Positions 1 through 64,000 of a stretch of 64,000 nucleotides of DNA are shown here, piece by piece. How positions within the stretch are numbered: position 1 is the first letter of the stretch; each line of letters starts with the position of its first letter. The notes under the pieces were generated by a model. That model did not search any database and was not told the origin of the DNA. It saw nothing but the letters and a program-made list of their open reading frames with translations. Location: the NCBI GenBank assembly GCA_964543075.1, contig CAZIVT010000001.1:7703-71702 (forward strand). Direction: 5' to 3'. Source of the stretch: an uncultured Candidatus Saccharibacteria bacterium. GTDB lineage: Bacteria; Patescibacteriota; Minisyncoccia; Phycocordibacterales; PALSA-1337. The position numbers and the translations under genes were made by a program.

Positions 1-98
1 ATCCCACGTGTTGCCGGGTACCGCCCAATCGTTGTGGAGCCACAGACCGTCGTCGCTGCGGTCCAGGTTGAAGACGAACGGGCGGCCGTCGGAGTCGG
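1..98 (-). repeat. DGR variable repeat (VR), in-window part only. It continues beyond position 1.
   Basis: The reverse complement of 1..98 aligns base-for-base with TR 2073..2170. There are 11 differences, all at TR adenines. By my hand count 11 of 28 TR adenines are changed and 0 of about 70 non-adenine positions. TR AAC/AAA/AAT/GAC codons become CGC, TTC, GAC, AGC, CAC, GTA, GGC and GAT in the VR. Confidence 0.85.
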
Positions 99-1791
99 AA
101 ATAGGCTTCATGCCGATGTGGAAATACTCTCCCAGAGGCTGATTGCGGTATTTGAGACGGTAATTGGGACCAGTGTCCGGTGGGCAGAGTTCAAGGCCAA
201 GCTCTTCCGCTCGCTCGAATATTTGGGTGGTAGTCGCGCTTGTCTTGAGACCCAGATCACCAACAGTGAGGCGGATGAGTGTCATCTCCTCGGGGTTCTT
301 TGTTGGAATGAATTCAGCTTTATTCAAGAGCATGCTTCGAGCATAGCTGGAAAGATTGATACTCGCAGCTTCGATTTCGGAGATGAGCTGTTCTGCCGAT
401 TTGCCTCCAACCTCCACATTTTCTCTCCTGATTTTCTTTTCGGGGAACGAAGTATATACGTGTTCCAAAGTCGCCGGAAGTTTTTGGAAAACACCGGGTT
501 CAAGCTGCCCGACATATGCTTTGGTATTTTCGGTTATCTCGCTCGGAACATGGGCTATCTGTTCTTTCGCGCACTCGAAAATCGTAAGCATGTCCTCTTC
601 CGTGTTGCGGCCTGCACGAAGCTCTTCAATACGGGGATCTTTTTCGTACCCGAAACCCTCGATCGTGGAGTTTATTTCATAGAGGAATGTGAGGTCTTCT
701 TTGGTGAAAGGCTCGTCTTTTTCATGCTTGCTTTCGAGAGCGGTGAGGAGGCGCATATCCTCGCTTTTCTTGCGATAAGCATCGGCTTCCACGCCGAATT
801 CGCCGAGCTTCTCGTCCAAGACTTCCTGCATGAGCGGTTCTACGCCCTGATGCGGCAGAATGCCGCGCACTTCGCCGATTCGATCTTTGCCTTCCATGCG
901 TATAGCAAGGCGTGGTTGAGTCGGCTCACCACTTGAATCGTTCGTATAGTAGACATAAAAGTCGCCGGACTCGATCTGAGTTTCGGCCGTTGATTTTCCG
1001 GCAGTGCACCAGCCGGTTCCTTTGCCTTCGAGAGACTCAAATAGTTTTTGTGAAGCTTCGTTGTCTCCTTGTTCATATTTTACCCACTGTCCCTGAATCT
1101 CCTCGCGGTTCTCCATCGAGGCTGCCAGAGATTTTGAAATGAGTTCTGCATAGAGCGTCGGGAATTTCTTGTCGAATTCTCTACGAGCCTCGGAATCCTT
1201 GTTATCGTCCTTAACTCTTTCATAGAGATCGGCGATCTGGGCCAAGGGCTCACGGTAGATATCCGGAAAAGGTGCTACCGTGGAATCGGTGCGCTTCTTA
1301 AACTCGCCGCGTTCCTTGTCGAACTGGGAAAGTTTGATGATTTGATTCCAGGCATAGTACTTGAACCATGTCGGATATACCGCATCCGGCGAAGTGAGAT
1401 ATTCCATCCATGCGTCGAGAGAGTGTCGCTGATCTTCGATTGCCGTCTCCATCATCTGCTCGCGCACATCGGCCGGAATTTCTTCTATATGCTGACCACG
1501 CTCACGGGCGATGCGCTTCTGAAGCTCGAAGTACGAATCGGGAAAATTCTCCTTCTTGATGATGAGCTTGTCGTATATCTTGTCGCGGAACATTTCGAGA
1601 TTTCGCTCCCGCTTGTCTTCGTCGGGATTGAGGAAGATGTTTTCCAGTCGATCCATGTAAGCCTCGATGCGCTCGGTGGGATTATTCGGGATTTTTTCTC
1701 CTTCGAGACGCTCTTTCTTCTCTACGGCAGACTGCACTTCAGGGGAAGTCTGGAGCTCGGGATTTTTCATGTGAAGCGGAAACTTTTCCAT
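1..1791 (-). CDS. DGR target protein (variable protein). Partial: the 3' end with the rest of the VR lies beyond the window start. About 597 aa are visible. No signal peptide, highly charged.
   Basis: The minus-strand ATG at 1791 opens a frame that runs to position 1 without a stop. I verified by hand the segments MEKFPLHMKNPELQTSPEVQSAVEKKERLEGEKIPNN (1791..1681), KDSEARREFDKKFPTLYAEL (1200..1141), FYVYYTNDSSGEPTQPRLAI (960..901) and the C-terminal GEYFHIGMKPISDSDGRPFVFNLDRSDDGLWLHNDWAVPGNTWD (rc of 1..135). The C-terminal codons are the VR cognate of the TR at 2073..2170. The plus-strand ORFs 34..936 and 1342..2022 are its antisense shadows. Confidence 0.8.
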   Translation of the reverse strand, partial: MEKFPLHMKNPELQTSPEVQSAVEKKERLEGEKIPNNPTERIEAYMDRLENIFLNPDEDKRERNLEMFRDKIYDKLIIKKENFPDSYFELQKRIARERGQHIEEIPADVREQMMETAIEDQRHSLDAWMEYLTSPDAVYPTWFKYYAWNQIIKLSQFDKERGEFKKRTDSTVAPFPDIYREPLAQIADLYERVKDDNKDSEARREFDKKFPTLYAELISKSLAASMENREEIQGQWVKYEQGDNEASQKLFESLEGKGTGWCTAGKSTAETQIESGDFYVYYTNDSSGEPTQPRLAIRMEGKDRIGEVRGILPHQGVEPLMQEVLDEKLGEFGVEADAYRKKSEDMRLLTALESKHEKDEPFTKEDLTFLYEINSTIEGFGYEKDPRIEELRAGRNTEEDMLTIFECAKEQIAHVPSEITENTKAYVGQLEPGVFQKLPATLEHVYTSFPEKKIRRENVEVGGKSAEQLISEIEAASINLSSYARSMLLNKAEFIPTKNPEEMTLIRLTVGDLGLKTSATTTQIFERAEELGLELCPPDTGPNYRLKYRNQPLGEYFHIGMKPISDSDGRPFVFNLDRSDDGLWLHNDWAVPGNTWD

Positions 1792-2072
1792 GGGCAAATT
1801 GTAGCAAAAATCGCATATTTTGGCTATAATTTTGCCGAATCGGTTGCATTGAACGGCTCCGGCTTTTCAAGACCCTTTCGGCTCATGCGGATTGAGAGTT
1901 CGTCCGGCTCCGGCTTGACGGAGAGGATTCGCATGGAAGTCAAAATAAAGAAAATACTTGGTGCGGCGCGTTCGCTGATTCTCGATCACGCATACAATTC
2001 AGTCCGGTCTTTTGCCCACTGAACTTCAGGAAGCATCAGATGGACGGTGGCATGGATGACGCGTCGCACGAA

Positions 2073-2200
2073 CCGACTCCGACGGCAACCCGAACGTCTT
2101 CAACCTGAACCGCAACGACGACGGTCTGTGGCTCAACAACGATTGGGCGAAACCCGACAACACGTGGAATCCGGACAACAAGTTCGTATTCCGTCTCCGA
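2073..2200 (+). repeat. DGR template repeat (TR). The 3' boundary is uncertain: at least 2170, probably about 2200.
   Basis: Sequence ccgactccgacggcAACccgAACgtcttcAACctgAACcgcAACgacgacggtctgtggctcAACAACgattgggcgAAAcccgacAACacgtggAAtccggacAACAAgttc. It is AAC-rich in the same codon frame as the VR, and identical to the VR except at adenines. It lies upstream of the RT on the same strand. It is followed at 2225..2247 by a perfect 14-bp palindrome agtaacatgttact plus a ttactag direct repeat. Confidence 0.85.
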
Positions 2201-2243
2201 AACTGTTTTCTTTTTCCGCGATCCAGTAACATGTTACTAGTTA

Positions 2244-2648
2244 CTAGCGGTCGCGGTTTTTCTTGTCCGGATTTTCAAGGCCTTTCTTCCATCCGTAAAA
2301 CATCTTACCTGACTCCTCAAGCTTCCGCGCCACATCTTCACACTGTTTGTTGGTGACAAGCTTGCCCTCCCAAGCTACGGCGACCAGAAACTTGAGCGTG
2401 TCGAGGACAAAAATGCATTCGGCGATCTTTTCCGCTTTCTTTTCTTTTTCGGTAAAATACGCCACATAGGACAGCTCGAGCAAATCGAGAAATTTATTTT
2501 CTATCCGAGCTCCGATGGTATATCGAGCGCCTTTGGAAATATGCGGAACAATATTAACCCACAACAAATATCCCTCTTTGACTCGCTGGAGAATCGAGGC
2601 GTTATCGAGAGAGAGAGAGAGAGAGAGAGTAGAATGCGGCCGCGTCAT
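2244..2648 (-). CDS. avd: Avd-like accessory protein (four-helix-bundle / 23S rRNA IVS family), divergent to the RT. Start codon uncertain: ATG 2657 or 2648, or a downstream non-ATG.
   Basis: The translation ...ILQRVKEGYLLWVNIVPHISKGARYTIGARIENKFLDLLELSYVAYFTEKEKKAEKIAECIFVLDTLKFLVAVAWEGKLVTNKQCEDVARKLEESGKMFYGWKKGL fits the IVS / four-helix-bundle pattern (W..helix, xPK.E.Y.L..Q.RR, then ...GKML.GL) that the Bordetella phage Avd belongs to. It is about 130 aa and basic, and sits between the TR and the RT. The stop TAG is at 2244..2246. Confidence 0.6.
   Translation of the reverse strand: MTRPHSTLSLSLSLDNASILQRVKEGYLLWVNIVPHISKGARYTIGARIENKFLDLLELSYVAYFTEKEKKAEKIAECIFVLDTLKFLVAVAWEGKLVTNKQCEDVARKLEESGKMFYGWKKGLENPDKKNRDR
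2609..2632. repeat. (GA)11-12 dinucleotide microsatellite in the divergent avd/RT 5' overlap.
   Basis: gagagagagagagagagagagag at 2609..2631. It encodes ERERERE in the RT frame and SLSLSLSL in the avd frame. Confidence 0.9.
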
Positions 2649-3623
2649 ATCTACCATAATATCATCTCCGTTGATAACTTGCTCTCGGCGTGGCGCGAGT
2701 TTCTGAAAAATAAGCGCGGCCGCAAAGATGTTAAGGAATTTTCGCTACGTCTCATGGACAACATCCTTGCTCTTAATAGCGATCTTGTAGATAAAACATA
2801 CCGGCATGGCGGTTATACTGCGTTTCGGATCAACGACCCGAAGCCGCGCGACATTCACAAGGCGACAGTGCGCGATCGGCTCCTGCATCACGCTATGTAT
2901 CGAATCCTGTATCCATATTTTGATCCGAAATTCATTTTTGATTCATATTCCTGTCGTCGCGTCAAAGGCACGCATCGGGCACTGAACCGTTTTCGCGACC
3001 ATGCACGCTCGGTCTCCCGTAACAACACACGCACGATTTGGATTTTGAAATGCGACATACGAAAATTTTTCGCCAATATAGATCATGAAATTCTGGGCAA
3101 GATTTTGAAAAAATATATTAGAAGTGGCAATACGATCTTACTTCTAAGCAAGGTCGTCAGGAGTTTCCATATTGAGGGCAGGCCAGGCGTCGGTCTGCCG
3201 CTTGGCAATCTCACGAGCCAGCTTTTGGTGAACGTATACATGAACGAATTTGATCACTTTCTCAAGCGCGAATTGAAGGTCGAACATTGCGTCAGATATG
3301 CAGACGATTTTGTCATATTGCACGAGAATAGGAAGCATCTGGAAAATTTGCTTCCTCTGATTTCCGAATTTCTTGAGACCCGATTGAAACTGTCTCTACA
3401 TCCCGATAAGGTATTCATAAAGACGTGGTCGTCCGGCGTTGATTTTCTCGGATGGGTACATTTTCCACATCATCGTGTGCCGCGCACTTCGACCAAAAGA
3501 CGAATGTTTAGAAATCTCGAAGCAAATTCAAAAGAAGAATCTCTTTCATCATATCGTGGACTTTTGAAGCATGGCGATACATACAAATTGAGGAAGATGT
3601 TGGATAGATATAATCGACATTAA
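2634..3623 (+). CDS. DGR reverse transcriptase. The probable start is ATG 2634; the ORF is open from 2541.
   Basis: N-terminus ...ISVDNLLSAWREFLKNKRGRKDVKEFSLRLMDNILALNSDLVDKTYRHGGYTAFRINDPKPRDIHKATVRDRLLHHAMYRILYPYFDPKFIFDSYSCRRVKGTHRAL... Motif 4 is GVGLPLGNLTSQLLVNVYM, carrying the DGR-type [ILV]GxxxSQ in place of the group II intron QGxxxSP. Motif 5 is VRYADDFVIL. It is colinear with Bordetella phage bRT (GVGIPIGSLTSQLFANVY ... RYMDDIVVL). Confidence 0.9.
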   Translation: MRPRHIYHNIISVDNLLSAWREFLKNKRGRKDVKEFSLRLMDNILALNSDLVDKTYRHGGYTAFRINDPKPRDIHKATVRDRLLHHAMYRILYPYFDPKFIFDSYSCRRVKGTHRALNRFRDHARSVSRNNTRTIWILKCDIRKFFANIDHEILGKILKKYIRSGNTILLLSKVVRSFHIEGRPGVGLPLGNLTSQLLVNVYMNEFDHFLKRELKVEHCVRYADDFVILHENRKHLENLLPLISEFLETRLKLSLHPDKVFIKTWSSGVDFLGWVHFPHHRVPRTSTKRRMFRNLEANSKEESLSSYRGLLKHGDTYKLRKMLDRYNRH

Positions 3624-3665
3624 GAGGTCTAGACATCCTCGGTGATCAGCGTCATCCATTAGGGT

Positions 3666-3995
3666 GTGATAAAGGATGATGATATTGAAGCGATCATAGA
3701 TGCGAGCAAGCATTTCAAATACCACGAGCCGACAGGTTCTACTCCCTTTAACCGTATCTCCAAATTGCCCGAATCCAAGAAGGATTTGAAGATGGCAATC
3801 AAGGAGCGCATCCGACTGCTCGTTGCCTCATACATCTCGCTCGCTTCCTTTATTGATGACGACCTCGTCGATTTTCTCGAGAGTGATGAAGTGCAGGTGC
3901 GTAAAGGTAAGGTGATACGGATATATAACAGAGTATTCAAAGATTTTGAGAAACTAAGAAAGGAAATTCAAAATTTTAACCCATTCGAGCCATGA
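3666..3995 (+). CDS. Hypothetical protein (109 aa) between the DGR RT and the recombinase.
   Basis: An intact ORF on the same strand as the RT and integrase, with an acidic N-terminus and a basic C-terminus. No recognisable family. Confidence 0.4.
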   Translation: MIKDDDIEAIIDASKHFKYHEPTGSTPFNRISKLPESKKDLKMAIKERIRLLVASYISLASFIDDDLVDFLESDEVQVRKGKVIRIYNRVFKDFEKLRKEIQNFNPFEP

Positions 3996-4129
3996 AAAAA
4001 TTTATTTTGAGCACGGTTTGGGAGAAAAGTTACCAACTCTGAAGGGTCGAGGGACGCCCTAGACTTCCTAGAGGGGTTGCGTCATTCCTTGTGTTTGTAA
4101 GGAATTAACAGCAAATAACACAAAAAATC

Positions 4130-5452
4130 ATGCAACAAATACAAGCGCCTGGAGGAGTGACGGCCAAACCAGCAAGCCCCGTAAAGGTAAAATACTGCCT
4201 GTATGCCAGAAAAAGCACCGAATCCGAGGAACGCCAAGTCCTTTCAATCGACAGCCAGATAAGCGAGATGTTGAAACTGGCTGAAAGAGAAGGTCTTGAG
4301 ATAGTATCCATGAAACGAGAGAGTCATTCTGCCAAAGAGACAGGACAACGACCTATTTTTAACGAGATCGTCGATGAGATAAAGGCAAAAAAGTTCAATG
4401 GAATACTGACATGGGCACCGGATCGTATTAGTCGTAATGCAGGCGATCTCGGCAAAGTCATCGATCTCATGGATGCCAATATCCTTCAGGACATTCGCAC
4501 GTACGGTCAAAGATTCACGAATAGTCCGAATGACAAGTTTATGCTTATGATCCTCTGCTCACAAGCAAAACTGGAGAACGACAACCGAGGTATCAACGTA
4601 AAGCGAGGACTTCGAACACGAGTCGAGATGGGACTCTGGCCTGGAATGGCACCCTTGGGATATCTCAATCAGAAGCTCATGGACAAGAAATGCCAACTGG
4701 CGATCGATCCAGCGAGAGCGCCAGTCATAAAGAAAATATTCGAGAAGGTGGCATACGAGCAGTGGAGTGGAAGGAAGGTATACAACTGGCTTAGGTTCGA
4801 GCTCAACTTCCATACGAGGGGTAATAGACCGCTTACGTTAAGTGGCGTATACAAAATCCTGGACAACCCCATATATTACGGCCCCTTCGAATTCCCAAAG
4901 AAAAGCGGCAACTGGTATCAAGGCAAGCATACACCCATAGTGGATCAGGAATTGTTCGAGAAAGCACAAGCTCACCTGAAGCGTGACCAAATTGTAAGAG
5001 AAACCAAGGAATTCTCCTTCACCAAGCTCTTCACCTGCGGATATTGTGGATCGGGTATATCCGCCGAGGAGAAGTGGAAACAGCTCAAGGCAGGCGGATC
5101 AAACAGATACATATACTACTCCTGCTCCAGAGCAAAGGATAGAAATTGTAAGAACAAATACATACGTGAAGAAGATCTGATTACGGAGCTTCTCAAAATA
5201 TTGGACAAGGTAAATCTGAATGAGCTCGGTATGCGGCAGAGATTGGAGGATGAAATTGCGAGATTCAATATCTTCCAGAGATCAGTCCTTGGCACCAAAG
5301 ACAAAGTTGAGGCAAGAAGCGATACTGATATCAGAAACTATGCGAAGTATATTCTCAAGGAAGGAACAGCGAATGAGAAGCGGGAGTTACTGGCGAATCT
5401 CAGAAGCAGGATCATATATAAGGACAAGACACTCACACTCGTAGAAGAATGA
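4130..5452 (+). CDS. Large serine recombinase (integrase).
   Basis: The N-terminal resolvase-type catalytic domain (VKYCLYARKSTESEERQVLSIDSQ...) is followed by a recombinase domain and a Cys-rich zinc-ribbon region (FTCGYCGSGISAEE...YYSCSRAKDRNCKNKYIRE). At 440 aa it matches phage and ICE large serine integrases. It sits next to the tRNA-Ser 3' end. Confidence 0.85.
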   Translation: MQQIQAPGGVTAKPASPVKVKYCLYARKSTESEERQVLSIDSQISEMLKLAEREGLEIVSMKRESHSAKETGQRPIFNEIVDEIKAKKFNGILTWAPDRISRNAGDLGKVIDLMDANILQDIRTYGQRFTNSPNDKFMLMILCSQAKLENDNRGINVKRGLRTRVEMGLWPGMAPLGYLNQKLMDKKCQLAIDPARAPVIKKIFEKVAYEQWSGRKVYNWLRFELNFHTRGNRPLTLSGVYKILDNPIYYGPFEFPKKSGNWYQGKHTPIVDQELFEKAQAHLKRDQIVRETKEFSFTKLFTCGYCGSGISAEEKWKQLKAGGSNRYIYYSCSRAKDRNCKNKYIREEDLITELLKILDKVNLNELGMRQRLEDEIARFNIFQRSVLGTKDKVEARSDTDIRNYAKYILKEGTANEKRELLANLRSRIIYKDKTLTLVEE

Positions 5453-5457
5453 TCGAT

Positions 5458-5492
5458 AACAAAAAAACAGCGATAGTTCTGCTTTTTTGTTC
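5458..5492 (+). terminator. Rho-independent terminator after the recombinase gene.
   Basis: aacaaaaaaacag-cgatagtt-ctgcttttttgtt: a stem with T-rich tail 6 bp after the TGA stop. Confidence 0.6.
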
Positions 5493-5563
5493 AGCGTAAT
5501 GAGGCTTGAAGGTCGCACTTCACTCCAAATCAATAAGGACACACCGATACTAAATTGTCAAGG

Positions 5564-5650
5564 CGGAGAGGAAGGGATTCGAACCCTTGATGCCCTTTCG
5601 GACATACGGCCTTTCCAGGGCCGCCCATTCGACCGCTCTGGCACCTCTCC
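5564..5650 (-). tRNA. tRNA-Ser (anticodon GGA).
   Basis: The reverse complement GGAGAGGTGCCAGAGCGGTCGAATGGGCGGCCCTGGAAAGGCCGTATGTCCGAAAGGGCATCAAGGGTTCGAATCCCTTCCTCTCCG folds as follows. Acceptor GGAGAGG/CCTCTCC. A 3-bp D-stem. Anticodon stem CGGCC/GGCCG with loop CTGGAAA (anticodon GGA). A long class II variable arm. T-arm AAGGG-TTCGAAT-CCCTT. Discriminator G. CCA is not encoded. Confidence 0.9.
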
Positions 5651-5796
5651 AAGTCAATTCAAAATGAAAAATCTACCGCACAACCACTCATTTGTAGCAT
5701 ATTATACGAAACGACGCATCTGCACCACCTCGCTTAGGTAACTGATGGGCACTATTCCGAAATTTTCAATTCTCAATTTTGAATTTTCAATTTTGC

Positions 5797-6702
5797 CTAC
5801 CATCTCCCGCTCGCACCGCCGCCCCCTGACATGCCGCCTCCGAACCCGCCGAAGCCTCCGCCTCCGAAACCACCTCCCCTGCCACCACCCAGGAAGATCG
5901 GCCAGAAACCGCCATGACCTCCTCCAGAGCCAGGTGGGCGCCTGGATACGACATAGTCGAACAGGAGACCGAGCAGAGTCAGGAGGACGGTCGCGGATAT
6001 GCCGATCGCTAGAGAACTCGCGATCAGCCCGATGATGGCGCCTATAACGGCCCCTATGACACCGCCCAGCCACCACGACTTGGTCTTACCAAGCAGACGA
6101 GCCATGATATTGAAGACGACGATGATCAGGAAAAATATGCCTCCCGACCATTCGCCACTATTAGAGCTCTGGGAAGATGGAGCTGAATACTGCGCCGCTT
6201 CCGGAGAACCGGAGATGGTGGCACTGAGAGCGTCCACAGCCGAAGAGATACCTTGTCCATATTCGCCTGCCTGAAAAGCGGGCGTGAGCACCTGTCTGAT
6301 GATATTCCCCGACTGGATGTCCGTCACGGCTCCCTCGAGACCGTAGCCGACTTCGATGCGCATCTGGCGATCATCGACGGCCACCAGGAGCAAGAGACCT
6401 GTATCGCGATCAGCCGAGCCGATGCCCCATTCTCGGAAGAGCTTTTCGGCATACGTCTCGATGGTCTCATCATCACCGATCGTCCTCACGGTGACCACGG
6501 CGACCTGAGCTCCCGTGGACTGTTCGATGGCCACGAGCTTGCCGTCGATCATAGCCTTCTCTTCAGCATTCAGAATGCCGGCAAAATCATTGACATGCCC
6601 TGTAGGACGACCAGGGCTCGTGTAGGCAAAAGCTTCGGGACTAGAAAGGAAGAGAGAAAAAGGAAGAAGGAAGGAAAAAGCTATAGTGGTGATATACTTC
6701 AT
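5797..6702 (-). CDS. TPM-domain protein (YgcG-like), secreted or membrane-anchored with a Gly-rich C-terminal tail.
   Basis: It has a signal peptide, then a TPM phosphatase-like domain (HVNDFAGILNAEEKAMIDGKL...VAVVTV...LLLLVAVDDRQMRIEVGYGLEG...), a TM helix and a GGGFGGGG tail. It is paired with the adjacent LemA gene, as is typical. Confidence 0.85.
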   Translation of the reverse strand: MKYITTIAFSFLLPFSLFLSSPEAFAYTSPGRPTGHVNDFAGILNAEEKAMIDGKLVAIEQSTGAQVAVVTVRTIGDDETIETYAEKLFREWGIGSADRDTGLLLLVAVDDRQMRIEVGYGLEGAVTDIQSGNIIRQVLTPAFQAGEYGQGISSAVDALSATISGSPEAAQYSAPSSQSSNSGEWSGGIFFLIIVVFNIMARLLGKTKSWWLGGVIGAVIGAIIGLIASSLAIGISATVLLTLLGLLFDYVVSRRPPGSGGGHGGFWPIFLGGGRGGGFGGGGFGGFGGGMSGGGGASGRW

Positions 6703-6808
6703 ACAGGAAAATACGAAATCTTAGGCACGAAATCCGAAACAGGCACAAAACAACCGTGTGATTTTTTCGAATTTCGAAATTCGAAATTCGTGCTTCGGAT
6801 TTTATGCC

Positions 6809-7366
6809 TTATATCAACTCCACCTTGGGTGCATTCTTCGCTCCCGTCTGGGCCTCGAAATACTCGATCTGATCGAAGCCGAACATAGAAGCAAAGACAT
6901 TTCGCGGGAAGCGCTTGATGGACGTGTTGTAGGCACGCACAGAATCATTGAAGCGGGTACGTTCTACACTAATCCTGTTCTCGGCACCCTCGAGCTGAGT
7001 CATGAGATCGCGAACCGTATCAGTCGAGCGGAGCGTCGGATAGTTCTCTATGACCGCCAAGAGGCGTCCGAGAGCAGTCTCGACCTGTCCGGCAGCAACG
7101 GCCTTTTCTGAAACTCCTTGTGCTCCAGCATAGCGAGTACGAGCCTCGGCGATAGCAGAAAACACCTCCTGCTCTTGATTCATGGCTCCCTTGACTGACT
7201 CCACGAGGTTGGGGATCAGGTCAAAGCGACGCTGATACTGGGTCTCTACCTGCTGCCACTGAGCGGTCGCCGCCTCATTCATGGTCACAAGGCTGTTGTA
7301 CGATGACCAGCCATAGAGTGCTAGTATGGCAATGAGCAGTATGATGACGATGAGGATCTTTTTCAT
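6809..7366 (-). CDS. LemA family protein.
   Basis: An N-terminal TM helix is followed by LemA motifs (QWQQVETQYQRRFDLIPNLVESVKG...TRFNDSVRAYNTSIKRFPRNVFASMFGF). Confidence 0.9.
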   Translation of the reverse strand: MKKILIVIILLIAILALYGWSSYNSLVTMNEAATAQWQQVETQYQRRFDLIPNLVESVKGAMNQEQEVFSAIAEARTRYAGAQGVSEKAVAAGQVETALGRLLAVIENYPTLRSTDTVRDLMTQLEGAENRISVERTRFNDSVRAYNTSIKRFPRNVFASMFGFDQIEYFEAQTGAKNAPKVELI

Positions 7367-7465
7367 GATTTGTATATGTTCTTTAGTTCTCGATCCCGCA
7401 CAAGAGCGGAATCGATTCGCCCGCCTTCGCCTAGTAGGCTCCGACGGGCAAACAACTCATAATTC

Positions 7466-8131
7466 TTAATTTGCCTTGGGTGCCTGTGTCTCATCTTTAC
7501 CTTGAGGACCTACGACAAAAGCGAAGCTCTTGACCATTTCTATGAAGTCAGTATCAGCAGAATTGACGATGGCTTTGTTGTTATTCTGAGCTTGGATGAT
7601 GTTCGAACCTGTGAGACCCTTACTTGCCGGATCAAGTGTGATAGACGAGAACGTGAAGAAGTAGCAGAGGCTGTCCTTCTGGAGAGAATACATGCGGTTG
7701 AAATAGTTGCGTCCCTGGATGGTATTGGACATGGAGATCGTATTCATAGTCTCTGCGCCCACCTGCAGGCTCCCACGATCCTTGACCGTGGTCACTGGCG
7801 GGAATTGGCACTTGCCGGAAAAGACGTTGATATCCGCCTGAAGCTTGCCCAAAGTCGAAACCTGATCCTTGTCGATGGGCACGAGGAACGTCACACCCAA
7901 ATCAGCCTCTGCCTTCTCCCATCCAGTAGGATACTGGACAGAGAAACCGAGCTCGGCATTTTGGTATTCAGATAGCTGACTAGATATCTTGGTGGTCTCG
8001 CTGACCTTTACTGGCTCATCACCATCTTCAGAATCTCTGTTGGATCCTGGAAAATCGACGTTGTTCTTGACATACGTGACACCGAGGACGATGAGTACGA
8101 TCACGATAACTATGAGTATGAGTTTTTTCAT
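7466..8131 (-). CDS. Hypothetical membrane-anchored protein (221 aa).
   Basis: An N-terminal TM anchor is followed by an extracytoplasmic domain. No family recognised. Confidence 0.55.
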   Translation of the reverse strand: MKKLILIVIVIVLIVLGVTYVKNNVDFPGSNRDSEDGDEPVKVSETTKISSQLSEYQNAELGFSVQYPTGWEKAEADLGVTFLVPIDKDQVSTLGKLQADINVFSGKCQFPPVTTVKDRGSLQVGAETMNTISMSNTIQGRNYFNRMYSLQKDSLCYFFTFSSITLDPASKGLTGSNIIQAQNNNKAIVNSADTDFIEMVKSFAFVVGPQGKDETQAPKAN

Positions 8132-8214
8132 ATGAGTAAACTGCCTTTTGGCTTGTAGTTAGGGCATTATAACACGTCATATCTGTGTGTATATCTTGAC
8201 ATGTATACAATATT

Positions 8215-8246
8215 ATATCATAAAACCCGCCATTCGAAGCAGGTTT
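8215..8246 (-). terminator. Probable terminator downstream of groEL.
   Basis: On the minus strand: aaacctgcttcgaatggcgggttt hairpin followed by TTTTAT. Confidence 0.45.
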
Positions 8247-8274
8247 ATGATGGTCATACCCAATATCAGATCCT

Positions 8275-9906
8275 CTAATAACCCATATCAGATGCGGGGG
8301 CAGGCTTCTTGTCCTCTGGCTCGTTGGCTATGGCGACCTCTGTAGTGAGGAGGATGGCCGCCGCAGAACAGGAGTTCTGGACCCCTAGACGCGTGACTTT
8401 GACTGGGTCGACGATGCCTGCGGAGATCATATCCACGACTATCCCGTCATTGAGCGCATCGTAGCCGAGATTTCCCTTGCCCGAACGGACCTTGTCGACG
8501 ATGACAGAACCATCTTCCTTGCCGGCGTTGACCGCGATCTGTCGGAGCGGAGCCTCGAGCGCCTTGATCACGATAGAACCACCGATGCGCGCCTCAGTAG
8601 AGAGCTTGTCGGCCTCTGTGAGCCATCCAGCGAGCTTGTGAGCGACTTTGACCAGTGCTACACCTCCACCAGCGACGATGCCCTCTTCGATGGCGGCCTT
8701 GGTGGCATTGACCGCGTCTTCGATCTTGAGCTTCAGGTACCTCATCTCCGTCTCCGTCGCCGCACCGACACGGATGACAGCCACACCGCCTGAGAGCTTG
8801 GCGATACGCTCGTCGAGCTTCTCTCGATCATACGATGACTCGATCGTCTCGCGCTGAGATTTGAGCTGAGATATGCGTTCTTCTATATCTGCCTTCTTGC
8901 CTTTGCCGCCGATGATGATGGTCTTGTCCTTGGTCGATACGACCTTGCGCGCCTTGCCGAGCATAGATATATCCGCCTTTTCGAAGGATATGCCGACTTC
9001 GTCGGAGATGACAGTCGCCCCAGCAGTGACAGCTATATCCTGAAGCATGTCTTTTTTCTTGTCTCCATATCCGGGCGCTTTGATGGCCAGTACGTTGAAG
9101 GTGCCTCGGATCTTGTTGAGCACGAATGTCGTCAGTGCTTCCCCATCGACATCTTCGGCGATGATGACGAGGTCTTTCTTGCCGGCATGAGCCAGCTGTT
9201 CCAGGAGCGGGAGGACCTCCTTGATAGCAGAGATCTTCCTGTCAGTGATCAGGATGGCAGGATCCTTGAACTCGGCCTCCATCCGGTCTGGATTGGTCAT
9301 CATGTACGCAGAAATATAGCCTTTATCAAACTGGATACCCTCCACTATCTCTGATCCGAGCTCCATCGACTGAGACTCCTCGACAGTGACCACGCCGTCC
9401 GGACCGACCTGCTTGATGGTATCAGCGATGATCGTCCCCAACTCTTCTGACTCGGCAGATATCGTGGCGACCTGGCGGATCTCTGCGTCTTCCTTGATGG
9501 GTTTGGCGATCTTCTTGAGCTCATCGATCGCGCGCTCCGCGGCCGCCTCTATGCCCTGCTTGATGCCCATAGCACTCACCCCCATAGTGGTGTGCTTGAG
9601 GCCCTCGGTGACCAACGCGCGAGTCAGTATAGTGGCCGTAGTGGTTCCATCTCCGGCGCCATCATTGGTCTTGGTGGCGACCTCCTTGACTATCTCTGCA
9701 CCCATGTTTTCGAACGGATCTTTGAGGACGATCTCTTTGGCGATGGAGACGCCATCATTGGTGATCGTGGGAGCGCCATAGCCCTTGTCGAAGACGACAT
9801 TCCTGCCGCGCGGACCGATAGTGATCTCGACCGCATCGGCGACCGCATCTATGCCGCGCTTGAGGGCTTTGCGAGCGTCTTCGTTGTACAGGATCTTTTT
9901 GGACAT
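8275..9906 (-). CDS. groL: Chaperonin GroEL (Cpn60).
   Basis: MSKKILYNEDARKALKRGIDAVADAVEITIGPRGRNVVFDKGYGAPTITNDGVSIAKEI... is full-length GroEL. Confidence 0.97.
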   Translation of the reverse strand: MSKKILYNEDARKALKRGIDAVADAVEITIGPRGRNVVFDKGYGAPTITNDGVSIAKEIVLKDPFENMGAEIVKEVATKTNDGAGDGTTTATILTRALVTEGLKHTTMGVSAMGIKQGIEAAAERAIDELKKIAKPIKEDAEIRQVATISAESEELGTIIADTIKQVGPDGVVTVEESQSMELGSEIVEGIQFDKGYISAYMMTNPDRMEAEFKDPAILITDRKISAIKEVLPLLEQLAHAGKKDLVIIAEDVDGEALTTFVLNKIRGTFNVLAIKAPGYGDKKKDMLQDIAVTAGATVISDEVGISFEKADISMLGKARKVVSTKDKTIIIGGKGKKADIEERISQLKSQRETIESSYDREKLDERIAKLSGGVAVIRVGAATETEMRYLKLKIEDAVNATKAAIEEGIVAGGGVALVKVAHKLAGWLTEADKLSTEARIGGSIVIKALEAPLRQIAVNAGKEDGSVIVDKVRSGKGNLGYDALNDGIVVDMISAGIVDPVKVTRLGVQNSCSAAAILLTTEVAIANEPEDKKPAPASDMGY

Positions 9907-9915
9907 AATGGTTGA

Positions 9916-10024
9916 AGAAGATCTAAACCCTAAACTCTAAGCTTTAAAAATCAAAGTCTATTTTTGGCATTTGGATTTTGATATTTGGGCTTCTTTAGGA
10001 TTTAGAACTTAGGATTTAGGATTT
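9916..10024. repeat. Structured 118-bp groES-groEL spacer with imperfect inverted repeats.
   Basis: atctaaaccctaaactctaagc (9921..9942) faces ctttaggatttagaacttaggatttaggattt (9992..10024). The spacer is unusually long and A/T-rich for a groES-groEL junction. Confidence 0.6.
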
Positions 10025-10345
10025 TTACTTTATAATCGCTAGTATCTCGCTCTCTCTCACGATGTAGTACTCTTCTCCGTCGACTCCTATCTTGTCTCCC
10101 CACTGAAATACGACGGTATCGCCAACCTCGACAGATAGTTCGATGAGCGCGCCGTCTTCGATCCTACCAGGACCGACGGCGACGACCGTGCCGCGCTTGC
10201 CGTCTTTGTTCTTGTCGGCACCCGATGGCAGGATGATGCCTGATGATGTCTTCTCCTCTCCACCGACAAGATGCTCCTGTATGAGGACCCTGTCAGCAAG
10301 GGGCTTGATCTTGTTTGATACATCCCTGTTTGCTTTGTGCTTCAT
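10025..10345 (-). CDS. groS: Co-chaperonin GroES (Cpn10).
   Basis: ...IKPLADRVLIQEHLVGGEEKTSSGIILPSGADKNKDGKRGTVVAVGPGR... Confidence 0.95.
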   Translation of the reverse strand: MKHKANRDVSNKIKPLADRVLIQEHLVGGEEKTSSGIILPSGADKNKDGKRGTVVAVGPGRIEDGALIELSVEVGDTVVFQWGDKIGVDGEEYYIVRESEILAIIK

Positions 10346-10381
10346 ATGAAATTGAGCAATTTATAGAATATCACTGATAAA

Positions 10382-10410
10382 TAGACCCTCCAGAGATCAA
10401 TCTGGGTCTA
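10382..10410. promoter_or_regulatory. Inverted-repeat candidate operator upstream of groES. It is not canonical CIRCE.
   Basis: tagaccctccaga-gatcaa-tctgggtcta, 37-65 bp upstream of the groES start. Confidence 0.35.
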
Positions 10411-10555
10411 GAAATGCCTTCGTCATCTGAAGGCTGTACGTTCGGATTATAGTAGAAACGGAGCCGGACGCAAGTATTGACTTTGGTTTTTGTGCATGTC
10501 ATATCTGGACGACAACTTGCATGAAATCCTATCTGTGGTATCATGCCCAGCAATG

Positions 10556-10774
10556 AAGTCTCTCCTTCCTTATGTCCAGGTCATCCTGTCCGTGCTTCTT
10601 GTAGCTGCGATATTGCTCCAGCGTACCGGCGCGCAGGTAGGCGGCGCTTTTGGCGGAGGGGACAACTTCAGCTCAGCTTTCCATACCCGCCGAGGCGCCG
10701 AAAAGGGACTCTTCATCATCACTATCGTGATTGCCCTCCTCTTTGCAGTCTCTGCGCTCGTCAACCTCATCTAA
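10556..10774 (+). CDS. secG: Preprotein translocase subunit SecG.
   Basis: MKSLLPYVQVILSVLLVAAILLQRTGAQVGGAFGGGDNFSSAFHTRRGAEKGLFIITIVIALLFAVSALVNLI. The SecG signature is ...LLQ..G.G.GGAFGGG....RRG.E... The ORF is open from 10490; the internal Met at 10556 is preferred. Confidence 0.85.
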   Translation, partial: KSLLPYVQVILSVLLVAAILLQRTGAQVGGAFGGGDNFSSAFHTRRGAEKGLFIITIVIALLFAVSALVNLI

Positions 10775-10854
10775 CCTAGGACATTTGCGATCAGGATGCG
10801 TCTGACCAAAGAACTACGTGTGGTCGTGACGCTCTCTGAATCCATCACTCTACC

Positions 10855-12606
10855 GTGACCGAACCATCGACATATACACCTCGTCCCGGCCGTAAAGCAA
10901 CCATACTCGGCTATATCGGGAGATTCTCAGCTACAGAACGAGCTCTATTCAGCTTGCTCGTGATCGCCGCGCTCATTTCCGCGCTCATCATGGGAAAATG
11001 GGTCAATGACTATTTCTCAGTAGATGTACCCGCCTACGGAGGATCGCTGACTGAGGGCATCATCGGCCTACCCCGTACGGTCAACCCTATCCTCGCCGTG
11101 ACCGACGCTGATCGCGACATATCAGCGCTCGTATATTCCGGCCTAGCGAAGTACGAGCATGGAGCGCTCGTCACCGACCTAGCCCAATCATATGACATAT
11201 CCGAAGATGGCCTCGTATATACGTTCACGTTGAAACCAAAGCTACAGTTCCACGACGGCGAACCACTAACTACGGAGGACATCGCCTTTACCATCCAGAA
11301 GATCCAGGACCCTGTCCTCAAGAGTCCCCGTCGCGCCGACTGGGCAGACGTGACGGTCGAGGTCGTATCTCCCACAGAAGTGAAGTTCATCTTGAAACAG
11401 CCCTATCGGCCTTTCCTATCCAATACGACGATCGGCATCCTGCCGAAGCATGTCTGGGGTTCAGTCAGCGATGAACAGTTCATCTTCAGCCAGTACAACA
11501 TAGAGCCGATCGGATCAGGCCCATATCGTTTCGACAAGGTCTCATACAACGCAGGTGGCATCCCCACGACATACAAACTCTCATCGTGGAGCGGATACCA
11601 TGGACGCGTACCGTATATAAGCCAGGTCATATTCAAATTCTTCGCGGACGAAGAAACGGCGCTCGATGCTCTGGACCAGGGATCGATCGACAGCTTGCCG
11701 TCAGTGCCTCCTGCCGCCGCCACGAACCTCGCGCGTACGACCGCACAATCATACACCGTCATCTCTTCGCCCTTGCCGCGAGTATTCGGGGTATTCTTCA
11801 ATCAGAGCCAGTCTCCCATACTGGCCGATCGAGCCGTGAGAGTCGCGCTCGATGCGGCGCTCGACCGTCAAGCGATCGTCGATGCCGTCCTCGACGGATA
11901 CGGCCTACCTCTCGATAGAGCTGTGCCTTTTCTAGCCATAGCGAGCTCGACAGATTCCACTGGTCCATCGATCGACCCTGCGACGACTTCGCCGTTCATC
12001 GCGAACGCAGAAGCGATCCTAGACAGGAATGGCTGGAAGAAGAATGACGGCGTCTATGAGAAGAAGACATCGTCAGGAGTCTCCACCATCTCATTCGATA
12101 TATATACAGCCGATTCTCCTGACCTCAAGCGCGCAGTAGAGATGATACGCGACACATGGAACGAGCTCGGCGCGCAGGTCAACATCAAGGTCTACGAAAC
12201 GGGAGATCTCTACCAGAACATCATCCGGACACGAGAATACGACGCTCTCTTCTTCGGCCAATCGATCGGCAAAGACCGTGACTTCTATGCCTTCTGGCAC
12301 TCATCACAGCGCAACGCTCCTGGCCTCAATGTGGCCCTCTATACCAATACCAAGACCGACAAATTGCTCGAGGACATCCGCATGATCGGCGACGAGGATC
12401 TGCGTGCCGAGAAATACGCCGAGTTCGACGAACTCCTCACGTATGATGTCCCCGCCACGTTCGTATATCTGCCGGATTTCATCTACGCGATCCCTCGAAC
12501 GCTCGGCGGTATCCAGCTCGATACCATGACCTCGCCGGCAGATCGCTGGAACGGAGTCCGTGACTGGTATATAGAAACTGAACGCGTATGGAAGATATTC
12601 GACTAG
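10855..12606 (+). CDS. ABC transporter substrate-binding protein, family 5 (oligopeptide/dipeptide-type).
   Basis: A TM/signal anchor is followed by SBP_bac_5-like sequence (...DADRDISALVYSGLAKYEHGALVTDLAQSYDISEDGLVYTFTLKPKLQFHDGEPLTTEDIAFTIQKIQDP...). Confidence 0.8.
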   Translation: MTEPSTYTPRPGRKATILGYIGRFSATERALFSLLVIAALISALIMGKWVNDYFSVDVPAYGGSLTEGIIGLPRTVNPILAVTDADRDISALVYSGLAKYEHGALVTDLAQSYDISEDGLVYTFTLKPKLQFHDGEPLTTEDIAFTIQKIQDPVLKSPRRADWADVTVEVVSPTEVKFILKQPYRPFLSNTTIGILPKHVWGSVSDEQFIFSQYNIEPIGSGPYRFDKVSYNAGGIPTTYKLSSWSGYHGRVPYISQVIFKFFADEETALDALDQGSIDSLPSVPPAAATNLARTTAQSYTVISSPLPRVFGVFFNQSQSPILADRAVRVALDAALDRQAIVDAVLDGYGLPLDRAVPFLAIASSTDSTGPSIDPATTSPFIANAEAILDRNGWKKNDGVYEKKTSSGVSTISFDIYTADSPDLKRAVEMIRDTWNELGAQVNIKVYETGDLYQNIIRTREYDALFFGQSIGKDRDFYAFWHSSQRNAPGLNVALYTNTKTDKLLEDIRMIGDEDLRAEKYAEFDELLTYDVPATFVYLPDFIYAIPRTLGGIQLDTMTSPADRWNGVRDWYIETERVWKIFD

Positions 12607-12664
12607 TAGCCTATCCCGTATCATTATCAAAGTAACGAAGTTCTACACGATCGCATCAATCAGC

Positions 12665-14686
12665 ATGAATAACCAACCATCAAACAACCCTTCTCGTCCG
12701 CCCGAACGCAAACCCCGCTTCCAGTACAGGCCGCGTGGATCGCGCCCCTCGCAGACCCGTGTCATCAGATCCGGATCCCCTTCGGGCGCGCCTCACCATG
12801 AGCGCACCCATCACAATGCCGGGACTGGAGGGCATCGTATCATCATGGGCAAGGGAGCCCATAAGCAGCCCGTCAAGCATCACGTCGCCGGAGCGCGCAT
12901 GACTATCATCCGTCCTGACGCCGCCAAGCCGATGCGCCGTATGCCAGCCAAGCCCTCTATGAAGCGCGAGGGGGATATCATCCCGCCATTGGCGCCAGAG
13001 ACGATCCGCATCGTGCCTCTCGGAGGAGTCGAGGAGATCGGCAAGAACATGACCGCCATCCAGTACGGTGATGACATCGTCGTCGTCGATATCGGATTCC
13101 AGTTCAAGGACGACGATACCCCCGGCATCGATTTCATACTTCCCAACACCAAATACCTCGAGGAGCGTCGCGACAAGATCCGAGCCGTCATCATCACGCA
13201 CGGTCACCTCGACCATATCGGCGGCATACCGTATATCATGCCCCGCATCGGCAACCCGCCTCTCTATACGCGCCTCCTGACCTCTGTACTCATCCAGAAG
13301 CGCCAAGAGGAGTTCCCTCATGTCCCCAAGCTCGACCTCAAGGTAGTCGAGAAGAACGAGACCATCACTGTCGGCAAGTTGCGCATCAAATTCTTTGCCG
13401 TCACCCACACCATACCTGACGCTATGGGCGTCATCATCGAGACCCCGTACGGATCCATCGTACACACAGGAGACCTCAAGCTCGACCATGACGACGGCGT
13501 ACCCACCGAGACCGAAGTCGCGGAATACGACCGCGCATTTCCGTCAGTAGACGGACAAGCACACAAGGTCCTGATGCTCATGGCCGACTCGACCAACGTC
13601 GAGAATCCGGGATTCTCCCTGCCTGAGCGCACCGTCCACAAGAATCTCGAAGAGATCATCAAGAACACGAACGGACGCCTGATCATCGCCACCTTCGCGT
13701 CACTCCTGGAACGCTTGCTCAAGATCGTCGAGTTCTCAGAGAAATACGGCAAGAAGGTCGTCGTGGAAGGCAGGTCGCTCAAGCAGAATATCGAGATCTG
13801 CAAGGCGCTCGGCTTGGTCAAGGCCAAGAAAGAGACCTTCATATCCGTCGACGAGATCGACAACCTCCCGCCGGAGCGTATCGTCATCCTCTCGACAGGA
13901 GCGCAAGCCAACGACTTCTCCGCTCTCGTGCGCATGTCGCAGAAGACTCATGCCAAGATCAAGCTCACACCTCGTGACACCATCGTCCTCTCGTCATCCG
14001 TCGTCCCGGGCAACGAACGCGCCGTGCAGAGGCTCAAGGACAACCTGTCACGTCAGGGAGCGCGCATCCTCCACTACCGTATCGCCGACGTGCACTCGTC
14101 AGGACACGCCAACCGAGACGAGACGGCGTGGATACATCGCGCCATACGACCCAAATTCTTCATGCCGCTCCACGGATATCACTACATGTTGCGCACGCAC
14201 TGCGATATCGCCAAGGATGCCAACGGCCTCTCCGAATCCGACGTCGTCATCCCGGACAACGGCTCCGTCATAGAGATCAGGGAGCGCGGCACCAAGCTCG
14301 TCAAGCTCAAGGAGAAGGCCGCTTCTGGCCTCGTCCTCGTCGACGGATTCTCGGTCGGAGACGTCCAGGATGTCGTCATCCGCGATCGTCAGGCGCTCGC
14401 ACAAGACGGCATCTTCATCATCTTCGGCATACTCAACGGGCAGACCGGCAAGCTCAAGAAGTCCCCTGATATCATCTCGCGCGGGTTCGTCTATCTCCGC
14501 GAATCGCAGGAACTGCTCCATGAAGTGCGCCTGCTCATCAAGGATACCGTCGAGCGTTCGACCCGCGGCATGAAGCCGATCAGCGTCGACCTAGTCAAAG
14601 ACAACGTCACTGACGCGGTATCCAAATTCCTCATGCAAAAGACAGCCAAAAGGCCGATGGTGATACCGGTTCTACTTACGATATAG
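12665..14686 (+). CDS. rnj: Ribonuclease J (beta-CASP metallo-beta-lactamase) with a basic low-complexity N-terminal extension of about 110 aa.
   Basis: IRIVPLGGVEEIGKNMTAIQYGDDIVVVDIGFQF...AVIITHGHLDHIGGIPYIMP...HTGDLKLDHDD... The real start may be an internal Met. Confidence 0.9.
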   Translation: MNNQPSNNPSRPPERKPRFQYRPRGSRPSQTRVIRSGSPSGAPHHERTHHNAGTGGHRIIMGKGAHKQPVKHHVAGARMTIIRPDAAKPMRRMPAKPSMKREGDIIPPLAPETIRIVPLGGVEEIGKNMTAIQYGDDIVVVDIGFQFKDDDTPGIDFILPNTKYLEERRDKIRAVIITHGHLDHIGGIPYIMPRIGNPPLYTRLLTSVLIQKRQEEFPHVPKLDLKVVEKNETITVGKLRIKFFAVTHTIPDAMGVIIETPYGSIVHTGDLKLDHDDGVPTETEVAEYDRAFPSVDGQAHKVLMLMADSTNVENPGFSLPERTVHKNLEEIIKNTNGRLIIATFASLLERLLKIVEFSEKYGKKVVVEGRSLKQNIEICKALGLVKAKKETFISVDEIDNLPPERIVILSTGAQANDFSALVRMSQKTHAKIKLTPRDTIVLSSSVVPGNERAVQRLKDNLSRQGARILHYRIADVHSSGHANRDETAWIHRAIRPKFFMPLHGYHYMLRTHCDIAKDANGLSESDVVIPDNGSVIEIRERGTKLVKLKEKAASGLVLVDGFSVGDVQDVVIRDRQALAQDGIFIIFGILNGQTGKLKKSPDIISRGFVYLRESQELLHEVRLLIKDTVERSTRGMKPISVDLVKDNVTDAVSKFLMQKTAKRPMVIPVLLTI

Positions 14687-14695
14687 GTCAGAGAT

Positions 14696-14750
14696 CAGTA
14701 AACAGCAAACAGAATGGTCGCAATGCGATTCTTCTGATTACTGTTTACTG
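14696..14750. terminator. Bidirectional hairpin between convergent genes, of the cagtaaacag / ctgtttactg repeat family.
   Basis: cagtaaacagcaaacagaa-(16 nt loop)-cttctgattactgtttactg. The right arm shares an exact 17-mer, ctgattactgtttactg, with the hairpin at 53357..53378. Confidence 0.6.
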
Positions 14751-14757
14751 CTATCTA

Positions 14758-16158
14758 TCACAACCCCTGCAACGGATCTATCATGTTGCGCTGTATGTCG
14801 TCGGCCTTGGCGATGACGCTATTGCCGTATGTAGTATTGCCTGTCCGCAATCCGCATGATGCGCCCGAATAGTAACGGCAAGCCGCATTGCGCTCTGCTG
14901 TATAAGTCTGAGCGGATGCCCCGAGATCGGATAGATACATGGCTGATGCCATGAAGGCATGAGCCGGATTCCATGGGTTGGGCATACCAGGTATGCCGAG
15001 CAGTTGCGCGAGCTTGTCCTTGACGATCATCCAGGTAGACGGGATGAACTGGGCCGGACCCATGGCTCCCCCGTAGCCGATAGAGAGCGGGCACGAGACC
15101 AGAGTAGCGAAGGGATCCACGCCGAGAGCCTTGGTGATCGTGAGGAACGGCTGTACATCGCGCTCAGGCTTCATGACATCAGCTATCGGAAGCTTGCTGT
15201 TGACATTGATGCCTGCGCCGGTCACCGCATCTGAGAGATAACATGACCCGACGTGTTTGCCGAAAGTCGCGTCGCCTTTGTCGAGGCTGGACTCCTGGGC
15301 GAATATGCCGAGCAGGAAGGCGGCTCGTACGCCGGTCTTGGCTTCTGCTTCGCGGGCATACTGGAGAGCCACACCGAACGGTATAGGCTCTGCTCCGACC
15401 AAGGGGAAGAGTTGAGCGCGGATCTGGGCCGCACGCGCGCGCTTTTGTGCCAAAAGCGTGGTATACGACTGTTCATTGCCCTGACTGACCTTGAGGAGAC
15501 GCTGCTTCTCTGCCTCATCTGCTTTGATGTTCTTCTCCTCTTGCTCGATGACGTGCCGGGCATTCTGCTCGGCGGCTCGACGCTTGTCGAGAGCGTCTTT
15601 CTCGGACTCGGTCTCCACCTGATCGGAACGTATCTGGTCAAACGTCGCTTGGAGGCCATATCTGACCGATTCGAATGAATCTATGTCCTGCAACGCACCG
15701 GTCAAGCTAGCTTGCGAAAGCAGTATCTCAGGCAATGTCTGGGAACCGATCTCGTTGGTCTTGCGCATGATGACCGCGAGCGAATCCTTGCCTTTGCCGA
15801 TACGCTCCTCGAGGGCTTCGATGTGGGTCTCTTTTGTCTGGATGTCCTTGCCTAGATTCTCGATGAGGAGGTTCTTGGCACGGATATTGAGTTGTGCGAC
15901 CTTGATCTTGGCTGTGAGCACGGTGATATCTCGAGACAAAGAAGCGCTCTCTGCCTGCGCTTCGGAGAGCTCTTTCTCTGCTGCTTTCTGCTCAGCCTCA
16001 ACCTGGGCAAGCTCCTTCTCGAGGCGAGCCTTCTGCTCGGGCGTCAGATTCTGGGCAGATGCGACAGGAGCGGAGGTCATGGAGAATATAGCCAAAAAGA
16101 GCGTCAGGCTCGATATGACGACATATATGGCAAAAACAGAGAGTGCGCGCTTTTTCAT
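14758..16158 (-). CDS. Secreted coiled-coil protein with a C-terminal lysozyme-like / transglycosylase-like peptidoglycan hydrolase domain.
   Basis: A signal peptide is followed by a long coiled coil (EQKARLEKELAQVEAEQKAAEKEL...) and a C-terminal domain (...AAFLLGIFAQESSLDKGDATFGK...GYGGAMGPAQFIPSTW...). Confidence 0.6.
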   Translation of the reverse strand: MKKRALSVFAIYVVISSLTLFLAIFSMTSAPVASAQNLTPEQKARLEKELAQVEAEQKAAEKELSEAQAESASLSRDITVLTAKIKVAQLNIRAKNLLIENLGKDIQTKETHIEALEERIGKGKDSLAVIMRKTNEIGSQTLPEILLSQASLTGALQDIDSFESVRYGLQATFDQIRSDQVETESEKDALDKRRAAEQNARHVIEQEEKNIKADEAEKQRLLKVSQGNEQSYTTLLAQKRARAAQIRAQLFPLVGAEPIPFGVALQYAREAEAKTGVRAAFLLGIFAQESSLDKGDATFGKHVGSCYLSDAVTGAGINVNSKLPIADVMKPERDVQPFLTITKALGVDPFATLVSCPLSIGYGGAMGPAQFIPSTWMIVKDKLAQLLGIPGMPNPWNPAHAFMASAMYLSDLGASAQTYTAERNAACRYYSGASCGLRTGNTTYGNSVIAKADDIQRNMIDPLQGL

Positions 16159-16250
16159 GTGTGTCCCTATTATATCAGATATCTACTGCAGGTCATCGGA
16201 TGATATAGACGGCACGGGACTGGCGACCTTTCAATACTGCTTCTGCTCAT

Positions 16251-16276
16251 AAACGAAAAACGCCCGATATCGGGCG
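16251..16276 (-). terminator. Rho-independent terminator after rplY.
   Basis: Minus strand: cgcccgatatcgggcg perfect palindrome followed by tttttcgttt. Confidence 0.7.
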
Positions 16277-16308
16277 GTCCTAGGGCACACCAGGATCTCT
16301 AATCTGGG

Positions 16309-16977
16309 CTATTTGCCCTCCGGCGCGGCGACATCGCCGTCGGATGAGTCTCCCTCCTTGTCTTCCTTGCCCTTCTTCTCTACTTCGATCGCAGACATAT
16401 CGATAGCGGTCGGAGCCTCCTCGGTCTCTTCCTTGGCTTCAGCTATAGCGGCGACGACCTCATCGGCGTCCATCCTGAGCTCGACTCCTGATGGGAGAGC
16501 GAGATCACCGGCCTTGATGACATCATCGAGCTGTACGAGCCTGGATATGTCTACCTTGATATCGTGAGGCAGATCGCGCGGAGCGGCCTCGATCTCTATC
16601 TCACGATGAACCTTGACCAGGATGCCTCCGAGGTCCTTGACCGCAGGAGCAACTCCATCGAAGACGAGAGGTACGGACACCTCGACTTTCTTGCCCTTTT
16701 CGATCACATAGAAATCGGCATGGCGAGGAGCGCCAGTGAGGGGATGAATGTCGATGTCATGGATGAGGGTCTCATGCTCTGTACCTGTAGCGTCCTTGAG
16801 GATGATAACGGAGGACTCACCGGCCTGCTTCCAGACCTTGCCGAACTCCTTGGCATCGACGGAAATAGGCGTAGTGGCCTCCTTGGGACCATAAAATACG
16901 GCAGGAATCTTGCCAGAAACACGCACCTTGTCGGGCGTGAGTTTGAGGTCGCGCTTCTCTATCGCTAGTGACAACAT
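16309..16977 (-). CDS. rplY: 50S ribosomal protein L25 / general stress protein Ctc.
   Basis: MLSLAIEKRDLKLTPDKVRVSGKIPAVFYGPKEATTPISVDAKEF... with an acidic C-terminal tail. Confidence 0.9.
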   Translation of the reverse strand: MLSLAIEKRDLKLTPDKVRVSGKIPAVFYGPKEATTPISVDAKEFGKVWKQAGESSVIILKDATGTEHETLIHDIDIHPLTGAPRHADFYVIEKGKKVEVSVPLVFDGVAPAVKDLGGILVKVHREIEIEAAPRDLPHDIKVDISRLVQLDDVIKAGDLALPSGVELRMDADEVVAAIAEAKEETEEAPTAIDMSAIEVEKKGKEDKEGDSSDGDVAAPEGK

Positions 16978-17025
16978 GGAGGCTATCTTACACTATTTCA
17001 GGGAAAATGCAAGCTTGACTTCTTT

Positions 17026-17817
17026 CTACGGCTCGTATTCTCCGCTGGTTGAATAGCTCTGAGAACCGTAGTGAGTAGTAATTGTGTAGAGCCAGTGGAG
17101 TTCCACAACAGGACCATAGTCGACTGAATGATATCCCCCTGATCCTGCTACACAAGATGATACACAAGTCTGGGATATGCTCGGCTGATAATCACCCCCT
17201 TCTTCACCCCAATCTATCGTATATCCTGTCATACCTGTCGTATCAGAAGGAAATACCCACGTAAATTCGATCGTCGCAGATGGCTGACCGATCCCGATGC
17301 CTTGTTCCGGAATAAGTGCGACATTGGTCACTGGGCCGGGACTACCCCCTCCAGCACCTGCCAATGAGGAGGTGGGATTATTTCCATAGCAGTACTTACT
17401 AGTCGGAGCATATGCGCTGTAATCAGCTGCGAGGCAACCGATATTCTTGGAGAAAGCGCTCGTTTCCGTTTGGAGAAGGATCTCGTATTGGCTACCATTG
17501 CTCAAATATGAAGACGCCGCTCCTCCAGAGACAGCGAAACCAGCAGACAATGAACTCAGATACGGGCTGAGTGGTCCGGAGACAAGAGTCTCGACTGTAG
17601 TCCCGCCCGTGGGATAGGCTTTGTGGTCGGAGTAATAGAGCTCAAGCGCGTTCCTGACCTGAGCAACGGTCTGAATGCGAGAGGCATCTCTGCCGCTCGC
17701 CCGAGCCGAATTGAGGCTCACCAACACCACGCTCGACAACATCCCAATGATGGAGATGACCACCAAGAGCTCGATGAGGGTGAAGCCTGCATTGTTTTTT
17801 CTAGATGAGATATTCAT
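17026..17817 (-). CDS. Type IV pilin-like protein (prepilin N-terminal methylation motif).
   Basis: NAGFTLIELLVVISIIGMLSSVVL is a class III signal peptide. Confidence 0.85.
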   Translation of the reverse strand: MNISSRKNNAGFTLIELLVVISIIGMLSSVVLVSLNSARASGRDASRIQTVAQVRNALELYYSDHKAYPTGGTTVETLVSGPLSPYLSSLSAGFAVSGGAASSYLSNGSQYEILLQTETSAFSKNIGCLAADYSAYAPTSKYCYGNNPTSSLAGAGGGSPGPVTNVALIPEQGIGIGQPSATIEFTWVFPSDTTGMTGYTIDWGEEGGDYQPSISQTCVSSCVAGSGGYHSVDYGPVVELHWLYTITTHYGSQSYSTSGEYEP

Positions 17818-17946
17818 AGATGCGCGTGTATTTTATCTATAGGAAATAAGTCAAGACGATGATCGTAGCCGCTACGTTGGCTATGACCGTGCACACAAAG
17901 ACGATATAGATAGAGAGCGGGAGCTTGGGGTGGCATGCTTTGATCT

Positions 17947-18231
17947 TCATAGGAAGAATTTGATTACGATGAACGTGATAATAATGTTGATAGCTATGAT
18001 CACAAAAAGTAAGACTTGCCCGACAGCTGGAGACTTGACGATGCCTTTATTCATGAGCCACCTGACCATCCTCGGCTGATTGTCAGACTGACCAGGTACA
18101 ACACTAAAGCCCGCACTCTTGCGCAGAGCGGTATATTTCAGGCTATCTTCATCAAATTCGACACCGGAAGACATCAACCCAATTGTACCAGACATGGAGG
18201 TCTTCTTGTGACGTGTTTGTGGAAAACTCAC
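17947..18231 (-). CDS. Small hypothetical membrane protein.
   Basis: C-terminal TM helix (VLLFVIIAINIIITFIVIKFFL). The stop overlaps the fba start region. Confidence 0.4.
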   Translation of the reverse strand: MSFPQTRHKKTSMSGTIGLMSSGVEFDEDSLKYTALRKSAGFSVVPGQSDNQPRMVRWLMNKGIVKSPAVGQVLLFVIIAINIIITFIVIKFFL

Positions 18232-19094
18232 TATGCTCCCGAGACTATCCTGAGCTTGTCCTCGACCACTTTCTGCATGGCTGACTTCGCTGACCGGAGG
18301 TATTTGTAGGGTGCCACCTCATCCGGGTCGTCGGAGAATGCTTTGAGCAGGCCTGATCTGTAGGCGATCCGAAGCTCGGTGTTGACGTGGACGATGGCTA
18401 CACCTGCTCGGATAGCTGACTGGATATCATCCGCGCTATTTCCAGATGCTCCGTGGAGGACCAGAGGGATACCGGTCGCATCCGATATCTCCTTGACTCG
18501 TGCAGTATTGAGAGCCGGATCACCACCCTTGACCACGCCGTGTATATTGCCCACTGCCGGCGCGAGGAGGTCGACTCCAGACTGCTGGACGAACGCCACC
18601 GCATCCTCAGGATTGGTCATCTGCTCATCCGTGGCGGCGGCGCCCTCAGGTATGGCATCTAGGATCTTGGATGATGTGCCGATGAATCCGAGCTCACTCT
18701 CGACGATGACATCTCTGCCTGATGAGCGAGCGTACTCGACGCATCTCTTGGCCTGAGATGCGTTGTCCTCGAAGGAAAGCTGTGCTCCATCGAAGATGAC
18801 CGCATCAAAGCCGACATCGATGGCCTCCTTGACTCGCTCGAACGAATACGTGTGATCGGCATTGAGGAAAATATCCTGACCTCGTTCCTCACGAATGCTC
18901 CGGACGATCGCGGCGATCTGACGGACGCCCGTATAGTCACGCTCACCTTCGGACACGCCGATGATGACCGGTAGTCCCAGATCTCGCGCGGCATCCGCCA
19001 CGGCCCAGACCCCGTCGAGCGTAGATACGTTGAAATGGCCGATGGCCACGCCTTTCGCTCGTGCTTCAGATATATGTTCGCGTAATGTTTTCAT
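18231..19094 (-). CDS. fba: Class II fructose/tagatose-bisphosphate aldolase.
   Basis: MKTLREHISEARAKGVAIGHFNVSTLDGVWAVADAARDLGLPVIIGVSEGE...LVLHGASGNS... The preferred start is the Met at 19094; the ORF is open to 19100. Confidence 0.9.
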   Translation of the reverse strand: MKTLREHISEARAKGVAIGHFNVSTLDGVWAVADAARDLGLPVIIGVSEGERDYTGVRQIAAIVRSIREERGQDIFLNADHTYSFERVKEAIDVGFDAVIFDGAQLSFEDNASQAKRCVEYARSSGRDVIVESELGFIGTSSKILDAIPEGAAATDEQMTNPEDAVAFVQQSGVDLLAPAVGNIHGVVKGGDPALNTARVKEISDATGIPLVLHGASGNSADDIQSAIRAGVAIVHVNTELRIAYRSGLLKAFSDDPDEVAPYKYLRSAKSAMQKVVEDKLRIVSGA

Positions 19095-19159
19095 ACACAC
19101 ATGATATATTGAAAATTGAGGATTGAAAATTGAGGATTGGGGATTAACAGTGTTTATCT

Positions 19160-20182
19160 GTGATTTTCAATGGTATAATCATGCATATGTTCAGCAAAAA
19201 GATCGACCTTTTGACCATCGGCGACATCACCACCGACGCATTCATCCGTCTCAAAGAAGCCGATGTTCACTGCAAAGTCGACCACGGTGCCTGTGAGATC
19301 TGCATGCCCTTTGGAGACAAGATCCCGTTCGAATACGCCAGAGTCGTATCGGGCGTCGGCAATGCCGCCAATGCGGCCGTCGCAGGCGCTCGTCTCGGCC
19401 TCACATCTGCCCTTGTCGCCAATATCGGCTCAGACCAGAACGGCCGTGATTGCCGATCTGTCATACGTTCCAGTCGCGTCATCGACTCATATATACGGAG
19501 TCACGATGACAAGGCGACCAACTATCACTTCGTCCTCTGGTACGGCGACGAGCGGACCATACTGGTCAATCACGTCGAATACACCTATGAGCTCCCCAAG
19601 CTCCCTCAGGCATCCTGGGTATATCTGACATCGCTGGCGTCGCACACCTTCCCATACCATATGGCCATCGCCGACTATATCGAAGCGCACCCTGATATGC
19701 GCGTAGCGTTCCAGCCCGGCACCTTCCAGATGAAGCTCGGATTCGAGGAGATGCGGCGCATATACGAGCGCACCGATCTCTTCATCGTCAATGTCGAGGA
19801 GGCGCAACGCATGCTCTCGACTGATACGCGCGACATCAAGGAGCTCGTGGAGAAATTGCATTCTCATGGCCCCAAGATCGTGCTCATCACCGATGGGCCC
19901 AAGGGCGCCTACATGTCAGATGGAGATCACACATATTTCATGCCGATCTATCCTGACCCCAAGCCGCCTGTCGAACGTACTGGTTGTGGCGACGCGTTCG
20001 CGTCGACCTTCGTCTCGGCGCTGGCGCTCGGCAAGACGCCCCTAGAGGCCCTTTCCTGGGCTCCGGTCAATCCGATGTCAGTAGCACAGTTCGTAGGCGC
20101 ACAAGAAGGCCTGCTCGATCGTGCCCAGCTCGAATGGTGGCTATCGCGCGCACCAGGAGACTATCGGGCCCGGGAGATTTGA
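19160..20182 (+). CDS. PfkB-family carbohydrate/nucleoside kinase.
   Basis: Ribokinase-like fold with a C-terminal GCGDAFASTF motif. Confidence 0.8.
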   Translation: MIFNGIIMHMFSKKIDLLTIGDITTDAFIRLKEADVHCKVDHGACEICMPFGDKIPFEYARVVSGVGNAANAAVAGARLGLTSALVANIGSDQNGRDCRSVIRSSRVIDSYIRSHDDKATNYHFVLWYGDERTILVNHVEYTYELPKLPQASWVYLTSLASHTFPYHMAIADYIEAHPDMRVAFQPGTFQMKLGFEEMRRIYERTDLFIVNVEEAQRMLSTDTRDIKELVEKLHSHGPKIVLITDGPKGAYMSDGDHTYFMPIYPDPKPPVERTGCGDAFASTFVSALALGKTPLEALSWAPVNPMSVAQFVGAQEGLLDRAQLEWWLSRAPGDYRAREI

Positions 20183-20271
20183 GGAGATGGCAACTTTCTT
20201 GCCACTTTTGATTCCACATACCTCGATGATCTGTATCGGAGTATTTGATTTTTGAACAAAATGAGCACGAC

Positions 20272-21513
20272 TCATAGACGCTCCGCCTTGAATGCCTCCC
20301 ATGTACCATCTATGATCGCCTGTCGCGCATCCCGAGCCATCCGGATCAAGAAGTGCAGATTGTGTATGGACGCTAGGGTCGCCGCGAACATCTCTTTGGC
20401 TTTGAAGAGGTGGTGGATATAGGCACGCGAATAGCTCGCGCACGCATAGCAGTCACAGCCCGCTTCTATCGGTGTGATATCTTCTCTGTAGGCGGCATTG
20501 GTGATGTTGATGCGGCCTGTTCGGGAATAGAGCGTCCCATTGCGCGCCATGCGCGTCGGCGCCACACAGTCGAACGTATCTATGCCGTTCTCTATGCCGA
20601 GGATGAGATCCTCCGGCTCACCGATGCCGAGAAGATGCCGCGGCTTGCCCTCAGGGAGCTCGTCGACGACCCATCCGACGGCCGTAGCGATGTCGTCCTT
20701 GTCGAACGACCCGCCGATACCGAAGCCATCGAAATCCATCTTCCCGATCGTGCGCGCGCTCTCCGTACGGAGATCCTCATGCCGCCCACCTTGGACGATA
20801 CCGAAGAGCGCCTGTTCGGCTTTCAACCCCGCCCCTGACGGAGTTGATTTTGCACTTTCCACCTTCAACGCACGATGCCTATCGAGGCATCGTGCCGCCC
20901 ATCTGTGCGTGCGCTCCATCGCTTCTCTCTGATACTCGTATGACGCGTGCGGCGACGTACACTCATCGAAGGCGAATATGATATCTGCGCCGATGGCGCG
21001 CTGGATCTCGATAGATCGCTCCGGTGTGAAGAAATGCGAACTACCATCTATCACGGACTTGAATGACACGCCGTCTTCGGTGATCTTGGCCATGGCCGCT
21101 ACAGCTTCAGTTGGACCATTCTCTGAGGCAGCCTCTTTCCCCTCTTTGTTTGTCATAGCTTTGGCGCCTCTCTCCGCTATCTTCGATCCTCCTTTGCCAA
21201 AGGCGGCCCCGAGCGAGAAGGCCTGGAATCCGCCCGAATCAGTGAAGGTCGGGCCTGGCCAATCCATGAACTTCCCCAATCCTCCGGCCTTCTCGAGGAT
21301 ATCGGTGCCAGGTTGGAGATACAGGTGGTAGGTATTGGCGAGGACAGCGTCAGCGCCGAGCAATCTCACCTGTTCGGGTGAGAGAGATTTGACCGTGGCC
21401 TTGGTGCCCACAGGTATGAACGCAGGCGTATGGACATCTCCATGCGGCGTATGGATGACACCTGCTCGTCCACGACCGTTGGGCAAGCGGGATTGGATAT
21501 CGAAAAAAGACAT
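20272..21513 (-). CDS. tgt: Queuine tRNA-ribosyltransferase (tRNA-guanine transglycosylase).
   Basis: ...HTPHGDVHTPAFIPVGTKATVK...ANTYHLYLQPG...DSGGFQAFSL... plus the zinc-binding CDCYAC...H motif. Confidence 0.92.
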   Translation of the reverse strand: MSFFDIQSRLPNGRGRAGVIHTPHGDVHTPAFIPVGTKATVKSLSPEQVRLLGADAVLANTYHLYLQPGTDILEKAGGLGKFMDWPGPTFTDSGGFQAFSLGAAFGKGGSKIAERGAKAMTNKEGKEAASENGPTEAVAAMAKITEDGVSFKSVIDGSSHFFTPERSIEIQRAIGADIIFAFDECTSPHASYEYQREAMERTHRWAARCLDRHRALKVESAKSTPSGAGLKAEQALFGIVQGGRHEDLRTESARTIGKMDFDGFGIGGSFDKDDIATAVGWVVDELPEGKPRHLLGIGEPEDLILGIENGIDTFDCVAPTRMARNGTLYSRTGRINITNAAYREDITPIEAGCDCYACASYSRAYIHHLFKAKEMFAATLASIHNLHFLIRMARDARQAIIDGTWEAFKAERL

Positions 21514-21540
21514 AGTGTGAGCATAGGATAGCAGATGGAA

Positions 21541-21590
21541 GACCCGCAGGGTAGACCTGCGTACGCAGGTCTACCCTGCGGGTCTTCCAG
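21541..21590. repeat. 50-bp perfect palindrome (copy 1) in the divergent tgt/LOG intergenic region.
   Basis: ggaagacccgcagggtagacctgcg-ta-cgcaggtctaccctgcgggtcttcc. The same core recurs at 49427..49478. Confidence 0.9.
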
Positions 21591-21607
21591 ATGATATACT
21601 GGCATCC

Positions 21608-22303
21608 ATGAACAATCCCCATCATTCATTCGCCTTGACCCGCAAGGACATCCATGCCGAGGGGGTCAAGCGCCATCTCGACAAGATACATGACGAGTTC
21701 GCATCCGGATTCGAATTTCTCCGCAAATATCCGAAGTCTGTGACTATATATGGATCTGCCCGTACCAAGCCAGGCAGTCGCGAGTGGGACTTGGCCGAGA
21801 GCATCGGTCGCGAGATCGTCAAGAAGCTCGGTTATGCGGTCGTCACCGGCGGAGGCCCCGGGAGCATGGAGGCGGCCCACAAAGGCGCCAAAGAAGCGGG
21901 CGGGCAAGCTGTCGCCCTCGGCATAGAGCTCCCTCATGAGGGCAACACCAACCCGCACGCCACCGATCGCCTCCAGTTCACCTATTTCTTCTCGCGCAAG
22001 ACCATGCTGTCCTTCGCCGCGGAGGCGTACATCTTCATGCCCGGCGGATTCGGCACGTTCGACGAGCTCTTCGGCACCATGACGCTCATCCAGACCCGCA
22101 AGATACCCTCGGTGCCTGTCATCCTCGTCGGCTCCTGGTTCTGGAACGACCTCGCGGACTTCATCTCCAAGAACATGCTCTCCCAGCAAGAAGCGATCTC
22201 CGACTACGACATGGATATCTTCAAGATCTGCGACGACGTCGACCAGATCGTCGAGATCGTGCGCACCGCGCCGGTCTCCGAGTGGTGGAGGAATATCAAT
22301 TAG
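21608..22303 (+). CDS. LOG family protein (cytokinin riboside 5'-monophosphate phosphoribohydrolase-like / YvdD).
   Basis: ...VTIYGSARTKPGSREWDLAESIGREIVKKLGYAVVTGGGPGSMEAAHKGAKEAGG... Confidence 0.88.
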   Translation: MNNPHHSFALTRKDIHAEGVKRHLDKIHDEFASGFEFLRKYPKSVTIYGSARTKPGSREWDLAESIGREIVKKLGYAVVTGGGPGSMEAAHKGAKEAGGQAVALGIELPHEGNTNPHATDRLQFTYFFSRKTMLSFAAEAYIFMPGGFGTFDELFGTMTLIQTRKIPSVPVILVGSWFWNDLADFISKNMLSQQEAISDYDMDIFKICDDVDQIVEIVRTAPVSEWWRNIN

Positions 22304-22454
22304 ATTCAAGAAACAAGATCCAAGATTCATGACACAACTGCCCTTGTGTTTTCCTGATTCGTGAATCATGAATCTTGAATCAGTGCCGTTGTCTGCACAG
22401 AAAAATCCCGCATCAAACGATACGGGATTTTTCTTGAGATCTCTATCCTCGGGC

Positions 22455-22706
22455 TTATGCCTTGGGACGAGCCTCGGAGACGACGATCTTGCGACCATCG
22501 AGCTCGGTGCCGTTGAGCTTCTCGACAGCCGAGGCAGCATCCTCATCGGATCCCATCTCGACGAAACCGAAGCCCTTGGAGCGGCCGGACATCTTGTCCA
22601 TGATAACCGCAGCCGATTCGACGGCGCCCGCCTGCTCGAAGTGAGACTTCAGAGTGGCGTCTGTGGTAGCCCACGCGAGGCTGCCCACGAAAAGTCTTTT
22701 TGCCAT
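22455..22706 (-). CDS. RNA-binding protein with an RRM domain.
   Basis: MAKRLFVGSLAWATTDATLKSHFEQAG...KGFGFVEM... matches RNP-2 and RNP-1. Confidence 0.88.
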   Translation of the reverse strand: MAKRLFVGSLAWATTDATLKSHFEQAGAVESAAVIMDKMSGRSKGFGFVEMGSDEDAASAVEKLNGTELDGRKIVVSEARPKA

Positions 22707-22824
22707 AATGGCTTGTTACCCGCACACGGATCACTTGCGTAACACGCTAGCGGAACTCTCGTACTATATGCTAACGCGTACGCGACGAGAAACGTACACA
22801 TCCCATAGTATAGCATAGTCAATG

Positions 22825-22859
22825 CCAAAAATCAACCCCGCCGGTGGCGAGGTTGATTT
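22825..22859 (-). terminator. Rho-independent terminator after the 1610-aa surface-protein gene.
   Basis: Minus strand: aaatcaacc-tcgccaccggcgg-ggttgattt followed by TTTTGG. Confidence 0.6.
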
Positions 22860-22901
22860 GGGGTGGCTTATTCAGTTGTGAGGCTCAACAGAGGGCTGGG
22901 A

Positions 22902-25900
22902 CTAGTACTCGTAAGCACCGAGGTCCGGGCTGCCTGTGCGCAGTTTGCCGGTGATGTCGTACTGCGGGCCATCGAGGTCAGTGGTGCTGATGGTACTACC
23001 GCCGCTGGTGGCCGACTTGAGGGCGAAGGCGTCGTCGCTGGTGAAGGGCTTGCCATCGGCTCCGTACATGGCTTCGATGGTCGAGGGGCTGCCATTGTTG
23101 ACGTTCGAGGTACTGCTCAAGCCATTCTTGGTGGTCGGACTACCTGCCGGCGATACAACTGATATACCTGTGGTTTTGACAAAAGTGTTGTTGTAGACCT
23201 TGAACTCCTGCGACCAACCGCTGTTCTTTGTACCGAAGGCTATAGGCCTGGCTGTATTGTACGCTACGTTGTTGTAGAAGCGAACATACTTGAGTGCTGC
23301 AGCACTACCACCATATGCATCCTGGAGCAAGAATCCATCACCTTGAACCGACAGACCAGAGCTATTGAACATTATGCTGTTGGATACCGTGAGCCCATAA
23401 CCTCCTTTACCTGTCCATGAATTGACGATATCGCGATGAGGAGGATTCGATTCGCCAGATTTTACATTGTCACGGAAGACGTTGTGGTCAAGTATAATGT
23501 CGCCGCCGGTTTGCTTTGGATCTATCGCAAACTGATCTTCATATGTAGACCTGTAGAAATCAGAATACTCGACTCTGATAGTCCCTCCTGAAGGGGGATT
23601 GAACCCGAGGTGAGCATATCCTCCACCAAAGGTTCCATTGAAGAATGCGTTGCGCAGAGTGACATTTGATCCACTTAGCATGACTGCGACTGATCCAGCG
23701 CTCGTAGAGATGGCTCCACCAGTCCTAAAGGTAATACCCTGCCATCCTTTACCGTCGATAACTATGTTATTACCCGTAACCTTCGATGCGGCGCCAAAAG
23801 ATACCCGATCCGATGAAGCAACAGGCTCATTGGGAGCGAGTTCGAGCGAGCGGCGGATGACGATCGGAGCATTGGCGCTACCGGAGCTGGTGACATTGAG
23901 GGCATTGTAGCTTCCCGGCTGGAGCATGTAGGTCGCACCGGAGACCAGGGTGCTCGGAAGGTCGGCGTAGGCGTTGGCCCAGCTGCTGCCGTTCTTGGAT
24001 CCCGCGCCAGTCGGTGTGACATAGTAGACATTGCTTCCCGTCTGGATCTCAGAGAACAAAGCGGACACGGACACGTTACCATTCATAGTGACCGTACAAG
24101 ACGCGGCACCCGAGCATGCGCCTCCCCAACCAGAGAAGGTGTAGCCTGAGGCAGGAGATGCGGTGAGAGTGACGGAGGTGCCGGCGGCGTAGGTCGAAAG
24201 ATTCGGAGACCTAGTGACTGTACCGGAACCGGACGTGGTGACAGAGAGCGTGTAGGTGATGCTTGGATCAACATAGTCTCTCAGGTAGTCCTCGGCGGCC
24301 CAGCCATCTGCGCCGGATGCGAAGTTGACGTTCCACCAGTAGTATCCGTCGGCGAAGGTGCCGTTCTGCGTGCTCGAGACGATAGAACCGATCGCGCCGT
24401 CATTCTGGGTTCCCACCGTCGATGCGGATGCTGACGGGGCACTGCGGATGTTGAGGAAGGTTCCGGTACCGGAGACCTGGACCTGTGCGCCTGTCTGGAA
24501 CTTGGTCGAAGCTGAGGCAGTGTATGCCTCGAGACCATCCTCGCCTACCCAGCCGTCCGCGCCGGACGAGAAGTCGATATTCCACCAGGTGTAGGTGACG
24601 CCATCGACGCTCAAGACTGCAGAGACCGGACCGGCGATGACCGTACCGACAGAAGTGTCAGATTGCGTACCGAGGAGCGTGCCACCAGCTACCTGACGAA
24701 CGTTGACCGTGGAGTAGATCGGTCTCACAGTCTGTCCGATCGTGAAGGCACCTGTGACGACTACGGGCGTGAAGGCGGCTGATACGGACGTGTTGCTGTT
24801 GATAGTGAGAGTACACGTCGATGAGCTACCCGAGCATGCGCCTCCCCAACCAGAGAAGGTGTAGCCTGAGGCAGGAGATGCGGTGAGAGTGACGGAGGTG
24901 CCGGCGGCGTAGGTCGAAAGATTCGGAGACCTAGTGACTGTACCGGAACCGGACGTGGTGACGGTGAGGCTATATGACGAGACCGGAGCGGCATTGAAGA
25001 CTGCGTTGATCGTGGTGTTCGCATTTAGCGTGAAGGAACAGGTGGCGGCAGTCGAACAACCAGAGACACCTGACCAGCCGGCGAAGACGGATCCTGCAGC
25101 CGGAGTCGCGGTCAGAGTGACGGTCATGCCAGGATCACCTGATGACGTGCAGGAGTTGCCGCAGTTGATCGATCCACCCGAGGTGACCGTGCCAGCACCA
25201 GTGCCGTTCTTGGTCACTGTGACGGTGTAGGACGGGTTGGATTGCGTGGTAGCCGAGACCGCAGACGAGAGGTTGGAGACATTGCCGGCGGCATCGAAAG
25301 CAGCGACGGAATACGAGTAGGTAGTATTGGCGGAAAGCCCGGTGTTGACGTATGACCTGCCGTTGACAGTGGTCAAGAAAGCGCCATTCCTATAGACCTG
25401 ATACCCTGTCACGCCGACGTTGTCGGAAGAGGCGTTCCAAGAGAGGTTGATCTGTGAAGACGAGATGACGCTGGCAGTGAGACCTGACGGAATGGACGGA
25501 TCAGTCCCGTCGATCACCGGAGGCGTGTATTTGACGAATTTGATAGAAGAGATCGATGTGCCATTCTCACGAGCATTGACGTAGAGCGTGTGGACTCCCG
25601 CGGAGAGCGTCCATGTCTTGGGGACGATACCGGCGCAAGAATATTCATAACATGTCGTATTATTTCCTCTCCAGGTGACGTCCTTGGCTGTATTGCTGAC
25701 CGGATACTGGATATCCCAGACCTTGCCGTCGGTCGACGGATTGGAATCGATATCGACGTAGAACGAGTTGCGACCACCATCAGGGGCGGAGACTGTTCCC
25801 ACGAGCTTGTAGGTATCACCGGAGACGAGGTTGAAGGAGAACGGCGTGCCTACGGAGACATTGACCGAGGTCCCATCGGTGACCTGGGGCAGTGTGGTAG

Positions 25901-27734
25901 CGAAGATCGCGCCGACGCTCAACGATGAACCGACGGTGACGGTGCAGGTCGAGCTAGAGCCGTTGCATGCGCCGGACCATCCGACAAATGAGGAGCTGGA
26001 TGACGGGGTTGCCGTCAGAGTCACGGTCGTGCCGGCGGGTATAGAGCTCGAGGAGCAGACCGATCCGCAGTTGATGTATGACGATCCTGACGAGACGACC
26101 GATCCGGTGCCCGTGCCGGACTTGGTCACGGTCAACGAATAGACGACAGGAACCGGGATCTTGACGCTCACGCCGGTAGAGGCGGGAGAGACGTTGCCTG
26201 CGGTGTCATAGGCGGTCACATTGTACGAATGGGTCGCGCCAGGGACGATACCGGAGGTGTTCTGGAAGGTGGTGACGGCCGGAGTGATGTTGGCGATCTG
26301 TATGCCGTCGCGGAAGACCTGATACCCTATCACGCCGACGTTGTCAGAAGAGGCGTTCCAGGAGAGGTTGACCTGCGATGAAGAGACGACGGTGGCCGAG
26401 AGTCCGGTCGGGACTGACGGAGCCGACGTGTCACCTGCAGGAACATCTGTGCTGGTTTTGAAGGTTCCCGTAGATGATTTGGAGAGCTTACCTGACGCAT
26501 CACGAGACTGGACATAGAACTGATAGTCAGAGTTCCACCTGAGACCGGCGAGAATTTGGACATGGGAAGTAGTCATGCTCGATCCGGTGTCTTTGAGAGC
26601 GGAGTGGAGATTGAAGGAGCCGATACCGAAGAATACCTCGCTGTCTGACGGTATATCCGTCGTCCAATTGATGGTCACTCGATCGAGCTGTATATCCGTG
26701 ACGGAGACATTGGATATGGTGGGGCCAGACTGGGCTGGGACAGAAGAAACCGATATGGTCACTGACGACGCAGTTGATGTTCCCCCAGGACCGGAACATA
26801 CGATACTGTATGTCGTGTTAGATGTCGGTGAGACGGTCTCGCTCCCGGCCGTAGCCTTAGTGCCGGAGAATCCTGATCCTGAAGCAGAGCAGGATACCGC
26901 GTCAGTCGACGTCCAGATCAATGTAGCCGACTGTCCCGCGACGATCGATGTCGTATTCGCTGAGAGAGAAGCGGTCGGGGCTACGACCACTCGGGCGGTC
27001 GTGAACGTGGCGTTCGATGAACGAGCGACGTTGCCGGCAGCGTCCTTGGAAGTGACACGGTAGTTGTAGACAGTGTTTTGCTCGAGACCGGTGATCGTCT
27101 GGCTATGCGACGTACCCATAGCTGATCCTGTGTCGGTCAATCCTGAGTTGCTTCCATATGAAGAAGTGAGACCATACTCGACATAGGTGTCGGCGGCCTC
27201 ATTGGTGTTCCATGAGATGGTGGCACGGTCGGTAGCGATGCCGCTGACCGAGACTCCCGAGATAGAGGGAGCAGTAGTGTCCCCTGACGATCCGGTATCG
27301 CTCGAACCATTCGGTCCGGTCTTGAACGAATACGTGGGAGACTTGGTGAGCTTGCCTGATGCGTCACGTGACTGCACATAGAACTGATATGACGTATTCC
27401 TCCTCAGACCCGCGACGATCTGTCCGTGGGAGGTGACCATGCTCGATCCAGTATCCTTGAGGGTCGAGTGTGAGTTGATGGAATTGGTCCCGAAGAAGAC
27501 TTCGGTATCCGAAGGCACGTCAGTATTCCATCTCACAGTGACTCGATCTGTCTGGATGTCAGAGACAGAGACGCCAGAGATGACTGGTCCGGATACTTGA
27601 GCGGTCTGGCTCGATCCATCGATCGGAACGACTGCGAGCGGCGACGTCGACGAGTTGAAGACGATGTAGCCGAGCGAAAGCGCCGTCACGCAGAGCGCGA
27701 CGATCAGGAGGAACGATGCTGGAAAACGGTTCAT
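22902..27734 (-). CDS. Giant secreted/surface protein (1610 aa) with FN3-like repeats, InlB-B-type bacterial repeats, an SH3b-like domain and a C-terminal right-handed beta-helix.
   Basis: A signal peptide is followed by repeated FN3-like modules (...VTVRWNTDVPSDTEVFFG...YQFYVQSRDASGK...). Next come the repeats YSLTVTKSGTGTGSVVS...CGSVCSS...VTLTATP...FVGWSGAC and SH3-like segments. A beta-helix region follows (NNIVIDGKGWQGITFRTGGA...). An exact internal duplication of about 135 bp lies at 24113..24245 and 24833..24965. Confidence 0.85.
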   Translation of the reverse strand: MNRFPASFLLIVALCVTALSLGYIVFNSSTSPLAVVPIDGSSQTAQVSGPVISGVSVSDIQTDRVTVRWNTDVPSDTEVFFGTNSINSHSTLKDTGSSMVTSHGQIVAGLRRNTSYQFYVQSRDASGKLTKSPTYSFKTGPNGSSDTGSSGDTTAPSISGVSVSGIATDRATISWNTNEAADTYVEYGLTSSYGSNSGLTDTGSAMGTSHSQTITGLEQNTVYNYRVTSKDAAGNVARSSNATFTTARVVVAPTASLSANTTSIVAGQSATLIWTSTDAVSCSASGSGFSGTKATAGSETVSPTSNTTYSIVCSGPGGTSTASSVTISVSSVPAQSGPTISNVSVTDIQLDRVTINWTTDIPSDSEVFFGIGSFNLHSALKDTGSSMTTSHVQILAGLRWNSDYQFYVQSRDASGKLSKSSTGTFKTSTDVPAGDTSAPSVPTGLSATVVSSSQVNLSWNASSDNVGVIGYQVFRDGIQIANITPAVTTFQNTSGIVPGATHSYNVTAYDTAGNVSPASTGVSVKIPVPVVYSLTVTKSGTGTGSVVSSGSSYINCGSVCSSSSIPAGTTVTLTATPSSSSSFVGWSGACNGSSSTCTVTVGSSLSVGAIFATTLPQVTDGTSVNVSVGTPFSFNLVSGDTYKLVGTVSAPDGGRNSFYVDIDSNPSTDGKVWDIQYPVSNTAKDVTWRGNNTTCYEYSCAGIVPKTWTLSAGVHTLYVNARENGTSISSIKFVKYTPPVIDGTDPSIPSGLTASVISSSQINLSWNASSDNVGVTGYQVYRNGAFLTTVNGRSYVNTGLSANTTYSYSVAAFDAAGNVSNLSSAVSATTQSNPSYTVTVTKNGTGAGTVTSGGSINCGNSCTSSGDPGMTVTLTATPAAGSVFAGWSGVSGCSTAATCSFTLNANTTINAVFNAAPVSSYSLTVTTSGSGTVTRSPNLSTYAAGTSVTLTASPASGYTFSGWGGACSGSSSTCTLTINSNTSVSAAFTPVVVTGAFTIGQTVRPIYSTVNVRQVAGGTLLGTQSDTSVGTVIAGPVSAVLSVDGVTYTWWNIDFSSGADGWVGEDGLEAYTASASTKFQTGAQVQVSGTGTFLNIRSAPSASASTVGTQNDGAIGSIVSSTQNGTFADGYYWWNVNFASGADGWAAEDYLRDYVDPSITYTLSVTTSGSGTVTRSPNLSTYAAGTSVTLTASPASGYTFSGWGGACSGAASCTVTMNGNVSVSALFSEIQTGSNVYYVTPTGAGSKNGSSWANAYADLPSTLVSGATYMLQPGSYNALNVTSSGSANAPIVIRRSLELAPNEPVASSDRVSFGAASKVTGNNIVIDGKGWQGITFRTGGAISTSAGSVAVMLSGSNVTLRNAFFNGTFGGGYAHLGFNPPSGGTIRVEYSDFYRSTYEDQFAIDPKQTGGDIILDHNVFRDNVKSGESNPPHRDIVNSWTGKGGYGLTVSNSIMFNSSGLSVQGDGFLLQDAYGGSAAALKYVRFYNNVAYNTARPIAFGTKNSGWSQEFKVYNNTFVKTTGISVVSPAGSPTTKNGLSSTSNVNNGSPSTIEAMYGADGKPFTSDDAFALKSATSGGSTISTTDLDGPQYDITGKLRTGSPDLGAYEY

Positions 27735-28121
27735 GATATATGTGGTTTTTAATACGGAACTTTTTATAAACGCACTATCGTAGAGATGTGACGCATCTCA
27801 TAGGTACCATTATAGATGACCCTCATATCTCTGTCTTGTGGAAAAGTGCCAATTTGTCACAACTTCTATACTGTCCGGATATGGGCAGTATCTGAGTGAG
27901 ACGATTTGGATCTATACATTCTTTCTCTATGTTCCATCCTCACCATATATATAGTATGCGCAGACAGAACACTCATTCCGCGTTTCTGCCGTACATACAT
28001 GTCTAGTCAATTACATCCACAAATACGATCTGCCCGTACACAAAACTGTATATTTTACGAACTCAATTATACGGCTTAAAACCGTTTGATTTACTATATA
28101 TTTATCAAGGTTTAGTATAGT

Positions 28122-31100
28122 TTAGTTATCTGTCTGCTCATCACTACCTGAGTCATCAGATACAGTTGAACTGTCCTGATCTCCTTCTGTGCTTCCCTGC
28201 TGTGATCCATCGCCTTGGTCATCTGACGTCTCGGTCGATGTGTCGACGCTCTCATCAGTGGTCGTCTCGCCATCCTCTGTCGAGGTCACCGTATCGTCTG
28301 CCTCATCAGAGGGGACTTGATCGACATCATCCTCTACTTCACTGTCTAAATCATCGGTACTTGGTGTAGTGGTCGCGGCCAAATCATCGTCTGGATCGGT
28401 GTTCGGAGTAGTGGTCGCTGTGGAGCCATCATCTGCCACTGGCGGCGTAGTGGTCGCCTGAGCATCTCCTGTCTGATCTCCTTGAGGGTCATCTGGACCA
28501 TTCGTTGACTGATCTGGCTCAGGCGTTGTCTGATCGTCATCTTGCATCGTCTGATCATCGACATGCTGATCAGATCCTATAGACTGCTCGGCACATGATC
28601 CGAGCCGCTTGACCCAGTCTCCATCGGAGATCTGCACGCAGTAGATGTCGCCCGTGGTCGCATCAGTCATCTCGAGGCCATTGGAGACCGCGGCCGTCTG
28701 TACCTCGATGCGCTCGGCGTAGATGATGCGCGCGGTGAAGACGTCGACCGCCCATTCTCCGGCATCTCTGAACAAACCGATAACCGCCTCAGCGATACGT
28801 CCTATGAATGACTGGTCGAGCGAGAGCGCTGCGGCTGTCGTAGAAGCGATGGTAGTAGTCGACGTCGAGGCGAGCTGTCCTTCGAATACATTGAGCGCGA
28901 GCTCCTCGATCTGGAGCTGCTGTTCCTGGACTGCTTTGACGAGGAGGGCTGTCATATCCTCATAGCGGACGCCTCTCGGGGTCGTGCCGTCGAGCTCAGT
29001 GAAGATGAGACGAGGGTCTATCTCCCCTACCTCCTCGGCGAGGAAGCCGACGCGAGCGTCGTCACTGCCGTTGTACAGGAAGGATACGGGGCGGAGCTGT
29101 TTGAGCTCATCGAGACCGACCGAGAGATCGGAGACGCTGTTCTTGAAGCGGGCCGACGACACGGTACAGGTCTGCGCGCCCGTGTTGACGACGACCTCCT
29201 TGGAAGATGAGAGGCAGAGCGCGTCTCCGGATGAGACGGCTGCGGTTAGGCCATCGAAACCGACGGTTCCTGCCACAGAGAGCTTCCTCCAAGGAGACGT
29301 GGTGCTGATACCGACATATCCTCCAGTACCAGCCCCCTTCACAATGAACACATCGCCTGCCGATGATGATGGGGACGAGATCAGGAAATAATTGCTATTC
29401 GCTGATGATGGAAGTTTCAAGTGCAACACATCGGTAGAATCATTCACAGGATATATATCGAAGCGTGCGCCGATATTTGAACCAGCGTCAGTAGTACCCC
29501 CTTGACCATTGAATGATATAGTTCCTCCATTTACCTGGAACCAATCTGCGCCATTCGCAGCTTCCATCAAGAAGGATGGGTTGGCACCATTTCCACCAAT
29601 ATTGAATACCGAGTCAGTGAAGCTATACAGCCTCTGTCCGAGAGAGCTATACAGATTCATCACATTTGATCCAGTACCCTGAATGTTGACCATGTTGGAC
29701 GCCGTCGTGGTACCTATGCTGACGGTACCATTATCCAATAGCGTGAATTTCGGTACATTGGATGAGTCCGCAACTTGGAAGGTAGTGCCTGTGCCGGTTC
29801 CAGCACCAGTGACTGACAGCCTAGCGAATGGTGAAGTCGTGCCGATGCCGACGTTACCAGACTTGGAAGTTATCGAGTTAGTGCCATTCTCGACTACATT
29901 GAGTGAACCAGCTGTGGAATTGTAATTGATGTATGTATCGCCTTTGGTGAGAGTTGACCCGTTATAGCTCCCTTCAAAGTAGAGCTTCTTGTTGCTTGCA
30001 ATCATGCTGTCATCGCCCGAATACAAACTCAGTGAGTTCTGTGTCAAGAGGCTTGCCGTCACATCCGGTGGAGGCGCATATATGCCAACCATATTCCATG
30101 TTCCCTCGTACTCGTCGAATTCATCTAGGACGAAGAAGTCAATGTATTTTCCAATGAGATTTTGCGTCGTACCGGAATCAGAACCTTTACCGATGTCAGA
30201 TTGTGATTCTACAGTAGTCCTGTCTCCGACGATCGTCGCAGCACCGGAGTTGATATCTCCACTATTCAATACAGTCCACCATTGACCAAAGAGAGTCTTT
30301 CCTCCTGATCCTGTGGCATTGACTTGGACAGGAGAACCTGTAAACGTCGCATTCCCCGTGTAGAACGCATCTACATCGAAGAATGATTGATCTGTATTCT
30401 TGACATAGAGCTGTCCCAAAATATCAAGTTTCGGAATACTGTCTGCCGCTTTGCCGATGGCGATGTTACCTGTCGTAGGATTGATATTGATGGATGATGT
30501 GGCAGTAAGAGTTGTGCCACTTGAAGCATAATACGGGAACTGACCAGCCGTACCACTCCCAACCGTCCCTGACCCGCTCCCTCCTCCGACGCACGTGCCG
30601 TTGATGGCGAAGCAACCAGAGGAGATATTGATGCCGTTTGCGAATGTGCTCGTCGCTGTCGACGTGGCTGTGAAGTAGCCGGCGACCACTTGCCCTGCTA
30701 CGGAAAGCTTGGCATATGGCGACGTAGTGCCGATACCGACGTTGCCGGACGAGTTGACAATAAATCTATCACCATCTGCATTTGGTGTTGAGGAAACAGC
30801 AAAGTCATCTACTACTTCTATCTGAAAATCTGGATCCGTATCTCCAACACCGAGCTCGCCGCTCACCGCCTCAAGTCTCATCCTCTCGTTCGTACCTATA
30901 GTCTGCAAATCTCCACCGGCATTCCATGACCAGTGGTTCGAACCAGAATTCACTGTAAAGAACTGGACTTCTCCTGAATTGATTCCTACTCCACTACGAG
31001 CACTCGCCCCGCCGTTATACCAATACATGTTCGGTTCTTGGAAAATATTGGTCCCGAAATCGATGTAGTCAGTAACTGACACTGTACCCTTATTAGTTAT

Positions 31101-34100
31101 ATTGAACAACGTAGTCGTCGCAGATGCGGTAGTTGATGATATTCTGAACAAATTAGTGTAGGCCTCTCCGTCATTGCCATAGAAATGGAATTTTGATGTC
31201 GGATTGATCCCTGTTATACACCCAGCACACAAAGCAGTATTGCCGATCAGTCTTGCATAATAATTTGGACTAGTTCCATCGATTTGTAGACCACCCGAAA
31301 GAGTCGAGGTTGATAACGGTTGACTATTCGTTATCCAACCTGCCCTGAACGGAAGACGCGAAGAAGTAGTTTGGACCAATCCCTCAATCGCATACGGATT
31401 GTACGAAAACGCATGGTTCGACTCATCTCCAAGCCATACTGACAACGGTTGGCCATAGTTCATGTAATTGCGATACAACAGCTGTCCTGAAGAATCGAGG
31501 ATTGTGAGGCCAAAATCAGAAGATACGCGCGAGTTATCCGCTGTCGAATTCATAAATCTGACGATAGGGCCGGTTGTATTTGTAAAATGAGAACCTTTAA
31601 GGTTGAGATCCGTAACCGCAGCATTGACTTTGATGGCACCGTCAGACGGCACATTTTGCGTCCACAGGTTTTCGACGTCGATGTTATATATCGTCGTCTC
31701 TATCGGTGTATATTGCGATTCATCATGACCAATCTGGATAACTGAACTCGTCCCTGTCGTGCCTGAATATGCGGTGCCTGTATTTTCGATATGACCTCCG
31801 AGTTTTACCGTATTCGTCCCCTGACCACCGATAAGGTACACAATGCGATTGGACGCTCCTGTCATGTAAAATTCTGCAACCGTTGTATTGTTGTTGCGAT
31901 TCTCACTTGCGAGCTCAATACAGATATCGTTTGAGTTACACCTGCCATCAAGAAACCATGAATCAGCCTTATATCCACCAGCAAATCCACGGCGGTTATT
32001 ATAGAAGGCTACGTTGCGACCTTCTACATATGTGATAGACGACAATGACGTCGTGCCTGTCTTCATCGCCGCATCTCCCCAATATTGGAACATCACATTA
32101 TCGATCGAGATGTTTCCTGTCGGGTTTGGAGTAGTCTCAATCCACCAACCAGTCGTATTATCATTTGTGACGGGAGATCCTGTCGATGGTCCAACGATAG
32201 CGATATCTTTGAATGAAGCGAGGCCTTTCAGAAATACGCCTGTACCTGTGTATTTCCACTGAGAATTCCTATTTCCAAGAACCAGTCCTCCGCGCACACC
32301 AAGTGTTGCGTTGTCACAGAATGTTGTAAATTCATGTGACCCGCTATCTCTATACGTTCCAGACGGAAAGTAGAGAATCCCGCATGAATCAGCAAAATCA
32401 GAGAATGCGCTGGCAATTGCGGCGGTATCATCAGAAACACCATCTCCAACTGCGCCATAATCTTTGACATTGAATACTTCAAGTGAAGTACTTGCGAGAT
32501 CAGCGAACGTCGGCAGGCCGAGCGAGCTGGTAGCCGTGAGCGCATACCCTCCTGAGGCATTGCCGAGGAGGATCTGGCCATATGACGGAGCTGAGGTGAG
32601 GCCAGTTCCTCCGTAGAGGACGCCGATCGATGAGGTCGCAGAGACGACACCTCCGTTGGCTTGGAGCGGGCCGTTGAGGGAGCCGATAGTGAGGGTGGAA
32701 TTGAAGGCGGCCGATCCACCGAACGTGTTGGAGCCATTGAAAGCCTGGGTACCAGTGAATGTGTTGCTGGCATACGTCTTGGGGATGGTGGATGAGGCGC
32801 TGATGTAGCTGTTCACCAGGGCGTTGGAGTAGTAGAGGTTGGAGGAGCCCTGAGTGAGGCCATCAGTAGTAGTGGCATACCAAGAAGTTTGTGTGAGGTA
32901 TGTTGCGGCAGCCGATGCAGAGGTTAGATACAAAGAGAGGTCAGTGAACGTTGGCATCCCCAGCGAGCTGGTAGCTACCCACTGTGTGCCTGATCCGGTG
33001 GATTGGAGGATGGAACCGAGAGAGCCGGCTGAAGTTGAGCCATCATAGAGCTGGCCTGAGACCCGGAGGTTGGTAGCGAGGAGGTTGGGTAGCGTGGAAG
33101 TCGCTGAAGTCGATGTCGCGGTGAAGTAATCGGCTCTGACGTCTTGGTTGAATACTCCCCTGCCGTCGACAGAGAGCTTGGCATACGGAGACGTGGTGCC
33201 GATGCCGACGTTGCCGCCCATGAAGTTGGCGACGACGGGATTGGCCTGCGTCGTCGAGGCGACGAAGGCGGAGATCGTGCCGCGGGAGAAGATGCCGGAG
33301 ATGCCCGCAGTGAGACCACCCTGGGCATAGATGTCGCCGCCAATGAGAACATTGTTCCTGACACTGACGGTGCCCGCCTCTACGGATCCGGCATATGTAG
33401 ACGGCGTCTTGAATCCATCGATGCGCGCGATCTTGAGGCCAGACGACCCTGCCGTCAGATAGGCATATGTGCCCGATACGAAGCTCCTCGTCGAGACAGT
33501 CGTCAATGTCCCGACCAGCGATGGTGCCGATGGTCGAGAGACGTCGACGACTACGAACTGCTGATTGCCGGGCTCTGCGTTGTTCATATACGCATAGTCT
33601 CCAAAGACGCGTATGCTCGATGATATGTAGTCTGCCCCACTCGTATATGAGCCGACTAGCGATGGAGACACGGGATTTGATACATCGATGATCAACATCC
33701 CTGATCCGAATCCATCCGCCAGATATGCATACCTGTCAGACACATACACTGCCGTAGCTGTACCAGCGCTGTTGTACGTCCCTACCAACACCGGTGACAC
33801 CGGATTGGAGATATCGACGATTTGCAGACCTCCGGTATCATCAGCGACATAAGCATACGGTCCGACGACATACACGGCATTAGCGAATCCGCTGGTGTCA
33901 TACGAGCCCGTCGTCCGTGGCGCGCGCGGATCGGAGATATCGATGACTGATATGCCTGATCCTCCTGTAGCCACATAGAGGAACTTGCCCGACGGATAGA
34001 TGCCGTAGGCGTTGATCGAGGTCACTGTCCCTACGACAGCGGGAGATGCAGGATTGGAGACATCGATGATCCTGATCCTGAAGTTGGCGGAATCCCAGAC

Positions 34101-37100
34101 GTATAGATAGTCGGCGGATCCGGTGATAGTGGTGGCTGTGCCGGAGATATCATACGTCTTGACCAGAGTCGGAGCTCGCGGATCTGACACATCGAGGATC
34201 TGTATGCCTGACGTGCCATCTGCCACATATCCATACGTGCCGGATACGAAGACGTCTACGGAGCTTCCTGATGTATCGTACGATCCGACCAACGTGGGCG
34301 ATCCTACAGCACTATGGACGATGCTTCCCCCGGCTATAGCGAGCTTTGTCGTAGTCGTAGCAGTTGTGGTACCGATCAGGACTGCTCCTCCACTCGTCGC
34401 GAGATACGCGCTCGCGGATGATGTGAGCGCGGTCGTGGAGGCATAGGGGAATGTCGACGCTGTCGTCGAGGTCGCGGTGAAGTAAGATGCTCGCGTCTCT
34501 CCCGTGGAGAGGATCGTCAATTTGGCTGAGTCTGAAGGGCCGATCATGGTAGAGTTCGCGATCGCATTGGTGATACCTGATCCGAATACAGAAGCGCCTC
34601 CGGCGGAAACTACGTTGTTGTAGCCGAACGCGGACGATGCGTTGCCAGAAGCGGTATTCAATCTTCCGAATGCGGATGTCTCTACGTTTGAAGCAGTGTT
34701 GTTGGTTCCGAAAGCGGATGAGGAATTGGCTGACGCGGTGTTGCTATAACCGAAGGCGGAAGATACCGAGAGACCACTCGCCACATTGAGCGCTCCGACA
34801 GTGATCGCGGCTGATACTCCGGAAGCTCTGTTGTCGTAGCCCAACGCGACGGCAGAGTTGCCTGACGCAACATTGGCGGATGACGATCTCCCGCTTTGAA
34901 TATCGATGGAGTCAGAACCGCGCGCGTTGCCAGTGACATCTCCGGCGACTACGGAACCATTGGAGCGAGCTATGTCGAGGGCTCCGGCGATGGATACATC
35001 ATAGGCAAAGGTCGATGTCGCTGAAGTGGATGTGGACGTGATGTAATTGACGGTCGGAGATGTAGATGCCGCCAAAGCTGACGTGCCCCCAGGCGAGTAC
35101 ACCCAGCCTTGTCCAAATGAGCTACCCCCTGTCCCACCCTGAGATACATCGAGCGTCCCTGAGATGGATGAGAAAGCGATCCCCAGCGAGCTGGTAGCTA
35201 CCCACTGTGTGCCTGATCCGGTGGATTGGAGGATGGAACCGAGAGAGCCGGCTGAAGTTGAGCCATCATAGAGCTGGCCTGAGACCCGGAGGTTGGTAGC
35301 GAGGAGGTTGGGTAGCGTGGAAGTCGCTGAAGTCGATGTCGCGGTGAAGTAATCGGCTCTGACGTCTTGGTTGAATACTCCCCTGCCGTCGACAGAGAGC
35401 TTGGCATACGGAGACGTGGTGCCGATGCCGACGTTGCCTGCGATGAGGGTGCCACTATAGTCCGACAACGTACCATTTCCTACAGCGAGCACTCCTGCGC
35501 CATATCTGGAGAGTCCAACATCAGGTGAACCATCATAGTAGTGGCTGCCACTCCTCCACGCCTGGAGATACCCACTGCCCATATACATAATGTTTCCATT
35601 CGATGCTGATATGTCTATCCCGGATTGCCCCAATCTAACCCCATTACCTGTAAAGACACCGAATTGATTCAAATTACCTGAACCGACAACAACACTGCCT
35701 GCCGTGGTTATGTTCCCCGCAACATACGCATTCCCCGTCGTCGTCGCATTACCCGAGATGGTGAGACCTCCGGTGGTGCTCCCGTCACCGATGGTGGTCG
35801 AGGCATATGAGGTCAGGCCTCCAGTGAATGAGAGCGCAGTGGAGGTGGCGTTGGAGGGGAATGGGTATGCGAACGAGGCATAGCTCCCAAGATCAGCGAA
35901 CGTCGGCAGGCCGAGGGACGAGGTGGCCGTGAGCGCGTATCCTCCCGAGGCATTACCGAGGAGAAGCTGTCCATATGTGGGAGCGGAGGTGATACCGGTT
36001 CCCCCGTAGAGGACACCGACGGAAGAGGTAGCGGAGACGACGCCGTTGTTAGCCTGCAACGGGCCATTCAGGGAGCCGACAGTGAGGGTGGAATTGAAAG
36101 CGGCCGATCCACCGAACGTGTTGGAGCCATTGAAAGCCTGGGTACCAGTGAATGTGTTGCTGGCATACGTCTTGGGGATGGTGGATGAGGCGCTGATGTA
36201 GCTGTTCACCAGGGCGTTGGAGTAGTAGAGGTTGGAGGAGCCTTGGGAGAGATCGTCAGTGGTCTTGGTGGTGAACCAGTAGTCGGTCGAGGTAGTAGCC
36301 CAGCGAGAGACCGTGGAATCCCAATACACGGCAGAGGTCGTCGAGAAGGAGTTGGCGAGGTAGTAGCTGCCCTCCTGGCCATCCAGGGTGCCTGTCCAAT
36401 CACCGGCCGTCGAGAGCGAGATGATATTGTTGGAGATAGAAAGCGGAGACGTAGCTGAGGTGATGCGATTCTGGTAGGAAGAGTTCCATTCCGTCGTCGA
36501 AGCGACAAGCGGTATGACATACCCTGTCGTGGTCGAGAGGACGCCGGTCGAGGAATTGTATGAGAGACCGACGACGTCCTCGGAGATGGCTGCGCGGGCA
36601 CGAGCGTCAGTGTAGTAGAGATTGGATCCTTCGGCGATATTGGTGGTGAGCAGGCCCAAGGATGAGGTAGCGAGCTGCTGCCATCCGCCGCCAGCATATG
36701 ATCCGAGCAAAATACCGGCCGCTGACGGACTGGAGATACCCGTACCTCCCCCACCAGCAGAAAGCGTGCCGGATATCGTAGCAGGAGCGAAGGTGAAGGT
36801 GGAGCCTGAGTTGGTGATGCCGTTCGAGATGGTGAGACCATTCCATGAAGCAGCCGAGGAAGTAGCGAAGGTGAGCGCGCCGGTCTGAGCGGAGCCGTAT
36901 GTCTGTTGGAGCGATGTTACAAACGCTGATGACGTGGCGATCTGATAGAGCGTGCCACTATTGGCGCCGATGAGGCCAGAGAGAGATCCGAGGACAGGGG
37001 CATTGGCGAAAGAGTTCGAGCCGCTCCAGGTGTTGTTGTCGGAGAGGATGGTAGATGAAGCAGTCGATATGGTGATCGAATCGCCCGCATTGAAGGCCGT

Positions 37101-39020
37101 GCCATTCACCGTGCCGAGAGAGCCGGAGAGATATCCTGTGCTGAGCGTAGTGGTTGCGATGATAGTCCCATCAGCATCGGTAGCGAGGAGCGCGTCTGAG
37201 ACTCCTGTGATGGCGAGGCTCGTCGTCGTCGCATTGCCCGAGATGGTGAGGCCGCCGGTGAGTGTCACGTTGCCGCCAAATCTCGAATTGCCTGACACTT
37301 CGAATATATCGCCTGTGGTTGAGGTCGCGTTGGTGCCGATGAGGACGACATTGGATGTATCTGAGGGATACACGGCCAGACTATCGCTCGTGGTCGCCCA
37401 TGCCGCCGCGCCGCCACCTCCACTGCTCGTGAGATCAGAGTACCACCCCGGTATGCCCCCACTGAGCTTGAGCACCAGGCCATTGGACCCTCGCGGAAGC
37501 CTCGTGAGCACGCCCGCTGAATTGGCGTAGAGGATATCTCCCTCGGCATATGTAGAGAACCCTGTTCCGCCATACACAGAAGATATCGTCGATGACGCTG
37601 AGACATCTCCTCCTATCGCCTGCAATGGGCCACTCAGAGATCCCACAGTCAGTCCACTAGCAGTGAGTCCTCCGGTGAAGGTCTGCGCTCCGGTGAAGGT
37701 GTTCGTGGCATACGTCTTGGGGATGGTGGATGAGGCGCTGATGTAGCTGTTCACATCAGCATCTCCATACGCGCCAGCTCCTGTGATGCAGACCCCATCG
37801 ATAGCAAGACATCCGCCATCCAGGTCGATGCCATTGGCGAATGTCGACGTTCCTGTTCCAGAGACGGTCAGCTGTCCGCCGATAGATACATCAGAGGAGA
37901 AGGCGCCCGTGGTCCCCGAAAAAGATGACGACACTATCGTCGAATTGGAGATCGTCGAACCAGATATCGACGAGAGATCTACCAGACCGCTGCCCGCATC
38001 CTCATCGCCATTCTCCATCGAGTCATAGATAGCATCTACCTGCAGACGAGAGCGCGCCTGCTCGGCGATGAATCGATACTCCAGATCGTCCAGCTTCTGC
38101 GCCAGCAGGTCGTCCTGTCGTTCGACGATGACCGTCTGAGGTTGGATGATGCGTTCGACGATCGTCTTGGCCGGGATCGTAGGGATCACCGAGATGGTCG
38201 GGGGCGCGACCGTCTCCCCGACTGTCGTCACTGGCGCGGACGGAGCGATGGCGTATGTCGAGACCTCTGATACGACGCATGACGAGCGGCTCCCGAAGAG
38301 CGCAGATGACAGAGCGCACTTCATCCCATCCCATGCCTCGCCGATACCCGCGACGAGCGGCGTGCCCGTCTTCGACATCTGAGCGACCGGACTCATGACC
38401 ATGCCGACAGAACGATCGATCACACGCGAGATCGTCTGCGTATCGAGAGCCGCGTATCCTATCGATCCGACCATCACCAAGCCGATGATGACCATCATCG
38501 CGCGCGTCATGATCCTCTGACGCATCAGATCCCACGAAGATCCGAGCGCGACGCGAGTCCTATCCTTGATCGCCTTGGTTGCTTCAGCGACGCCATCCAG
38601 CCGTATCGTCTCACGTGCCGAACCGACCTTGCTCTTGGACAAGGACGGCAGAAGCTCTCTATCATCCTTCGCATATATGTATGATGAACCGCTCGTATCC
38701 GTAGAGGCTTGTATATCATCCGTCGCCCTCGATACAGGCTCCGATCGCGCCACACTGCCCTGCTCGATACTGACTGAGTCCGTGATATTCTCTCCTGATT
38801 CGACTCGCTGTCGACGTCCTGTATAGAAAGTATCAGTAGACTTTTGGTGATTGATCAACGATGCCGAATCGATGAACCACGTGCGTCCCAGCATGCGAGC
38901 TGCGACCTTTCCTTCGCGACACAATTGTCCGATATAGTCCTTGGAATACTTGGTCATCTCGGAAGCTCGTCTGACCGAGATGAACTCTCTCTCATTGATT
39001 GTGACGACGTCTTTCATCAC
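28122..39020 (-). CDS. Giant multidomain surface protein (3632 aa). N-terminal excisionase-type HTH, one TM helix, tail-fibre-like repeats, LVIVD-like repeats, a pectate-lyase-like region, a C-terminal S74 intramolecular-chaperone autoprotease domain and an acidic tail.
   Basis: N-terminus MMKDVVTINEREFISVRRASEMTKYSKDYIGQLCREGKVAARMLGRTWFID is an excisionase-family HTH. The TM helix is MTRAMMVIIGLVMVGSIGYAAL. Repeats of the type SYISASSTIPKTYA.NTFTG.Q.F.G follow. The LVIVD-like run reads GYVADGTSGIQILDVSDPRAPTLV... The pectate-lyase-like region starts VFNVKDYGAVGDGVSDDTAAIASAF. The S74 domain near the C-terminus is SARFKNSVSDLSVGLDELKQLRPVSFLYNGSDDARVGFLAEEVGEIDPRLIF...VRYEDMTALLVKAVQEQQLQIEEL. 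An Asp/Thr-rich acidic tail ends the protein. Confidence 0.85.
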   Translation of the reverse strand: MMKDVVTINEREFISVRRASEMTKYSKDYIGQLCREGKVAARMLGRTWFIDSASLINHQKSTDTFYTGRRQRVESGENITDSVSIEQGSVARSEPVSRATDDIQASTDTSGSSYIYAKDDRELLPSLSKSKVGSARETIRLDGVAEATKAIKDRTRVALGSSWDLMRQRIMTRAMMVIIGLVMVGSIGYAALDTQTISRVIDRSVGMVMSPVAQMSKTGTPLVAGIGEAWDGMKCALSSALFGSRSSCVVSEVSTYAIAPSAPVTTVGETVAPPTISVIPTIPAKTIVERIIQPQTVIVERQDDLLAQKLDDLEYRFIAEQARSRLQVDAIYDSMENGDEDAGSGLVDLSSISGSTISNSTIVSSSFSGTTGAFSSDVSIGGQLTVSGTGTSTFANGIDLDGGCLAIDGVCITGAGAYGDADVNSYISASSTIPKTYATNTFTGAQTFTGGLTASGLTVGSLSGPLQAIGGDVSASSTISSVYGGTGFSTYAEGDILYANSAGVLTRLPRGSNGLVLKLSGGIPGWYSDLTSSGGGGAAAWATTSDSLAVYPSDTSNVVLIGTNATSTTGDIFEVSGNSRFGGNVTLTGGLTISGNATTTSLAITGVSDALLATDADGTIIATTTLSTGYLSGSLGTVNGTAFNAGDSITISTASSTILSDNNTWSGSNSFANAPVLGSLSGLIGANSGTLYQIATSSAFVTSLQQTYGSAQTGALTFATSSAASWNGLTISNGITNSGSTFTFAPATISGTLSAGGGGTGISSPSAAGILLGSYAGGGWQQLATSSLGLLTTNIAEGSNLYYTDARARAAISEDVVGLSYNSSTGVLSTTTGYVIPLVASTTEWNSSYQNRITSATSPLSISNNIISLSTAGDWTGTLDGQEGSYYLANSFSTTSAVYWDSTVSRWATTSTDYWFTTKTTDDLSQGSSNLYYSNALVNSYISASSTIPKTYASNTFTGTQAFNGSNTFGGSAAFNSTLTVGSLNGPLQANNGVVSATSSVGVLYGGTGITSAPTYGQLLLGNASGGYALTATSSLGLPTFADLGSYASFAYPFPSNATSTALSFTGGLTSYASTTIGDGSTTGGLTISGNATTTGNAYVAGNITTAGSVVVGSGNLNQFGVFTGNGVRLGQSGIDISASNGNIMYMGSGYLQAWRSGSHYYDGSPDVGLSRYGAGVLAVGNGTLSDYSGTLIAGNVGIGTTSPYAKLSVDGRGVFNQDVRADYFTATSTSATSTLPNLLATNLRVSGQLYDGSTSAGSLGSILQSTGSGTQWVATSSLGIAFSSISGTLDVSQGGTGGSSFGQGWVYSPGGTSALAASTSPTVNYITSTSTSATSTFAYDVSIAGALDIARSNGSVVAGDVTGNARGSDSIDIQSGRSSSANVASGNSAVALGYDNRASGVSAAITVGALNVASGLSVSSAFGYSNTASANSSSAFGTNNTASNVETSAFGRLNTASGNASSAFGYNNVVSAGGASVFGSGITNAIANSTMIGPSDSAKLTILSTGETRASYFTATSTTASTFPYASTTALTSSASAYLATSGGAVLIGTTTATTTTKLAIAGGSIVHSAVGSPTLVGSYDTSGSSVDVFVSGTYGYVADGTSGIQILDVSDPRAPTLVKTYDISGTATTITGSADYLYVWDSANFRIRIIDVSNPASPAVVGTVTSINAYGIYPSGKFLYVATGGSGISVIDISDPRAPRTTGSYDTSGFANAVYVVGPYAYVADDTGGLQIVDISNPVSPVLVGTYNSAGTATAVYVSDRYAYLADGFGSGMLIIDVSNPVSPSLVGSYTSGADYISSSIRVFGDYAYMNNAEPGNQQFVVVDVSRPSAPSLVGTLTTVSTRSFVSGTYAYLTAGSSGLKIARIDGFKTPSTYAGSVEAGTVSVRNNVLIGGDIYAQGGLTAGISGIFSRGTISAFVASTTQANPVVANFMGGNVGIGTTSPYAKLSVDGRGVFNQDVRADYFTATSTSATSTLPNLLATNLRVSGQLYDGSTSAGSLGSILQSTGSGTQWVATSSLGMPTFTDLSLYLTSASAAATYLTQTSWYATTTDGLTQGSSNLYYSNALVNSYISASSTIPKTYASNTFTGTQAFNGSNTFGGSAAFNSTLTIGSLNGPLQANGGVVSATSSIGVLYGGTGLTSAPSYGQILLGNASGGYALTATSSLGLPTFADLASTSLEVFNVKDYGAVGDGVSDDTAAIASAFSDFADSCGILYFPSGTYRDSGSHEFTTFCDNATLGVRGGLVLGNRNSQWKYTGTGVFLKGLASFKDIAIVGPSTGSPVTNDNTTGWWIETTPNPTGNISIDNVMFQYWGDAAMKTGTTSLSSITYVEGRNVAFYNNRRGFAGGYKADSWFLDGRCNSNDICIELASENRNNNTTVAEFYMTGASNRIVYLIGGQGTNTVKLGGHIENTGTAYSGTTGTSSVIQIGHDESQYTPIETTIYNIDVENLWTQNVPSDGAIKVNAAVTDLNLKGSHFTNTTGPIVRFMNSTADNSRVSSDFGLTILDSSGQLLYRNYMNYGQPLSVWLGDESNHAFSYNPYAIEGLVQTTSSRLPFRAGWITNSQPLSTSTLSGGLQIDGTSPNYYARLIGNTALCAGCITGINPTSKFHFYGNDGEAYTNLFRISSTTASATTTLFNITNKGTVSVTDYIDFGTNIFQEPNMYWYNGGASARSGVGINSGEVQFFTVNSGSNHWSWNAGGDLQTIGTNERMRLEAVSGELGVGDTDPDFQIEVVDDFAVSSTPNADGDRFIVNSSGNVGIGTTSPYAKLSVAGQVVAGYFTATSTATSTFANGINISSGCFAINGTCVGGGSGSGTVGSGTAGQFPYYASSGTTLTATSSININPTTGNIAIGKAADSIPKLDILGQLYVKNTDQSFFDVDAFYTGNATFTGSPVQVNATGSGGKTLFGQWWTVLNSGDINSGAATIVGDRTTVESQSDIGKGSDSGTTQNLIGKYIDFFVLDEFDEYEGTWNMVGIYAPPPDVTASLLTQNSLSLYSGDDSMIASNKKLYFEGSYNGSTLTKGDTYINYNSTAGSLNVVENGTNSITSKSGNVGIGTTSPFARLSVTGAGTGTGTTFQVADSSNVPKFTLLDNGTVSIGTTTASNMVNIQGTGSNVMNLYSSLGQRLYSFTDSVFNIGGNGANPSFLMEAANGADWFQVNGGTISFNGQGGTTDAGSNIGARFDIYPVNDSTDVLHLKLPSSANSNYFLISSPSSSAGDVFIVKGAGTGGYVGISTTSPWRKLSVAGTVGFDGLTAAVSSGDALCLSSSKEVVVNTGAQTCTVSSARFKNSVSDLSVGLDELKQLRPVSFLYNGSDDARVGFLAEEVGEIDPRLIFTELDGTTPRGVRYEDMTALLVKAVQEQQLQIEELALNVFEGQLASTSTTTIASTTAAALSLDQSFIGRIAEAVIGLFRDAGEWAVDVFTARIIYAERIEVQTAAVSNGLEMTDATTGDIYCVQISDGDWVKRLGSCAEQSIGSDQHVDDQTMQDDDQTTPEPDQSTNGPDDPQGDQTGDAQATTTPPVADDGSTATTTPNTDPDDDLAATTTPSTDDLDSEVEDDVDQVPSDEADDTVTSTEDGETTTDESVDTSTETSDDQGDGSQQGSTEGDQDSSTVSDDSGSDEQTDN

Positions 39021-39328
39021 TCATAAGTATACGGTTCTTATCTACAAAAAGTCTCTGTGGATAAGCTATTTCCACGATCTACAAAATTAAAACGCTCATA
39101 TCGCATTTTAAACGGTCGTCTGTGACTACCACCTACCAAACGACGTCAGTGAAGCTCACCTCTAGATCTGAAAAAATGCATCAACAAAAAATTGCGTTCT
39201 CATAGCCTACCTTACTAAACCAAAATAAAGCATCATATATTTATCCACATATAGTATATAGTTTATCAAGCTTTAGTAATGCTATACTATATGCACAATA
39301 GATTTACGCAATCATAAACCACACCACC

Positions 39329-39586
39329 ATGTCCCAAGAATCCAAGATAGTTACCATCAAAGAAGCATCGAGAATGTTAGGGGTTACCCCTCTTACCCTG
39401 CGTAACTGGGACAATAGCGGCAAGCTCAAGGCGCTCCGACATCCGATCAATAATTACCGTGTCTACAAGCGCGCTGATATCGAGCGTCTGATCGAGGAGA
39501 TCGGCAAGAATGAGTCTCCTACGAGGAAGCGCTACTCCAAAAAGGCCGTCAGGAAGCTCCAGGTGCGTCATATGGACCAATCTTAG
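39329..39586 (+). CDS. Excisionase/MerR-like helix-turn-helix DNA-binding protein (85 aa), divergent from the giant gene.
   Basis: IVTIKEASRMLGVTPLTLRNWDNSGKLKALRHPINNYRVYKRADIERLI is an HTH_17/excisionase-family pattern. Confidence 0.75.
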   Translation: MSQESKIVTIKEASRMLGVTPLTLRNWDNSGKLKALRHPINNYRVYKRADIERLIEEIGKNESPTRKRYSKKAVRKLQVRHMDQS

Positions 39587-39643
39587 CGACCAGAATGTTT
39601 GTATCCTTTATTTAATTCATATAATCGACGTTTGCGTATTCTA

Positions 39644-39680
39644 GATGACACCCTGATCAGCTACCTGGGGTGTCATTTTA
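39644..39680 (+). terminator. Rho-independent terminator after the HTH gene.
   Basis: gatgacaccc-tgatcagctacct-ggggtgtcat followed by tttt. Confidence 0.65.
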
Positions 39681-39838
39681 CTTACAATGATCAGAGATGT
39701 GTGGCGACACGCCTGCACAATACCGGTGTCAAAAAGATGCCTGAACTGGATTGAAAATTGGCCTCATTTTCGTTATTATGTACATACGTAACTCCTGCCT
39801 GAAATTTCTTCTCAAGAACCTACCTAGCATCTACCGCC

Positions 39839-41416
39839 ATGTCATCATATATACCGACCATCGGCCTCGAGATCCACGCGGAGCTCAGGACATCTTCCAA
39901 GATGTTCTGCTCATGCGTCAATGATCCTGATGAGGCTCGTCCCAATACCAATGTCTGCCCCATCTGCATGGGTCATCCTGGTACGCTTCCTGTACTCAAC
40001 AGAGAAGCGATCCGCCACGTGCTCCGGATCGGTACGGCCGTCGGCGGGACGCTCGCAGATTTCACCGAGTGGGATCGCAAGAACTATTTCTATCCAGACA
40101 TCCCCAAGGGATACCAGATCAGCCAGTACGCCTACCCGCTCGTCTCGGGAGGATCGCTCGCCGGCGTCGAGCTCGAACGCATCCATCTAGAAGAAGACAC
40201 TGCTAGCTCGACGCATGATGCGCATGAGAAGAGCCTCGTCGACTTCAACCGTTCCGGCGTTCCGCTCATGGAGCTGGTGACCAAGCCGGTCATCCGCGAT
40301 GCCGCGACCGCCGTCAGATTCGCGCGCGAGCTCCAGCTCCTCCTGCGCTATCTCTCCGCCGGAGAAGCCAACCTCGAGAAGGGCGAGATGCGCATCGAGG
40401 CCAACATCTCCGTCGCCTCCCCTGCCGACACTGAGGCGGGACGATTCGGGACCAAGACCGAGGTCAAGAATCTCAACTCATTCAGCGCGGTCGAGCGGGC
40501 GGTCGCCTACGAGATCGAGCGACAGTCATCTTTGCTCGCCGACGGCGAGAGCGTCACACAGGAAACGCGCGGCTGGGATGATCGCGCGCAGGAGACCTAT
40601 TCACAGCGATCCAAGGAAAGCTCGCATGACTATCGCTACTTCCCCGATCCGGACATACCCAAGCTCAAGATCTCCGAGATCCCCGAATTCTCCGCCGATT
40701 CTTTGAGGAAGGACCTGCCAGAGCTTCCGTGGATCAGACGCGACCGTTTCAAGAAAGACTTCGGCATGACCGACAAGGAGGTCGCCGTATTCATCGAGTC
40801 CCCCGACCTGGCTGATTACTACGAGGAAGTCGTCGGGTATCTGGCTACAGGCGATGCTAAGTCTGCGAAATTGGCGACCAATTATGTGCTCACGGATTAT
40901 CTCAAGCTGGTCAGAGACGCGCAAACGGCTGCTTCAAGAGCAATCCAAGACACCACGAAGACAGGAGACGCTTCGGGATCAACTCAAGATACCGCGCAAA
41001 CAGCAGAGGCTCCGGAGCCACAACTAACGAACGATGACTCATCATTCGTATCGAACGTCCCGTCATCTCTGTATTGGAATCTCTCGCCATCCGTCTTCGC
41101 CGAGCTCATATCCATGATCAACGCCGGCGAGCTCTCGTCTCGCGGCGCCAAGGACCTGCTCAAGATCCTCTTCACCGAACAGGCCGTCTCCGCCAAGAAG
41201 ACTGCCGAGGAACGCGGCTTGCTCCAGAAGAGCTCAGCCGAAGACCTCGTACCTGCCATCGAACAGGTCATCGCCTCCAACGAGAAGGCTATCGCCGAGT
41301 ACAAGGCCGGCAAAGCGGCTTCCCTACAGTACCTGATCGGCCAAGCCATGCGGGCCACCAAGGGCGCCGGCAATCCGGATATGATCAGGAAGTTGCTGGT
41401 GGAGAAGATCGGGTAG
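39839..41416 (+). CDS. gatB: Asp/Glu-tRNA(Asn/Gln) amidotransferase subunit B.
   Basis: MSSYIPTIGLEIHAELRTSSKMFCSC...NVCPICMGHPGTLPVLN... The C-terminal YqeY-like region carries an insertion (TKTGDASGSTQDTAQTAEAPEPQ...). Confidence 0.93.
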   Translation: MSSYIPTIGLEIHAELRTSSKMFCSCVNDPDEARPNTNVCPICMGHPGTLPVLNREAIRHVLRIGTAVGGTLADFTEWDRKNYFYPDIPKGYQISQYAYPLVSGGSLAGVELERIHLEEDTASSTHDAHEKSLVDFNRSGVPLMELVTKPVIRDAATAVRFARELQLLLRYLSAGEANLEKGEMRIEANISVASPADTEAGRFGTKTEVKNLNSFSAVERAVAYEIERQSSLLADGESVTQETRGWDDRAQETYSQRSKESSHDYRYFPDPDIPKLKISEIPEFSADSLRKDLPELPWIRRDRFKKDFGMTDKEVAVFIESPDLADYYEEVVGYLATGDAKSAKLATNYVLTDYLKLVRDAQTAASRAIQDTTKTGDASGSTQDTAQTAEAPEPQLTNDDSSFVSNVPSSLYWNLSPSVFAELISMINAGELSSRGAKDLLKILFTEQAVSAKKTAEERGLLQKSSAEDLVPAIEQVIASNEKAIAEYKAGKAASLQYLIGQAMRATKGAGNPDMIRKLLVEKIG

Positions 41417-41441
41417 GTTCGACTCTGTAAAATACGTATGC

Positions 41442-41476
41442 AAAAAAGCCAGATAGAACATCATTCTATCTGGCTT
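41442..41476. terminator. Hairpin terminator between convergent gatB and the membrane-protein gene. The T-tract is on the minus strand.
   Basis: aaaaaa-gccagatagaa-catca-ttctatctggc. Confidence 0.6.
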
Positions 41477-41506
41477 GAAGCAAACAAGCTGCTTTGTCAG
41501 CTCGCA

Positions 41507-42376
41507 TTAAGCGATCCGATCTGCAGTGAACCGAGGCTCATCCCACACTTCCACAAAGTACTGCTCTTTCCCAAGCGTGACTACGAGGAACGGATCGGGT
41601 TTGCGAGTCAGTTCATCGACCTCAAATGTCGCTTGTGGACAGAAATGGCCGATCTCCACTATCGTGCTCGCAACTGATCTCGGGATGTCCTTGGTATATC
41701 CTTGGAGAGGAGTCTTCTTCCACTCGAGATTTCTCGGTCCGCAGAAGAGCAGATCGAACCACGCGATTGGTCCAAATCCGAAACAGAGCACATATTCCCC
41801 GATTCTGCTCCTAGTAGGATGATCTTCTTCCGACTTGGATAAAGCACCACCAATCAAGACAAATACAACTGGAACAATCGCAAACAGCGAGATAACCACT
41901 GGCTCGACATAATAGCCAAGCATAATGGTCAGAGTCGACCATCCCATACATCCACAAAAAAGTATCGTGCACAACAGTGCAACGAATGTGAATGCTATCG
42001 TGACGCTTTCCTTTTCAAAGGAAAGCATCGGGTGCTCCATGAGCTGGAGCGGCTTGCGCAACATCGCCTTTTTGTATTTCTCGACGCTTTCGGCCTTGAA
42101 CGGCTTCACACCGGCCTGACGTAATGCAGTAGCAAGCGGCTGGGGCGTCTCGATCCGAGCCTTGGTGGCACGGAGCTCGGCAATCTTCACAAGACGCGCC
42201 TCTTCTTGCGCTTTGAGCGATGGTAGGACATAACCGATGCTCTCCAGTCTTTTGAGAAGCATCTCGTCCTCTCCCCCGCGTTCCAATTCCGCGATCTCGG
42301 CATCAGTCGGAGCTTTTTCTCCGCTGTAAAGGATCGCGTCGTCGCGTTCCAGCAGACCGACATGGCTTTTCTTCAT
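41507..42376 (-). CDS. Hypothetical multi-pass membrane protein (289 aa).
   Basis: A charged N-terminal region followed by several TM helices. No family recognised. Confidence 0.5.
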   Translation of the reverse strand: MKKSHVGLLERDDAILYSGEKAPTDAEIAELERGGEDEMLLKRLESIGYVLPSLKAQEEARLVKIAELRATKARIETPQPLATALRQAGVKPFKAESVEKYKKAMLRKPLQLMEHPMLSFEKESVTIAFTFVALLCTILFCGCMGWSTLTIMLGYYVEPVVISLFAIVPVVFVLIGGALSKSEEDHPTRSRIGEYVLCFGFGPIAWFDLLFCGPRNLEWKKTPLQGYTKDIPRSVASTIVEIGHFCPQATFEVDELTRKPDPFLVVTLGKEQYFVEVWDEPRFTADRIA

Positions 42377-42589
42377 AGTTCTTTCCTTTCATTTCTTGTG
42401 TGAGTTGTTTGTCAAAGGAATACAAGGCACCCGCCTATATTCCATTCTACATTTACTAAGTTAATTATAAATTATTTGCAATAAAAAGTCAACCTGGATA
42501 GTTCTGGGGGTAAAATTGAGTCCTTTATCTACTTTCAGCAAAAATCTAAAACCCACCGTATTCTAATATACCTGAATCCATGCGGTCTT

Positions 42590-43561
42590 TCACTGCAATC
42601 TCTTCACAATCTCCTCCCCCACCTTCTTCACCACCTCATCATCCAAGATGCTCACCTCAAGGATATCTTCGTTGTGCTTCGAAATGATCTCGCGAGCCTT
42701 TGACACAGTATCAGCATCCGCCATGTCCGTCTTGCTCAAGATCACCGTCTCCTTTTTGTCCGCTAGACCGTTGCCGTATTTGGCTAGCTCATTCCTGACA
42801 TCGAGATAGGTCTTCTCTATAGAATCGAGCGAGTTCTCCAGCGAGACCAGATGAAAAAGCACCTTGGTCCGCTTCACGTGTTTCAAAAACTTATGCCCCA
42901 GACCCTTGCCCTCGGAAGCTCCCTCGATGATACCCGGGATGTCAGCCAAGATGTATCCGTGCAGTGCGCCCAAGTGCGGATCGAGCGTGGTGAAGGCGTA
43001 ACTGCCCACCTTGGAATTGGCGCGGGTCAACGCGTTCAAGAGGCTCGATTTGCCGGCATTGGGAAGGCCGATGAATCCGGCGTCGGCGATCAGATCGAGT
43101 TCGACGACGAAGTCCGCGTCTTCTCCCGGCTGTCCCGGCGTCGATTGCAGAGGTTTGACATTGGTCGAGGCCTTGAAATGCTCGTTGCCGAGGCCGCCCC
43201 GGCCGCCATGCAGGATCTTGGCCGTCTGCCCCTCTTCGACGAGCTCGACTTCACGACCCGTCTTCATATTCCTGATCAGGGATCCTACAGGAAGATCTAT
43301 ATGAAAATCATCACCAGCGCCGCCTTGACGACTCCAATTGGCCCCATCTTCTCCATCGCCAGCCATGAACTCTTTGGTCGTCTTGTGGCGTGCGAGAATG
43401 TTGGTATCACGGACCGCGCGGACGTATACGTCGCCGCCGGGGCCGCCATTGCCTCCTCCCGCGCCGGAGAATTCCTTGCTCTTCTCATGCTTCCAGCGCA
43501 CGACGCCATCGCCGCCACGACCAGCACGAGCATGGAACGCTATCTCATCGATGAATGCCAT
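42590..43561 (-). CDS. obg: GTPase Obg/CgtA.
   Basis: MAFIDEIAFHARAGRGGDGVVRWKHEKSKEFSGAGGGNGGPGGDVY... plus the G domain (GLPNAGKSSLLNALT...DIPGIIEGA...). The ORF is open to 43624, but the upstream extension is encoded by the gattgaa tandem repeat, so the start is set at Met 43561. Confidence 0.9.
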   Translation of the reverse strand: MAFIDEIAFHARAGRGGDGVVRWKHEKSKEFSGAGGGNGGPGGDVYVRAVRDTNILARHKTTKEFMAGDGEDGANWSRQGGAGDDFHIDLPVGSLIRNMKTGREVELVEEGQTAKILHGGRGGLGNEHFKASTNVKPLQSTPGQPGEDADFVVELDLIADAGFIGLPNAGKSSLLNALTRANSKVGSYAFTTLDPHLGALHGYILADIPGIIEGASEGKGLGHKFLKHVKRTKVLFHLVSLENSLDSIEKTYLDVRNELAKYGNGLADKKETVILSKTDMADADTVSKAREIISKHNEDILEVSILDDEVVKKVGEEIVKRLQ

Positions 43562-43620
43562 GGGATTGAAAATTGAAGATTGAAGATTGAAGATTCGAGA
43601 CCGGAGATCGGGACCGCTCG

Positions 43621-44694
43621 TCACTGATTGGCGACGATATCGACATCCCTACGATGAGACGACGCCTTGTAGATATCCAAAAGCGAGAAGAGGAACGCCA
43701 AGATGATAGGGCCGAGCACAAAGCCGATAGGCCCAAAGAATGCTAGACCGCCCAACACTGAGATGAGGACCATGAACGAATGGACCCGAATGCCGCGATT
43801 CATGAATACCGGTGCCAGGAAATTGTCTATGAGACCGACCGCCAACATGCCCCAGATGAGGAGTCCTATAGCCGGACCAGTCGCGCCGACCAAGAAGAGG
43901 TAGGCGATCGCCGGCACGACTACGAGCGATGTGCCGATGCCTGGTATGAGCGCGGCGATGGCCGCCACGAATCCCCACAGAGCAGGGCTCGGCACGCCGA
44001 ATATCCAGAAGCCGATGCCTACGAGAGTTCCCTGGATGATCCCGATCAAGATCGATCCTGCGAAGATGGCGTAGATAGTGCGCTGCATCTTGCGCATGAT
44101 CTTCTCATCGTCAGCATCGCCAAGCGGAGAGAGGGTGATGATCTGGCGCTTGAGCTCCCGACCATCCCGCAAGAAATAGAACAAGGCGAGCAACATGATG
44201 AATCCGCTGAAGAAGAGCTTGGTGATGCCGGTGAATATGGCGTCGAGATTGGAGAATGCCCACTCCAAGCCGCGCTTGAGGATGGCGGTGATATTGAACG
44301 AGTCGAACGAATAGTCAGGATACAGGCTGAACAATTTGAGGGTCAATACGTCAGACCACGCGTTGAGCGTGCCGATAAAGTGAGAACGGTTACCTTCATC
44401 GACCAGATATGCGTACATGGTCTGAATTTCGGCATAAATCTTGCCGACGATGAGAAGCGCCGGGATCAGGATGATGAGCACTACCAGGAAGAGCGTGAGT
44501 AAAGCCGCCATGCTGGAGCGCTCTTTGTTCTTGAACAGAGACGAGAGCACCTTGCGATGCAGAGGCCCAGCGACGACTGAGAGCGCCGCCGCGAGCACGA
44601 TGGGAGTCAGGAATGGCAAGAAAATGAGCACCGCCAAGACGATGACGGCGAGCAGAAGTCCGTAGAAGAAATAACTGGGAGATCCTGTGATCAT
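43621..44694 (-). CDS. AI-2E family transporter (PerM-like permease).
   Basis: Eight TM segments in the characteristic AI-2E arrangement (...GFVAAIAALIPGIGTSLVVVPAIAYLFLVG...). Confidence 0.8.
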   Translation of the reverse strand: MITGSPSYFFYGLLLAVIVLAVLIFLPFLTPIVLAAALSVVAGPLHRKVLSSLFKNKERSSMAALLTLFLVVLIILIPALLIVGKIYAEIQTMYAYLVDEGNRSHFIGTLNAWSDVLTLKLFSLYPDYSFDSFNITAILKRGLEWAFSNLDAIFTGITKLFFSGFIMLLALFYFLRDGRELKRQIITLSPLGDADDEKIMRKMQRTIYAIFAGSILIGIIQGTLVGIGFWIFGVPSPALWGFVAAIAALIPGIGTSLVVVPAIAYLFLVGATGPAIGLLIWGMLAVGLIDNFLAPVFMNRGIRVHSFMVLISVLGGLAFFGPIGFVLGPIILAFLFSLLDIYKASSHRRDVDIVANQ

Positions 44695-44752
44695 GGCATC
44701 ACTGTACCATGGATGTATGAATAAGGGAAATAGGATATCGTGCCATGGTGCC

Positions 44753-45271
44753 TTACTTGCCTGAAATCTCGATCAGCTCCTGTTCGACGATCTTCGCGAC
44801 ATATTCAGACGATGAAGGCTGGTCAAAGAGGAATCTGCCTTTGAACGACGCGCCACGCAAAAGCATGGGCAACCAGTGGATATCATCCGACCACATCTGA
44901 TCATATGGTATGTCCGCTTCTGCGAACCACTGCGGCCGCATCTCCTCGGTCTCGACCGGATCTCCGGAAAAATCGTCGACCTTGAATACATGTACTTCGA
45001 GGATCTTGGGGTCATTTTGGAATTCAAAATCGAGCGTGCCGACCTGATGCATCACCGTCGCTTCGATGCCTGCCTCTTCGCGCATCTCTCTCCGAGCGGC
45101 CTCACCTATAGTCTCCCCTTCTTCGACCTTGCCCCCGAAGCCGTTCCAATGTCCCGCTCCGAACCCGCGCTTCTTCATCCCGAGGAGGACGTTCCCGTCA
45201 CGACGGACGATGCAGAGCGTGAGGAGTTTGCGAGGTCTGTTTTGCATGATCATATAGCGATTATCGGTCAT
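44753..45271 (-). CDS. NUDIX hydrolase (MutT/MTH1-like 8-oxo-dGTPase family).
   Basis: Nudix box GKVEEGETIGEAARREMREEAGIEA. Confidence 0.85.
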   Translation of the reverse strand: MTDNRYMIMQNRPRKLLTLCIVRRDGNVLLGMKKRGFGAGHWNGFGGKVEEGETIGEAARREMREEAGIEATVMHQVGTLDFEFQNDPKILEVHVFKVDDFSGDPVETEEMRPQWFAEADIPYDQMWSDDIHWLPMLLRGASFKGRFLFDQPSSSEYVAKIVEQELIEISGK

Positions 45272-45416
45272 ACCTTCATCTCTTTCAAGAGTTTGTCATA
45301 GCATGCGACGCACAAATGGAATTTCTTCACCATGCCCTTCTTCGGCGGACTCAACAATATCCCACCGAATTTTTTCAGCTCTTTCTTACAACTATCGCAT
45401 TTTGGTTTTATAGACA
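45268..45416 (-). CDS. Small zinc-ribbon protein (49 aa), not in the supplied ORF track.
   Basis: Minus-strand MSIKPKCDSCKKELKKFGGILLSPPKKGMVKKFHLCVACYDKLLKEMKV with two CxxC pairs. It starts 7 nt after the secA stop. Its stop overlaps the NUDIX start in an ATGA arrangement. Confidence 0.45.
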
Positions 45417-45422
45417 TAATAC

Positions 45423-48209
45423 CTATTTCCCATGACACTTCTTGTACTTTTTACCCGAACCGCAGGGACACACATCATTCCTACCGATCTCCGGTTCTTT
45501 TTTCGTAGATTGGTTCGATTTGTCGGATCCATCGCCCGCTCCGATGACCGAGGCATTCTCATGGACCTCTTTGAATTCAGCTTGCTGGACTTCCCCTGTG
45601 GCTTGCGCTTTGCCGCTTTCCACCGGGACAACATGCGGCAGAACCTTGACCACCCGATCCGCCAATGCCGCCTGCATCTCTCGGAAGAGACGGAGTCCCT
45701 CCTTCTTGTATTCGACCAGAGGATCGCGTTGTCCATACGCGCGTAGATTGACGCTGGAGCGGGTATAATCCATGACCTCGAGATGCTCGACCCAGAACAT
45801 ATCGATCGCTTGGAGGAGCACCACGCGCACGGCGTTGAGGAACATATCACGGCCATGCTCCGAGAGCTTTTTATCTAGTATAGTTCCGAGTTCCGAGTTC
45901 CCCGCCTTCGCTCCGCTTTGCGGAGCCTCGGCAGGCGAGCCAGTTCCGAACATGCCATCTGCCACCGACGACTCGAGACTTTTTGACTCATCTAACCCAA
46001 TAATACCTCTTAACCCTCTTTCCACATCATCCGTCGTCCCGAGCAATATATTCCTGCGACGCTCATAGACGCTCCGGCGCTGGGTGTTGATGACATCATC
46101 AAATTCTAGGACGTGCTTGCGAGAATCGAAATTGTATCCCTCGATCCGTTCCTGAGCGCTCTCCAATGAGCGCGAGATGAGCTTGTGCTGGATCGGCTCG
46201 TCCTCGGCAACGCCGAGCTTGCCCATCATAGACTTGAGCATATCCGAAGCGAAGACGCGCATCAGCGTATCCTCGAGCGACACGAAGAATCTCGTCTCTC
46301 CCGGATCGCCTTGGCGACCCGAACGCCCGCGGAGCTGATTGTCGATGCGTCGAGCTTCATGACGCTCCGTACCGATGACATAGAGACCACCGAGGTCCTT
46401 GACCTCCTGATACGACTCCTGGGTGCTCGGATTGCCGCCGAGCTTGATGTCGACGCCGCGACCGGCCATGTTGGTGGCGATGGTGACCGCGCCTTTCTTG
46501 CCTGCTTGTGCGATGATCTCGCCTTCTTTCTCATGGTTCTTGGCATTGAGCACCTGGTGCGATATACCCTCGGATGTGAGGAACTGTGAGAGGAGCTCGT
46601 TCTTCTCGATAGAGACAGTGCCGATCAAGACCGGCTGTCCTTTGTCATTGAGCTCCTTGACTGTACGCGCCAACGCACGGAACTTGCCGACCTCCGTCCT
46701 GAAGATATGGTCGTTGTGGTCGGTACGGACGGGCTGTCTATTGGTCGGTACTACGGCAACCTCGAGACCATAGACCTTGAAGAATTCTTCTGACGAAGTG
46801 ACGGCCGTCCCTGTCATCCCAGAAAGACGGGGGTACATGCGGAAGAAGTTCTGATAGGTGATAGATGCGTAGGTGCGGGATTCCTGCTGTATAGAGACGC
46901 CTTCTTTGGCCTCGATAGCCTGATGCAATCCATCAGACCAGCGACGTCCCGGCTGGAGACGTCCCGTGAAAGTGTCGACGATGATGATCTGGTTGTCTTT
47001 GACGACGTATTCCTTGTCGCGAGCATAGAGCGCCTTGGCCTTGACTGCGGTCTCGAGGTGATGGACATGCTTGATGCCCTTGTCGGTGTAGATATTGTCG
47101 ATGCCCAGCATGCGCTCAGCTTTAGCGATCCCGTCTGAGGTGAGAGAGATAGCGTGGCGCTTTTCATCGACTGTATAGTCGGTATCCTGCACGAACGACG
47201 CCACCATCGAAGCGAACTGACGATACGTGGACTCGGCATCGCGCGTGGGAGCGGAGATGATGAGCGGGGTGCGCGCCTCGTCGATGAGTATAGAATCGAT
47301 CTCGTCAACCACGGCATAGTGCGGCTCGCGCTGACGCAATCGATCGGATCGATATTCTAGATTGTCGCGCAGATAGTCGAAGCCGAACTCGTTGTTGGTC
47401 CCGTAGGTGATATCGGCGGCATAGGCCTCATGGCGCGTGACGGGCCGTAGGAATTCGTGGACGACCTTGAAGCCACCGGTCGCGTCGCGCTCCTTGTCGA
47501 GAGGATCTCCGGAAACTTCCGCTATCTTCCCCGCGACCTGCGGAACTCGCTCCGCCACGCTCCGCTCAGACAGTCCTCGGTCTTGGGAAGACACGGAAGT
47601 TTCCGGGATCTTATGCGCCGGATCGTACAAGAATGACTGATCGCTGTTGATCACACCGACTGAAAGCCCGAGGAACGCGTATATCTGTCCCATCCAGACC
47701 GCGTCACGACGTGAGAGATAGTCGTTGACCGTGACGACATGGACGCCCCTGCCGGTGAGGGCATTGAGATAGGTGGGGAGCGTAGCGACGAGCGTCTTGC
47801 CCTCGCCGGTGCGCATCTCGGCGATAGCTCCGCTGTGGAGCACCATGCCGCCGATGAGCTGAACATCGAAATGCCTCTGTCCGAGCGTGCGCCGAGACGC
47901 CTCGCGGACGACCGCGAATGCCTCGGGAAGGATCTCGTCCAGGACCTTCTTCTCAGTTTCAGCGTCATAGGCGATCGACCCGACCTTTGCCAGATCTCCC
48001 GTACTCGCCGCCTTTTCCTGTCTCTTGTCTCTTGCTTCTTGAAGTTCCTTTCTGAATTCGTCCGTTTTGGCCCTCAACTGCTCATCAGAGAGCGCCTTCA
48101 TACCCTCTTCTAGGGCGTTAATACGCGCGACCAAGGGCTGGAACGGCTTGACGCTCTTGGTATGAGAACGGCTGAATAGATTGCTCAAAAAGGCCATAGA
48201 GACAGGCAC
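45423..48209 (-). CDS. secA: Preprotein translocase ATPase SecA.
   Basis: A full-length SecA with DEAD-like motor domains and the C-terminal zinc-binding motif CPCGSGKKYKKCHG. Confidence 0.97.
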   Translation of the reverse strand: MPVSMAFLSNLFSRSHTKSVKPFQPLVARINALEEGMKALSDEQLRAKTDEFRKELQEARDKRQEKAASTGDLAKVGSIAYDAETEKKVLDEILPEAFAVVREASRRTLGQRHFDVQLIGGMVLHSGAIAEMRTGEGKTLVATLPTYLNALTGRGVHVVTVNDYLSRRDAVWMGQIYAFLGLSVGVINSDQSFLYDPAHKIPETSVSSQDRGLSERSVAERVPQVAGKIAEVSGDPLDKERDATGGFKVVHEFLRPVTRHEAYAADITYGTNNEFGFDYLRDNLEYRSDRLRQREPHYAVVDEIDSILIDEARTPLIISAPTRDAESTYRQFASMVASFVQDTDYTVDEKRHAISLTSDGIAKAERMLGIDNIYTDKGIKHVHHLETAVKAKALYARDKEYVVKDNQIIIVDTFTGRLQPGRRWSDGLHQAIEAKEGVSIQQESRTYASITYQNFFRMYPRLSGMTGTAVTSSEEFFKVYGLEVAVVPTNRQPVRTDHNDHIFRTEVGKFRALARTVKELNDKGQPVLIGTVSIEKNELLSQFLTSEGISHQVLNAKNHEKEGEIIAQAGKKGAVTIATNMAGRGVDIKLGGNPSTQESYQEVKDLGGLYVIGTERHEARRIDNQLRGRSGRQGDPGETRFFVSLEDTLMRVFASDMLKSMMGKLGVAEDEPIQHKLISRSLESAQERIEGYNFDSRKHVLEFDDVINTQRRSVYERRRNILLGTTDDVERGLRGIIGLDESKSLESSVADGMFGTGSPAEAPQSGAKAGNSELGTILDKKLSEHGRDMFLNAVRVVLLQAIDMFWVEHLEVMDYTRSSVNLRAYGQRDPLVEYKKEGLRLFREMQAALADRVVKVLPHVVPVESGKAQATGEVQQAEFKEVHENASVIGAGDGSDKSNQSTKKEPEIGRNDVCPCGSGKKYKKCHGK

Positions 48210-48236
48210 TGTAGCATATTTCAGGGGAATAAAAAA

Positions 48237-49289
48237 CTAGTTCACCCACTCCACCTCCCCCTCGATATCAATGCCCGTCTTGTCTTTGACCTCCTTCATC
48301 AGCCGATGCGCCAGTGATACTACCTCCTCCGAAGTAGCTCCCGGTTTGGTGACGAGCACCAGGGCCTGCTTCTCATAGACGCATGCATTGCCTGCGCACA
48401 ACCCTCTAGCATCGCACACTTTGTCCAGGATCCAGCCGAGCGAGACCTTGACCCGACCATCCGGCTCGGGGAATCCGGGAAGCTCCGGATACGCCCGCTT
48501 CAGCACATCGAAATGATCGGCGGCTATGATCGGATTCTTGAAGAACGACCCCGCCGTCCCCCAGAGCTTCCAGTCGGGGAGCTTGTTCCAGCGGATATCG
48601 ATGACGGCATCGCGCACCTGTGCGAGCGTAGGATGCTCGATGCCTTTATGGGAGAAATATGCCGCCACATCCTTGTACGAGATATCTAAGACTCCCTGTC
48701 TCCGTAGATCGAAATCGACGCGCGTCACGATATACCTCCCTTTCTCCCTCTTGAAGACACTGTCCCGATACGAGAACATGCACGCTTCGCGCGACATATC
48801 GACGAACGCGTCCGTGTGTGTGTCGTAGGCACGCACGCTCCGTATGCTCTGCGCGACCTCGGCACCATAAGCCCCGATATTCTGCACTGGTGCCGCTCCG
48901 ACGGTGCCGGGGATCGCCGAGAGGTTCTCTATCCCATACAGACCGCGCTGGACTGCATATTCGACGAGCGTATCCCACTGCACGCCCGCCCCACAGCTCA
49001 CGAGCATCGGACCGACCCCTTCATCGGGCGAACCCTCTCGTTCCGTATCAGCCCCTCCCTCTTCGATCCCACCTATCTCCATTTTGATCACCAATCCATC
49101 GAAGCCTTTGTCGCTCATGAGGATGTTGGACCCGCCACCCAGCACGAAGATAGCGGAACCGCGCTCGCGCGCAGAAGCTACGGCCCATCGGAGCTCATCT
49201 TCGCTCGTCACAGAACAAAAAAATCGGGCCGGCCCTCCGATCTTGAACGTCGTATATTGCGCGAGCGGTATATTCTCTTGTATCTCCAT
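48237..49289 (-). CDS. murB: UDP-N-acetylenolpyruvoylglucosamine reductase.
   Basis: MEIQENIPLAQYTTFKIGGPARFF...FVLGGGSNIL... The FAD-binding domain carries an insertion (EEGGADTEREGSPDEG). Confidence 0.9.
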   Translation of the reverse strand: MEIQENIPLAQYTTFKIGGPARFFCSVTSEDELRWAVASARERGSAIFVLGGGSNILMSDKGFDGLVIKMEIGGIEEGGADTEREGSPDEGVGPMLVSCGAGVQWDTLVEYAVQRGLYGIENLSAIPGTVGAAPVQNIGAYGAEVAQSIRSVRAYDTHTDAFVDMSREACMFSYRDSVFKREKGRYIVTRVDFDLRRQGVLDISYKDVAAYFSHKGIEHPTLAQVRDAVIDIRWNKLPDWKLWGTAGSFFKNPIIAADHFDVLKRAYPELPGFPEPDGRVKVSLGWILDKVCDARGLCAGNACVYEKQALVLVTKPGATSEEVVSLAHRLMKEVKDKTGIDIEGEVEWVN

Positions 49290-49426
49290 GGTAGGTTGCG
49301 CCGAATGATGGCGACGGGTGTGAGCTCCAAAATAAAATGTTTAAAGTTTGTGAGTACAGCCGTCGCCGTCACTTGGTACAATCTCTCTCTAGTATACTGG
49401 GTACCTATATTACGAGGCAAGCCGCC

Positions 49427-49478
49427 ACCCGCACCCGCAGGGTAGACCTGCGTATATACGCAGGTCTACCCTGCGGGT
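49427..49478. repeat. 52-bp palindrome (copy 2) in the divergent murB / histidine-kinase intergenic region.
   Basis: ccacccgcagggtagacctgcgtat-atacgcaggtctaccctgcgggtgg has the same core as 21541..21590. Confidence 0.9.
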
Positions 49479-49710
49479 GGCGGTACACTGCGATTCACCA
49501 CGCAAAAACCCGCCAAGGGCGGGACTTTGCGAAACATTTATTTGAAGTGCCCACAATGGGTACTCACGATGTGTAGTATAGCATATATACACAAGATATG
49601 CAACCCCTATGGGGGTAGTTATCCACATATATGCCCACATGGTCTATTGTTCGCAGATACAGACACACTCTGTGAGAGCCTGCGGTATGTTACAATATGC
49701 AGATACGATC

Positions 49711-50532
49711 ATGGAGTACACTATCATCTTCCGTTCTATACCTCCTTCTACGCTCTATACGATATCCGCTTCCCTATTTGCTATATCTGTAGCGAGCATC
49801 TTGTTCCTGATCATACGCATCGTCTGGGACAAGCTCGCCAAGAACGAGATCCTCAAATACGAGTTCATCACCATCGTCGCGCACAAGTTTCGCACGCCGC
49901 TCACCCATATCAAGTGGGCTTCGAGCGAGCTCCTGACCTCCGAACAGGACCCCTACCGTCAGCAGACGATACGCGAGCTCCAGGAGTCCAATGACAAGCT
50001 CATCAAATTGACCAATACCCTCATCGAGATAACCGATACCGACAGCGGCACATCTACTTCTTATGAATTCTCTCCCGTCTCGCTATCAGAATTGATGCAG
50101 GCAGCGGGATCTTCCTTCAAGGACGAATTCCATGCCAAGAACGTATTCTTCACCACACAGCCTCCAGTCGGAGATGCCCACATCATGATCGACCGCAATC
50201 GCATGGATTTCGTCCTACAGACCCTGCTCGAGAACGCGCTCCACTATACCTCTCCCGGCAAGAATGTCGCGCTATCCGCTCGGATCGTAGGCAAGAAAGT
50301 TCAGATAGCGGTCACCGACCAGGGCATCGGCATCAAGAAAGAGGACCTGCCGCTCATCTTCAGCAAGTTCTTCAGGACAGAAGACGCGCAAAGAGCCGAT
50401 ACCGAAGGGTTCGGCGTCGGACTCTATCTGGCATCGACGATCATACGTCGTCACAAAGGATCCATCACCGTCGATTCTCCCGGAGTCGGACAAGGTACGA
50501 CCTTCACGGTCACTCTCAAGAGAGCGTCCTAG
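49711..50532 (+). CDS. Sensor histidine kinase (HisKA + HATPase_c).
   Basis: Two TM helices are followed by the H-box FITIVAHKFRTPLTHIKWASSEL and the ATPase motifs (...GIGIKKEDLPLIFSKFFRTE...GFGVGLYLAS...). A TACAAT -10-like element lies at 49691..49696. No adjacent response regulator is present in the window. Confidence 0.85.
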   Translation: MEYTIIFRSIPPSTLYTISASLFAISVASILFLIIRIVWDKLAKNEILKYEFITIVAHKFRTPLTHIKWASSELLTSEQDPYRQQTIRELQESNDKLIKLTNTLIEITDTDSGTSTSYEFSPVSLSELMQAAGSSFKDEFHAKNVFFTTQPPVGDAHIMIDRNRMDFVLQTLLENALHYTSPGKNVALSARIVGKKVQIAVTDQGIGIKKEDLPLIFSKFFRTEDAQRADTEGFGVGLYLASTIIRRHKGSITVDSPGVGQGTTFTVTLKRAS

Positions 50533-50544
50533 CGCTCTCAACAC

Positions 50545-50570
50545 ACTGCCGCGATCATCTCGCGGCAGTG
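50545..50570. terminator. Perfect hairpin after the histidine-kinase gene.
   Basis: cactgccgcga-tcatc-tcgcggcagtg. Confidence 0.5.
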
Positions 50571-50685
50571 TCGTGCATGTCATATAGATATAGATCCATC
50601 ACCGATCTACGATCATGAGGATAGCCTTGTCGAACAGTCTCTTGGTCGCCAGAATGACAAGCTTGAACATACGGGCATGAGAGAT

Positions 50686-51537
50686 CTAGGCAGACTTTTT
50701 CTTCTTGCCGACCTGACGGCGAGAGACGATAAAGACGTTGGAGTATTTCTTGGGGGTACGAGTCTTCTGTCCTTTGCCGGCCGGCTTGCCCCAGCGAGTC
50801 TTGAGCCTGCGTAGACCGCGGCCTTGGCGCTGTTCACCTCCACCGTATGGGTGATCGACAGGGTTCTGCGCGGTTCCACGGACGGTCGGGCGGATACCCA
50901 TCCAGCGAGAACGTCCAGCTTTGCCGATATTGACGAGGCGATTCTCCTCGTTGGAGACTGCGCCGATCGAAGCCCACGCATTCTCATGGATCTTGCGTAC
51001 CTCGGTAGATGGCATCTTGATGTGGGTATAGCCCGCGTCGTTTGCGATGACCTGAGCGAATGATCCTGCGGAACGGACCAGCTTGGATCCAGAGCCCGGC
51101 TTGATCTCGATATTGTATACGAACGTTCCTACCGGGATGTTTTTGAGCGGGAGACGATTGCCGGTCTGTATCGGAGCCTTCTCGGACACGATAAAGGAGT
51201 TGCCTACTTTCATGCTCTTGGGCAGGAGGATGTAGCGCTTGGTGCCGTCCTTGTAGGAAACGAGGCCGATATAACCCGTACGGAATGGGTCATACTCTAC
51301 GGTCTTGACCGTGGCGATGATGTCTTTCTTGTCGTACATGAAGTCGATCATGCGATAGAGCTTCTTGTGACCAGCACCTTTGTGACGGACCGTGATACGG
51401 CCAAATGAGTTGCGACCGACATCGCGCTTGAATCCGACAGTCAGCGCTTTGTGCGGCTCGGACGCGGTCACGTACTGCTTGAAAGGCAGGACTGACATGT
51501 GGCGACGCGATTTTGATGTTGGGCGAAATGTTTTCAT
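50686..51537 (-). CDS. rplB: 50S ribosomal protein L2.
   Basis: ...GRNSFGRITVRHKGAGHKKLYR...GGGEQRQGRGLRR... Confidence 0.96.
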   Translation of the reverse strand: MKTFRPTSKSRRHMSVLPFKQYVTASEPHKALTVGFKRDVGRNSFGRITVRHKGAGHKKLYRMIDFMYDKKDIIATVKTVEYDPFRTGYIGLVSYKDGTKRYILLPKSMKVGNSFIVSEKAPIQTGNRLPLKNIPVGTFVYNIEIKPGSGSKLVRSAGSFAQVIANDAGYTHIKMPSTEVRKIHENAWASIGAVSNEENRLVNIGKAGRSRWMGIRPTVRGTAQNPVDHPYGGGEQRQGRGLRRLKTRWGKPAGKGQKTRTPKKYSNVFIVSRRQVGKKKKSA

Positions 51538-51568
51538 GAAAGCGATGCGAATCTACGAATAATGCGAA

Positions 51569-52009
51569 TCATACAAAATCTATCTTGTCCCCCTTCTTCA
51601 GTGTGACCATGGCTTTGCGGATTCCAGACACAGTGCCCTTGCGTCCACGGATGAATACATCTCTGGAAGGCGTATTGATGATGGAGACCTTGATCGGATC
51701 GACCTTGTAGATGGATCTGATAGCCACGGCGACCGCGTGCTTATTGGCGCCTTCTGATATCTCGAACGTATACGTGCCACTCTGGCTCAAGATGCCGGAT
51801 TTCTCTGTGATACGCGGGCGGATGATGGCACCAGCTCCCCTAGGGGCACCCTGAACAGGAGCGGAGACCGTGGTCACTTGACGAGAAGCGCTCTTCTTGG
51901 CCGGAACAGCGGCATCTGCTTTGGCCGCTTTCTTGAGAGGCGCAGAACCGGCCTTGGATGTCTCATCCTTTTTGGTAGCGGCCTTCTTTTTTGATCCAAA
52001 CAATGCCAT
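51569..52009 (-). CDS. rplW: 50S ribosomal protein L23 with a Lys/Ala-rich N-terminal extension.
   Basis: ...IIRPRITEKSGILSQSGTYTFEISEGANKHAVAVAIRSIYKVDPIKVSIIN... Confidence 0.9.
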   Translation of the reverse strand: MALFGSKKKAATKKDETSKAGSAPLKKAAKADAAVPAKKSASRQVTTVSAPVQGAPRGAGAIIRPRITEKSGILSQSGTYTFEISEGANKHAVAVAIRSIYKVDPIKVSIINTPSRDVFIRGRKGTVSGIRKAMVTLKKGDKIDFV

Positions 52010-52024
52010 GGGAGTGGTTGAGTG

Positions 52025-52678
52025 TTATTTGTCCAATCTTTTAATCGATACCTCTGGGTTGGTCACGATCAGGAATGTGTGGTTGAGGACAGAGACCGGA
52101 TTGATGTTGCGGAACTCCTCGACGGACATATTGCCGAAATTACGGAAGCTCTTGGCGACCACGTCTGCCTTCTGATCGAGAGCGATGATGGCGGCATTGG
52201 ACCTCTTGGTGGCGAGCTTCTCATACCCCTTGACCTTGGCCAATGAGTCGACGATCTTCTTGGCGTCCGCGGACTTGGGAGACGCGATCGACAGCGTATC
52301 GACGAAGAGTATCTCACCGTCTTTGAATTTGCGGGACAAAATCATGGAGAGCGCCTTGGTACGGACCTTCTTGTTGATCTTACGGGAGAAGTTCTTGTCA
52401 TTGCGAGGCCCGTGAGCGACGCCGCCGCCGACCCAGATGGGAGACCTGCGGGATCCATGACGAGCGCGTCCGGTGCCCTTTTGTCTCCAGGGCTTCTTGC
52501 CGGTACCGGAGACCTCTCCGCGCGTCTTGGTGTGCGCGACAGGGGTGCGTGAATTGGAATTCATGAGACGGACGACCTCATGTACGAGATCGGCATTCCA
52601 AGGGACGCCGAAGACGTCCTTTGAAAGCGAGATCTTTCCTGTAGCTTTGCCTGATTGGTTGTAGATAGGGGCTTCCAT
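52025..52678 (-). CDS. rplD: 50S ribosomal protein L4.
   Basis: MEAPIYNQSGKATGKISL...KTRGEVSGTGKKPWRQKGTGRARHGSRRSPIWVGGGVAHGP... The ORF is open to 52768; the internal Met at 52678 is preferred. Confidence 0.9.
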   Translation of the reverse strand: MEAPIYNQSGKATGKISLSKDVFGVPWNADLVHEVVRLMNSNSRTPVAHTKTRGEVSGTGKKPWRQKGTGRARHGSRRSPIWVGGGVAHGPRNDKNFSRKINKKVRTKALSMILSRKFKDGEILFVDTLSIASPKSADAKKIVDSLAKVKGYEKLATKRSNAAIIALDQKADVVAKSFRNFGNMSVEEFRNINPVSVLNHTFLIVTNPEVSIKRLDK

Positions 52679-52688
52679 ATGAGTATGA

Positions 52689-53300
52689 TTATCCGACGAT
52701 CTCCACGAGCGTCCCTCTGCGTCCTGGTATCGCACCAGAAACATACATGACGCCTGCTTCGAGGTCAATATGAGCTATCTTGAGTCCCTTGACGGTGACG
52801 CGGTCCGATCCCATGCGACCCGCCATGCGAGTGCCGACAGGGACGCGCGTACGGAGGCCTCCGCCGATCGAACCCGGCTCACGCTCTGAGTGTTTTTGAC
52901 CGTGAGAGCGCGGTCCTCCTCCGAATCCATGACGCTTGACCACGCCCTGGAAGCCTTTGCCTTTGGAGATGGCGCTCACTGTGACAGGCTCTCCCGCGGT
53001 GAACTGCGAGAGATCGATCTTGTCGCCCACTTTGAGGGTCGAGGCAGACTGATCTGTGCGGAATTCTTTGACCGAAGAGAACGCGCCGAGATCCTTGAAA
53101 TGGCCCTTTTGCGCCTTGGTCAGCTTGGATGGATTGATCGATCCGGTCCCGATCTGGACCGCCTCATAGCCATCCGTACCCATGTTGCGTACCTGAGTGA
53201 CTGTGTTGGACTGCACTGAAACAGCGGTCACCGGGATGGCGGTGCCGGCTTCAGTGAAGATCTGTGTCATATTCAGCTTTCTTCCGAGGATGAATTTCAT
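52689..53300 (-). CDS. rplC: 50S ribosomal protein L3.
   Basis: MKFILGRKLNMTQIFTEAGTAIPVT...GKGFQGVVKRHGFGGGPRSHG... Confidence 0.95.
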   Translation of the reverse strand: MKFILGRKLNMTQIFTEAGTAIPVTAVSVQSNTVTQVRNMGTDGYEAVQIGTGSINPSKLTKAQKGHFKDLGAFSSVKEFRTDQSASTLKVGDKIDLSQFTAGEPVTVSAISKGKGFQGVVKRHGFGGGPRSHGQKHSEREPGSIGGGLRTRVPVGTRMAGRMGSDRVTVKGLKIAHIDLEAGVMYVSGAIPGRRGTLVEIVG

Positions 53301-53301
53301 G

Positions 53302-53382
53302 ATTCAGTAATCAGTAAATCAGTAAATGGTAACCGGAAACAAGTAATCAATCTGTTTTACTGATTACTGTTTACTGATTACC
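53302..53382. repeat. Long imperfect hairpin filling the whole rpsJ-rplC spacer (cagtaa(a)t heptamer family).
   Basis: Left arm gattcagtaatcagtaaatcagtaaatgg, right arm gttttactgattactgtttactgattacc. It abuts the rplC ATG within 2 nt, and no SD-like sequence is visible. Confidence 0.7.
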
Positions 53383-53389
53383 TTTCAAG

Positions 53390-53770
53390 TCACATCATCT
53401 TCACATCGATATTCACCCCTGACGGCAAGCTGAGGTTGGTGAGCGCCTCGATGACTTTCGGGTTGGGGTTGATAATGTCGATCAGACGCTTGTGCACGCG
53501 CATCTCGAACTGCTCACGGCTGTTCTTGTCGATGAATGAAGAGCGATTGACCGTGTACTTCTTGATCTCTGTGGGTAGCGGGACAGGACCGTGCATCTCA
53601 GCGTCATATCGTGCAGCGGTATCCATGATCTGCTTGAGCGATGCGTCGAGAATCTTGTGCTCATACGCGCGCACACGGATACGGAGATGGGGTGCTTCGC
53701 CGACCACTTTGGTCTTCTTGGCGCGAGGCTTCGATGCGGTCTCCTTTTTGGCTGTGGTTTTGGTTGCCAT
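53390..53770 (-). CDS. rpsJ: 30S ribosomal protein S10 with a basic N-terminal extension.
   Basis: ...LRIRVRAYEHKILDASLKQIMDTAARYDAEMHGPVPLPTEIKKYTVNRSSFIDKNSREQFEMRVHKRLIDI... Confidence 0.93.
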   Translation of the reverse strand: MATKTTAKKETASKPRAKKTKVVGEAPHLRIRVRAYEHKILDASLKQIMDTAARYDAEMHGPVPLPTEIKKYTVNRSSFIDKNSREQFEMRVHKRLIDIINPNPKVIEALTNLSLPSGVNIDVKMM

Positions 53771-53870
53771 GGGTAATGAATTAAAAGATTGAAAGAAGGA
53801 AAGATTGAAAAATTCCGGCAGTCTTGGTCAAATTTTCCAATCTTTCAATTCCTAATCTTTCAATTTCGAT

Positions 53871-55058
53871 TTATGCGATGACTTTGGTGATAACACCTGC
53901 ACCGACGGTCTTGCCTCCTTCACGGACAGCGAAGCGCTGCTTGTCTTCGAGAGCGACCGGAGCGACGAGCTTGACCTTGAAGGTGACTGTGTCTCCTGGC
54001 ATGACCATCTCGACGCCCTCCTTGAGGGTCACTTCGCCAGTCACGTCAGTCGTACGGATGTAGAACTGAGGCTTGTAACCAGTGAGGAACGGGGTGTGAC
54101 GACCTCCCTCCTCCTTCTTGAGAACGTATACTTCAGCCTCGAACTCGGTATGAGGTTTGACGGAGCCCGCCTTGGCCAGAACCTGACCGCGAGATACGTC
54201 ATCCTTGGCGGTACCGCGGAGGAGCAAGCCGGCGTTGTCGCCTGCGATGCCTTCCTTGAGGGATTTATTGAACATCTCGATACCAGTGATGGTCGTCTTG
54301 GAAGTCTCCTTGAATCCGACGATCTCTACTTCTTCGCCGACGGTGATCTTTCCGCGCTCGATACGGCCAGTGACGACGGTGCCACGGCCTTCGATCGAGA
54401 AGATGTCCTCGATCGGCATGAGGAACGGCTTGTCAGTCTCACGGACCGGCTCAGGGATATAGGTGTCGAGCGCGTTCATGAGCTCGTCGATCTTGGCGAC
54501 CCACTCCGGCTTGTCATCGATAGCGCCCGTAGCTGAGCCGCGGATGACCGGGGTGTTTGCGCCGTCGTACTTGTTCTTGGTGAGAAGCTCACGCACTTCC
54601 TCCTCGACGAGGTCGATGAGGTCCTTCTCCGGAACGAGATCGCACTTGTTGAGGAATACGATGATCTTGGGAACACCGACCTGATAGGCCAGGAGGACGT
54701 GTTCGCGCGTCTGAGGCATGACGCCGTCAGTAGCAGATACGACGAGGATGGCTCCGTCCATCTGGGCGGCGCCGGTGATCATGTTCTTGATGTAGTCAGC
54801 GTGGCCAGGAGCGTCGATGTGCGCATAGTGGCGCTTGTCAGACTCGTACTCGACGTGCGAGAGCGAGATAGTGACGGTCTTGGTGGCATCGCGGACGGTA
54901 CCTCCCTTGGTAATCTCAGCATAGGCCTTCTCTTTGGCCATGCCCTTCCTGGACTGGACCGCGACGAGCGCGGCGGTCAAGGTCGACTTGCCGTGGTCGA
55001 TGTGGCCGATGGTGCCCACGTTGACGTGCGGCTTGGTACGGTTGAATTCTGCTGCCAT
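53871..55058 (-). CDS. tuf: Elongation factor Tu.
   Basis: [31 protein letters not shown]...[26 protein letters not shown]... Confidence 0.97.
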
Positions 55059-55271
55059 GATATTTGCTTAGTGCCCCGACCTTTTGAACCACTCGACGAG
55101 ATGCGTGATTGATCCCGACGATCAGTTCAAATGGGAGGGGATAAATTTGTTAGTAGACTTGTAAAAACGCCAAAAGGCGCATAGGCCACATCCTAGCATA
55201 GGGGGTTCTGGGATGTCAAGAAACCCCGTTACCATAGCAACGGGGGTTGGAATTTTGACATAATTTAGGAA

Positions 55272-56657
55272 CTAGTTCTCCCTGATCCGGAAGAATTTTT
55301 TGTCTCCCTCCACTTGGAATTCCAGATGCAGGATGCTCAAGGTAGTATTCGTGGTCAGCACATCGCTCCAGTCAATTAGATTGGTCGACGCCTGTATCGT
55401 ATACGAGGTCTGCGGTCTGCACAGAGCACCATACAGGACATTCCCTCCTTGTACGGCAGAGACATGGAATTTCGGCCGGAACACATCGACTACTTCGATA
55501 TATGTTCCCGTAGATGACAGGATCGCCTTCCCTACGCTCGCTCCACCGACGTATGTTGCCGTGATAGAGCTCATGGCAGTGGACATCTCGTCAGTAGTCC
55601 AGATGAAGCTCCCTTCTTCGGAATCCGATAAGACCTCGCATAGAAGCGTCAATTCCTTGGTTTGCCCCATCGGCACGGTCAAGTCGATCGGGAAACCGAC
55701 TTGTGTGTGATAATTAGTGCCTTGGGACGGCGTGAATCCGAGCGTGTTCGTCGTCAATGGCTGACTTCCATCCATAAGGATGAATTTGAGGGACAAAAAG
55801 CTCGTCGAGTAGCTCGTGAAGATCGCGTCGACTTGTGACACGTGGACATCGTTAGTCGCCGATGTAGCATCGAGCTTGATCGAAGCGCAGACCTCGCTGT
55901 CTCCTCTGGCGATCGAAAACGCGAGGTAGTTCGGGATGAGCGACATCCGCATCCCCTCCGTGAATACGTCGACAGGACTGAATGTTTGGACGATCCCGTA
56001 CTTTTCGTTGACGAGCATCATCGAGTGAGGGCCGCCGACAAGCCCGTATGAAGCAGGCGGGTACGCGGACGGCAAGGACGACGGATACGGGATGATGAGC
56101 GCCTGTGTGCCGCTCTCTGTAGCAATGCTCATATTGGTGACGAGTAGACCATAGTCCGCATAGTGGAACATCGGATTCTCGAGGATCACCAGACACGAAT
56201 CATTGGTCTGGAGCCCTTCCCACGAGACGGTGTTGGTCCTGATCTCCCCAGGAAGCCAGGTCCCTCCGCCATCCCACTGGCTCGCGAACGTGGCCGGACC
56301 AGAGATCGTGAAGAATCCGCTTTCATCGGTCACGTTGACGCTCGTGTTGGTGCCGACGAGACGGATCTTGTACTGATAATTGGTCGGGTATTTCGACGGC
56401 GTGCTCAAGACAAAGCTGTTCGTGCCCGCCGAGAGCGTTCGTGAATACAGGGGCGCGTCGCCGATGACGAGGTCATCGTTGGTGTCGTACCAGTCCAGAT
56501 AGACGGTGACATTCAAGTTGTCCGAATTTGTCCATGTGATGGAGTGTTTTCCGTTCGATGGGAGTTTTTTGCCCCCTGATGGATATGTGAGATCCAGGTC
56601 GGCTCGAGCCGATACCGCCATGCAGGCCACAATGGCCGCAAGATACATGATTTTCAT
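55272..56657 (-). CDS. Secreted hypothetical protein (461 aa).
   Basis: Signal peptide MKIMYLAAIVACMAVSARA. No recognised domain. It lies immediately upstream of tuf, where rpsL-rpsG-fusA would normally be. Confidence 0.6.
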   Translation of the reverse strand: MKIMYLAAIVACMAVSARADLDLTYPSGGKKLPSNGKHSITWTNSDNLNVTVYLDWYDTNDDLVIGDAPLYSRTLSAGTNSFVLSTPSKYPTNYQYKIRLVGTNTSVNVTDESGFFTISGPATFASQWDGGGTWLPGEIRTNTVSWEGLQTNDSCLVILENPMFHYADYGLLVTNMSIATESGTQALIIPYPSSLPSAYPPASYGLVGGPHSMMLVNEKYGIVQTFSPVDVFTEGMRMSLIPNYLAFSIARGDSEVCASIKLDATSATNDVHVSQVDAIFTSYSTSFLSLKFILMDGSQPLTTNTLGFTPSQGTNYHTQVGFPIDLTVPMGQTKELTLLCEVLSDSEEGSFIWTTDEMSTAMSSITATYVGGASVGKAILSSTGTYIEVVDVFRPKFHVSAVQGGNVLYGALCRPQTSYTIQASTNLIDWSDVLTTNTTLSILHLEFQVEGDKKFFRIREN

Positions 56658-56771
56658 TTGTCATTCTCTTTCTGTATGGAGTTTTCTGTTGTTGTGTGAA
56701 CTATCCGCGTGGAACAATATCACATGTGTATGATATTTAACAAACGCCTACGGACCTGCTATCATCTTGGC

Positions 56772-57620
56772 ATGATAAAAAAGATATCTGTTTTGGTGAC
56801 TTTAGTCATCATTCTGGGAGTAGTGAGTTATCTATTTAAGAATAGTTCCAGTCTTTCTTCTGTGACTCAAAAGTGTGGCCCTCAGCCAACCAGTATCGAA
56901 AAAATAGGAGGACTAAACACAAAAAACTGGAAAACTGTTACCAATGATAATTTTGGTTACACACTAAAAACTCCTTCTGGGTGGCTTGTAAGCTACATCC
57001 AGAACGGAACAAAAAATATCCACTTGAGCCGGCAAGGTGGTTCGATAGTCATAACTGAGATTGAAAACGGTTTTGACGCACGAGATTGTGGGCTAGTAAT
57101 TGAGCTCAATGATAGGCGTTATAACATTGAATATGACTTCGATAGAAACTTCGACGGGGGCGAACTTTGGATAGAGGAGATGGATAAGATCGTGAGCACG
57201 ATTGAACCTTCTTCGCCGACAATGAGTAGCCCAGGACTAAATTATGACACTATCTATAAAGTGGATGGCTATTATTCTACATACGACCAACTCATGTACC
57301 CGCTTGATTACGATCCTGAATATGATCCATATCCAGCAACAACTACCTGCTCCGTATTCACTGTCCTTCATGGAAATAACGAGGTTATATCCTACTTCAA
57401 GGATCAAATAGCTAGAGGTAACACCGTAAATAGGTTGGACGAGATTGGAAATCTAGTACTGAATCTTGATCTTGGAGACATTACCTCCTTAAAGCATGAG
57501 GAGCTGTTACTCGAATCCAATAAACAAGAGCAAGTATCCCTTGATATAAAAGTCAAACGACCATTGGGAAAAGGTGCGAACTATTGCCAAAGCATGATAA
57601 CTATAGTCTCCGTTCAATAA
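56772..57620 (+). CDS. Membrane-anchored hypothetical protein, paralog A. The ORF is open from 56709.
   Basis: MIKKISVLVTLVIILGVVSYLF is a TM anchor. It shares ...QKCG.QP.S.EKI..LNT..W... and VSTIEPSS blocks with the downstream pseudogene. Confidence 0.6.
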   Translation: MIKKISVLVTLVIILGVVSYLFKNSSSLSSVTQKCGPQPTSIEKIGGLNTKNWKTVTNDNFGYTLKTPSGWLVSYIQNGTKNIHLSRQGGSIVITEIENGFDARDCGLVIELNDRRYNIEYDFDRNFDGGELWIEEMDKIVSTIEPSSPTMSSPGLNYDTIYKVDGYYSTYDQLMYPLDYDPEYDPYPATTTCSVFTVLHGNNEVISYFKDQIARGNTVNRLDEIGNLVLNLDLGDITSLKHEELLLESNKQEQVSLDIKVKRPLGKGANYCQSMITIVSVQ

Positions 57621-57665
57621 GAAACAGGTTCCTCTTTCGAAGAACCTGTGTTGTTTTGTCCGACG

Positions 57666-58859
57666 TCAATCATCTTCCGTATTGGTTGATTGATAGAAGA
57701 GGGGTTTGAATTGGGGAGGATTTTCGCTTGTGTCCCATATTGTGCTCAGTTTGTAATCCTTCAGGAGACGGTTTTCCATCTTCACCAAATTTAGGTAGGG
57801 TGAATCATTCCAACCCCCAGGAGCTGTACCCCCGTTATTGGCAAAATAAAAGGTCACGTGTATGTGTGTGCCTAAGGAATTACCAGTGTCTCCCATTATT
57901 CCGATCTGTTGGCCTTGACTGACTCTCTGACCATACTGGACAAGTGGTTGATTCTTCATGTGAAGATACACCGTTTGAAAACCTGTCTCTGTCTTCCCGT
58001 CATAATCATGGTCGATTCTAACGTGCCAACCATTTGTAGTGTCATAGTTTGCACCGTATACAAATCCACCCGCCATTGCATATATAGGCGGATCAACCGC
58101 AATATATATGTTCGTATCTCCATCAAGAGCTTTCCAATATGAGCTGAAGTCAATCGAGTAATAAGTTCGACCTGTGTGAGCGGGGTCCGGTTTATTGTCG
58201 AATGCATGACCACCCGCCTCAACCGTCAACTTCCATGCCCTGTTCCCTGGCAACGGCATCTTGAAGCGAGGCAACTTCTCGTAGGACACCTCGATGTATG
58301 GCCTCATGCTGACTATCGAGTACTCGGACGAGCGGAAGTAATTCCACTTGTTATCGACATTATCAGCTCTCAACAATAACCCATAATTTGGTTCGGCGGC
58401 AGTGAGCCACGCATAGAACTCCTGCGCGATGTCGAATGAGTAGAGGCCGTTTGCCTTATCTGGCGCGGAAATCGGACCCCGATCATTGATCGTGATGCCC
58501 CACTGATCGGATGCAGAGCTCTCCGACCATGGGGTGCGGACGAACCACTTGTGCATCGATGTCGGATTCACCGTATCGAATGCGTACATATTCAACGTCG
58601 CCTTCGTGATGATGATCCGCGTAGAGCTCGGGTAGTAGAAGTGCACGGGCATCTTGATGAGCGTATAGTTCCAGCTTCCCAGGCCGCCCACGCGGAGCGT
58701 GCTGTCATTGATGGCATCACGGTTATCGAGCGAGCCGAACCACTTGTCTTCAGTAAGACCCTCGCCGGGGATGAAGTATTTTTCCTCGAACCCTTTGATG
58801 TCTTGGATTGTGAAAAGAGCCAGACAGGCAACCAACTTGCATAGGATATTCGTTTTCAT
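57666..58859 (-). CDS. Secreted M23-family metallopeptidase (LytM-like).
   Basis: A signal peptide and the C-terminal M23 signature (...WHVRIDHDYDGKTETGFQTVYLHMKNQPLVQYGQRVSQGQQIGIMGDTGNSLGTHIHVTF). Confidence 0.8.
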   Translation of the reverse strand: MKTNILCKLVACLALFTIQDIKGFEEKYFIPGEGLTEDKWFGSLDNRDAINDSTLRVGGLGSWNYTLIKMPVHFYYPSSTRIIITKATLNMYAFDTVNPTSMHKWFVRTPWSESSASDQWGITINDRGPISAPDKANGLYSFDIAQEFYAWLTAAEPNYGLLLRADNVDNKWNYFRSSEYSIVSMRPYIEVSYEKLPRFKMPLPGNRAWKLTVEAGGHAFDNKPDPAHTGRTYYSIDFSSYWKALDGDTNIYIAVDPPIYAMAGGFVYGANYDTTNGWHVRIDHDYDGKTETGFQTVYLHMKNQPLVQYGQRVSQGQQIGIMGDTGNSLGTHIHVTFYFANNGGTAPGGWNDSPYLNLVKMENRLLKDYKLSTIWDTSENPPQFKPLFYQSTNTEDD

Positions 58860-58894
58860 TCAGTAATCTTTCATGTTTTGTTTGTTGACTAACC

Positions 58895-59968
58895 TTGCAC
58901 AAAGATAACAGATGGAGCGTTTATTTTCAAACTAGTACTAGAGTAAATGATTATTCCCAGGAAAATTGGTATCATTGCACTGCATTTATGCGTAGAAAGG
59001 ACGTCATCATGTATGGAACAATGCTCATATACATATGCCTTGCGGTATATGTATTCACTTTTAGCGATGCCTCCTCATTGTCTTTGCAAAAATGCGGGAG
59101 GCAACCGAGCAGTACAGAGAAGATAGTCGATCTCAACACAAGAGGATGGCATGTTTTGGATCGAGGGGGATACGGCTACAAACTGATGGTTCCGGAAAAT
59201 TAGTATATCGACCATCAACAGAACGGAACAAAGAGCACGCGTCTGAGTAGACACCAGAGTTCGATCATTATCACCGAGATCGTCGATGGATCGTCAGATT
59301 ACGGGTGCGGGCTCATGGTCATGCTCGGCGACAGGAAATACAACATCTCATACTCATTCGACGCTGATTTTAGCAGCAATGAGTCCTGGATAGACCTCAT
59401 GGATAAAGTCGTGAGCACGATCGAACCTTCTTCCAAGAAAGAGGGTGAGGATGTATCATATCGAGTCAACTCAGAGGAAGAAGGTTGTCGAGCGGGGTAT
59501 ATGCCATACACCATCGCTTTGGTAGATGGAACTTATATTTACGGATGTCAACTTACCTCCTCGATCGTCCAAGGTCCCCGCCTCATCGGCACCGGCAATG
59601 AAGTATACACTGTTACGGGATATTATCAGGAATACGAGAAGGGATATTATCGTTTTGATGATGAAAATCTATACGCGACCACATGTCACGGCTTCGTGGC
59701 GACGGGCGGTAATCAGGACTTCATCGATGCATATAAATCAGAAATAAAAACGGTGGAGGAAATCGGTGGTAACGTTGTCATCGATATCGATCGAATGCAT
59801 GTCCCTAGCTATCCAGGTCCAAACAATGTACTTGAAATCGAACCATTATCATCAAAGATAAAAGAATCGACCATCGAAAATCAAATCAGTTTGAACTTCA
59901 AAGTGTGGCCATTCCCAGAACGTGATGCGAATCCATGTGACTCTCACGGAATCTACATAGTCGAATGA
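58895..59968 (+). pseudogene. Paralog B of 56772..57620, interrupted by a single in-frame TAG at 59204..59206.
   Basis: ORFs 58895..59203 and 59315..59968 are in the same frame and colinear with paralog A. The stop aligns with Trp of A (PSGWLVSYIQNGTK against PEN*YIDHQQNGTK), which implies TGG->TAG. Confidence 0.65.
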
Positions 59969-59971
59969 TGC

Positions 59972-62206
59972 TCACCTCCCCTTTCTCAACTCTTCGATGA
60001 TCCCTCTCACTTCTTCGGCACTGTCTGGATTGCGCTCGGCGATCGCTTGGTAGATAGCTATAGCTTTCTGAGTCTGACCGATGGCGGCATATGCCTGAGC
60101 GATCCTCGGCACATCGAATGCGGCCGGATCATCCTGGAAGAGGGCTCTGGCGTCGGATTCCTTGCTGACGAAGATGAGACCTATGGCATACGCCTCCTTG
60201 GCGCTGGTGTATGACGGCTCGGACTCATATGCCTGTTTCAGTAAAGCGACCGCTTGATCACCCTTGTCTACATTGAAGTACGCGCTGGACAAGAGGAATA
60301 TGATCGACTGCTTCCTCGGTGAGAGCTCGAGCGCTTTCTCGAGGAGAATCGTCGCCTGCTCCGTCTGCCCGACTCCGTACATAAAGGACCCTGCAAGCAC
60401 AAAGATGCGCGCATCCTCTGGAGTAGCCGCTATCTGAGCATCTATAGCCCCGATCGTCGCTACGAAGATGTCCTGCTTCACCTCAAGCGACACGGCCGGA
60501 CTAGCGATGACCGATCCCGCGCAGGAGAGCATCTGTTCGCGGATCTCTTGGTTCGCGAGATATGAATCGACGCTGAGCGCGCGCTCGAAGTATGCGGGAT
60601 CGGCATGAGCAGGATCTCCACACGAATAGAGCGCATCGATCAAGCGGGTATTTGCCTGGATGGGACGAATATTGATGAAGTAGATGGCTGAAACCAGAGC
60701 AATGAGGGCAACCGGCATGATGAGATATGCCATCGTCTCATCGCTGAACGTCCGAGATGCTGGTACAGCTCGACCATCTACATCCCGAGCATTCCCGCCC
60801 CTATCGCCGAAACCGATCGATCCGACGAATCCGAGCAGAGCGAAGAACGAGATGTAGCTAGCGAGGTTGTCGAAGACGAATATATTGTGCACAGCATACC
60901 CAGCGATCAGGCCTGTGAGCGCGCTCTTCTCGGCGATCGAGAGTGATGATCGCCTCCACAACACCGTCAGGAAGAGGACATAGAGCGCCAGATACGCCGC
61001 GAGACCGACGAATCCCGAAGCGACCAGCCAATCCAGATAGACGCTGTGCGCCCGATCGAACCACTGTTCCTGGTTGTACATTCGCGGATCATAGTTGCCA
61101 TTGAATATATAATTGAAATTTTCCTGACCCCAACCAAACAACGGCCTCTCCATCGCTCCCTTGATCGCCATGGGCCACACATACGCACGCGCCTGTGACG
61201 ACGTCTCTCGCCAGGAAATGCTGGCGATACGCTGGAAGACAGGACTACTCTGGACGAACGACGAGGTCCGATTGGTCCAGAAGACGATGCCGAGGACGAT
61301 CATCAGGCCGATAATGCCAGCGCATATGAGCCGCCATCGTCTGACATTCTGCACATCGACGGCGATCTCCGCGGCGACTTTGGGCCCTTGCTTCGCCTTC
61401 GCGCCCTCCGGAGATCGGGCCGCTCTCGGTCGCGCGAATATCGCATAGAGCGCGAGTGCTAGGAGAACCCCGCCGATGACTCCGAGGATGGTGCCACGGG
61501 TCTGCGTCTGAAAGACGAGGAAGCCGAATACTGCAGTCAGAGCGAGGTATACCCAGGCGATCCCGCCGGAACCCGTCTTGGCCAACCTGCGTTCACGAGC
61601 CACCAGGAACATATATGCCGCGATACCCGCGTGCATCAGCATGTAGACGGCGAAATACGCCGCGTTGCCGAGCGACGCATCGAGGCGCGTGCTTCCCTGA
61701 TGGATGTCTGTCCAACCAAAGAGCTGGGCAAACCCATAGATCGCGGTGATCGACGCGACCCCGAGAGAAACGCCGAACCAACGATGCCAGAGGCGACGGC
61801 CGTCATCGCCCGAGCCGAACATATGCACAGACGCCATGAAGAATGCCCAGAGGTGGACGATAACAATCCAGCCCTCCATGCGCTCAAAGTTGGACCAGAT
61901 ACTGCGGAGGGGATTGACTCCGATGAGGTCAGCTACTAGGGCCACACCGGCGAAGACAGTCACACCGATAGCGAGCGGCGACCAACGCGGACGATATCTC
62001 GCGTCCCAGAACGCCAGGATGGCCCATCCCGCGAACGCTATCTCCACCAGGATACGGAAATAGAAGGCCTTGCCGGTGATGAAGGGAAAAAATAGCGTAT
62101 CCGGAAAGTTGAGCGGCCACACCGGCGTCGGGAACAGAGCGAAGAGCGGGATGAGGAAGAGGGCGGAGAGAGATATCGAGCGGATGGTTTTTTGTAGGGG
62201 GGTCAT
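59972..62206 (-). CDS. O-antigen ligase / polymerase-like (Wzy_C) polytopic membrane protein with C-terminal TPR repeats.
   Basis: About 10-12 TM helices with a large periplasmic loop. C-terminal TPR-like repeats (...AYAAIGQTQKAIAIYQAIAERNPDSAEE...). Confidence 0.75.
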   Translation of the reverse strand: MTPLQKTIRSISLSALFLIPLFALFPTPVWPLNFPDTLFFPFITGKAFYFRILVEIAFAGWAILAFWDARYRPRWSPLAIGVTVFAGVALVADLIGVNPLRSIWSNFERMEGWIVIVHLWAFFMASVHMFGSGDDGRRLWHRWFGVSLGVASITAIYGFAQLFGWTDIHQGSTRLDASLGNAAYFAVYMLMHAGIAAYMFLVARERRLAKTGSGGIAWVYLALTAVFGFLVFQTQTRGTILGVIGGVLLALALYAIFARPRAARSPEGAKAKQGPKVAAEIAVDVQNVRRWRLICAGIIGLMIVLGIVFWTNRTSSFVQSSPVFQRIASISWRETSSQARAYVWPMAIKGAMERPLFGWGQENFNYIFNGNYDPRMYNQEQWFDRAHSVYLDWLVASGFVGLAAYLALYVLFLTVLWRRSSLSIAEKSALTGLIAGYAVHNIFVFDNLASYISFFALLGFVGSIGFGDRGGNARDVDGRAVPASRTFSDETMAYLIMPVALIALVSAIYFINIRPIQANTRLIDALYSCGDPAHADPAYFERALSVDSYLANQEIREQMLSCAGSVIASPAVSLEVKQDIFVATIGAIDAQIAATPEDARIFVLAGSFMYGVGQTEQATILLEKALELSPRKQSIIFLLSSAYFNVDKGDQAVALLKQAYESEPSYTSAKEAYAIGLIFVSKESDARALFQDDPAAFDVPRIAQAYAAIGQTQKAIAIYQAIAERNPDSAEEVRGIIEELRKGR

Positions 62207-62320
62207 AGGTGTACCAGTATATCATACTGATACCGAGGTGTGACCTCGAGGTCACACCTCGGCCGTGAACCTACTTGACACTTTTTGACACTTTGCTAAA
62301 ATCAGTCATGACAAACTCTT

Positions 62321-62569
62321 ATGGTAGATGAGATCAAACCCCACGGCGTATATACCACAGAGGAGACTCGTGGCCTTTTGCGCGTGAGCGAAAGCACCAT
62401 CAAACGCCTCCTCAAAAAGGGTCTTCTGCGTGCCAACAAAGTCGGCGGACAATACCGTATCCTCGGCAAAGAGATCCTGCGTGTGCTCTCTCCCGAGCTC
62501 GAGAAGGACGCGGTCGAGTCCTATCTCAAGATCAAGAAGAAGGTCGTGAACAAGATCAATAAGTGGTAA
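62321..62569 (+). CDS. Excisionase-family HTH DNA-binding protein (82 aa).
   Basis: YTTEETRGLLRVSESTIKRLLKKGLLRANKVGGQYRILGKEIL. The stop overlaps the permease ORF. Confidence 0.7.
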   Translation: MVDEIKPHGVYTTEETRGLLRVSESTIKRLLKKGLLRANKVGGQYRILGKEILRVLSPELEKDAVESYLKIKKKVVNKINKW

Positions 62570-62580
62570 AATCAACGCTC

Positions 62581-63405
62581 ATGAGCTCCCCTATCACCGT
62601 CATACGACCCAAGAAGCTATTCAGATTCTCCGATCTCAAGGAGCTCTGGAATTATCGCGAACTCCTCTACTTCTTCAGCTGGAGAGACATCAAGGTCCGC
62701 TACAAACAGACGTTCATCGGCATGGGGTGGGCTATATTCCAGCCGCTCATCACCATGGTGGTCTTCACCGTATTCTTCGGTAGACTGGCGGGGATACCCT
62801 CCGACGGCGTGCCGTATCCGATATTCGTCTATACCGGCCTCCTCTTCTGGCAATTCTTCTCCGGTGCGCTCTCCGAGACCGCGAGCGTGCTCATCGCCAA
62901 CCAATCGATCATCACCAAAGTCTATTTCCCCCGCTTGATACTCCCTATCTCCTCGGTCACCACCAAGCTCGTCGACTTCGCCATCGCCGCGATCATCCTC
63001 GGCGGGCTGATGATCTATTACGGGTATATTCCAGGCCTTGCAAGCATCCTAGTCATACCGATCCTCCTCGTCATCAGCTTCATGGCATCAGTGGGCGGAG
63101 GGCTTGTCCTCGCTTCGCTCAACGTCAAGTACCGCGATGTCCGTTATGCGCTCCCCTTCTTCATCCAGATGCTCCTCTTCGTCACACCAGTCATCTATCC
63201 CGCGTCGATCGCCGGTTCTTATTCCAAAATACTAGCGCTCAATCCTATGATGGGCGTCATCCAGAACGCTCGTGCGGCATTGCTCGGAACCGCGCCGATC
63301 AATTGGCTGCTCATAGGAATCTCATTCATCGCCTGTCTAATCCTGTTAGTTGTCGGCATTTACATGTTCAAGAAGGTCGAGAGGTATTTCGCTGACCTAA
63401 TCTAA
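62581..63405 (+). CDS. ABC-2 type polysaccharide/teichoic-acid export permease (Wzm/TagG-like).
   Basis: ...LWNYRELLYFFSWRDIKVRYKQTFIGMGWAIFQPLITMVVFTVFFG... with 6 TM segments. Confidence 0.85.
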   Translation: MSSPITVIRPKKLFRFSDLKELWNYRELLYFFSWRDIKVRYKQTFIGMGWAIFQPLITMVVFTVFFGRLAGIPSDGVPYPIFVYTGLLFWQFFSGALSETASVLIANQSIITKVYFPRLILPISSVTTKLVDFAIAAIILGGLMIYYGYIPGLASILVIPILLVISFMASVGGGLVLASLNVKYRDVRYALPFFIQMLLFVTPVIYPASIAGSYSKILALNPMMGVIQNARAALLGTAPINWLLIGISFIACLILLVVGIYMFKKVERYFADLI

Positions 63406-63537
63406 AATTTAAAAGTTACAATGCAAAAATCAAAATTACAATTTAAAAGGCAAAACGTGACTCACGGATTTTATGCTCTGGAATTCTTGATTTTGAATTG
63501 CAATTTTGCATTTTGATTTTTGAATTTTACATTATTT
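63406..63537. repeat. Structured A/T-rich inverted-repeat spacer between the ABC permease and ATPase genes.
   Basis: caaaattacaattt ... aaattgcaattttgcattttgatttttgaatttt are inverted and direct repeats of a caattt/aaattg unit. Confidence 0.6.
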
Positions 63538-64000
63538 ATGAAACCCATCATCGAGATAAAGGGAATATCTAAGAAATACAATATCCTCCACCACCGGGGA
63601 CGCTATATCGCCTTGCGCGACATCCTGACCAACATACTCGCGCATCCGATAGATTTCTTCGCGCACAAGATAAAGCAGATCATAGGCAAAGATACCCGCG
63701 AAGAGTTCTGGGCGCTCAAGGGCATCGATGTATCCATCGAAAAAGGCGAGGCTATCGGCCTCATTGGCCCCAATGGCGCCGGCAAGTCGACACTACTCAA
63801 GGTGCTGACCGGCATCACGCCCCCGACCGAGGGCGAGATCATCTTGCGCGGACGAGTCGCTTCGCTCCTCGAGGTAGGAACGGGATTCCACCCGGAGCTC
63901 TCGGGTCGAGACAATATCTTCCTCAATGGAGCCATCCTCGGCATGACCAAGAAGGAGATCCTCGCCAAATTCGACGAGATCGTCGCCTTCGCCGGCATCG
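63538..64000 (+). CDS. ABC transporter ATP-binding protein (Wzt/TagH-like), partial at the window end.
   Basis: Hand-translated MKPIIEIKGISKKYNIL...GIDVSIEKGEAIGLIGPNGAGKSTLLKVLTGI...LSGRDNIFLNGAILGM... contains the Walker A motif. It is absent from the ORF track because it has no stop in the window. Confidence 0.8.
   Translation, partial: MKPIIEIKGISKKYNILHHRGRYIALRDILTNILAHPIDFFAHKIKQIIGKDTREEFWALKGIDVSIEKGEAIGLIGPNGAGKSTLLKVLTGITPPTEGEIILRGRVASLLEVGTGFHPELSGRDNIFLNGAILGMTKKEILAKFDEIVAFAGI

Follow-up and report, generated by a model that had tools for sequence, protein, structure and literature searches.

The question raised by positions 1 to 3623 of the window (the whole stretch of DNA analysed here, 64,000 nt in length) is whether they hold a complete DGR and, if so, whether it is still at work and how it relates to DGRs already described. 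We conclude with high confidence that this segment is a complete, currently active DGR of the Patescibacteria-type TR-(avd)-RT architecture (B3), with all four DGR parts present: target, TR, avd and RT. The DGR itself is of a known kind; what is new is a slippery tract at the 5′ end of avd and two covarying stem-loops that flank the TR.

Template and variable repeats

The two repeats occupy the following positions:

2073..2202, plus strand: TR, 130 nt with 37 adenines, delimited by its alignment to the VR
1..98, minus strand: in-window part of the VR; the full VR is 130 nt (5840..5969 of contig L001), of which 32 nt lie past the left window edge

A preliminary description of this DNA had aligned the reverse complement of 1..98 with 2073..2170 and had reported mismatches at template adenines only. 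Our alignment agrees: it is gap-free with 87/98 identities, and all 11 mismatches fall at TR adenines (28 of which are present in the aligned segment), with none of the 70 non-adenine positions differing. The chance of 11 random mismatches all hitting an adenine in this 98-nt alignment is 1.9e-7. That the VR runs off the start of the window is also correct, but the missing part amounts to just 32 nt and the full length, thought to be out of view, can be seen in L001, a longer contig from a different run that supplies the part of the VR beyond the window edge. This extension added 12 mismatches, every one at an adenine, bringing the total to 23/23 over the full 130-nt TR/VR pair (P≈3e-16).

The earlier readings of the TR and VR peptides were exact, and the TR is indeed rich in AAC/AAA codons: 34 of its 37 adenines occupy codon positions 1-2 in the VR frame, and AAY makes up 10 of 42 codons. 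The VR ends four codons before the target stop, and the scan of approximately 70 kb yielded this single VR, at the 3′ end of the target.

The same pattern extends to the family. Across 21 TR-VR comparisons from 20 related loci, mismatches numbered 401 at A sites and 19 at non-A sites (L024 was left out of this count, as an indel shifts its register). VR column entropy across the family was 2.43 bits for TR codons containing A versus 0.32 bits for the others (p=3e-8).

Reverse transcriptase and Avd

Two protein-coding genes and one candidate promoter lie to the right of the TR:

2634..3623, plus strand: DGR reverse transcriptase of 329 aa, matching bRT and phrog_1423 and containing LGNLTSQ and YADD
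2244..2657, minus strand: avd (accessory variability determinant), antisense between TR and RT, recognised through Pfam and PHROG
2707..2734, minus strand: candidate sigma-70-like avd promoter, within the 5′ part of the RT gene, predicted by consensus scan only

Both motifs previously attributed to the RT, LGNLTSQ and YADD, are found in its ORF, the start of which we correct from 2541 to the ATG at 2634. The RT had been placed immediately downstream of the TR; it does lie on the same strand, but avd intervenes on the minus strand, and both this gene and the repeat tract at its 5′ end (see below) had been overlooked.

In a structure-chain search, the best solved relative of the RT was Bordetella phage bRT (chain 8ub7_A, E=7.5e-43), ahead of retron-type and group II RTs as the next matches (9e-22); RT residues 3-321 align with bRT residues 4-316, in keeping with the colinearity noted earlier. 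Residues D215/D216 of the 8ub7_A chain agree with the bRT numbering in bioRxiv 10.1101/2023.10.23.563531. The phage RT family phrog_1423 matches the RT at 5e-104. No DGR-RT model match was returned for the RT from the NCBIfam library.

The top NCBIfam match of the RT was instead a group II intron RT/maturase model, and source annotations of homologs speak of a ‘retron-type’ or ‘group II intron’ RT, as might be expected if the RT were that of a retron or group II intron and an unrelated duplication of the target gene’s 3′ end had produced the inverted repeat. However, that match, at 152 bits, reaches half the cut-off of 300 and is far poorer than the match to bRT; the intron and retron RNA families searched for were not detected; and 23/23 adenine-only mismatches are beyond ordinary divergence. 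Taken with the bRT match, the adenine-only pattern refutes such an identity, to which we attach practically no credence.

The avd product passes the cut-off for Pfam bAvd PF22296 (44.4 bits against 40), matches the PHROG ‘Avd protein of DGR’ at 3e-15 and scores 54 bits against NCBIfam DivGenRetAVD, under the curated cut-off of 80.

Target gene

The target is transcribed away from the plus-strand components:

<1..1791, minus strand: DGR target gene, 611 aa from the ATG at 1791 or 604 aa as called from the ATG at 1770
1798..1826, minus strand: candidate sigma-70-like target promoter, TAGCCA-17-TACAAT with TG, predicted by consensus scan only

The last 14 codons and the stop of the target gene fall to the left of the window. 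Its product is hydrophilic and cytoplasmic-looking, without a membrane segment, and belongs to a huge, unannotated family in Patescibacteria; neither the target nor any of 36 diverse relatives gave a Pfam match, even at E≤5. In the structural model, the N-terminal part is helical, an alpha/beta domain that follows is GNAT-like, and the C-terminal domain, which bears the VR, has C-type-lectin-like fold matches. Structural matches to phage PcfJ-like models were weak (E 0.03-1), and assignment of the target to the PcfJ-like family (Pfam PF14284) is not supported, a family-profile match being absent for the target and the 36 relatives at E≤5.

Ongoing activity and proposed mechanism

The preliminary description had proposed a search for VR heterogeneity confined to positions opposite TR adenines, and comparisons between assemblies and samples revealed just such variation. 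Between the window and L001, two assemblies from different runs, there are 8 differences in 6,775 positions, and each of the eight lies in the VR opposite a TR adenine. Two assemblies of a sibling element (L085 and L087, compared over 5,265 nt) show 19 differences, 19/19 at VR adenine sites, with identical TRs; an additional difference is a 2-nt indel in the repeat tract. On the evidence of this between-assembly VR turnover, the DGR is currently active.

A decayed relic, in which the TR/VR pattern records past activity and diversification is over, has parallels among the relatives: 8 mismatches in L008 fall outside A sites, and roughly one target homolog in two has neither RT nor Avd within 4.5 kb of it. 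Nevertheless, in the window all ORFs are intact and non-A mismatches are zero, and the differences described above for both elements fall at adenine-templated VR sites only; we thus consider a relic highly improbable.

Contig extension, the relatives of the RT and VR heterogeneity all favour a DGR, and so support the earlier interpretation in terms of adenine-specific mutagenic retrohoming. Under the mechanism that we propose, plus-strand transcription would run across the TR (2073..2202); the RT (2634..3623) and Avd (2244..2657, encoded on the opposite strand) would copy the TR RNA into cDNA, misincorporating opposite template adenines; and this cDNA would take the place of the 130-nt VR, located at the 3′ end of the target gene (<1..1791), which is oriented divergently. 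The outcome would be the recoding of some 20 residues in a putative C-type-lectin-like ligand-binding domain of a target of about 610 aa. Here, the cDNA intermediate and the role of Avd are inferred from the BPP-1 paradigm.

RNA structures and 3′ boundary of the TR

Four features surround or delimit the TR on its own strand:

1993..1998, plus strand: candidate −10-like hexamer of a TR-RNA promoter, in a conserved block, TACAAT here and TAAAAT in most relatives
2002..2045, plus strand: 5′ stem-loop, part of a putative TR RNA; 7 of the 11 pairs in its RNAalifold consensus show compensatory changes
2182..2202, plus strand: IMH*-like 3′ boundary of the TR, GTTCGTATTCCGTCTCCG-A-AA
2216..2264, plus strand: 3′ stem-loop and U-run (arms 2216..2221/2251..2256, U-run 2257..2264), with compensatory changes in 6 of 7 pairs

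The 3′ stem-loop and U-run are terminator-like on the TR strand, and the 3′ arm and U-run overlap the final codons of avd, encoded on the opposite strand. Both flanking hairpins appear again in a single-sequence fold. In the alignment, 92% of cells at the stem-loop positions can pair, versus 23-58% in slid controls, and 13 pairs carry double changes versus 7.0±1.3 in shuffles (0/500). Because the stem-loops are conserved and covary, the TR may well be expressed as an RNA of its own, of about 265 nt, bounded by the two structures. The −10-like hexamer lies just upstream of the 5′ stem-loop and is conserved in two alignments of relatives; a simple promoter scan made no call at 1993..1998. The stability of the whole 271-nt TR-RNA fold was no better than that of shuffles (z=-0.29).

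Towards the 3′ end of the TR, an 18-nt invariant block, GTTCGTATTCCGTCTCCG, precedes a fixed difference: position 2200 is A in TRs and C in VRs at all 20+ loci. The sequence of this block is unrelated to the BPP-1 IMH and is not GC-rich. A search past the VR, as the preliminary description had advised, found no BPP-1-type GC-rich IMH, hairpin or cruciform; in the window’s lineage there is only a weak AT-rich stem across the stop codon, and GC-rich palindromes past the VR occur in L025 and L048 only. The GC-rich inverted repeat downstream of the IMH varies among known DGRs and is not universal.

Relationship to known DGRs and genomic setting

The four parts are likewise found in the BPP-1 DGR (mtd-VR / avd / TR / brt), which has a homologous Avd and an RT that is colinear with the one described here and has the xGxLTSQ and Y(A/M)DD motifs in common with it. 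Also alike are the adenine-specific substitutions, the VR at the 3′ end of the target, the adenines at codon positions 1-2 and structured RNA on either side of the TR. In contrast to BPP-1, avd here lies on the opposite strand between TR and RT, which rules out the upstream ‘avd:Sp’ duplex in its BPP-1 form; the target has a divergent orientation and does not encode a tail fibre; a GC-rich IMH and a cruciform are both missing; the host is cellular rather than a phage, with viral relatives absent; and a hypervariable repeat is present at the 5′ end of avd.

A closer counterpart is found in CPR bacteria, where TR-(avd)-RT constitutes architecture B3 (Wu et al. 2018, PMC5758913) and DGR clade 2 is CPR-restricted and cellular rather than viral (Roux et al. 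2021, PMC8144416). The locus is a member of these B3/clade 2 DGRs, as placed by its architecture and the host names of its relatives, and shows no architectural difference: gene order and strands are identical (TR, reverse-strand avd, RT), the relatives are Patescibacteria MAGs, the element is cellular with no viral relatives, and neither a domain nor a membrane segment can be recognised in the target. For CPR DGR targets, Wu et al. include a PcfJ-like motif in their list (PMC5758913), which may be set beside the weak PcfJ-like structural matches obtained here. Those parts of the texts of Wu et al. (PMC5758913) and Roux et al. (PMC8144416) that were consulted do not mention a repeat tract, covarying TR-flanking stem-loops or a fixed A/C marker. 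Relatives share a conserved TR-(avd)-RT module, which takes one of three positions with respect to the target. Judging from these relatives rather than from a marker gene, the host of the window is probably an ultra-small Patescibacteria/CPR bacterium.

Three further features lie beyond the RT:

3666..3995, plus strand: 109-aa ORF between RT and recombinase, also present in the sibling element (L086..L089)
4130..5452, plus strand: large serine recombinase/integrase (Pfam Resolvase, Recombinase and Zn_ribbon_recom; PHROG integrase, 1e-64)
5562..5650, minus strand: tRNA-Ser(GGA), directly past the recombinase

The recombinase is syntenic with the RT in L006, L019, L056 and L085. The tRNA-Ser(GGA) gene is possibly the integration site of a DGR-carrying island; no att repeat was found in the available DNA.

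A hypervariable tract at the 5′ end of avd

The remaining feature sits where avd and the RT gene meet:

2607..2629, no strand assigned: (GA)11G simple-sequence tract, within the 5′ end of the avd frame and 4 nt before the RT ATG

Read in the avd frame, the tract is (TC)n and encodes LSLSLSL. Across the 64 kb of the window there is no other long mono- or dinucleotide repeat, and the tract was found in 27/27 distinct loci of the lineage, as (GA)5-21 or G8-14. Its length is hypervariable both between and within lineages and changes even where the sequences are otherwise identical: L004 and L005 carry (GA)7 and (GA)11, respectively, with 0 substitutions over 2,100 nt, and in nine contigs that do not differ in RT or flanks the tract is (GA)9, (GA)10, (GA)12 or (GA)13; for comparison, a (GA)4 tract is invariant among nine contigs. 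All four copies of the window’s own element have (GA)11. The avd coding signal extends up to the tract, and an in-frame avd start (ATG) lies upstream of it in 11/27 loci, a fraction indistinguishable from the one-third expected by chance.

From these sequence patterns we tentatively suggest, as a plausible but unproven reading that we hold somewhat less likely than not, that slippage in the hypervariable (GA)n/Gn tract might shift the avd frame, making Avd, and hence mutagenesis, phase-variable. The arrangement is like that of SSR contingency loci (phase-variable genes of Haemophilus, Neisseria and Campylobacter) in three respects: a long mono- or dinucleotide tract is located where a reading frame begins, genomes that do not otherwise differ vary in the length of this tract, and both in-frame and out-of-frame states occur among the genomes compared here. 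Unlike in those loci, the gene affected here would encode a cofactor for a mutagenic retroelement and not a surface structure, and the tract lies 4 nt from the start codon of a divergent gene.

It is nearly an even call, falling just short of one, that the tract is neutral or structural: a slippage-prone homopurine leader or spacer in the ribosome-binding/5′UTR region of the RT that is tolerated near avd and exerts no ON/OFF control, with avd starting by another route. In most (GA)n loci the RT ATG is 1-4 nt past the tract, and RT translation is therefore independent of the tract frame. Since the in-frame fraction for avd approximates chance, the tract could be a tolerated slippery leader, and around ten codons downstream of it an in-frame TTG, GTG or ATG with a preceding GAGGG would give a shorter Avd of 104-107 aa, which gene callers often choose. 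Yet the codons between tract and TTG are conserved as protein (mostly synonymous changes, with a codon-position entropy of 0.37/0.16/0.58), the TTG is replaced by CTG in L020 and L074, and Avd family profiles begin to align at residue 18-21, directly past the tract. Moreover, retention of the tract in every locus despite switching between (GA)n and Gn argues for selection on the repeat as such.

Were slippage indeed to switch avd, then through slipped-strand mispairing targeted hypermutation would be on in one part of the population and off in the remainder, and these bacteria would possess a built-in stochastic switch: a contingency locus controlling a diversity generator.

Organisation of the cassette

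The locus is a cassette of a target gene (minus strand), a template region (TR, plus strand), avd (minus strand) and a reverse transcriptase (RT, plus strand). The genes and elements recognised here and alongside, including those to the left in L001—the same element assembled from another sequencing run—were as follows:

L001 763–5381, left of the target: a 929-aa TraG/TrwB/HerA-like ATPase and a Fic-domain protein
1..1791, minus strand: target gene, with the variable region (VR) at its 3′ end
2073..2202, plus strand: TR
2244..2657, minus strand: avd, a 137-codon ORF encoding an Avd homolog, between TR and RT
2607..2629: (GA)11G tract between the RT ATG (2634) and the avd core, in the avd frame
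2634..3623, plus strand: RT with LGNLTSQ and YADD motifs, its ATG 4 nt past the tract
after the RT: a 109-aa ORF
4130..5452: large serine recombinase
5562..5650: tRNA-Ser(GGA)

The preliminary description had placed the RT immediately after the TR on one strand; the shared strand holds, but the avd ORF, which that description did not mention, sits between them on the minus strand. The reverse complement of 1..98 aligned ungapped to 2073..2170 with 11 differences, all 11 at an A of the plus-strand copy and none at the 70 non-A positions (P = 1.9e-7 for 11 randomly placed mismatches all falling on adenines, given 28 A in 98 nt). Searching for exact copies of the neighbouring recombinase protein identified the element in three assemblies derived from other sequencing runs; exact-protein searches with the 330-aa RT and with P0001 (an NCBI protein encoded on a contig of 83.7 kb) gave no match. 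Extension of the locus 5.9 kb to the left in L001 (Logan SRR13355622) allowed the alignment of the whole VR that had been proposed: TR and VR are homologous over 130 nt, the VR ends four codons upstream of the target stop and all 23 differences lie at template adenines (P ≈ 3e-16), so that the claim of adenine-only mismatches stands over the full pair. Both peptide readings quoted earlier were exact. The VR peptide of P0001 is identical to that of the window over all 32 window codons and continues as PGSKFVFRLR, against PDNKFVFRLR in the template, consistent with A→G changes. Thirty-four of the 37 TR adenines occupy codon positions 1–2 of the VR frame. An A-masked TR scan of the window and the 5.9-kb left flank found no second VR or TR.

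The closest solved relative of the RT was 8ub7_A (328-aa chain; E = 7.5e-43, colinear over 3–321 versus 4–316), in which D215/D216 correspond to the active-site residue numbers given for bRT in a cryo-EM preprint on the DGR of Bordetella phage (bioRxiv 10.1101/2023.10.23.563531). This bears out the colinearity with bRT reported earlier, and the reported LGNLTSQ and YADD motifs are also present. The next-best solved matches were retron-type and group II intron RTs (~1e-21), and phrog_1423 matched at 5e-104. An NCBIfam scan of the RT returned no DGR-RT family, its best match being a group II intron model at half that model's cut-off. Translation of the RT probably does not begin with the longer ORF at 2541. 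The avd product scored above the gathering score of Pfam bAvd and matched the PHROG ‘Avd protein of DGR’ at 3e-15, with 54 bits against NCBIfam DivGenRetAVD, below its cut-off of 80.

Activity of the element

Comparison of the window with L001, an independent assembly, revealed eight differences in 6,775 aligned bases, all eight in the VR (9..69) opposite TR adenines. The same pattern was seen in a sibling element with an RT 92% identical to that of the window and a TR that differs at one base: between two contigs from different samples (L085 and L087; 5,265 nt), there were 19 substitutions and one 2-nt tract indel, with all 19 substitutions in the VR at TR adenines and the TRs identical. The expected heterogeneity, confined to positions opposite TR adenines, was thus found between assemblies rather than at read level. 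That the VR changes between assemblies are restricted to adenine sites in both pairs argues strongly against an inactive relic. Near-identical copies of these elements change at exactly two sites: the VR, by adenine mutagenesis, and the 5′ tract of avd, by slippage. We place the locus among the known CPR-type (Patescibacteria) DGRs as an active member; the earlier observation is confirmed and its interpretation supported. As a DGR, it is a clean, complete and demonstrably active cassette of this type.

Relatives and genomic setting

Thousands of CPR-type DGR cassettes are known. The target returned >2,600 matches in a 90%-clustered database (the best 120 all at ≥75% identity). Clustering at 50% left 5,546 representatives that match at E ≤ 1e-3, including 1,276 at E ≤ 1e-30. 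Named sources were nearly always Patescibacteria (Paceibacteria, Uhrbacteria, Kaiserbacteria, Giovannonibacteria, Ryanbacteria etc.), and no relatives were found in viral contigs. Across 76 loci fetched from species-representative genomes, the TR(+)–avd(−)–RT(+) module was conserved and lay either upstream of the target and inverted relative to it, as in the window, or downstream in either orientation. Mismatches between TR and VR numbered 401 at adenines versus 19 elsewhere (21 comparisons from 20 loci, leaving out L024, where an indel shifts the register). Entropy was 2.43 bits for VR columns with A-containing template codons versus 0.32 bits for other VR columns (p = 3e-8), and averaged 0.50 bits over the rest of the target protein.

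In roughly half of the target homologs, neither an RT nor an Avd is encoded within 4.5 kb (L010, L011, L013, L017, L021, L023, L032 and others). Their VR-like segments are poor in A (12–26 per 130 nt versus 29–40 in TRs), as if diversified, and these homologs may either serve as targets in trans or be orphans. Homologs with matches of ~2.3 kb were considered as carriers of insertions or inteins, a reading rejected on finding in-frame downstream copies of the TR. One locus, L019, contains a 3,381-nt tandem duplication (3550–10299; avd–TR–target) with two mismatches between copies and a C14 tract in both.

The window locus matches published descriptions of the B3 architecture, ‘TR-(avd)-RT’, which accounts for 90% of CPR DGRs (Wu et al., PMC5758913), and of DGR clade 2, which is Patescibacteria-restricted and cellular, with targets lacking recognisable domains (Roux et al., PMC8144416). 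Because these descriptions already fit, the inverted avd is not new.

In the sibling element (L085), the same gene order flanks the DGR, and the recombinase adjoins the RT in three other loci (L006, L019 and L056); other relatives lie among housekeeping genes. It is plausible that the DGR resides on an integrated island. A search of 70 kb found no att-like repeat of the tRNA-Ser.

The target protein

Neither the target nor its relatives, including those sharing only the N-terminal ~400 aa, matched any sequence family. Many relatives, among them P0121, P0122, P0133, P0152, P0246 and P0270, join this conserved N-terminal part (GTGWCT...PR...EVRG motifs) to different long C-termini (750–1,585 aa) that contain no known domains. 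Inspection by eye showed a hydrophilic N-terminus in the target and revealed neither a signal peptide nor a membrane segment. AlphaFold2 with a 130-sequence alignment produced a model with pLDDT 85 and pTM 0.66, with pLDDT >90 over the C-terminal half; a model from a shallow alignment of 76–94% identical sequences (pLDDT 52) was discarded.

Foldseek found no significant match to this model in the PDB; the top matches, all non-significant, were C-type-lectin carbohydrate-recognition domains (Mincle, BDCA2; E 0.16–0.7, target TM 0.41–0.45). In a viral structure library, the one significant match (E = 9e-6) was to an uncharacterised phage protein; PcfJ-like proteins matched weakly. A PcfJ-like motif has been described among CPR DGR targets (Wu et al., PMC5758913); assignment of the target to Pfam PcfJ gained no support from sequence searches and was rejected. 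In our reading, the target is a possibly enzymatic, cytoplasmic-looking protein whose lectin-like binding domain is diversified by the DGR. One of the largest uncharacterised families in Patescibacteria thereby gains a confident model, with parts that look enzyme-like and lectin-like.

The 3′ boundary of the VR

Every VR finishes with …GTTCG(T/C)(A/G)TTCCGTCTCCG-C-AA and every TR with …CCG-A-AA. Since C occupies position 2200 in all VRs, this site is a fixed marker, not a mutagenised adenine; as 2181 is still mutagenised, the homing boundary falls within 2182–2199. Judged from these alignments, the TR/VR boundary appears to behave like an IMH/IMH* pair, with a sequence block unrelated to the IMH of the Bordetella phage BPP-1. 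A GC-rich hairpin after the VR is absent from the window's lineage. In two loci, L025 and L048, perfect GC-rich palindromes (e.g. GCCCGCCCGA...TCGGGCGGGC) are inserted right at the 3′ edge of the VR, immediately after ...CTCCGCAA, and these resemble the BPP-1 cruciform.

Directly past the target stop are 4–6 tandem 8-nt units, NNCTTTGR, followed by a GC hairpin with a T-run (L001 ~5740–5826, minus strand). This array, also conserved in L007, L008, L012, L019, L022, L024, L026, L030 and L056, is non-coding, given its period of 8. The window contains many other short tandem arrays with a 7–8-nt period (e.g. AATTTTC ×4.9, TTTAGGA ×4.4, GATTGAA ×4.6), at 5761–5794, 6766–6790, 9994–10024, 19108–19145, 22302–22337, 43564–43595, 53304–53381, 53780–53814 and 63481–63533; the few with neighbours checked are intergenic. 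These arrays and the CTTTG array behind the target may be one kind of element, spread genome-wide in this organism.

Conserved stem-loops around the TR

In 24 aligned modules, conserved non-coding elements were seen on both sides of the TR:

1993–1998: conserved −10-like hexamer (TAAAAT/TACAAT), just upstream of the 5′ stem-loop
2002..2045, plus strand: conserved 5′ stem-loop with compensatory changes, ~25 nt upstream of the TR
2216..2221 and 2251..2256, plus strand: arms of a 3′ stem-loop with compensatory changes, 14 nt downstream of the TR, followed by a U-run at 2257..2264

Over the 18 stem pairs, 92.4% of alignment cells can pair, versus 23–58% with slid partners; double-sided changes occur in 13 of them, versus 7.0 ± 1.3 in shuffles, with none of 500 shuffles reaching the observed value. 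The 3′ arm and U-run overlap the last codons of avd (NPDKKNRDR*) on the opposite strand, and in divergent loci the encoded C-terminal residues change while pairing is kept. From these patterns, we infer that the TR would be transcribed as a discrete RNA of ~265 nt. The fold of this whole RNA is not unusually stable, a promoter scan called no site upstream of the 5′ stem-loop and Rfam had no match in 1780..2760.

The BPP-1 template has to be flanked by a segment of avd on its upstream side and by a 140-nt spacer, which together grip Avd and bRT (bioRxiv 10.1101/2023.10.23.563531). By analogy, the flanking hairpins are obvious candidates for such roles here; the BPP-1 ‘avd:Sp’ duplex cannot form in B3-type DGRs. 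These covarying stem-loops provide a first RNA model for DGRs of this type.

A 14-nt inverted repeat (I7; 2168..2181/2260..2273, 13/14 matching) was considered as a TR:spacer duplex and rejected: RNAalifold omits it, its pairs break in several relatives (alignment by eye) and repeats of similar size arise by chance. The TR codons N-P-D-N-K are near-identical to the avd C-terminal codons N-P-D-K-K on the opposite strand, and I7 is probably chance or a coding coincidence.

A hypervariable tract at the 5′ end of avd

No long mono- or dinucleotide repeat other than the (GA)11G tract occurs in the 64-kb window, and all 27 distinct loci of the lineage have a homopurine tract at the equivalent place: (GA)n in twelve lengths (n from 5 to 21) or G8 to G14, with (GA)11 plus G9 in one locus. 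Between the sister metagenome-assembled genomes L004 and L005, the only difference over 2,100 nt is (GA)7 versus (GA)11, and the contigs L085 and L090 show no substitutions in 2,996 nt alongside a 6-nt tract indel. Nine contigs with identical RT protein and flanks carry (GA)9, 9, 10, 10, 12, 12, 12, 13 and 13, a set from which tract lengths placing an upstream ATG in the RT frame would be missing, as they would alter the gene call and escape the look-up. A lineage with only (GA)4 was invariant in nine contigs, as expected of a short repeat. Two further RT groups (P0502 and P0496) are uninformative on tract polymorphism, since their RT call begins upstream of the tract, and an exact-flank scan of metagenome contigs found no match.

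We considered that avd might start downstream of the tract, at a TTG behind a conserved SD-like motif, leaving the tract intergenic. This was rejected: the codons directly behind the tract (D-[NS]-A-S-I-L-[QN]-R-[VI]-K-E-G-Y-L) evolve under protein-level conservation, varying most at the third codon position, and two loci have CTG in place of the TTG. Avd family profiles align from residue 18–21, just past the tract. It thus seems that avd needs a start upstream of the tract, such as the ATG at 2657 or 2648, in which case slippage by one unit would shift the avd frame. An in-frame upstream start is present in 11 of the 27 loci, which is also the chance expectation; L004 and L005 differ in having one. 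Translation of the RT should not depend on tract frame, because its ATG lies 1–4 nt past the tract in most (GA)n loci.

The tract and avd together would have the anatomy of a contingency locus. That slippage switches Avd ON and OFF is a tentative hypothesis that we consider less likely than not. Literature searches found no report linking DGRs with phase variation, simple sequence repeats or homopolymers, and the surveys of CPR DGRs consulted (PMC5758913; PMC8144416) make no mention of the tract. The lineage-wide hypervariable tract at the avd 5′ end, the covarying stem-loops flanking the TR and the fixed marker at 2200 appear to be new. If the hypothesis is true, a repeat-based ON/OFF switch on an essential cofactor would be a simple answer to how cellular DGRs are regulated, across a whole lineage.

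Follow-up and report, generated by a model that had tools for sequence, protein, structure and literature searches.

A DGR target of Patescibacteria with a modelled C-type-lectin-like C-terminus, a conserved N-terminal module and no detected export signal

Introduction

Can a protein that is diversified by a DGR work inside the bacterial cell, and what is joined to its variable domain when it carries no signal for export? The window (the whole stretch of 64,000 nucleotides analysed here) raises this question with its first gene. Mtd of a Bordetella phage, which forms the tip of the phage tail fibre, and TvpA of Treponema, a lipoprotein, are both extracellular DGR targets, and their CLec domains are of a larger, FGE-sulfatase-like type. 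DGR surveys since 2017 have reportedly found CPR targets without export signals or known domains and are said to have left their intracellularity open. Among the DGR targets characterised so far, most bind ligands outside the cell (PMC8144416). The targets of CPR clade-2 DGRs typically have neither TM segments nor recognised domains; that they are truly non-membrane proteins "remains to be established" (Roux et al. 2021, PMC8144416).

A preliminary description of this DNA had proposed a cytoplasmic DGR target with a large uncharacterised N-terminal domain. Two findings had been named beforehand as speaking against that proposal, an export signal at the re-evaluated start and a C-terminus that does not adopt a CLec fold, and both were looked for. 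Neither was found, which supports the cytoplasmic reading. The same description placed intracellular targets mainly in CPR/DPANN; the host here is indeed a member of the Patescibacteria (CPR), but cytoplasmic DGR targets are now known beyond CPR/DPANN and the class is no longer confined there (Dore et al. 2024, PMC10907252).

Results

The first gene of the window is the target of a complete DGR

The features of the locus are collected in Table 1. The target ORF lies on the minus strand and leaves the window at the window's start, the edge falling within the VR. The 14 codons outside the window, among them the final VR codons and β5, could be followed in two relatives, P0002 (611 aa, full length, 94% identical to the target) and P0001 (604 aa counted from a later Met, 100% identical), with the C-terminal end ...NTWDPGSKFVFRLRKSES. 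The N-terminus reads MEKFPLHM, and homologues keep MEK(H/F)PLH(L/M)KNPELQ. Moreover, an in-frame stop 27 codons upstream of the start rules out a hidden N-terminal extension. The plus-strand ORFs 34-936 and 1342-2022 were rejected as antisense shadows of the target, without support of their own.

Table 1. Features of the DGR locus, in window coordinates
Feature	Position	Strand	Extent and basis
DGR target gene	1..1791	-	codons 1-597 of 611; translation, full-length relatives P0001/P0002, upstream in-frame stop
Variable region (VR), visible part	1..98	-	residues ~565-597; 98-nt inverted match to TR
C-type-lectin-like domain	1..294	-	residues ~500-611, visible to 597; AF2 topology, Foldseek PDB
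Conserved N-terminal module	592..1791	-	residues 1-~400; recurrence with different C-termini
Cys-core α/β subdomain	787..1110	-	residues ~228-335 (EGKGTGWCTAG...GDFYVYY...PRLAIRM...IGEVRG)
Template repeat (TR)	2073..2203	+	pairing with VR; 38 adenines
Accessory variability determinant (bAvd)	2244..2657	-	conserved body 2244-~2606; Pfam PF22296
(GA)11 microsatellite	2607..2628		5 nt upstream of RT ATG, within 5' end of avd ORF
DGR reverse transcriptase (RT), 329 aa	2634..3623	+	RVT_1 E 1.7e-23; phrog_1423 E 2e-105
Small ORF, 109 aa	3666..3995	+	no family match; no tblastn match in related loci
Large serine recombinase	4130..5452	+	Resolvase, Recombinase and Zn_ribbon_recom domains; phrog_95 integrase E 1e-64
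tRNA-Ser(GGA)	5562..5650	-	related cassettes abut tRNA genes

The VR matches positions 2073-2170 (+) of the TR with 89% identity, and all 11 mismatches fall at TR adenines. Such a TR/VR pattern occurs at two places only within the window, with none expected by chance, and no second DGR target was found in the window. The TR, which translates as DSDGNPNVFNLNRNDDGLWLNNDWAKPDNTWNPDNKFVFRLRN, holds 22 variable codons, 11 of them AAY, corresponding to about 10^20.8 possible protein variants. The bAvd reaches 44.4 bits against PF22296 (E 2.6e-11, cut-off 40) and 54 bits against NCBIfam DivGenRetAVD (E 1.3e-14), the latter under that model's cut-off of 80. The RT motifs read PLGNLTSQ (LGxxxSQ) and YADD (YxDD). 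Homologues of the RT align from residues 1-5 of the 2634 start, and the mechanically called ORF from 2541 is probably too long. Together, the TR, the inverted bAvd and the RT form a complete DGR of which the target is the variable protein, as had been proposed, and the VR begins at about residue 565, in agreement with the approximately 560 upstream residues described earlier. From these sequences, adenine-specific mutagenesis by the DGR is predicted to rewrite the 3' end of the target gene at about 22 codons.

The relatives of the target show the same pattern. In nine related loci there are 12-24 TR/VR mismatches each, nearly all A-directed. Entropy across the family is 0.51 bits over residues 1-560 and rises above 2.5 bits only at positions encoded by TR AAY codons (residues 570, 572, 575, 579, 586-588, 591, 594, 597 and 600). 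At about half of the genome loci, a full-length homologue stands amid housekeeping genes with neither RT nor avd within 10 kb, which suggests that the protein may also function, or at least persist, without ongoing diversification.

The C-terminus is modelled as a compact C-type-lectin-like domain

The target consists of three parts: the N-terminal module, a small α/β linker subdomain and the C-type-lectin-like domain. In the AF2 model (full length: pLDDT 89.6, pTM 0.74; C-terminal 210 residues: pLDDT 96.8, pTM 0.91), the last 110-130 residues or so take the C-type-lectin topology β1-α1-α2-β2-β3-β4-β5, with β1 at 501-509, α1 at 521-530, α2 at 540-547, β2 at 556-559, β3 at 571-579, β4 at 582-589 and β5 at 601-606. 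When the C-terminal model was compared with the PDB by Foldseek, the top 18 matches were all C-type lectin-like domains, and CTLDs made up nearly all of the PDB matches. The best was mincle (E 0.01, probability 0.95, TM ~0.45), and no PDB match reached E<=0.001. The solved DGR variable proteins Mtd and TvpA were absent among the PDB matches listed, and neither the target nor 53 relatives gave a Pfam match to FGE-sulfatase, DUF1566 or other CLec families. The modelled topology is that of a C-type-lectin fold, about which the preliminary description had asked, and by this topology the domain is probably a compact CTLD, the structural-match scores being modest.

The hypervariable positions coincide with the AAY codons of the TR, and their residues occupy the β3-β4 hairpin and the loop leading to β5. 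On β3 they alternate (570/572, 575/577/579), and this i/i+2 spacing implies that their side chains point to one face of the strand. The alternation on β3, together with the end of β4 and the β4-β5 loop, is consistent with variable residues displayed on one exposed surface of the modelled domain.

The N-terminal module defines a very large family

The N-terminal module comprises a helical region, an α/β core with a near-invariant Cys in its "GTGWC" loop, and a first FLYEI..GFGY..DPR motif. Within the core, conservation in 151 sequences is 98% for C262, 100% for P293, 99% for R294, 94% for E307, 97% for R309 and 100% for G310. The target returned no match in Pfam, NCBIfam, PADLOC, PDB sequences or a PDB profile search, and a single non-significant match in PHROGs (E 0.011). 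Neither an NTPase domain (NACHT, AAA or STAND) nor a known effector or conflict domain was detected with Pfam, NCBIfam and PADLOC. The earlier view that the protein belongs to no recognisable family therefore stands as far as these databases go, but the N-terminal domain is no orphan: the module family comprises 5,546 50%-identity clusters at E<=1e-3, mostly from Patescibacteria. It appears to be among the largest families of signal-less CPR DGR targets.

Among 50%-identity representatives, the module recurs with different C-termini, namely LRR-like repeats (P0152, P0403, P0258) and helical repeats (P0127), and P0121 and P0122 carry extra FLYEI repeats. In one related locus (L029) it is joined to a different, unrelated DGR-diversified tail, for which 24 of the 25 mismatches lie at TR adenines. 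The long family variants show no real Pfam domains; where LRR-type relatives had been labelled HNH_5 or MoeA_C, the labels were rejected as spurious matches to 15-25-aa repeats. Many homologues are solitary chromosomal genes amid housekeeping genes, with no mobile-element marker, in Patescibacteria as well as gut Firmicutes.

The module also shows similarity to phage proteins. Its best match in a Foldseek search of BFVD has an E value of 2.7e-8 over 430 columns, and a 1,494-aa phage protein is among the matches of that search. Furthermore, the Cys core is 49% identical over 72 aa (E 5e-18) to a giant phage ORF in locus L030. This ORF has an HExxH motif, a relative of it carries LPD38, and it resembles a polyvalent protein. 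Phage and plasmid LPD polyvalent proteins are giant multi-enzyme polyproteins, whereas the target is a single-purpose protein of 611 aa. A tblastn search of phage genomes with the N-terminal module gave no match, and scans of IMG/VR with close patterns gave no family relatives; a degenerate GTGWCTAG pattern gave two.

A PcfJ-like protein motif upstream of the VR has been listed for some CPR targets (Wu et al. 2018, PMC5758913), and Foldseek against BFVD found PcfJ-like phage proteins (E 6e-3, 0.13 and 1.0). We compared the family with pCF10 PcfJ by means of a 19-sequence alignment and hhalign, over the full length and over the core only. The N-terminal domain is not assigned to PcfJ (PF14284) here: none of 53 members matched PF14284 at E<=10, a model with which pCF10 PcfJ itself scores 1e-43, and the hhalign P values were 0.098 and 0.17. 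The non-significant hhalign alignments pair C262, P293 and G310 with C372, P401 and G417 of PcfJ, in which the pattern is HC..E..Q.Q as against WC..R..E.R in the target family. We found no functional literature on PcfJ.

The target carries no recognisable export signal

With the start re-evaluated, hydropathy analysis of the target revealed neither a signal peptide nor a TM segment, in line with the preliminary description, and no lipobox or Tat motif was seen. The best 19-residue Kyte-Doolittle window scores 0.51 (threshold ~1.6) and the best 9-mer within the first 40 residues -0.08, and those 40 residues include six basic and eight acidic ones. A lipobox is impossible because the first Cys stands only at position 262, and an RR motif is absent. 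The protein is acidic and hydrophilic (pI 4.9, GRAVY -0.80) and as highly charged as had been remarked (E 12.9%, K 7.5%, R 6.5%, D 6.4%).

Among 270 family proteins, only four have a TM-like segment: one is a probable mis-called start, one has a long N-terminal extension and two have C-terminal tail anchors. The tail-anchored variants (P0251 and P0258), which have no signal peptide, imply a module on the cytoplasmic side. Collectively, we infer that the target stays in the cytoplasm; the lack of Sec, Tat and TM signals may also be compatible with non-classical export and does not in itself prove a cytoplasmic location.

The cassette probably lies on a small tRNA-associated island

On the side of the putative island that falls within the window, the serine recombinase and tRNA-Ser(GGA) were observed; the far end lies beyond the window. 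The tRNA gene is the probable integration site. GC content is 0.46-0.50 in the island and 0.52-0.58 nearby. The 109-aa ORF is not conserved in related cassettes; the recombinase recurs beside them, often as gene fragments. In two related loci, the cassette lies between att-like direct repeats that have their start within the tRNA (102 nt in L006, 37 nt in L013). Between these repeats, the cassette, made up of target, TR, avd and RT and in some cases the recombinase, is essentially the sole cargo. In the closest relatives L033 and L035, the flanking regions share a match of only 12 nt, which we take as chance. Target identity reaches 75-88% between differently named candidate phyla. From these observations we infer that the cassette passes horizontally between Parcubacteria, travelling as a small island that inserts at tRNA genes.

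Discussion

The target gene clearly exemplifies a class of DGR targets that is known but still unsolved. With the CPR targets of RT clade 2 (PMC8144416) and of the "CPR set" with B3 architecture (Wu et al. 2018, PMC5758913) it shares the host group, a single target, an avd inverted relative to TR and RT and a C-terminal VR, and like them it shows no Pfam domain, TM segment or signal peptide. In those surveys, targets of this sort were not assigned to a class (UVR or ungrouped). The present analysis goes further in delimiting the family (more than 5,500 50%-identity clusters), in modelling its C-terminus as a CTLD, in tracing its module outside CPR and into giant phage proteins, and in placing its cassette on a probable tRNA-integrating island.

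Similar to Mtd and TvpA, the target has its VR at the extreme C-terminus and a TR rich in AAY codons, and its variable residues lie on modelled CLec-type strands and loops over an invariant hydrophobic scaffold (GLWL, W, FVFRLR). In contrast, its domain is probably a compact CTLD of about 110 residues that is closest to the CRDs of animal lectins, it has no export signal, and it gives no sequence match to FGE-sulfatase or DUF1566. The conflict-system antigen sensors of multicellular bacteria are likewise predicted to be cytoplasmic and join a C-terminal CLec to a conserved N-terminal module, the idea being that sensing falls to the CLec and transduction or action to the N-terminus (Dore et al. 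2024, PMC10907252). The domains found in these sensors are of the STAND NTPase or MoxR-associated kind, and the sensors are placed in RT clade 5 (PMC10907252). The target differs in coming from a CPR host and in showing no NTPase or conflict domain in Pfam, NCBIfam or PADLOC.

The reading that we favour, tentatively and with some reserve, is that the target would be a soluble cytoplasmic adaptor for intracellular conflict, a hypervariable lectin-like binder joined to a constant effector module and spread in a cassette that travels as a tRNA island. The DGR-diversified domain would bind a ligand that changes rapidly, and a fixed enzymatic or signalling job, upon or after binding, would fall to the constant N-terminal module. 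That job may belong to intracellular conflict with phages or mobile elements, because other proteins join the module to LRR-like repeats, helical repeats or an unrelated second DGR tail, and because a giant phage protein also contains the Cys core of the module; the whole protein would then be a hypervariable intracellular recognition device. For the N-terminal module, no match to PADLOC defence families, to an NTPase switch or to a known effector domain was found. A bolder form of this reading, which we regard as rather doubtful, would make the locus a 4-6 kb tRNA-integrating island with the DGR and its soluble protein as single cargo, spread through Parcubacteria, in which the protein is antibody-like, with a constant effector part directed against phages and mobile elements inside the cell, this part being the Cys-containing module in common with phage polyvalent proteins. 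In this scenario, diversification may be turned on and off by a hypervariable (GA)n/poly-G tract situated where avd and RT meet.

An extracellular role toward the host cell is reportedly the function first proposed for CPR DGR targets. In that case the target would leave the cell without a classical signal, by a type IV secretion-like route, in association with pili or by lysis, and act as a hypervariable adhesin or effector toward the basibiont. The extracellular ligands of most characterised targets (PMC8144416) speak for this, as do the host interaction proposed for CPR DGRs, as cited in PMC10907252, and the best structural matches, which are extracellular CTLDs together with a Bdellovibrio fibre-tip domain (8oks). 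In the family itself, P0152 has a long N-terminal extension carrying hydrophobic segments, the closest relatives, L033-L035, have a VirD4/TrwB-like ATPase two genes downstream of the target, and L027 is flanked by ATPases of this kind. However, a VirD4-like neighbour was seen in just two independent contexts among about 20 loci, and the link to a T4SS was rejected as an inconsistent association. Moreover, 266 of the 270 relatives are, like the target, devoid of a signal peptide, lipobox or TM segment, the target is acidic and highly charged without a cell-wall or membrane anchor, and the tail-anchored relatives imply a cytoplasmic module. On this evidence, export seems unlikely, although it deserves to be kept in view.

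A role in the service of the island itself, as an anti-defence or addiction factor of a PcfJ-like or polyvalent kind whose DGR tracks fast-evolving host defence proteins, appears improbable. It would fit a cassette that is essentially the sole cargo between att-like repeats, beside a serine recombinase and a tRNA, as well as the Cys core that also occurs in a giant phage ORF with LPD38-bearing relatives, the PcfJ-like phage proteins retrieved by Foldseek, and the AcrIIA9-family gene that adjoins pCF10 PcfJ. Nevertheless, homology to PcfJ finds no support in sequence, with no match to PF14284 and non-significant hhalign values, and the many solitary chromosomal homologues carry no mobile-element marker.

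That the DGR no longer diversifies, so that the TR-VR differences and the family variability are fossils of a specificity now fixed, appears improbable. In its favour, RT and avd have disappeared from about half of the related loci although the C-terminus there still looks variable, most related cassettes have no ATG, GTG or TTG in frame with the Avd body, and recombinase genes are often fragments. Against it, the window has an intact RT that includes the catalytic motifs, an ATG stands in frame with Avd, 11 AAY codons persist in the TR, all TR-VR mismatches lie at adenines with no drift elsewhere, and close relatives (94% identical overall) differ nearly only at VR positions.

With its confident model and its evident modularity, in which a constant module is joined to an interchangeable binder, the locus makes the question of intracellularity experimentally approachable. 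If the target is exported after all, the family would point to a signal-independent export route in CPR bacteria. If it instead acts in intracellular recognition, as we tentatively propose, episymbionts with minimal genomes would carry a portable hypervariable recognition system.

A soluble target without export signals

An adenine-directed diversity-generating retroelement (DGR) appears to rewrite one face of the lectin-like C-terminal domain of a soluble, signal-less protein whose N-terminal 400 residues are strongly conserved. As judged from two database proteins, P0001 (100% identical, called from Met8) and P0002 (94% identical, 611 aa), 14 codons of the target gene are missing from the window, and the full-length protein ends in ...NTWDPGSKFVFRLRKSES. 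The target ATG is preceded, 27 codons upstream, by an in-frame stop, and the MEK(H/F)PLH start is kept across target homologues; the start is therefore sound. The plus-strand ORFs 34–936 and 1342–2022 were rejected as antisense shadows of the target.

The preliminary description proposed a target without signal peptide or transmembrane (TM) segment, and this was borne out, as judged by hydropathy analysis only. The best 19-residue Kyte–Doolittle window of the full protein scores 0.51, no 9-mer among the first 40 residues scores above −0.08, and these 40 residues carry six basic and eight acidic charges. Re-evaluation of the start likewise yielded no signal peptide, nor a lipobox, because the first cysteine is residue 262. 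The protein is acidic (pI 4.9) with a GRAVY of −0.80. Only 4 of 270 family proteins have a TM-like segment: one probably has a mis-called start, one carries a long extension at its N-terminus, and two end in a tail anchor.

The target had also been described as fitting no recognised family. No match was found in Pfam, NCBIfam, PADLOC, or PDB sequences for the target or 53 diverse relatives, but the protein has a very large family of its own. More than 3,000 relatives were retrieved at E ≤ 1e-3, the best 120 of which are 75–100% identical to the target; almost all of the named ones belong to Patescibacteria (Paceibacterota, Minisyncoccia, Sungbacteria, Moraniibacteriota, Vogelbacteria, and Taylorbacteria). 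When 50%-identity representatives were searched exhaustively with HMMER, 5,546 clusters matched at E ≤ 1e-3, of which 1,276 did so at E ≤ 1e-30.

Coordinates of the features of the window, the target model, and related loci
Feature	Location	Strand	Remarks
Target ORF, start MEKFPLHMKNPELQ	1791 to 1	minus	truncated by window start; 597 codons inside
Template repeat (TR)	2073–2203		38 adenines; 22 variable codons, 11 AAY
bAvd gene	2244–2657	inverted vs TR/RT	adjoins TR; PF22296
(GA)n tract	2607–2628
Reverse transcriptase (RT)	2634–3623	as TR	RVT_1; PLGNLTSQ and YADD present
109-aa ORF	3666–3995	plus	between RT and recombinase
Large serine recombinase	4130–5452
tRNA-Ser(GGA)	5562–5650		adjoins recombinase
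b1	residues 501–509		AlphaFold2 model
a1	residues 521–530		AlphaFold2 model
a2	residues 540–547		AlphaFold2 model
b2	residues 556–559		AlphaFold2 model
b3	residues 571–579		AlphaFold2 model
b4	residues 582–589		AlphaFold2 model
b5	residues 601–606		AlphaFold2 model
(GA)n tract, L006	9187–9208		then a poly-G
(GA)n tract, L007	9184–9199
(GA)n tract, L014	12891–12910
(GA)n tract, L021	9937–9960
(GA)n tract, L024	9181–9200
(GA)n tract, L026	2901–2912
(GA)n tract, L033	7183–7202
(GA)n tract, L035	3659–3676
102-nt direct repeat, L006	8025–8126 / 11962–12063		starts in 3' part of tRNA-Gln gene; brackets 3.9 kb
37-nt repeat, L013	9522–9558 / 13882–13918		starts at tRNA-Ser 3' end; brackets 4.4 kb
L029 (IMG/VR contig)	81–1415, 1731–1840, 2176–3207		43%-identical module; different short C-terminal VR
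P0403, L031	10001–12658		gut Firmicutes; chromosomal housekeeping context

Diversification of the C-terminal domain

Window positions 1–98 are an inverted copy of 2073–2170 with 89% identity. All 11 differences between the two lie at adenines of the latter, which is therefore the TR, and the pattern has no other occurrence anywhere in the window. The TR is computed to allow approximately 10^20.8 proteins. The TR and RT occupy one strand and avd and the target the other, a layout that looks like the B3 arrangement, which accounts for 90% of CPR DGRs (Wu et al., PMC5758913).

AlphaFold2, supplied with a 53-sequence alignment, modeled the full protein with a pLDDT of 89.6 and a pTM of 0.74, and the last 210 residues alone with 96.8 and 0.91. 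In the model, the order of elements in the C-terminal ~110 residues is that of a C-type-lectin-like topology. Foldseek against the PDB returned nothing at E ≤ 0.001 for the C-terminal model; the top 18 matches and most of the top 31 are nevertheless C-type-lectin-like domains (CTLDs), and the full-length query behaved in the same way. The best match is mincle (E 0.01, probability 0.95, TM ~0.45), and others include BDCA2, MCL, DCAR2, DEC205, NKG2D, and langerin, as well as the C-terminal domain of Bdellovibrio Bd2740. No sequence match to the FGE-sulfatase or DUF1566 families was found for this domain. The predicted lectin fold raised in the preliminary description is accepted as far as topology goes, the quantitative support being modest (best E 0.01).

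The variability falls where a DGR is expected to place it. Over residues 1–560, 112 full-length relatives have a mean column entropy of 0.51 bits, whereas values above 2.5 bits are reached at residues 570, 572, 575, 579, 586, 587, 588, 591, 594, 597, and 600. Residue 530 is the sole position above this value outside the variable region (VR); all the others correspond to AAY, GAT, or AAA codons of the TR. The variable residues alternate along b3 (570/572, 575/577/579) and would therefore aim at one strand face, and the remainder occupy the b4 end and the b4–b5 loop. No variation is seen in the scaffold residues VF, L, R, GLWL, W, and FVFRLR, whose codons are adenine-free.

Most related cassettes carry a (GA)n/(CT)n tract of 6–12 units and/or a poly-G of 9–11, located 5–10 nt ahead of the RT start, within the 5' end of avd. 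At L001, L013, and L020, poly-G(9–11) replaces (GA)n, and three cassettes that are ~85% mutually identical have 11, 10, and 9 units. The conserved Avd body is in frame with an ATG only in the window and at L017, which has no tract; at L014 and L021 the one in-frame candidate start is a TTG near that body, and at the other loci no ATG, GTG, or TTG is in frame with it. The tract may be a phase-variable switch of DGR diversification, or merely a purine-rich ribosome-binding region for the RT. A literature search pairing DGR with phase-variation terms listed no paper with the DGR term in it.

A modular N-terminal domain

Residues 1–~400 form a module that recurs with differing C-termini. In P0121 and P0122, extra FLYEI..GFGY..DPR copies precede a CTLD-like, non-N-rich tail, and P0127 joins the module to helical repeats. 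Among the non-CPR members, ~20 LRR-like 21-residue repeats (LTSAxGLxLPxxVGGxIDL) follow the module in P0403 and P0152, the latter from a flagellated bacterium (L032); in P0251 and P0258, such repeats precede a tail anchor at the C-terminus. On LRR-type relatives, the Pfam labels HNH_5 and MoeA_C are spurious repeat matches. The VR of L029 has its own TR, with 24 of 25 mismatches at adenines, and is accompanied by Avd, RT, and a serine recombinase. Inserted in frame between conserved motifs of the L029 RT is a tandem (AGAC)24 array that translates into a run of DRQT repeats.

Among 151 sequences, Q121, W128, Y145, R167, Y214, W236, W261-C262, P293-R294, E307, R309, and G310 are near-invariant. 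In the model, C262 lies in a loop just before helix 266–275, and three strands then follow. Against viral models, the top Foldseek match is an uncultured phage protein of 1,494 aa (E 2.7e-8 over 430 columns), followed by PcfJ-like phage proteins (E 6e-3, 0.13, and 1.0). The 72-residue GTGWC Cys core around C262 recurs at 49% identity in a giant phage ORF (>1,838 aa, open at both ends, with an HExxH motif) on the minus strand of the 5.5-kb locus L030. This ORF itself has no Pfam or PHROG match, and its relative P0401 carries LPD38 ("large polyvalent protein associated domain"). On this evidence, the Cys core moves as a module among proteins resembling polyvalent proteins.

A "PcfJ-like protein" motif has been reported in some CPR targets (Wu et al., PMC5758913). 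PcfJ membership by sequence fails, with PF14284 matching 0 of 53 members and hhalign against a pCF10-PcfJ alignment giving P = 0.098 (full length) and 0.17 (core); these non-significant alignments pair C262, P293, and G310 with PcfJ C372, P401, and G417.

An apparent integrative island

The target, TR, avd, RT, 109-aa ORF, recombinase, and tRNA gene follow one another in the window, with a GC content of 0.46–0.50 in the cassette versus 0.52–0.58 beyond; the remainder is ordinary chromosome (GroEL, RNase J, L25, aldolase, GatB, and SecA). The 109-aa ORF matches no family and lacks an equivalent in related cassettes; at L035, a different 117-aa ORF occupies its position. Related cassettes adjoin tRNA genes (Gln, Ser, and Arg), often together with a recombinase or its fragments, and the L006 and L013 repeats enclose just RT, avd, TR, and target. 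A flanking direct repeat was not found in the two closest relatives, and the far end lies outside the window. The DGR-target cassette appears to be a 4–6 kb integrative island. Target, RT, and Avd are 75–88% identical across differently named candidate phyla, identities that would fit horizontal spread.

Of the 21 genome loci, approximately half have a full-length homologue whose C-terminus looks variable; it lies amid unrelated housekeeping genes, with no RT, avd, or TR within 10 kb. For these solitary homologues (L008, L009/L027, L010, L012/L028, L015, L018, L022, L023, and L025; 40–81% identical), either the DGR has been lost or diversification acts in trans from elsewhere in the genome.

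Several neighboring genes were also recorded. VirD4/TrwB-like ATPases (DUF8128 + DUF87) lie near the target in the nearest relatives, L033 (10285–13074) and L035 (6767–9556), and at the orphan locus L027 (1–1139 and 16534–18768); the link is inconsistent, as most other loci lack them. At 17026–17817 (minus), 11 kb from the island, the window encodes a type IV pilin-like protein with an N_methyl motif, and a pilin-like gene is also near the L033 cassette. Two giant minus-strand ORFs, 22902–27734 (1,610 aa; fn3, InlB B-repeat, and SH3_3) and 28122–39020 (3,632 aa; LVIVD repeats, with a Peptidase_S74 intramolecular-chaperone domain toward the C-terminal end), probably encode surface fibres or adhesins of the episymbiont.

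Discussion

We propose that the variable binder would bring a changing ligand to the constant N-terminal module, or regulate it, and that the protein would serve as an adaptor in intracellular conflict with mobile elements. Coupling of binder and module is suggested because the module is repeatedly fused to other protein-binding repeats and to a second, unrelated DGR-diversified tail, and because its core occurs in a phage protein resembling a polyvalent protein; taken together, the three observations suggest that such conflict is the setting in which the protein acts. Taken whole, the proposal is plausible yet tentative.

Signal-independent export, followed by attachment to or manipulation of the host cell, is unlikely; tail anchors without signal peptides would keep the conserved module in the cytoplasm. 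It is improbable that the protein serves a selfish island, for example in anti-defence. A fossil DGR is distinctly improbable.

The adaptor proposal concerns a class already recognized: CPR DGR targets without TM or conserved domains, whose membrane status "remains to be established" (Roux et al., PMC8144416). The window target belongs here, in agreement with the earlier remark that intracellular targets are known chiefly from CPR/DPANN lineages. The cytoplasmic CLec-fused sensors of Dore et al. (PMC10907252) are conceptually close, although the window target has no NTPase. To this class the analysis adds the bounds of a very large family, a CTLD model, a modular N-terminal domain connected to phages, and the island context.

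Follow-up and report, generated by a model that had tools for sequence, protein, structure and literature searches.

Positions 1 to about 5572 of the window, by which we denote the whole stretch of 64,000 nucleotides analysed, very probably form the right-hand end of a mobile element that is integrated at a tRNA-Ser gene and carries variable cargo, including a diversity-generating retroelement (DGR). The element belongs to a family found in many lineages of the Patescibacteria (CPR). At least 12 kb of the window copy were recovered; its full length would be about 23 kb, as estimated from collinearity with the two closest DGR-bearing relatives. Table 1 lists the features considered.

Table 1. 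Features of the element and its target at the left end of the window
Feature	Position	Strand	Basis or remark
DGR target gene, 604-613 aa	1..1797, running off the left end of the window	-	minus-frame translation
Variable repeat (VR), inside target gene	1..98, continuing to ~35 nt left of the window	-	inverted repeat with 2073..2170
Template repeat (TR)	2073..2206	+	orientation as RT; inverted relative to VR
Accessory gene avd (bAvd)	2244..2657	-	PF22296, 2.6e-11; divergent from RT
DGR reverse transcriptase (RT)	2631..3623	+	RVT_1, 1.7e-23
Conserved right arm of element backbone	3625..5561	+	common to elements with other cargo
109-aa ORF, directly upstream of recombinase	3666..3995	+	conserved position
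Predicted large serine recombinase (integrase), 440 aa	4130..5452	+	three Pfam domains, phrog_95
Hairpin followed by T-run, terminator-like	5458..5491	+	read from sequence, 3' of recombinase stop codon
Element end, P arm of attachment site, ..GGTCGCACT..AATAAGGACACACCGATACTAAATTGTCAA	5502..5561	+	alignment
tRNA-Ser(GGA), integration target	5562..5650 (ARAGORN); 5564..5650 (Rfam)	-	ARAGORN; Rfam, 55 bits

The 440-aa reading frame contains, in this order, a Resolvase domain (PF00239, 5.5e-18, residues 24-168), a Recombinase domain (PF07508, 2.2e-14, residues 194-285), and a zinc ribbon (Zn_ribbon_recom, PF13408, 6.3e-10, residues 297-352) according to Pfam; a resolvase catalytic domain followed by these two is the domain set of a large serine recombinase. 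The catalytic serine, as read from the sequence, is residue 29 within a YARKST motif. Among the PHROG families, the protein matches phrog_95 (integrase, 1e-64). Identity to deposited phage integrases is at most 29%, solved structures match the N-terminal domain only (TP901-1, 5.6e-08), and the matches to the NCBIfam models CcrB and XisF are far under the model cutoffs. The distance from the stop codon to the tRNA-Ser(GGA) gene, whose 3' end faces it, is 109 nt; domains and gap bear out the claim of the first-pass annotation that a 440-aa serine recombinase adjoins the 3' end of this tRNA gene. The stem of the intervening hairpin is preserved despite differing sequence in an alignment of L091, L009, and L004; a consensus terminator scan made no call there. 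The 109-aa ORF has homologues of 62-94% identity at the same position in L086, L091, L093, L009, L011, L012, L013, and L033. It matched nothing in Pfam, PHROG, or NCBIfam, and its AlphaFold model is unusable (pLDDT 55); we infer that it is a candidate for a recombination directionality factor or a regulator.

The tRNA-Ser(GGA) gene, which adjoins the integrase end of the island, is intact: its acceptor stem GGAGAGG/CCTCTCC pairs fully. Alignments showed that the P arm is almost invariant in seven elements located at GGA, ACT, GCT, and CGA tRNA-Ser genes and that empty-site relatives lack its sequence behind the tRNA. The tRNAs of L091 and L092 are identical over their 3' 30 nt and diverge beyond. 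A direct repeat of the tRNA 3' end is present in four relatives (21 nt in L009, 22 nt in L081, 15 nt each in L004 and L047) and bounds segments of 9.3-17.5 kb; the repeat cores span positions 2-24 from the tRNA 3' end. We infer that the crossover would take place within roughly the last 20 nt of tRNA-Ser(GGA), at 5564..5583, so that those bases of the tRNA would be wholly or partly supplied by the element. The reconstructed attP sites exhibit weak dyad symmetry (maximum 34 of 90 positions); the cores shared in the four relatives comprise 15-22 nt. The tRNA 3' end recurs neither within the 64 kb of the window nor in the additional 6.3 kb recovered leftward, where the longest contig stops without a tRNA fragment; the left junction of the window copy was not seen.

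Judged by its predicted parts, the DGR in the window is complete: it possesses an RT, an Avd, and a TR/VR pair whose differences are confined to TR adenines. All 11 mismatches between TR and VR in the window fall on TR adenines, with an A occupying only 28 of the 98 TR positions. A comparison of the window with the Logan contig L001 over 6775 nt gave eight differences, each of them in the VR at a TR-adenine position. The VR varies between samples at these 8 positions, and the DGR is active. The target gene extends past the left end of the window by its last 15 codons and the stop codon (complete ORF: L001 5827..7641/7668). It has no match in Pfam, PHROG, or NCBIfam; its identity is 93-95% in L086 and L093 and 77% in L064. 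Corresponding values for the RT are 92-93% and 76%. The RT reading frame is open from 2541, and its homologues begin near 2631. The bAvd protein matches the NCBIfam model DivGenRetAVD at 1.3e-14, which is under the cutoff of that model. The GC content is 0.445 for 2244..4129 and 0.472 for 1..5561, compared with 0.536 ± 0.032 for 2-kb sections of the remaining window, only one of 57 of which is at or below 0.45; the region 2244..4130 is indeed richer in A/T than its flanks, as noted at first reading. For the window genome, these values correspond to 53.6% GC in the host versus 46-47% in the element.

Upstream of the DGR, the window copy encodes a VirD4-like ATPase (domains TraG-D_C, TrwB_AAD_bind, and DUF87), a Fic protein, an ADP-ribosylglycohydrolase, and others. 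The left module of the family consists of one or more ParB-like DNA methyltransferases (phrog_498), a small HTH protein resembling TerS (phrog_4044), and a homologue of the terminase large subunit, TerL (phrog_38, 1.9e-75); judging from L086 and L093, the TerS/TerL module is presumably present in the window copy as well. These genes, together with the phage-type serine integrase and an ATPase that matches phrog_5156 over its full length, would suit a complete temperate prophage at tRNA-Ser, whose structural genes could be too divergent to be recognized given that databases are poor in CPR phage proteins (PMC5758913). A search with PHROG and Pfam, which divergent CPR phage proteins could escape, gave no match to portal, capsid, tail, or lysis proteins in the L086 cargo, in L001 left of the window, or in L007 beyond the recombinase. 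Moreover, the bounded elements measure only 9-17.5 kb, the genes 3' of TerL differ between elements (restriction-modification, metal resistance, aminoacyl-tRNA synthetase (aaRS), hydrolase, or DGR), and a TerL search of a viral contig collection found no close relative. A prophage is improbable on these grounds; in the absence of hits to capsid, portal, or tail genes, the element is not a recognizable one. The first-pass annotation had seen here the classic layout of a tRNA-integrated prophage or integrative element and had proposed to look for phage genes. Its integrated element at a tRNA is supported and its prophage is not; TerS and TerL were found in the blocks of relatives, and the layout is classic for tyrosine rather than serine integrases. 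No replication, primase, or regulatory module, directionality factor, or transfer machinery was recognized in the element family, nor was a relaxase or VirB4 in L086 or L093 (without a dedicated relaxase search).

L086 and L093 contain a collinear block, consisting of TerS/TerL, about 14 kb of cargo including the DGR of the window, the 109-aa ORF, and the recombinase, with 83-85% nucleotide identity to the window element. In L086 the block adjoins tRNA-Ser(GCT)/RecG, the host flank having 33% and the element 45.5% GC; in L093 it adjoins tRNA-Ser(ACT). L091 and L092 share the right arm (recombinase 97-98% identical) and TerS/TerL (91% identical with L086), and carry aminoacyl-tRNA synthetases in place of the DGR. 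L091 aligns to the window solely from 3625 rightward, and to L086 solely over TerS/TerL and the right arm. The homology break between DGR and non-DGR elements is located at this position, two bases past the RT stop codon, which is the last cargo feature before the right arm with its 109-aa ORF, recombinase, terminator-like hairpin, and att arm. Both the recurrence of the TerL-DGR-recombinase block at two other tRNA-Ser genes and the near-identical backbones of L091 and L092 with different cargo substantiate the initial proposal that the DGR is cargo of an integrated element. The comparison with relatives lacking the insertion at this tRNA, proposed there as well, yielded syntenic empty sites with the order GroEL-p221-LemA-TPM-tRNA-Ser(GGA) in L094, L107, L113, L099, and others. 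In the four named, which are distant relatives (GroEL 73-79% identical), there is no recombinase within 10 kb. In none of these syntenic relatives does a recombinase, the DGR, or another block gene follow the tRNA; L094 and L107 have another conserved flank in common at this place. The two refuting conditions named in the first-pass annotation turned out, within the sequence available, in favour of the integrated element, one through these empty sites and the other through the repeats in the four relatives. One could still argue that the mobile part, or what remains of one, comprises just the recombinase and the 109-aa ORF, and that the DGR, the ATPase, and everything further left belong to the ordinary chromosome: no left att site was found in the available 12 kb, the identity gradient of the VirD4-like ATPase is smooth across Patescibacteria, and orphan coupling proteins are common in these bacteria (PMC12102498). 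This alternative is already disfavoured and very improbable, as it conflicts with the collinearity of the whole block at two other tRNA-Ser genes, one of them in a host of 33% GC, with the TerL/TerS backbone beyond the DGR in L086 and L093, with the unrelated genes that follow the tRNA where the site is empty, and with ATPase homologues in other islands too, for example in L088 between secY and adk.

Homologues of the recombinase form more than 8000 clusters, with identities of 79% or more throughout the best 120 homologues. A tRNA lies downstream of the recombinase at 54 related genome loci; at 53 of them, the first one encountered is a convergent tRNA-Ser, with the anticodons GCT (26), TGA (15), CGA (4), ACT (4), and GGA (4); at 15 loci the spacing is 102-122 nt, as in the window. 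The recombinase is 76% identical to its L076 and L070 versions, with GroEL identities there of only 58% and 54%, respectively. Element GC follows host GC weakly (r = 0.32-0.50), and some genomes contain several or tandem copies of the element. DGR-type RTs occur in 10 of 80 family loci, in differing cargo slots. The alternative of a recombinase domesticated and inherited vertically beside tRNA-Ser (e.g. as an invertase or regulator), in a fixed island that no longer moves, would suit the very strong conservation of the protein and the occupation of the tRNA-Ser(GGA)-TPM-LemA-GroEL site in L074, L076, and the window, but is hardly credible in view of the five isoacceptors and many different flanks in use, the 97-98% identical recombinases at different tRNAs with different cargo, the direct repeats, the discordance of element and host GC, the multiple or tandem copies, and the empty sites in syntenic relatives.

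For a mobile element integrated at tRNA-Ser, our preferred reading, the following mechanism is proposed. The recombinase would recombine a site on the element with the final ~20 nt of any tRNA-Ser isoacceptor gene. The element would bring its own copy of the tRNA end, by which the tRNA would stay intact, and the displaced host tRNA fragment would land at the far (left) junction. Being part of the cargo, the DGR would move between hosts as a passenger. Neither an excised circle nor an empty allele of the window strain was observed. The TerS/TerL pair suggests packaging into the capsids of another phage. With somewhat less than even confidence, we propose that these elements are an undescribed family of small elements, whose serine integrase evolved to recognize the 3' end common to all tRNA-Ser isoacceptors, and which moves among CPR hosts of 28-54% GC, probably via TerS/TerL packaging in helper-phage capsids, as a main shuttle for DGRs, restriction-modification and other defence, metal resistance, and aminoacyl-tRNA synthetases.

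The architecture resembles Islander-type tRNA/tmRNA islands, which also have an integrase at one end adjoining an intact tRNA gene and a variable interior cargo; there, too, the element restores the tRNA 3' end and the displaced fragment is left as a direct repeat at the opposite end, as is seen here in relatives. However, Islander-type islands use tyrosine integrases and target a single tRNA, whereas the family described here uses a large serine recombinase and targets a gene class, i.e. any tRNA-Ser isoacceptor. Studies of genomic islands have regarded tRNA targeting as specific to tyrosine integrases (PMC4383910). The integrases of TP901-1, A118/LI, phiC31, and Bxb1, as well as CcrA/B/C and XisF, share with our protein the order Resolvase-Recombinase-zinc ribbon and the YxRxST motif, and phage and SCC large serine recombinases share the position at the element end; with 440 aa, the recombinase is short for this class. 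To our knowledge, the known phage and SCC large serine recombinases have protein-coding or intergenic targets, not tRNA genes. PICIs and Prochlorococcus tycheposons are likewise small (~10-20 kb), integrate at tRNAs, combine a modular backbone with swappable cargo, encode packaging functions but not the full complement of virion genes, and accumulate at one and the same tRNA; of 937 tycheposons and related cryptic elements, 27 have a large serine recombinase (10.1101/2020.12.28.424599). The elements studied here differ in having TerS together with a full TerL, in lacking a recognized replication, primase, or regulatory module, and in having CPR bacteria as hosts. Complete DGR cassettes ride on an integrating element in Bordetella phage BPP-1 and the Legionella genomic island, too; in the layout observed here, TR and RT point the same way, with an inverted avd between them and a VR that runs opposite to the TR.

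These findings provide a concrete carrier for a CPR DGR, where a large survey had 'essentially no information' on phage or mobile association (PMC5758913). They also provide an example, extending across the family, of tRNA genes as targets of a serine integrase, which here addresses a whole amino-acid class of tRNAs rather than a single gene. The more than 8000 recombinase clusters, the high identity of the best 120 homologues, and hosts with GroEL identities of 54-58% point to a highly successful mobile element in the Patescibacteria, lineages for which such elements have seldom been described. Because large serine integrases work independently of host factors, one whose tRNA-Ser site is short and defined could serve as a genetic tool for CPR bacteria. 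If our proposal is true, the family would be a main shuttle of DGRs, defence, metal resistance, and aminoacyl-tRNA synthetases among bacteria with reduced genomes.

The genes flanking tRNA-Ser(GGA) had been read by the first-pass annotation as the layout of a tRNA-integrated prophage or integrative element, with a diversity-generating retroelement (DGR), a hypothetical ORF and an integrase all on the 3' side of the tRNA. This gene order was confirmed in the window, and the recombinase has its three domains in order. The tRNA, the only one that ARAGORN detected in the whole 64 kb, is encoded on the minus strand, so that its 3' end points towards the recombinase, the stop codon of which is 109 nt away. 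The proposed A/T-richness around 2244..4130 is borne out as well: the GC content is 0.445 for positions 2244..4129 and 0.472 for positions 1..5561, compared with a mean of 0.536 +/- 0.032 for the remaining window. A single-sequence AlphaFold model of the 109-aa ORF reached a pLDDT of 55, and a promoter and terminator scan of positions 3950..5800 gave no signal above shuffled expectation. Another low-GC stretch (0.44-0.49) adjoins tuf and rpsJ at 55272-59968; it codes for secreted proteins of unknown function and contains an apparent paralogue pair, recognized by eye (303 aa at 56709..57620 and 217 aa at 59315..59968).

Features of the right-hand end of the element and of its extension to the left of the window
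Feature	Position	Strand	Remarks
Genes of the leftward extension (Logan contigs L001/L174)			92-aa ORF; 929-aa VirD4-like ATPase; Fic-domain protein; 276-aa ORF; partial 528-aa ORF
DGR target gene	extends past the left edge of the window	-	
Variable repeat (VR)	<1..98		in target gene
Template repeat (TR)	2073..2206	+	
Accessory gene bAvd	2244..2657	-	divergent from reverse transcriptase
DGR reverse transcriptase (RT)	2541/2631..3623		left of 109-aa ORF
109-aa ORF	3666..3995		no family match
Large serine recombinase, 440 aa	4130..5452	+	domain order Resolvase, Recombinase, Zn_ribbon_recom
tRNA-Ser(GGA)	5562..5650	-	ARAGORN; Rfam agrees

Empty sites were searched for by a metagenome scan with the TPM protein, and 80 loci (fetched loci and contigs carry L-numbers) were examined. 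Many contigs showed the synteny GroEL-p221-LemA-TPM-tRNA-Ser(GGA), with GroEL identities of 73-79%; they do not stem from close strains. A recombinase homologue occurred in none of the 80 loci. The comparison with relatives lacking the insertion, which had been proposed as a check, came out in favour of an insertion. In L094 and L107, a common set of unrelated genes follows the tRNA. L099 possesses a tRNA nearly identical to that of the window, with the same 3' 30 nt; past the tRNA, its sequence has no relation to that of the window, starting with the very first base. These syntenic, recombinase-free relatives indicate that the tRNA belongs to the host and that the block 3' of it is an insertion. 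A tRNA carried by the element is ruled out, as the tRNA is part of the conserved host synteny. In L096, a different insert of 8.9 kb (9149-18026), without a homologue of the window's recombinase, lies between the tRNA-Ser(GGA) by TPM-LemA-GroEL and the flank common to L094 and L107. The tRNA-Ser(GGA) site is an insertion hotspot used by elements of more than one type.

Homologues of the recombinase fall into >8000 clusters, the best 120 of which are all at least 79% identical. Among 50%-identity protein clusters, the next full-length relatives are 44-54% identical, followed by a continuum at about 35-41%. Identity to deposited phage integrases is at most 29%, and the NCBIfam models for CcrA/B/C and XisF are matched at scores far under their cutoffs. 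Among species-representative genomes, 384 recombinase relatives were detected; 80 of these were fetched, originating from bins of Taylor-, Kaiser-, Pacei-, Magasanik-, Vogel-, Nomura-, Buchanan-, Portnoy- and Staskawiczbacteria, and others. Where any tRNA lies downstream of the recombinase, the first one is an opposite-strand tRNA-Ser in 53 of 54 loci; the anticodons are GCT (26), TGA (15), CGA (4), ACT (4) and GGA (4). The spacing between recombinase and tRNA is 102-122 nt in 15 loci, as in the window, and one to several genes intervene in the remaining ones. The anticodon ACT is unusual for tRNA-Ser among bacteria; ARAGORN called tRNA-Ser(ACT) in many Patescibacteria contigs (L045, L047, L053, L056, L068, L077, L091, L093), often beside tRNA-Ser(GCT).

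Four loci with a long enough left flank contain an exact copy of the tRNA 3' end, 15-22 nt in length, 9.3-17.5 kb upstream and just outside the leftmost backbone genes: 21 nt at 13.2 kb from the tRNA in L009, 22 nt at 17.5 kb in L081, 15 nt at 9.3 kb in L004, and 15 nt at 11.5 kb in L047. At the opposite end, an alignment of element right ends (A1) showed that about 60 nt directly before the tRNA are nearly invariant in elements at GGA, ACT, GCT and CGA tRNAs, with the conserved sequence ..GGTCGCaCT..AATAAGGACACACCGATACTnAnTTGTCAA. The relatives L091 and L092 are 99.8% identical across the element and identical through the 3' 30 nt of tRNA-Ser(GCT); their divergence begins in the variable arm of the tRNA. 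This places the junction inside the tRNA, the end of which is supplied by the element. Due to the weak dyad symmetry of the reconstructed attP sites, the crossover can be placed no finer than the shared core. No tRNA fragment was found at the left end of L091/L092, which is obscured by a second recombinase cassette. This second large serine recombinase gene (L091 1107-2790, L092 1-1851; 508-538 aa, 37% identical to that of the window) has inverted repeats of about 130 nt on either side and opposite orientations in the two contigs; its appearance is that of a cassette on the left side of the element that is invertible or inverts itself.

On the minus strand of L068 (~12353-12460), a tRNA-Ser 3' fragment and then left-arm-like sequence (TTTCGAATCCGC) adjoin tRNA-Ser(ACT) with no genes between, and this could represent a remnant devoid of genes or a miniature family derivative. 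In L009 (430-483), the "host" side of the left junction resembles the right arm of another element, and L064, L048, L051 and L034 are among the loci with two recombinases or with a recombinase followed directly by the left module of another element. The L009 junction and the loci with several recombinases suggest tandem accretion of elements at tRNA-Ser genes.

For the window itself, look-ups with exact proteins (recombinase, TPM, identical ATPase) led to the same Logan contigs, of which L001 and L174 reach 6.3 kb past the left edge and end there. Neither the window nor L001 contains the tRNA 3' end a second time, a negative that carries no information, given that the element exceeds the available sequence. 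At the left junction, a 15-25 nt copy of GCGGAGAGGAAGGGATTCGAA and then an element arm would be expected. The Logan contig L003 stops at position 5610, about 48 nt into the tRNA, which is the assembly-graph branch point expected if the 5' part of the tRNA also occurred in an empty-site allele or in another tRNA-Ser; L001 and L002, which come from two other samples, both stop at 6775. The 929-aa ATPase of the extension comprises the domains DUF8128, DUF87, TraG-D_C and TrwB_AAD_bind. Homologues also occur in other islands, one beside a tyrosine integrase and one, 87% identical, in an island of about 10 kb between secY and adk in the ribosomal-protein operon (L088, 5211-15931). Orphan coupling proteins of the VirD4-like kind have been reported to be common in Patescibacteria (PMC12102498).

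Look-ups of close ATPase homologues yielded L086 and L093. Both match the window plus L001 collinearly, with a nucleotide identity of 83-85%, over the 528-aa gene, the ATPase, the target, avd/TR, the RT, the 109-aa ORF and the recombinase. The L086 element adjoins tRNA-Ser(GCT), followed by RecG, pilin, tRNA-Ile and FtsH; that of L093 adjoins tRNA-Ser(ACT), beyond which lies a divergent tRNA-Ser(GCT). The same element is found at three tRNA-Ser genes, and its hosts differ in composition: GC values of host flank and element are 33.3% and 45.5% in L086, and 53.6% and 46-47% in the window. Among 45 loci, recombinase and host GC are weakly correlated (r = 0.32), and several differ by at least 0.1. 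Further left, L086 and L093 encode an ADP-ribosylglycohydrolase, a metallophosphatase, several unknown proteins, and then a homologue of the terminase large subunit (TerL) of 700-707 aa (phrog_38 match, 1.9e-75); the next gene in L086 encodes a small HTH protein similar to the terminase small subunit (TerS).

Within the window, all 11 mismatches between TR and VR are on TR adenines. L001, which stems from another sample, is 99.88% identical to the window over 6775 nt, and all eight differences are inside the VR, each at a TR-adenine position. On these grounds, the DGR is real and active. Its layout (2073-3623) is unusual: TR and RT are co-oriented with an inverted avd between them, and TR and VR have opposite orientations. 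A (GA)n run (~2590-2625) between avd and RT lies in the overlap of both ORF calls. The recombinase is ruled out as a DGR component, as DGR-type RTs were found in only 10 of 80 family loci, where they occupy three different positions relative to the recombinase. Regarding phage association of DGRs in CPR bacteria, "essentially no information" was available to a large survey (PMC5758913).

When the ORFs from the 80 genome loci were clustered, a recurrent backbone order emerged: ParB-like/N6_N4 methyltransferase(s), a small HTH protein (TerS-like PHROG match), TerL or, in its place, a protein of 500 aa, then variable genes and the recombinase, with none to a few further genes before tRNA-Ser. Restriction-modification systems of types I and III, Shedu, a copper ATPase accompanied by CsoR, further reverse transcriptases, hydrolases and DGRs are found among the variable genes. 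PADLOC gave only weak matches for the cargo (SoFic-like, mad8, PDC-S10) and no recognisable defence system. L091 and L092 possess a recombinase 97-98% identical to that of the window and a TerL that shares 91% identity with its L086 counterpart; in place of the DGR block lie genes for seryl-tRNA synthetase, for another class II synthetase and for a HAD hydrolase, and a Trp-repressor-like gene. In both contigs, homology to the window starts at position 3625, two bases past the RT stop codon. Cargo is thus exchanged at a defined boundary: the DGR is the last cargo item, and the 109-aa ORF, the recombinase and the attachment arm constitute a conserved right module. The assumption that the DGR is cargo of the element therefore holds, given its replacement in L091/L092 and the recurrence of the block at other tRNA-Ser genes in L086 and L093. 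The two synthetases carried by this tRNA-Ser-integrating element (L091 8544-12603; L092 likewise) comprise 425 aa (seryl) and 449 aa (class II).

Bounded elements have sizes of 9-17.5 kb. For the element in the window we estimate about 23 kb, on the basis of L086, L093 and the left module of L091, and a TerS/TerL module would be expected from the relatives that are 83-85% identical. Of the initial reading, the integrative element is supported, as a tDNA-integrated island. The element is not a recognisable prophage: portal, capsid, tail and lysis genes were not detected by PHROG/Pfam in the L086 cargo, the L001 genes left of the window or L007, and a search for TerL in viral contigs gave no close relatives. 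Despite the VirD4-like ATPase, the element is likewise not a recognisable conjugative one, since neither a relaxase nor VirB4 was recognised in L086 or L093.

The layout is that of tDNA-integrated genomic islands and resembles tRNA-associated tycheposons and related cryptic elements, a minority of which likewise have large serine recombinases (10.1101/2020.12.28.424599). Full-text literature searches for Patescibacteria with this combination of features gave nothing relevant; their coverage was incomplete, and a prior description is possible. In the proposed mechanism, the recombinase would catalyze attP x attB exchange, with the crossover in the final ~20 nt of tRNA-Ser, and sequence features common to all Ser isoacceptors would explain the target range. 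Excision would require a directionality factor, for which the 109-aa protein, or a protein of 113-117 aa encoded between it and the recombinase in L091 and L093, is a candidate. The presence of TerS/TerL without virion genes would most simply be read as packaging into the capsids of another phage, by which the element may be transferred between cells.
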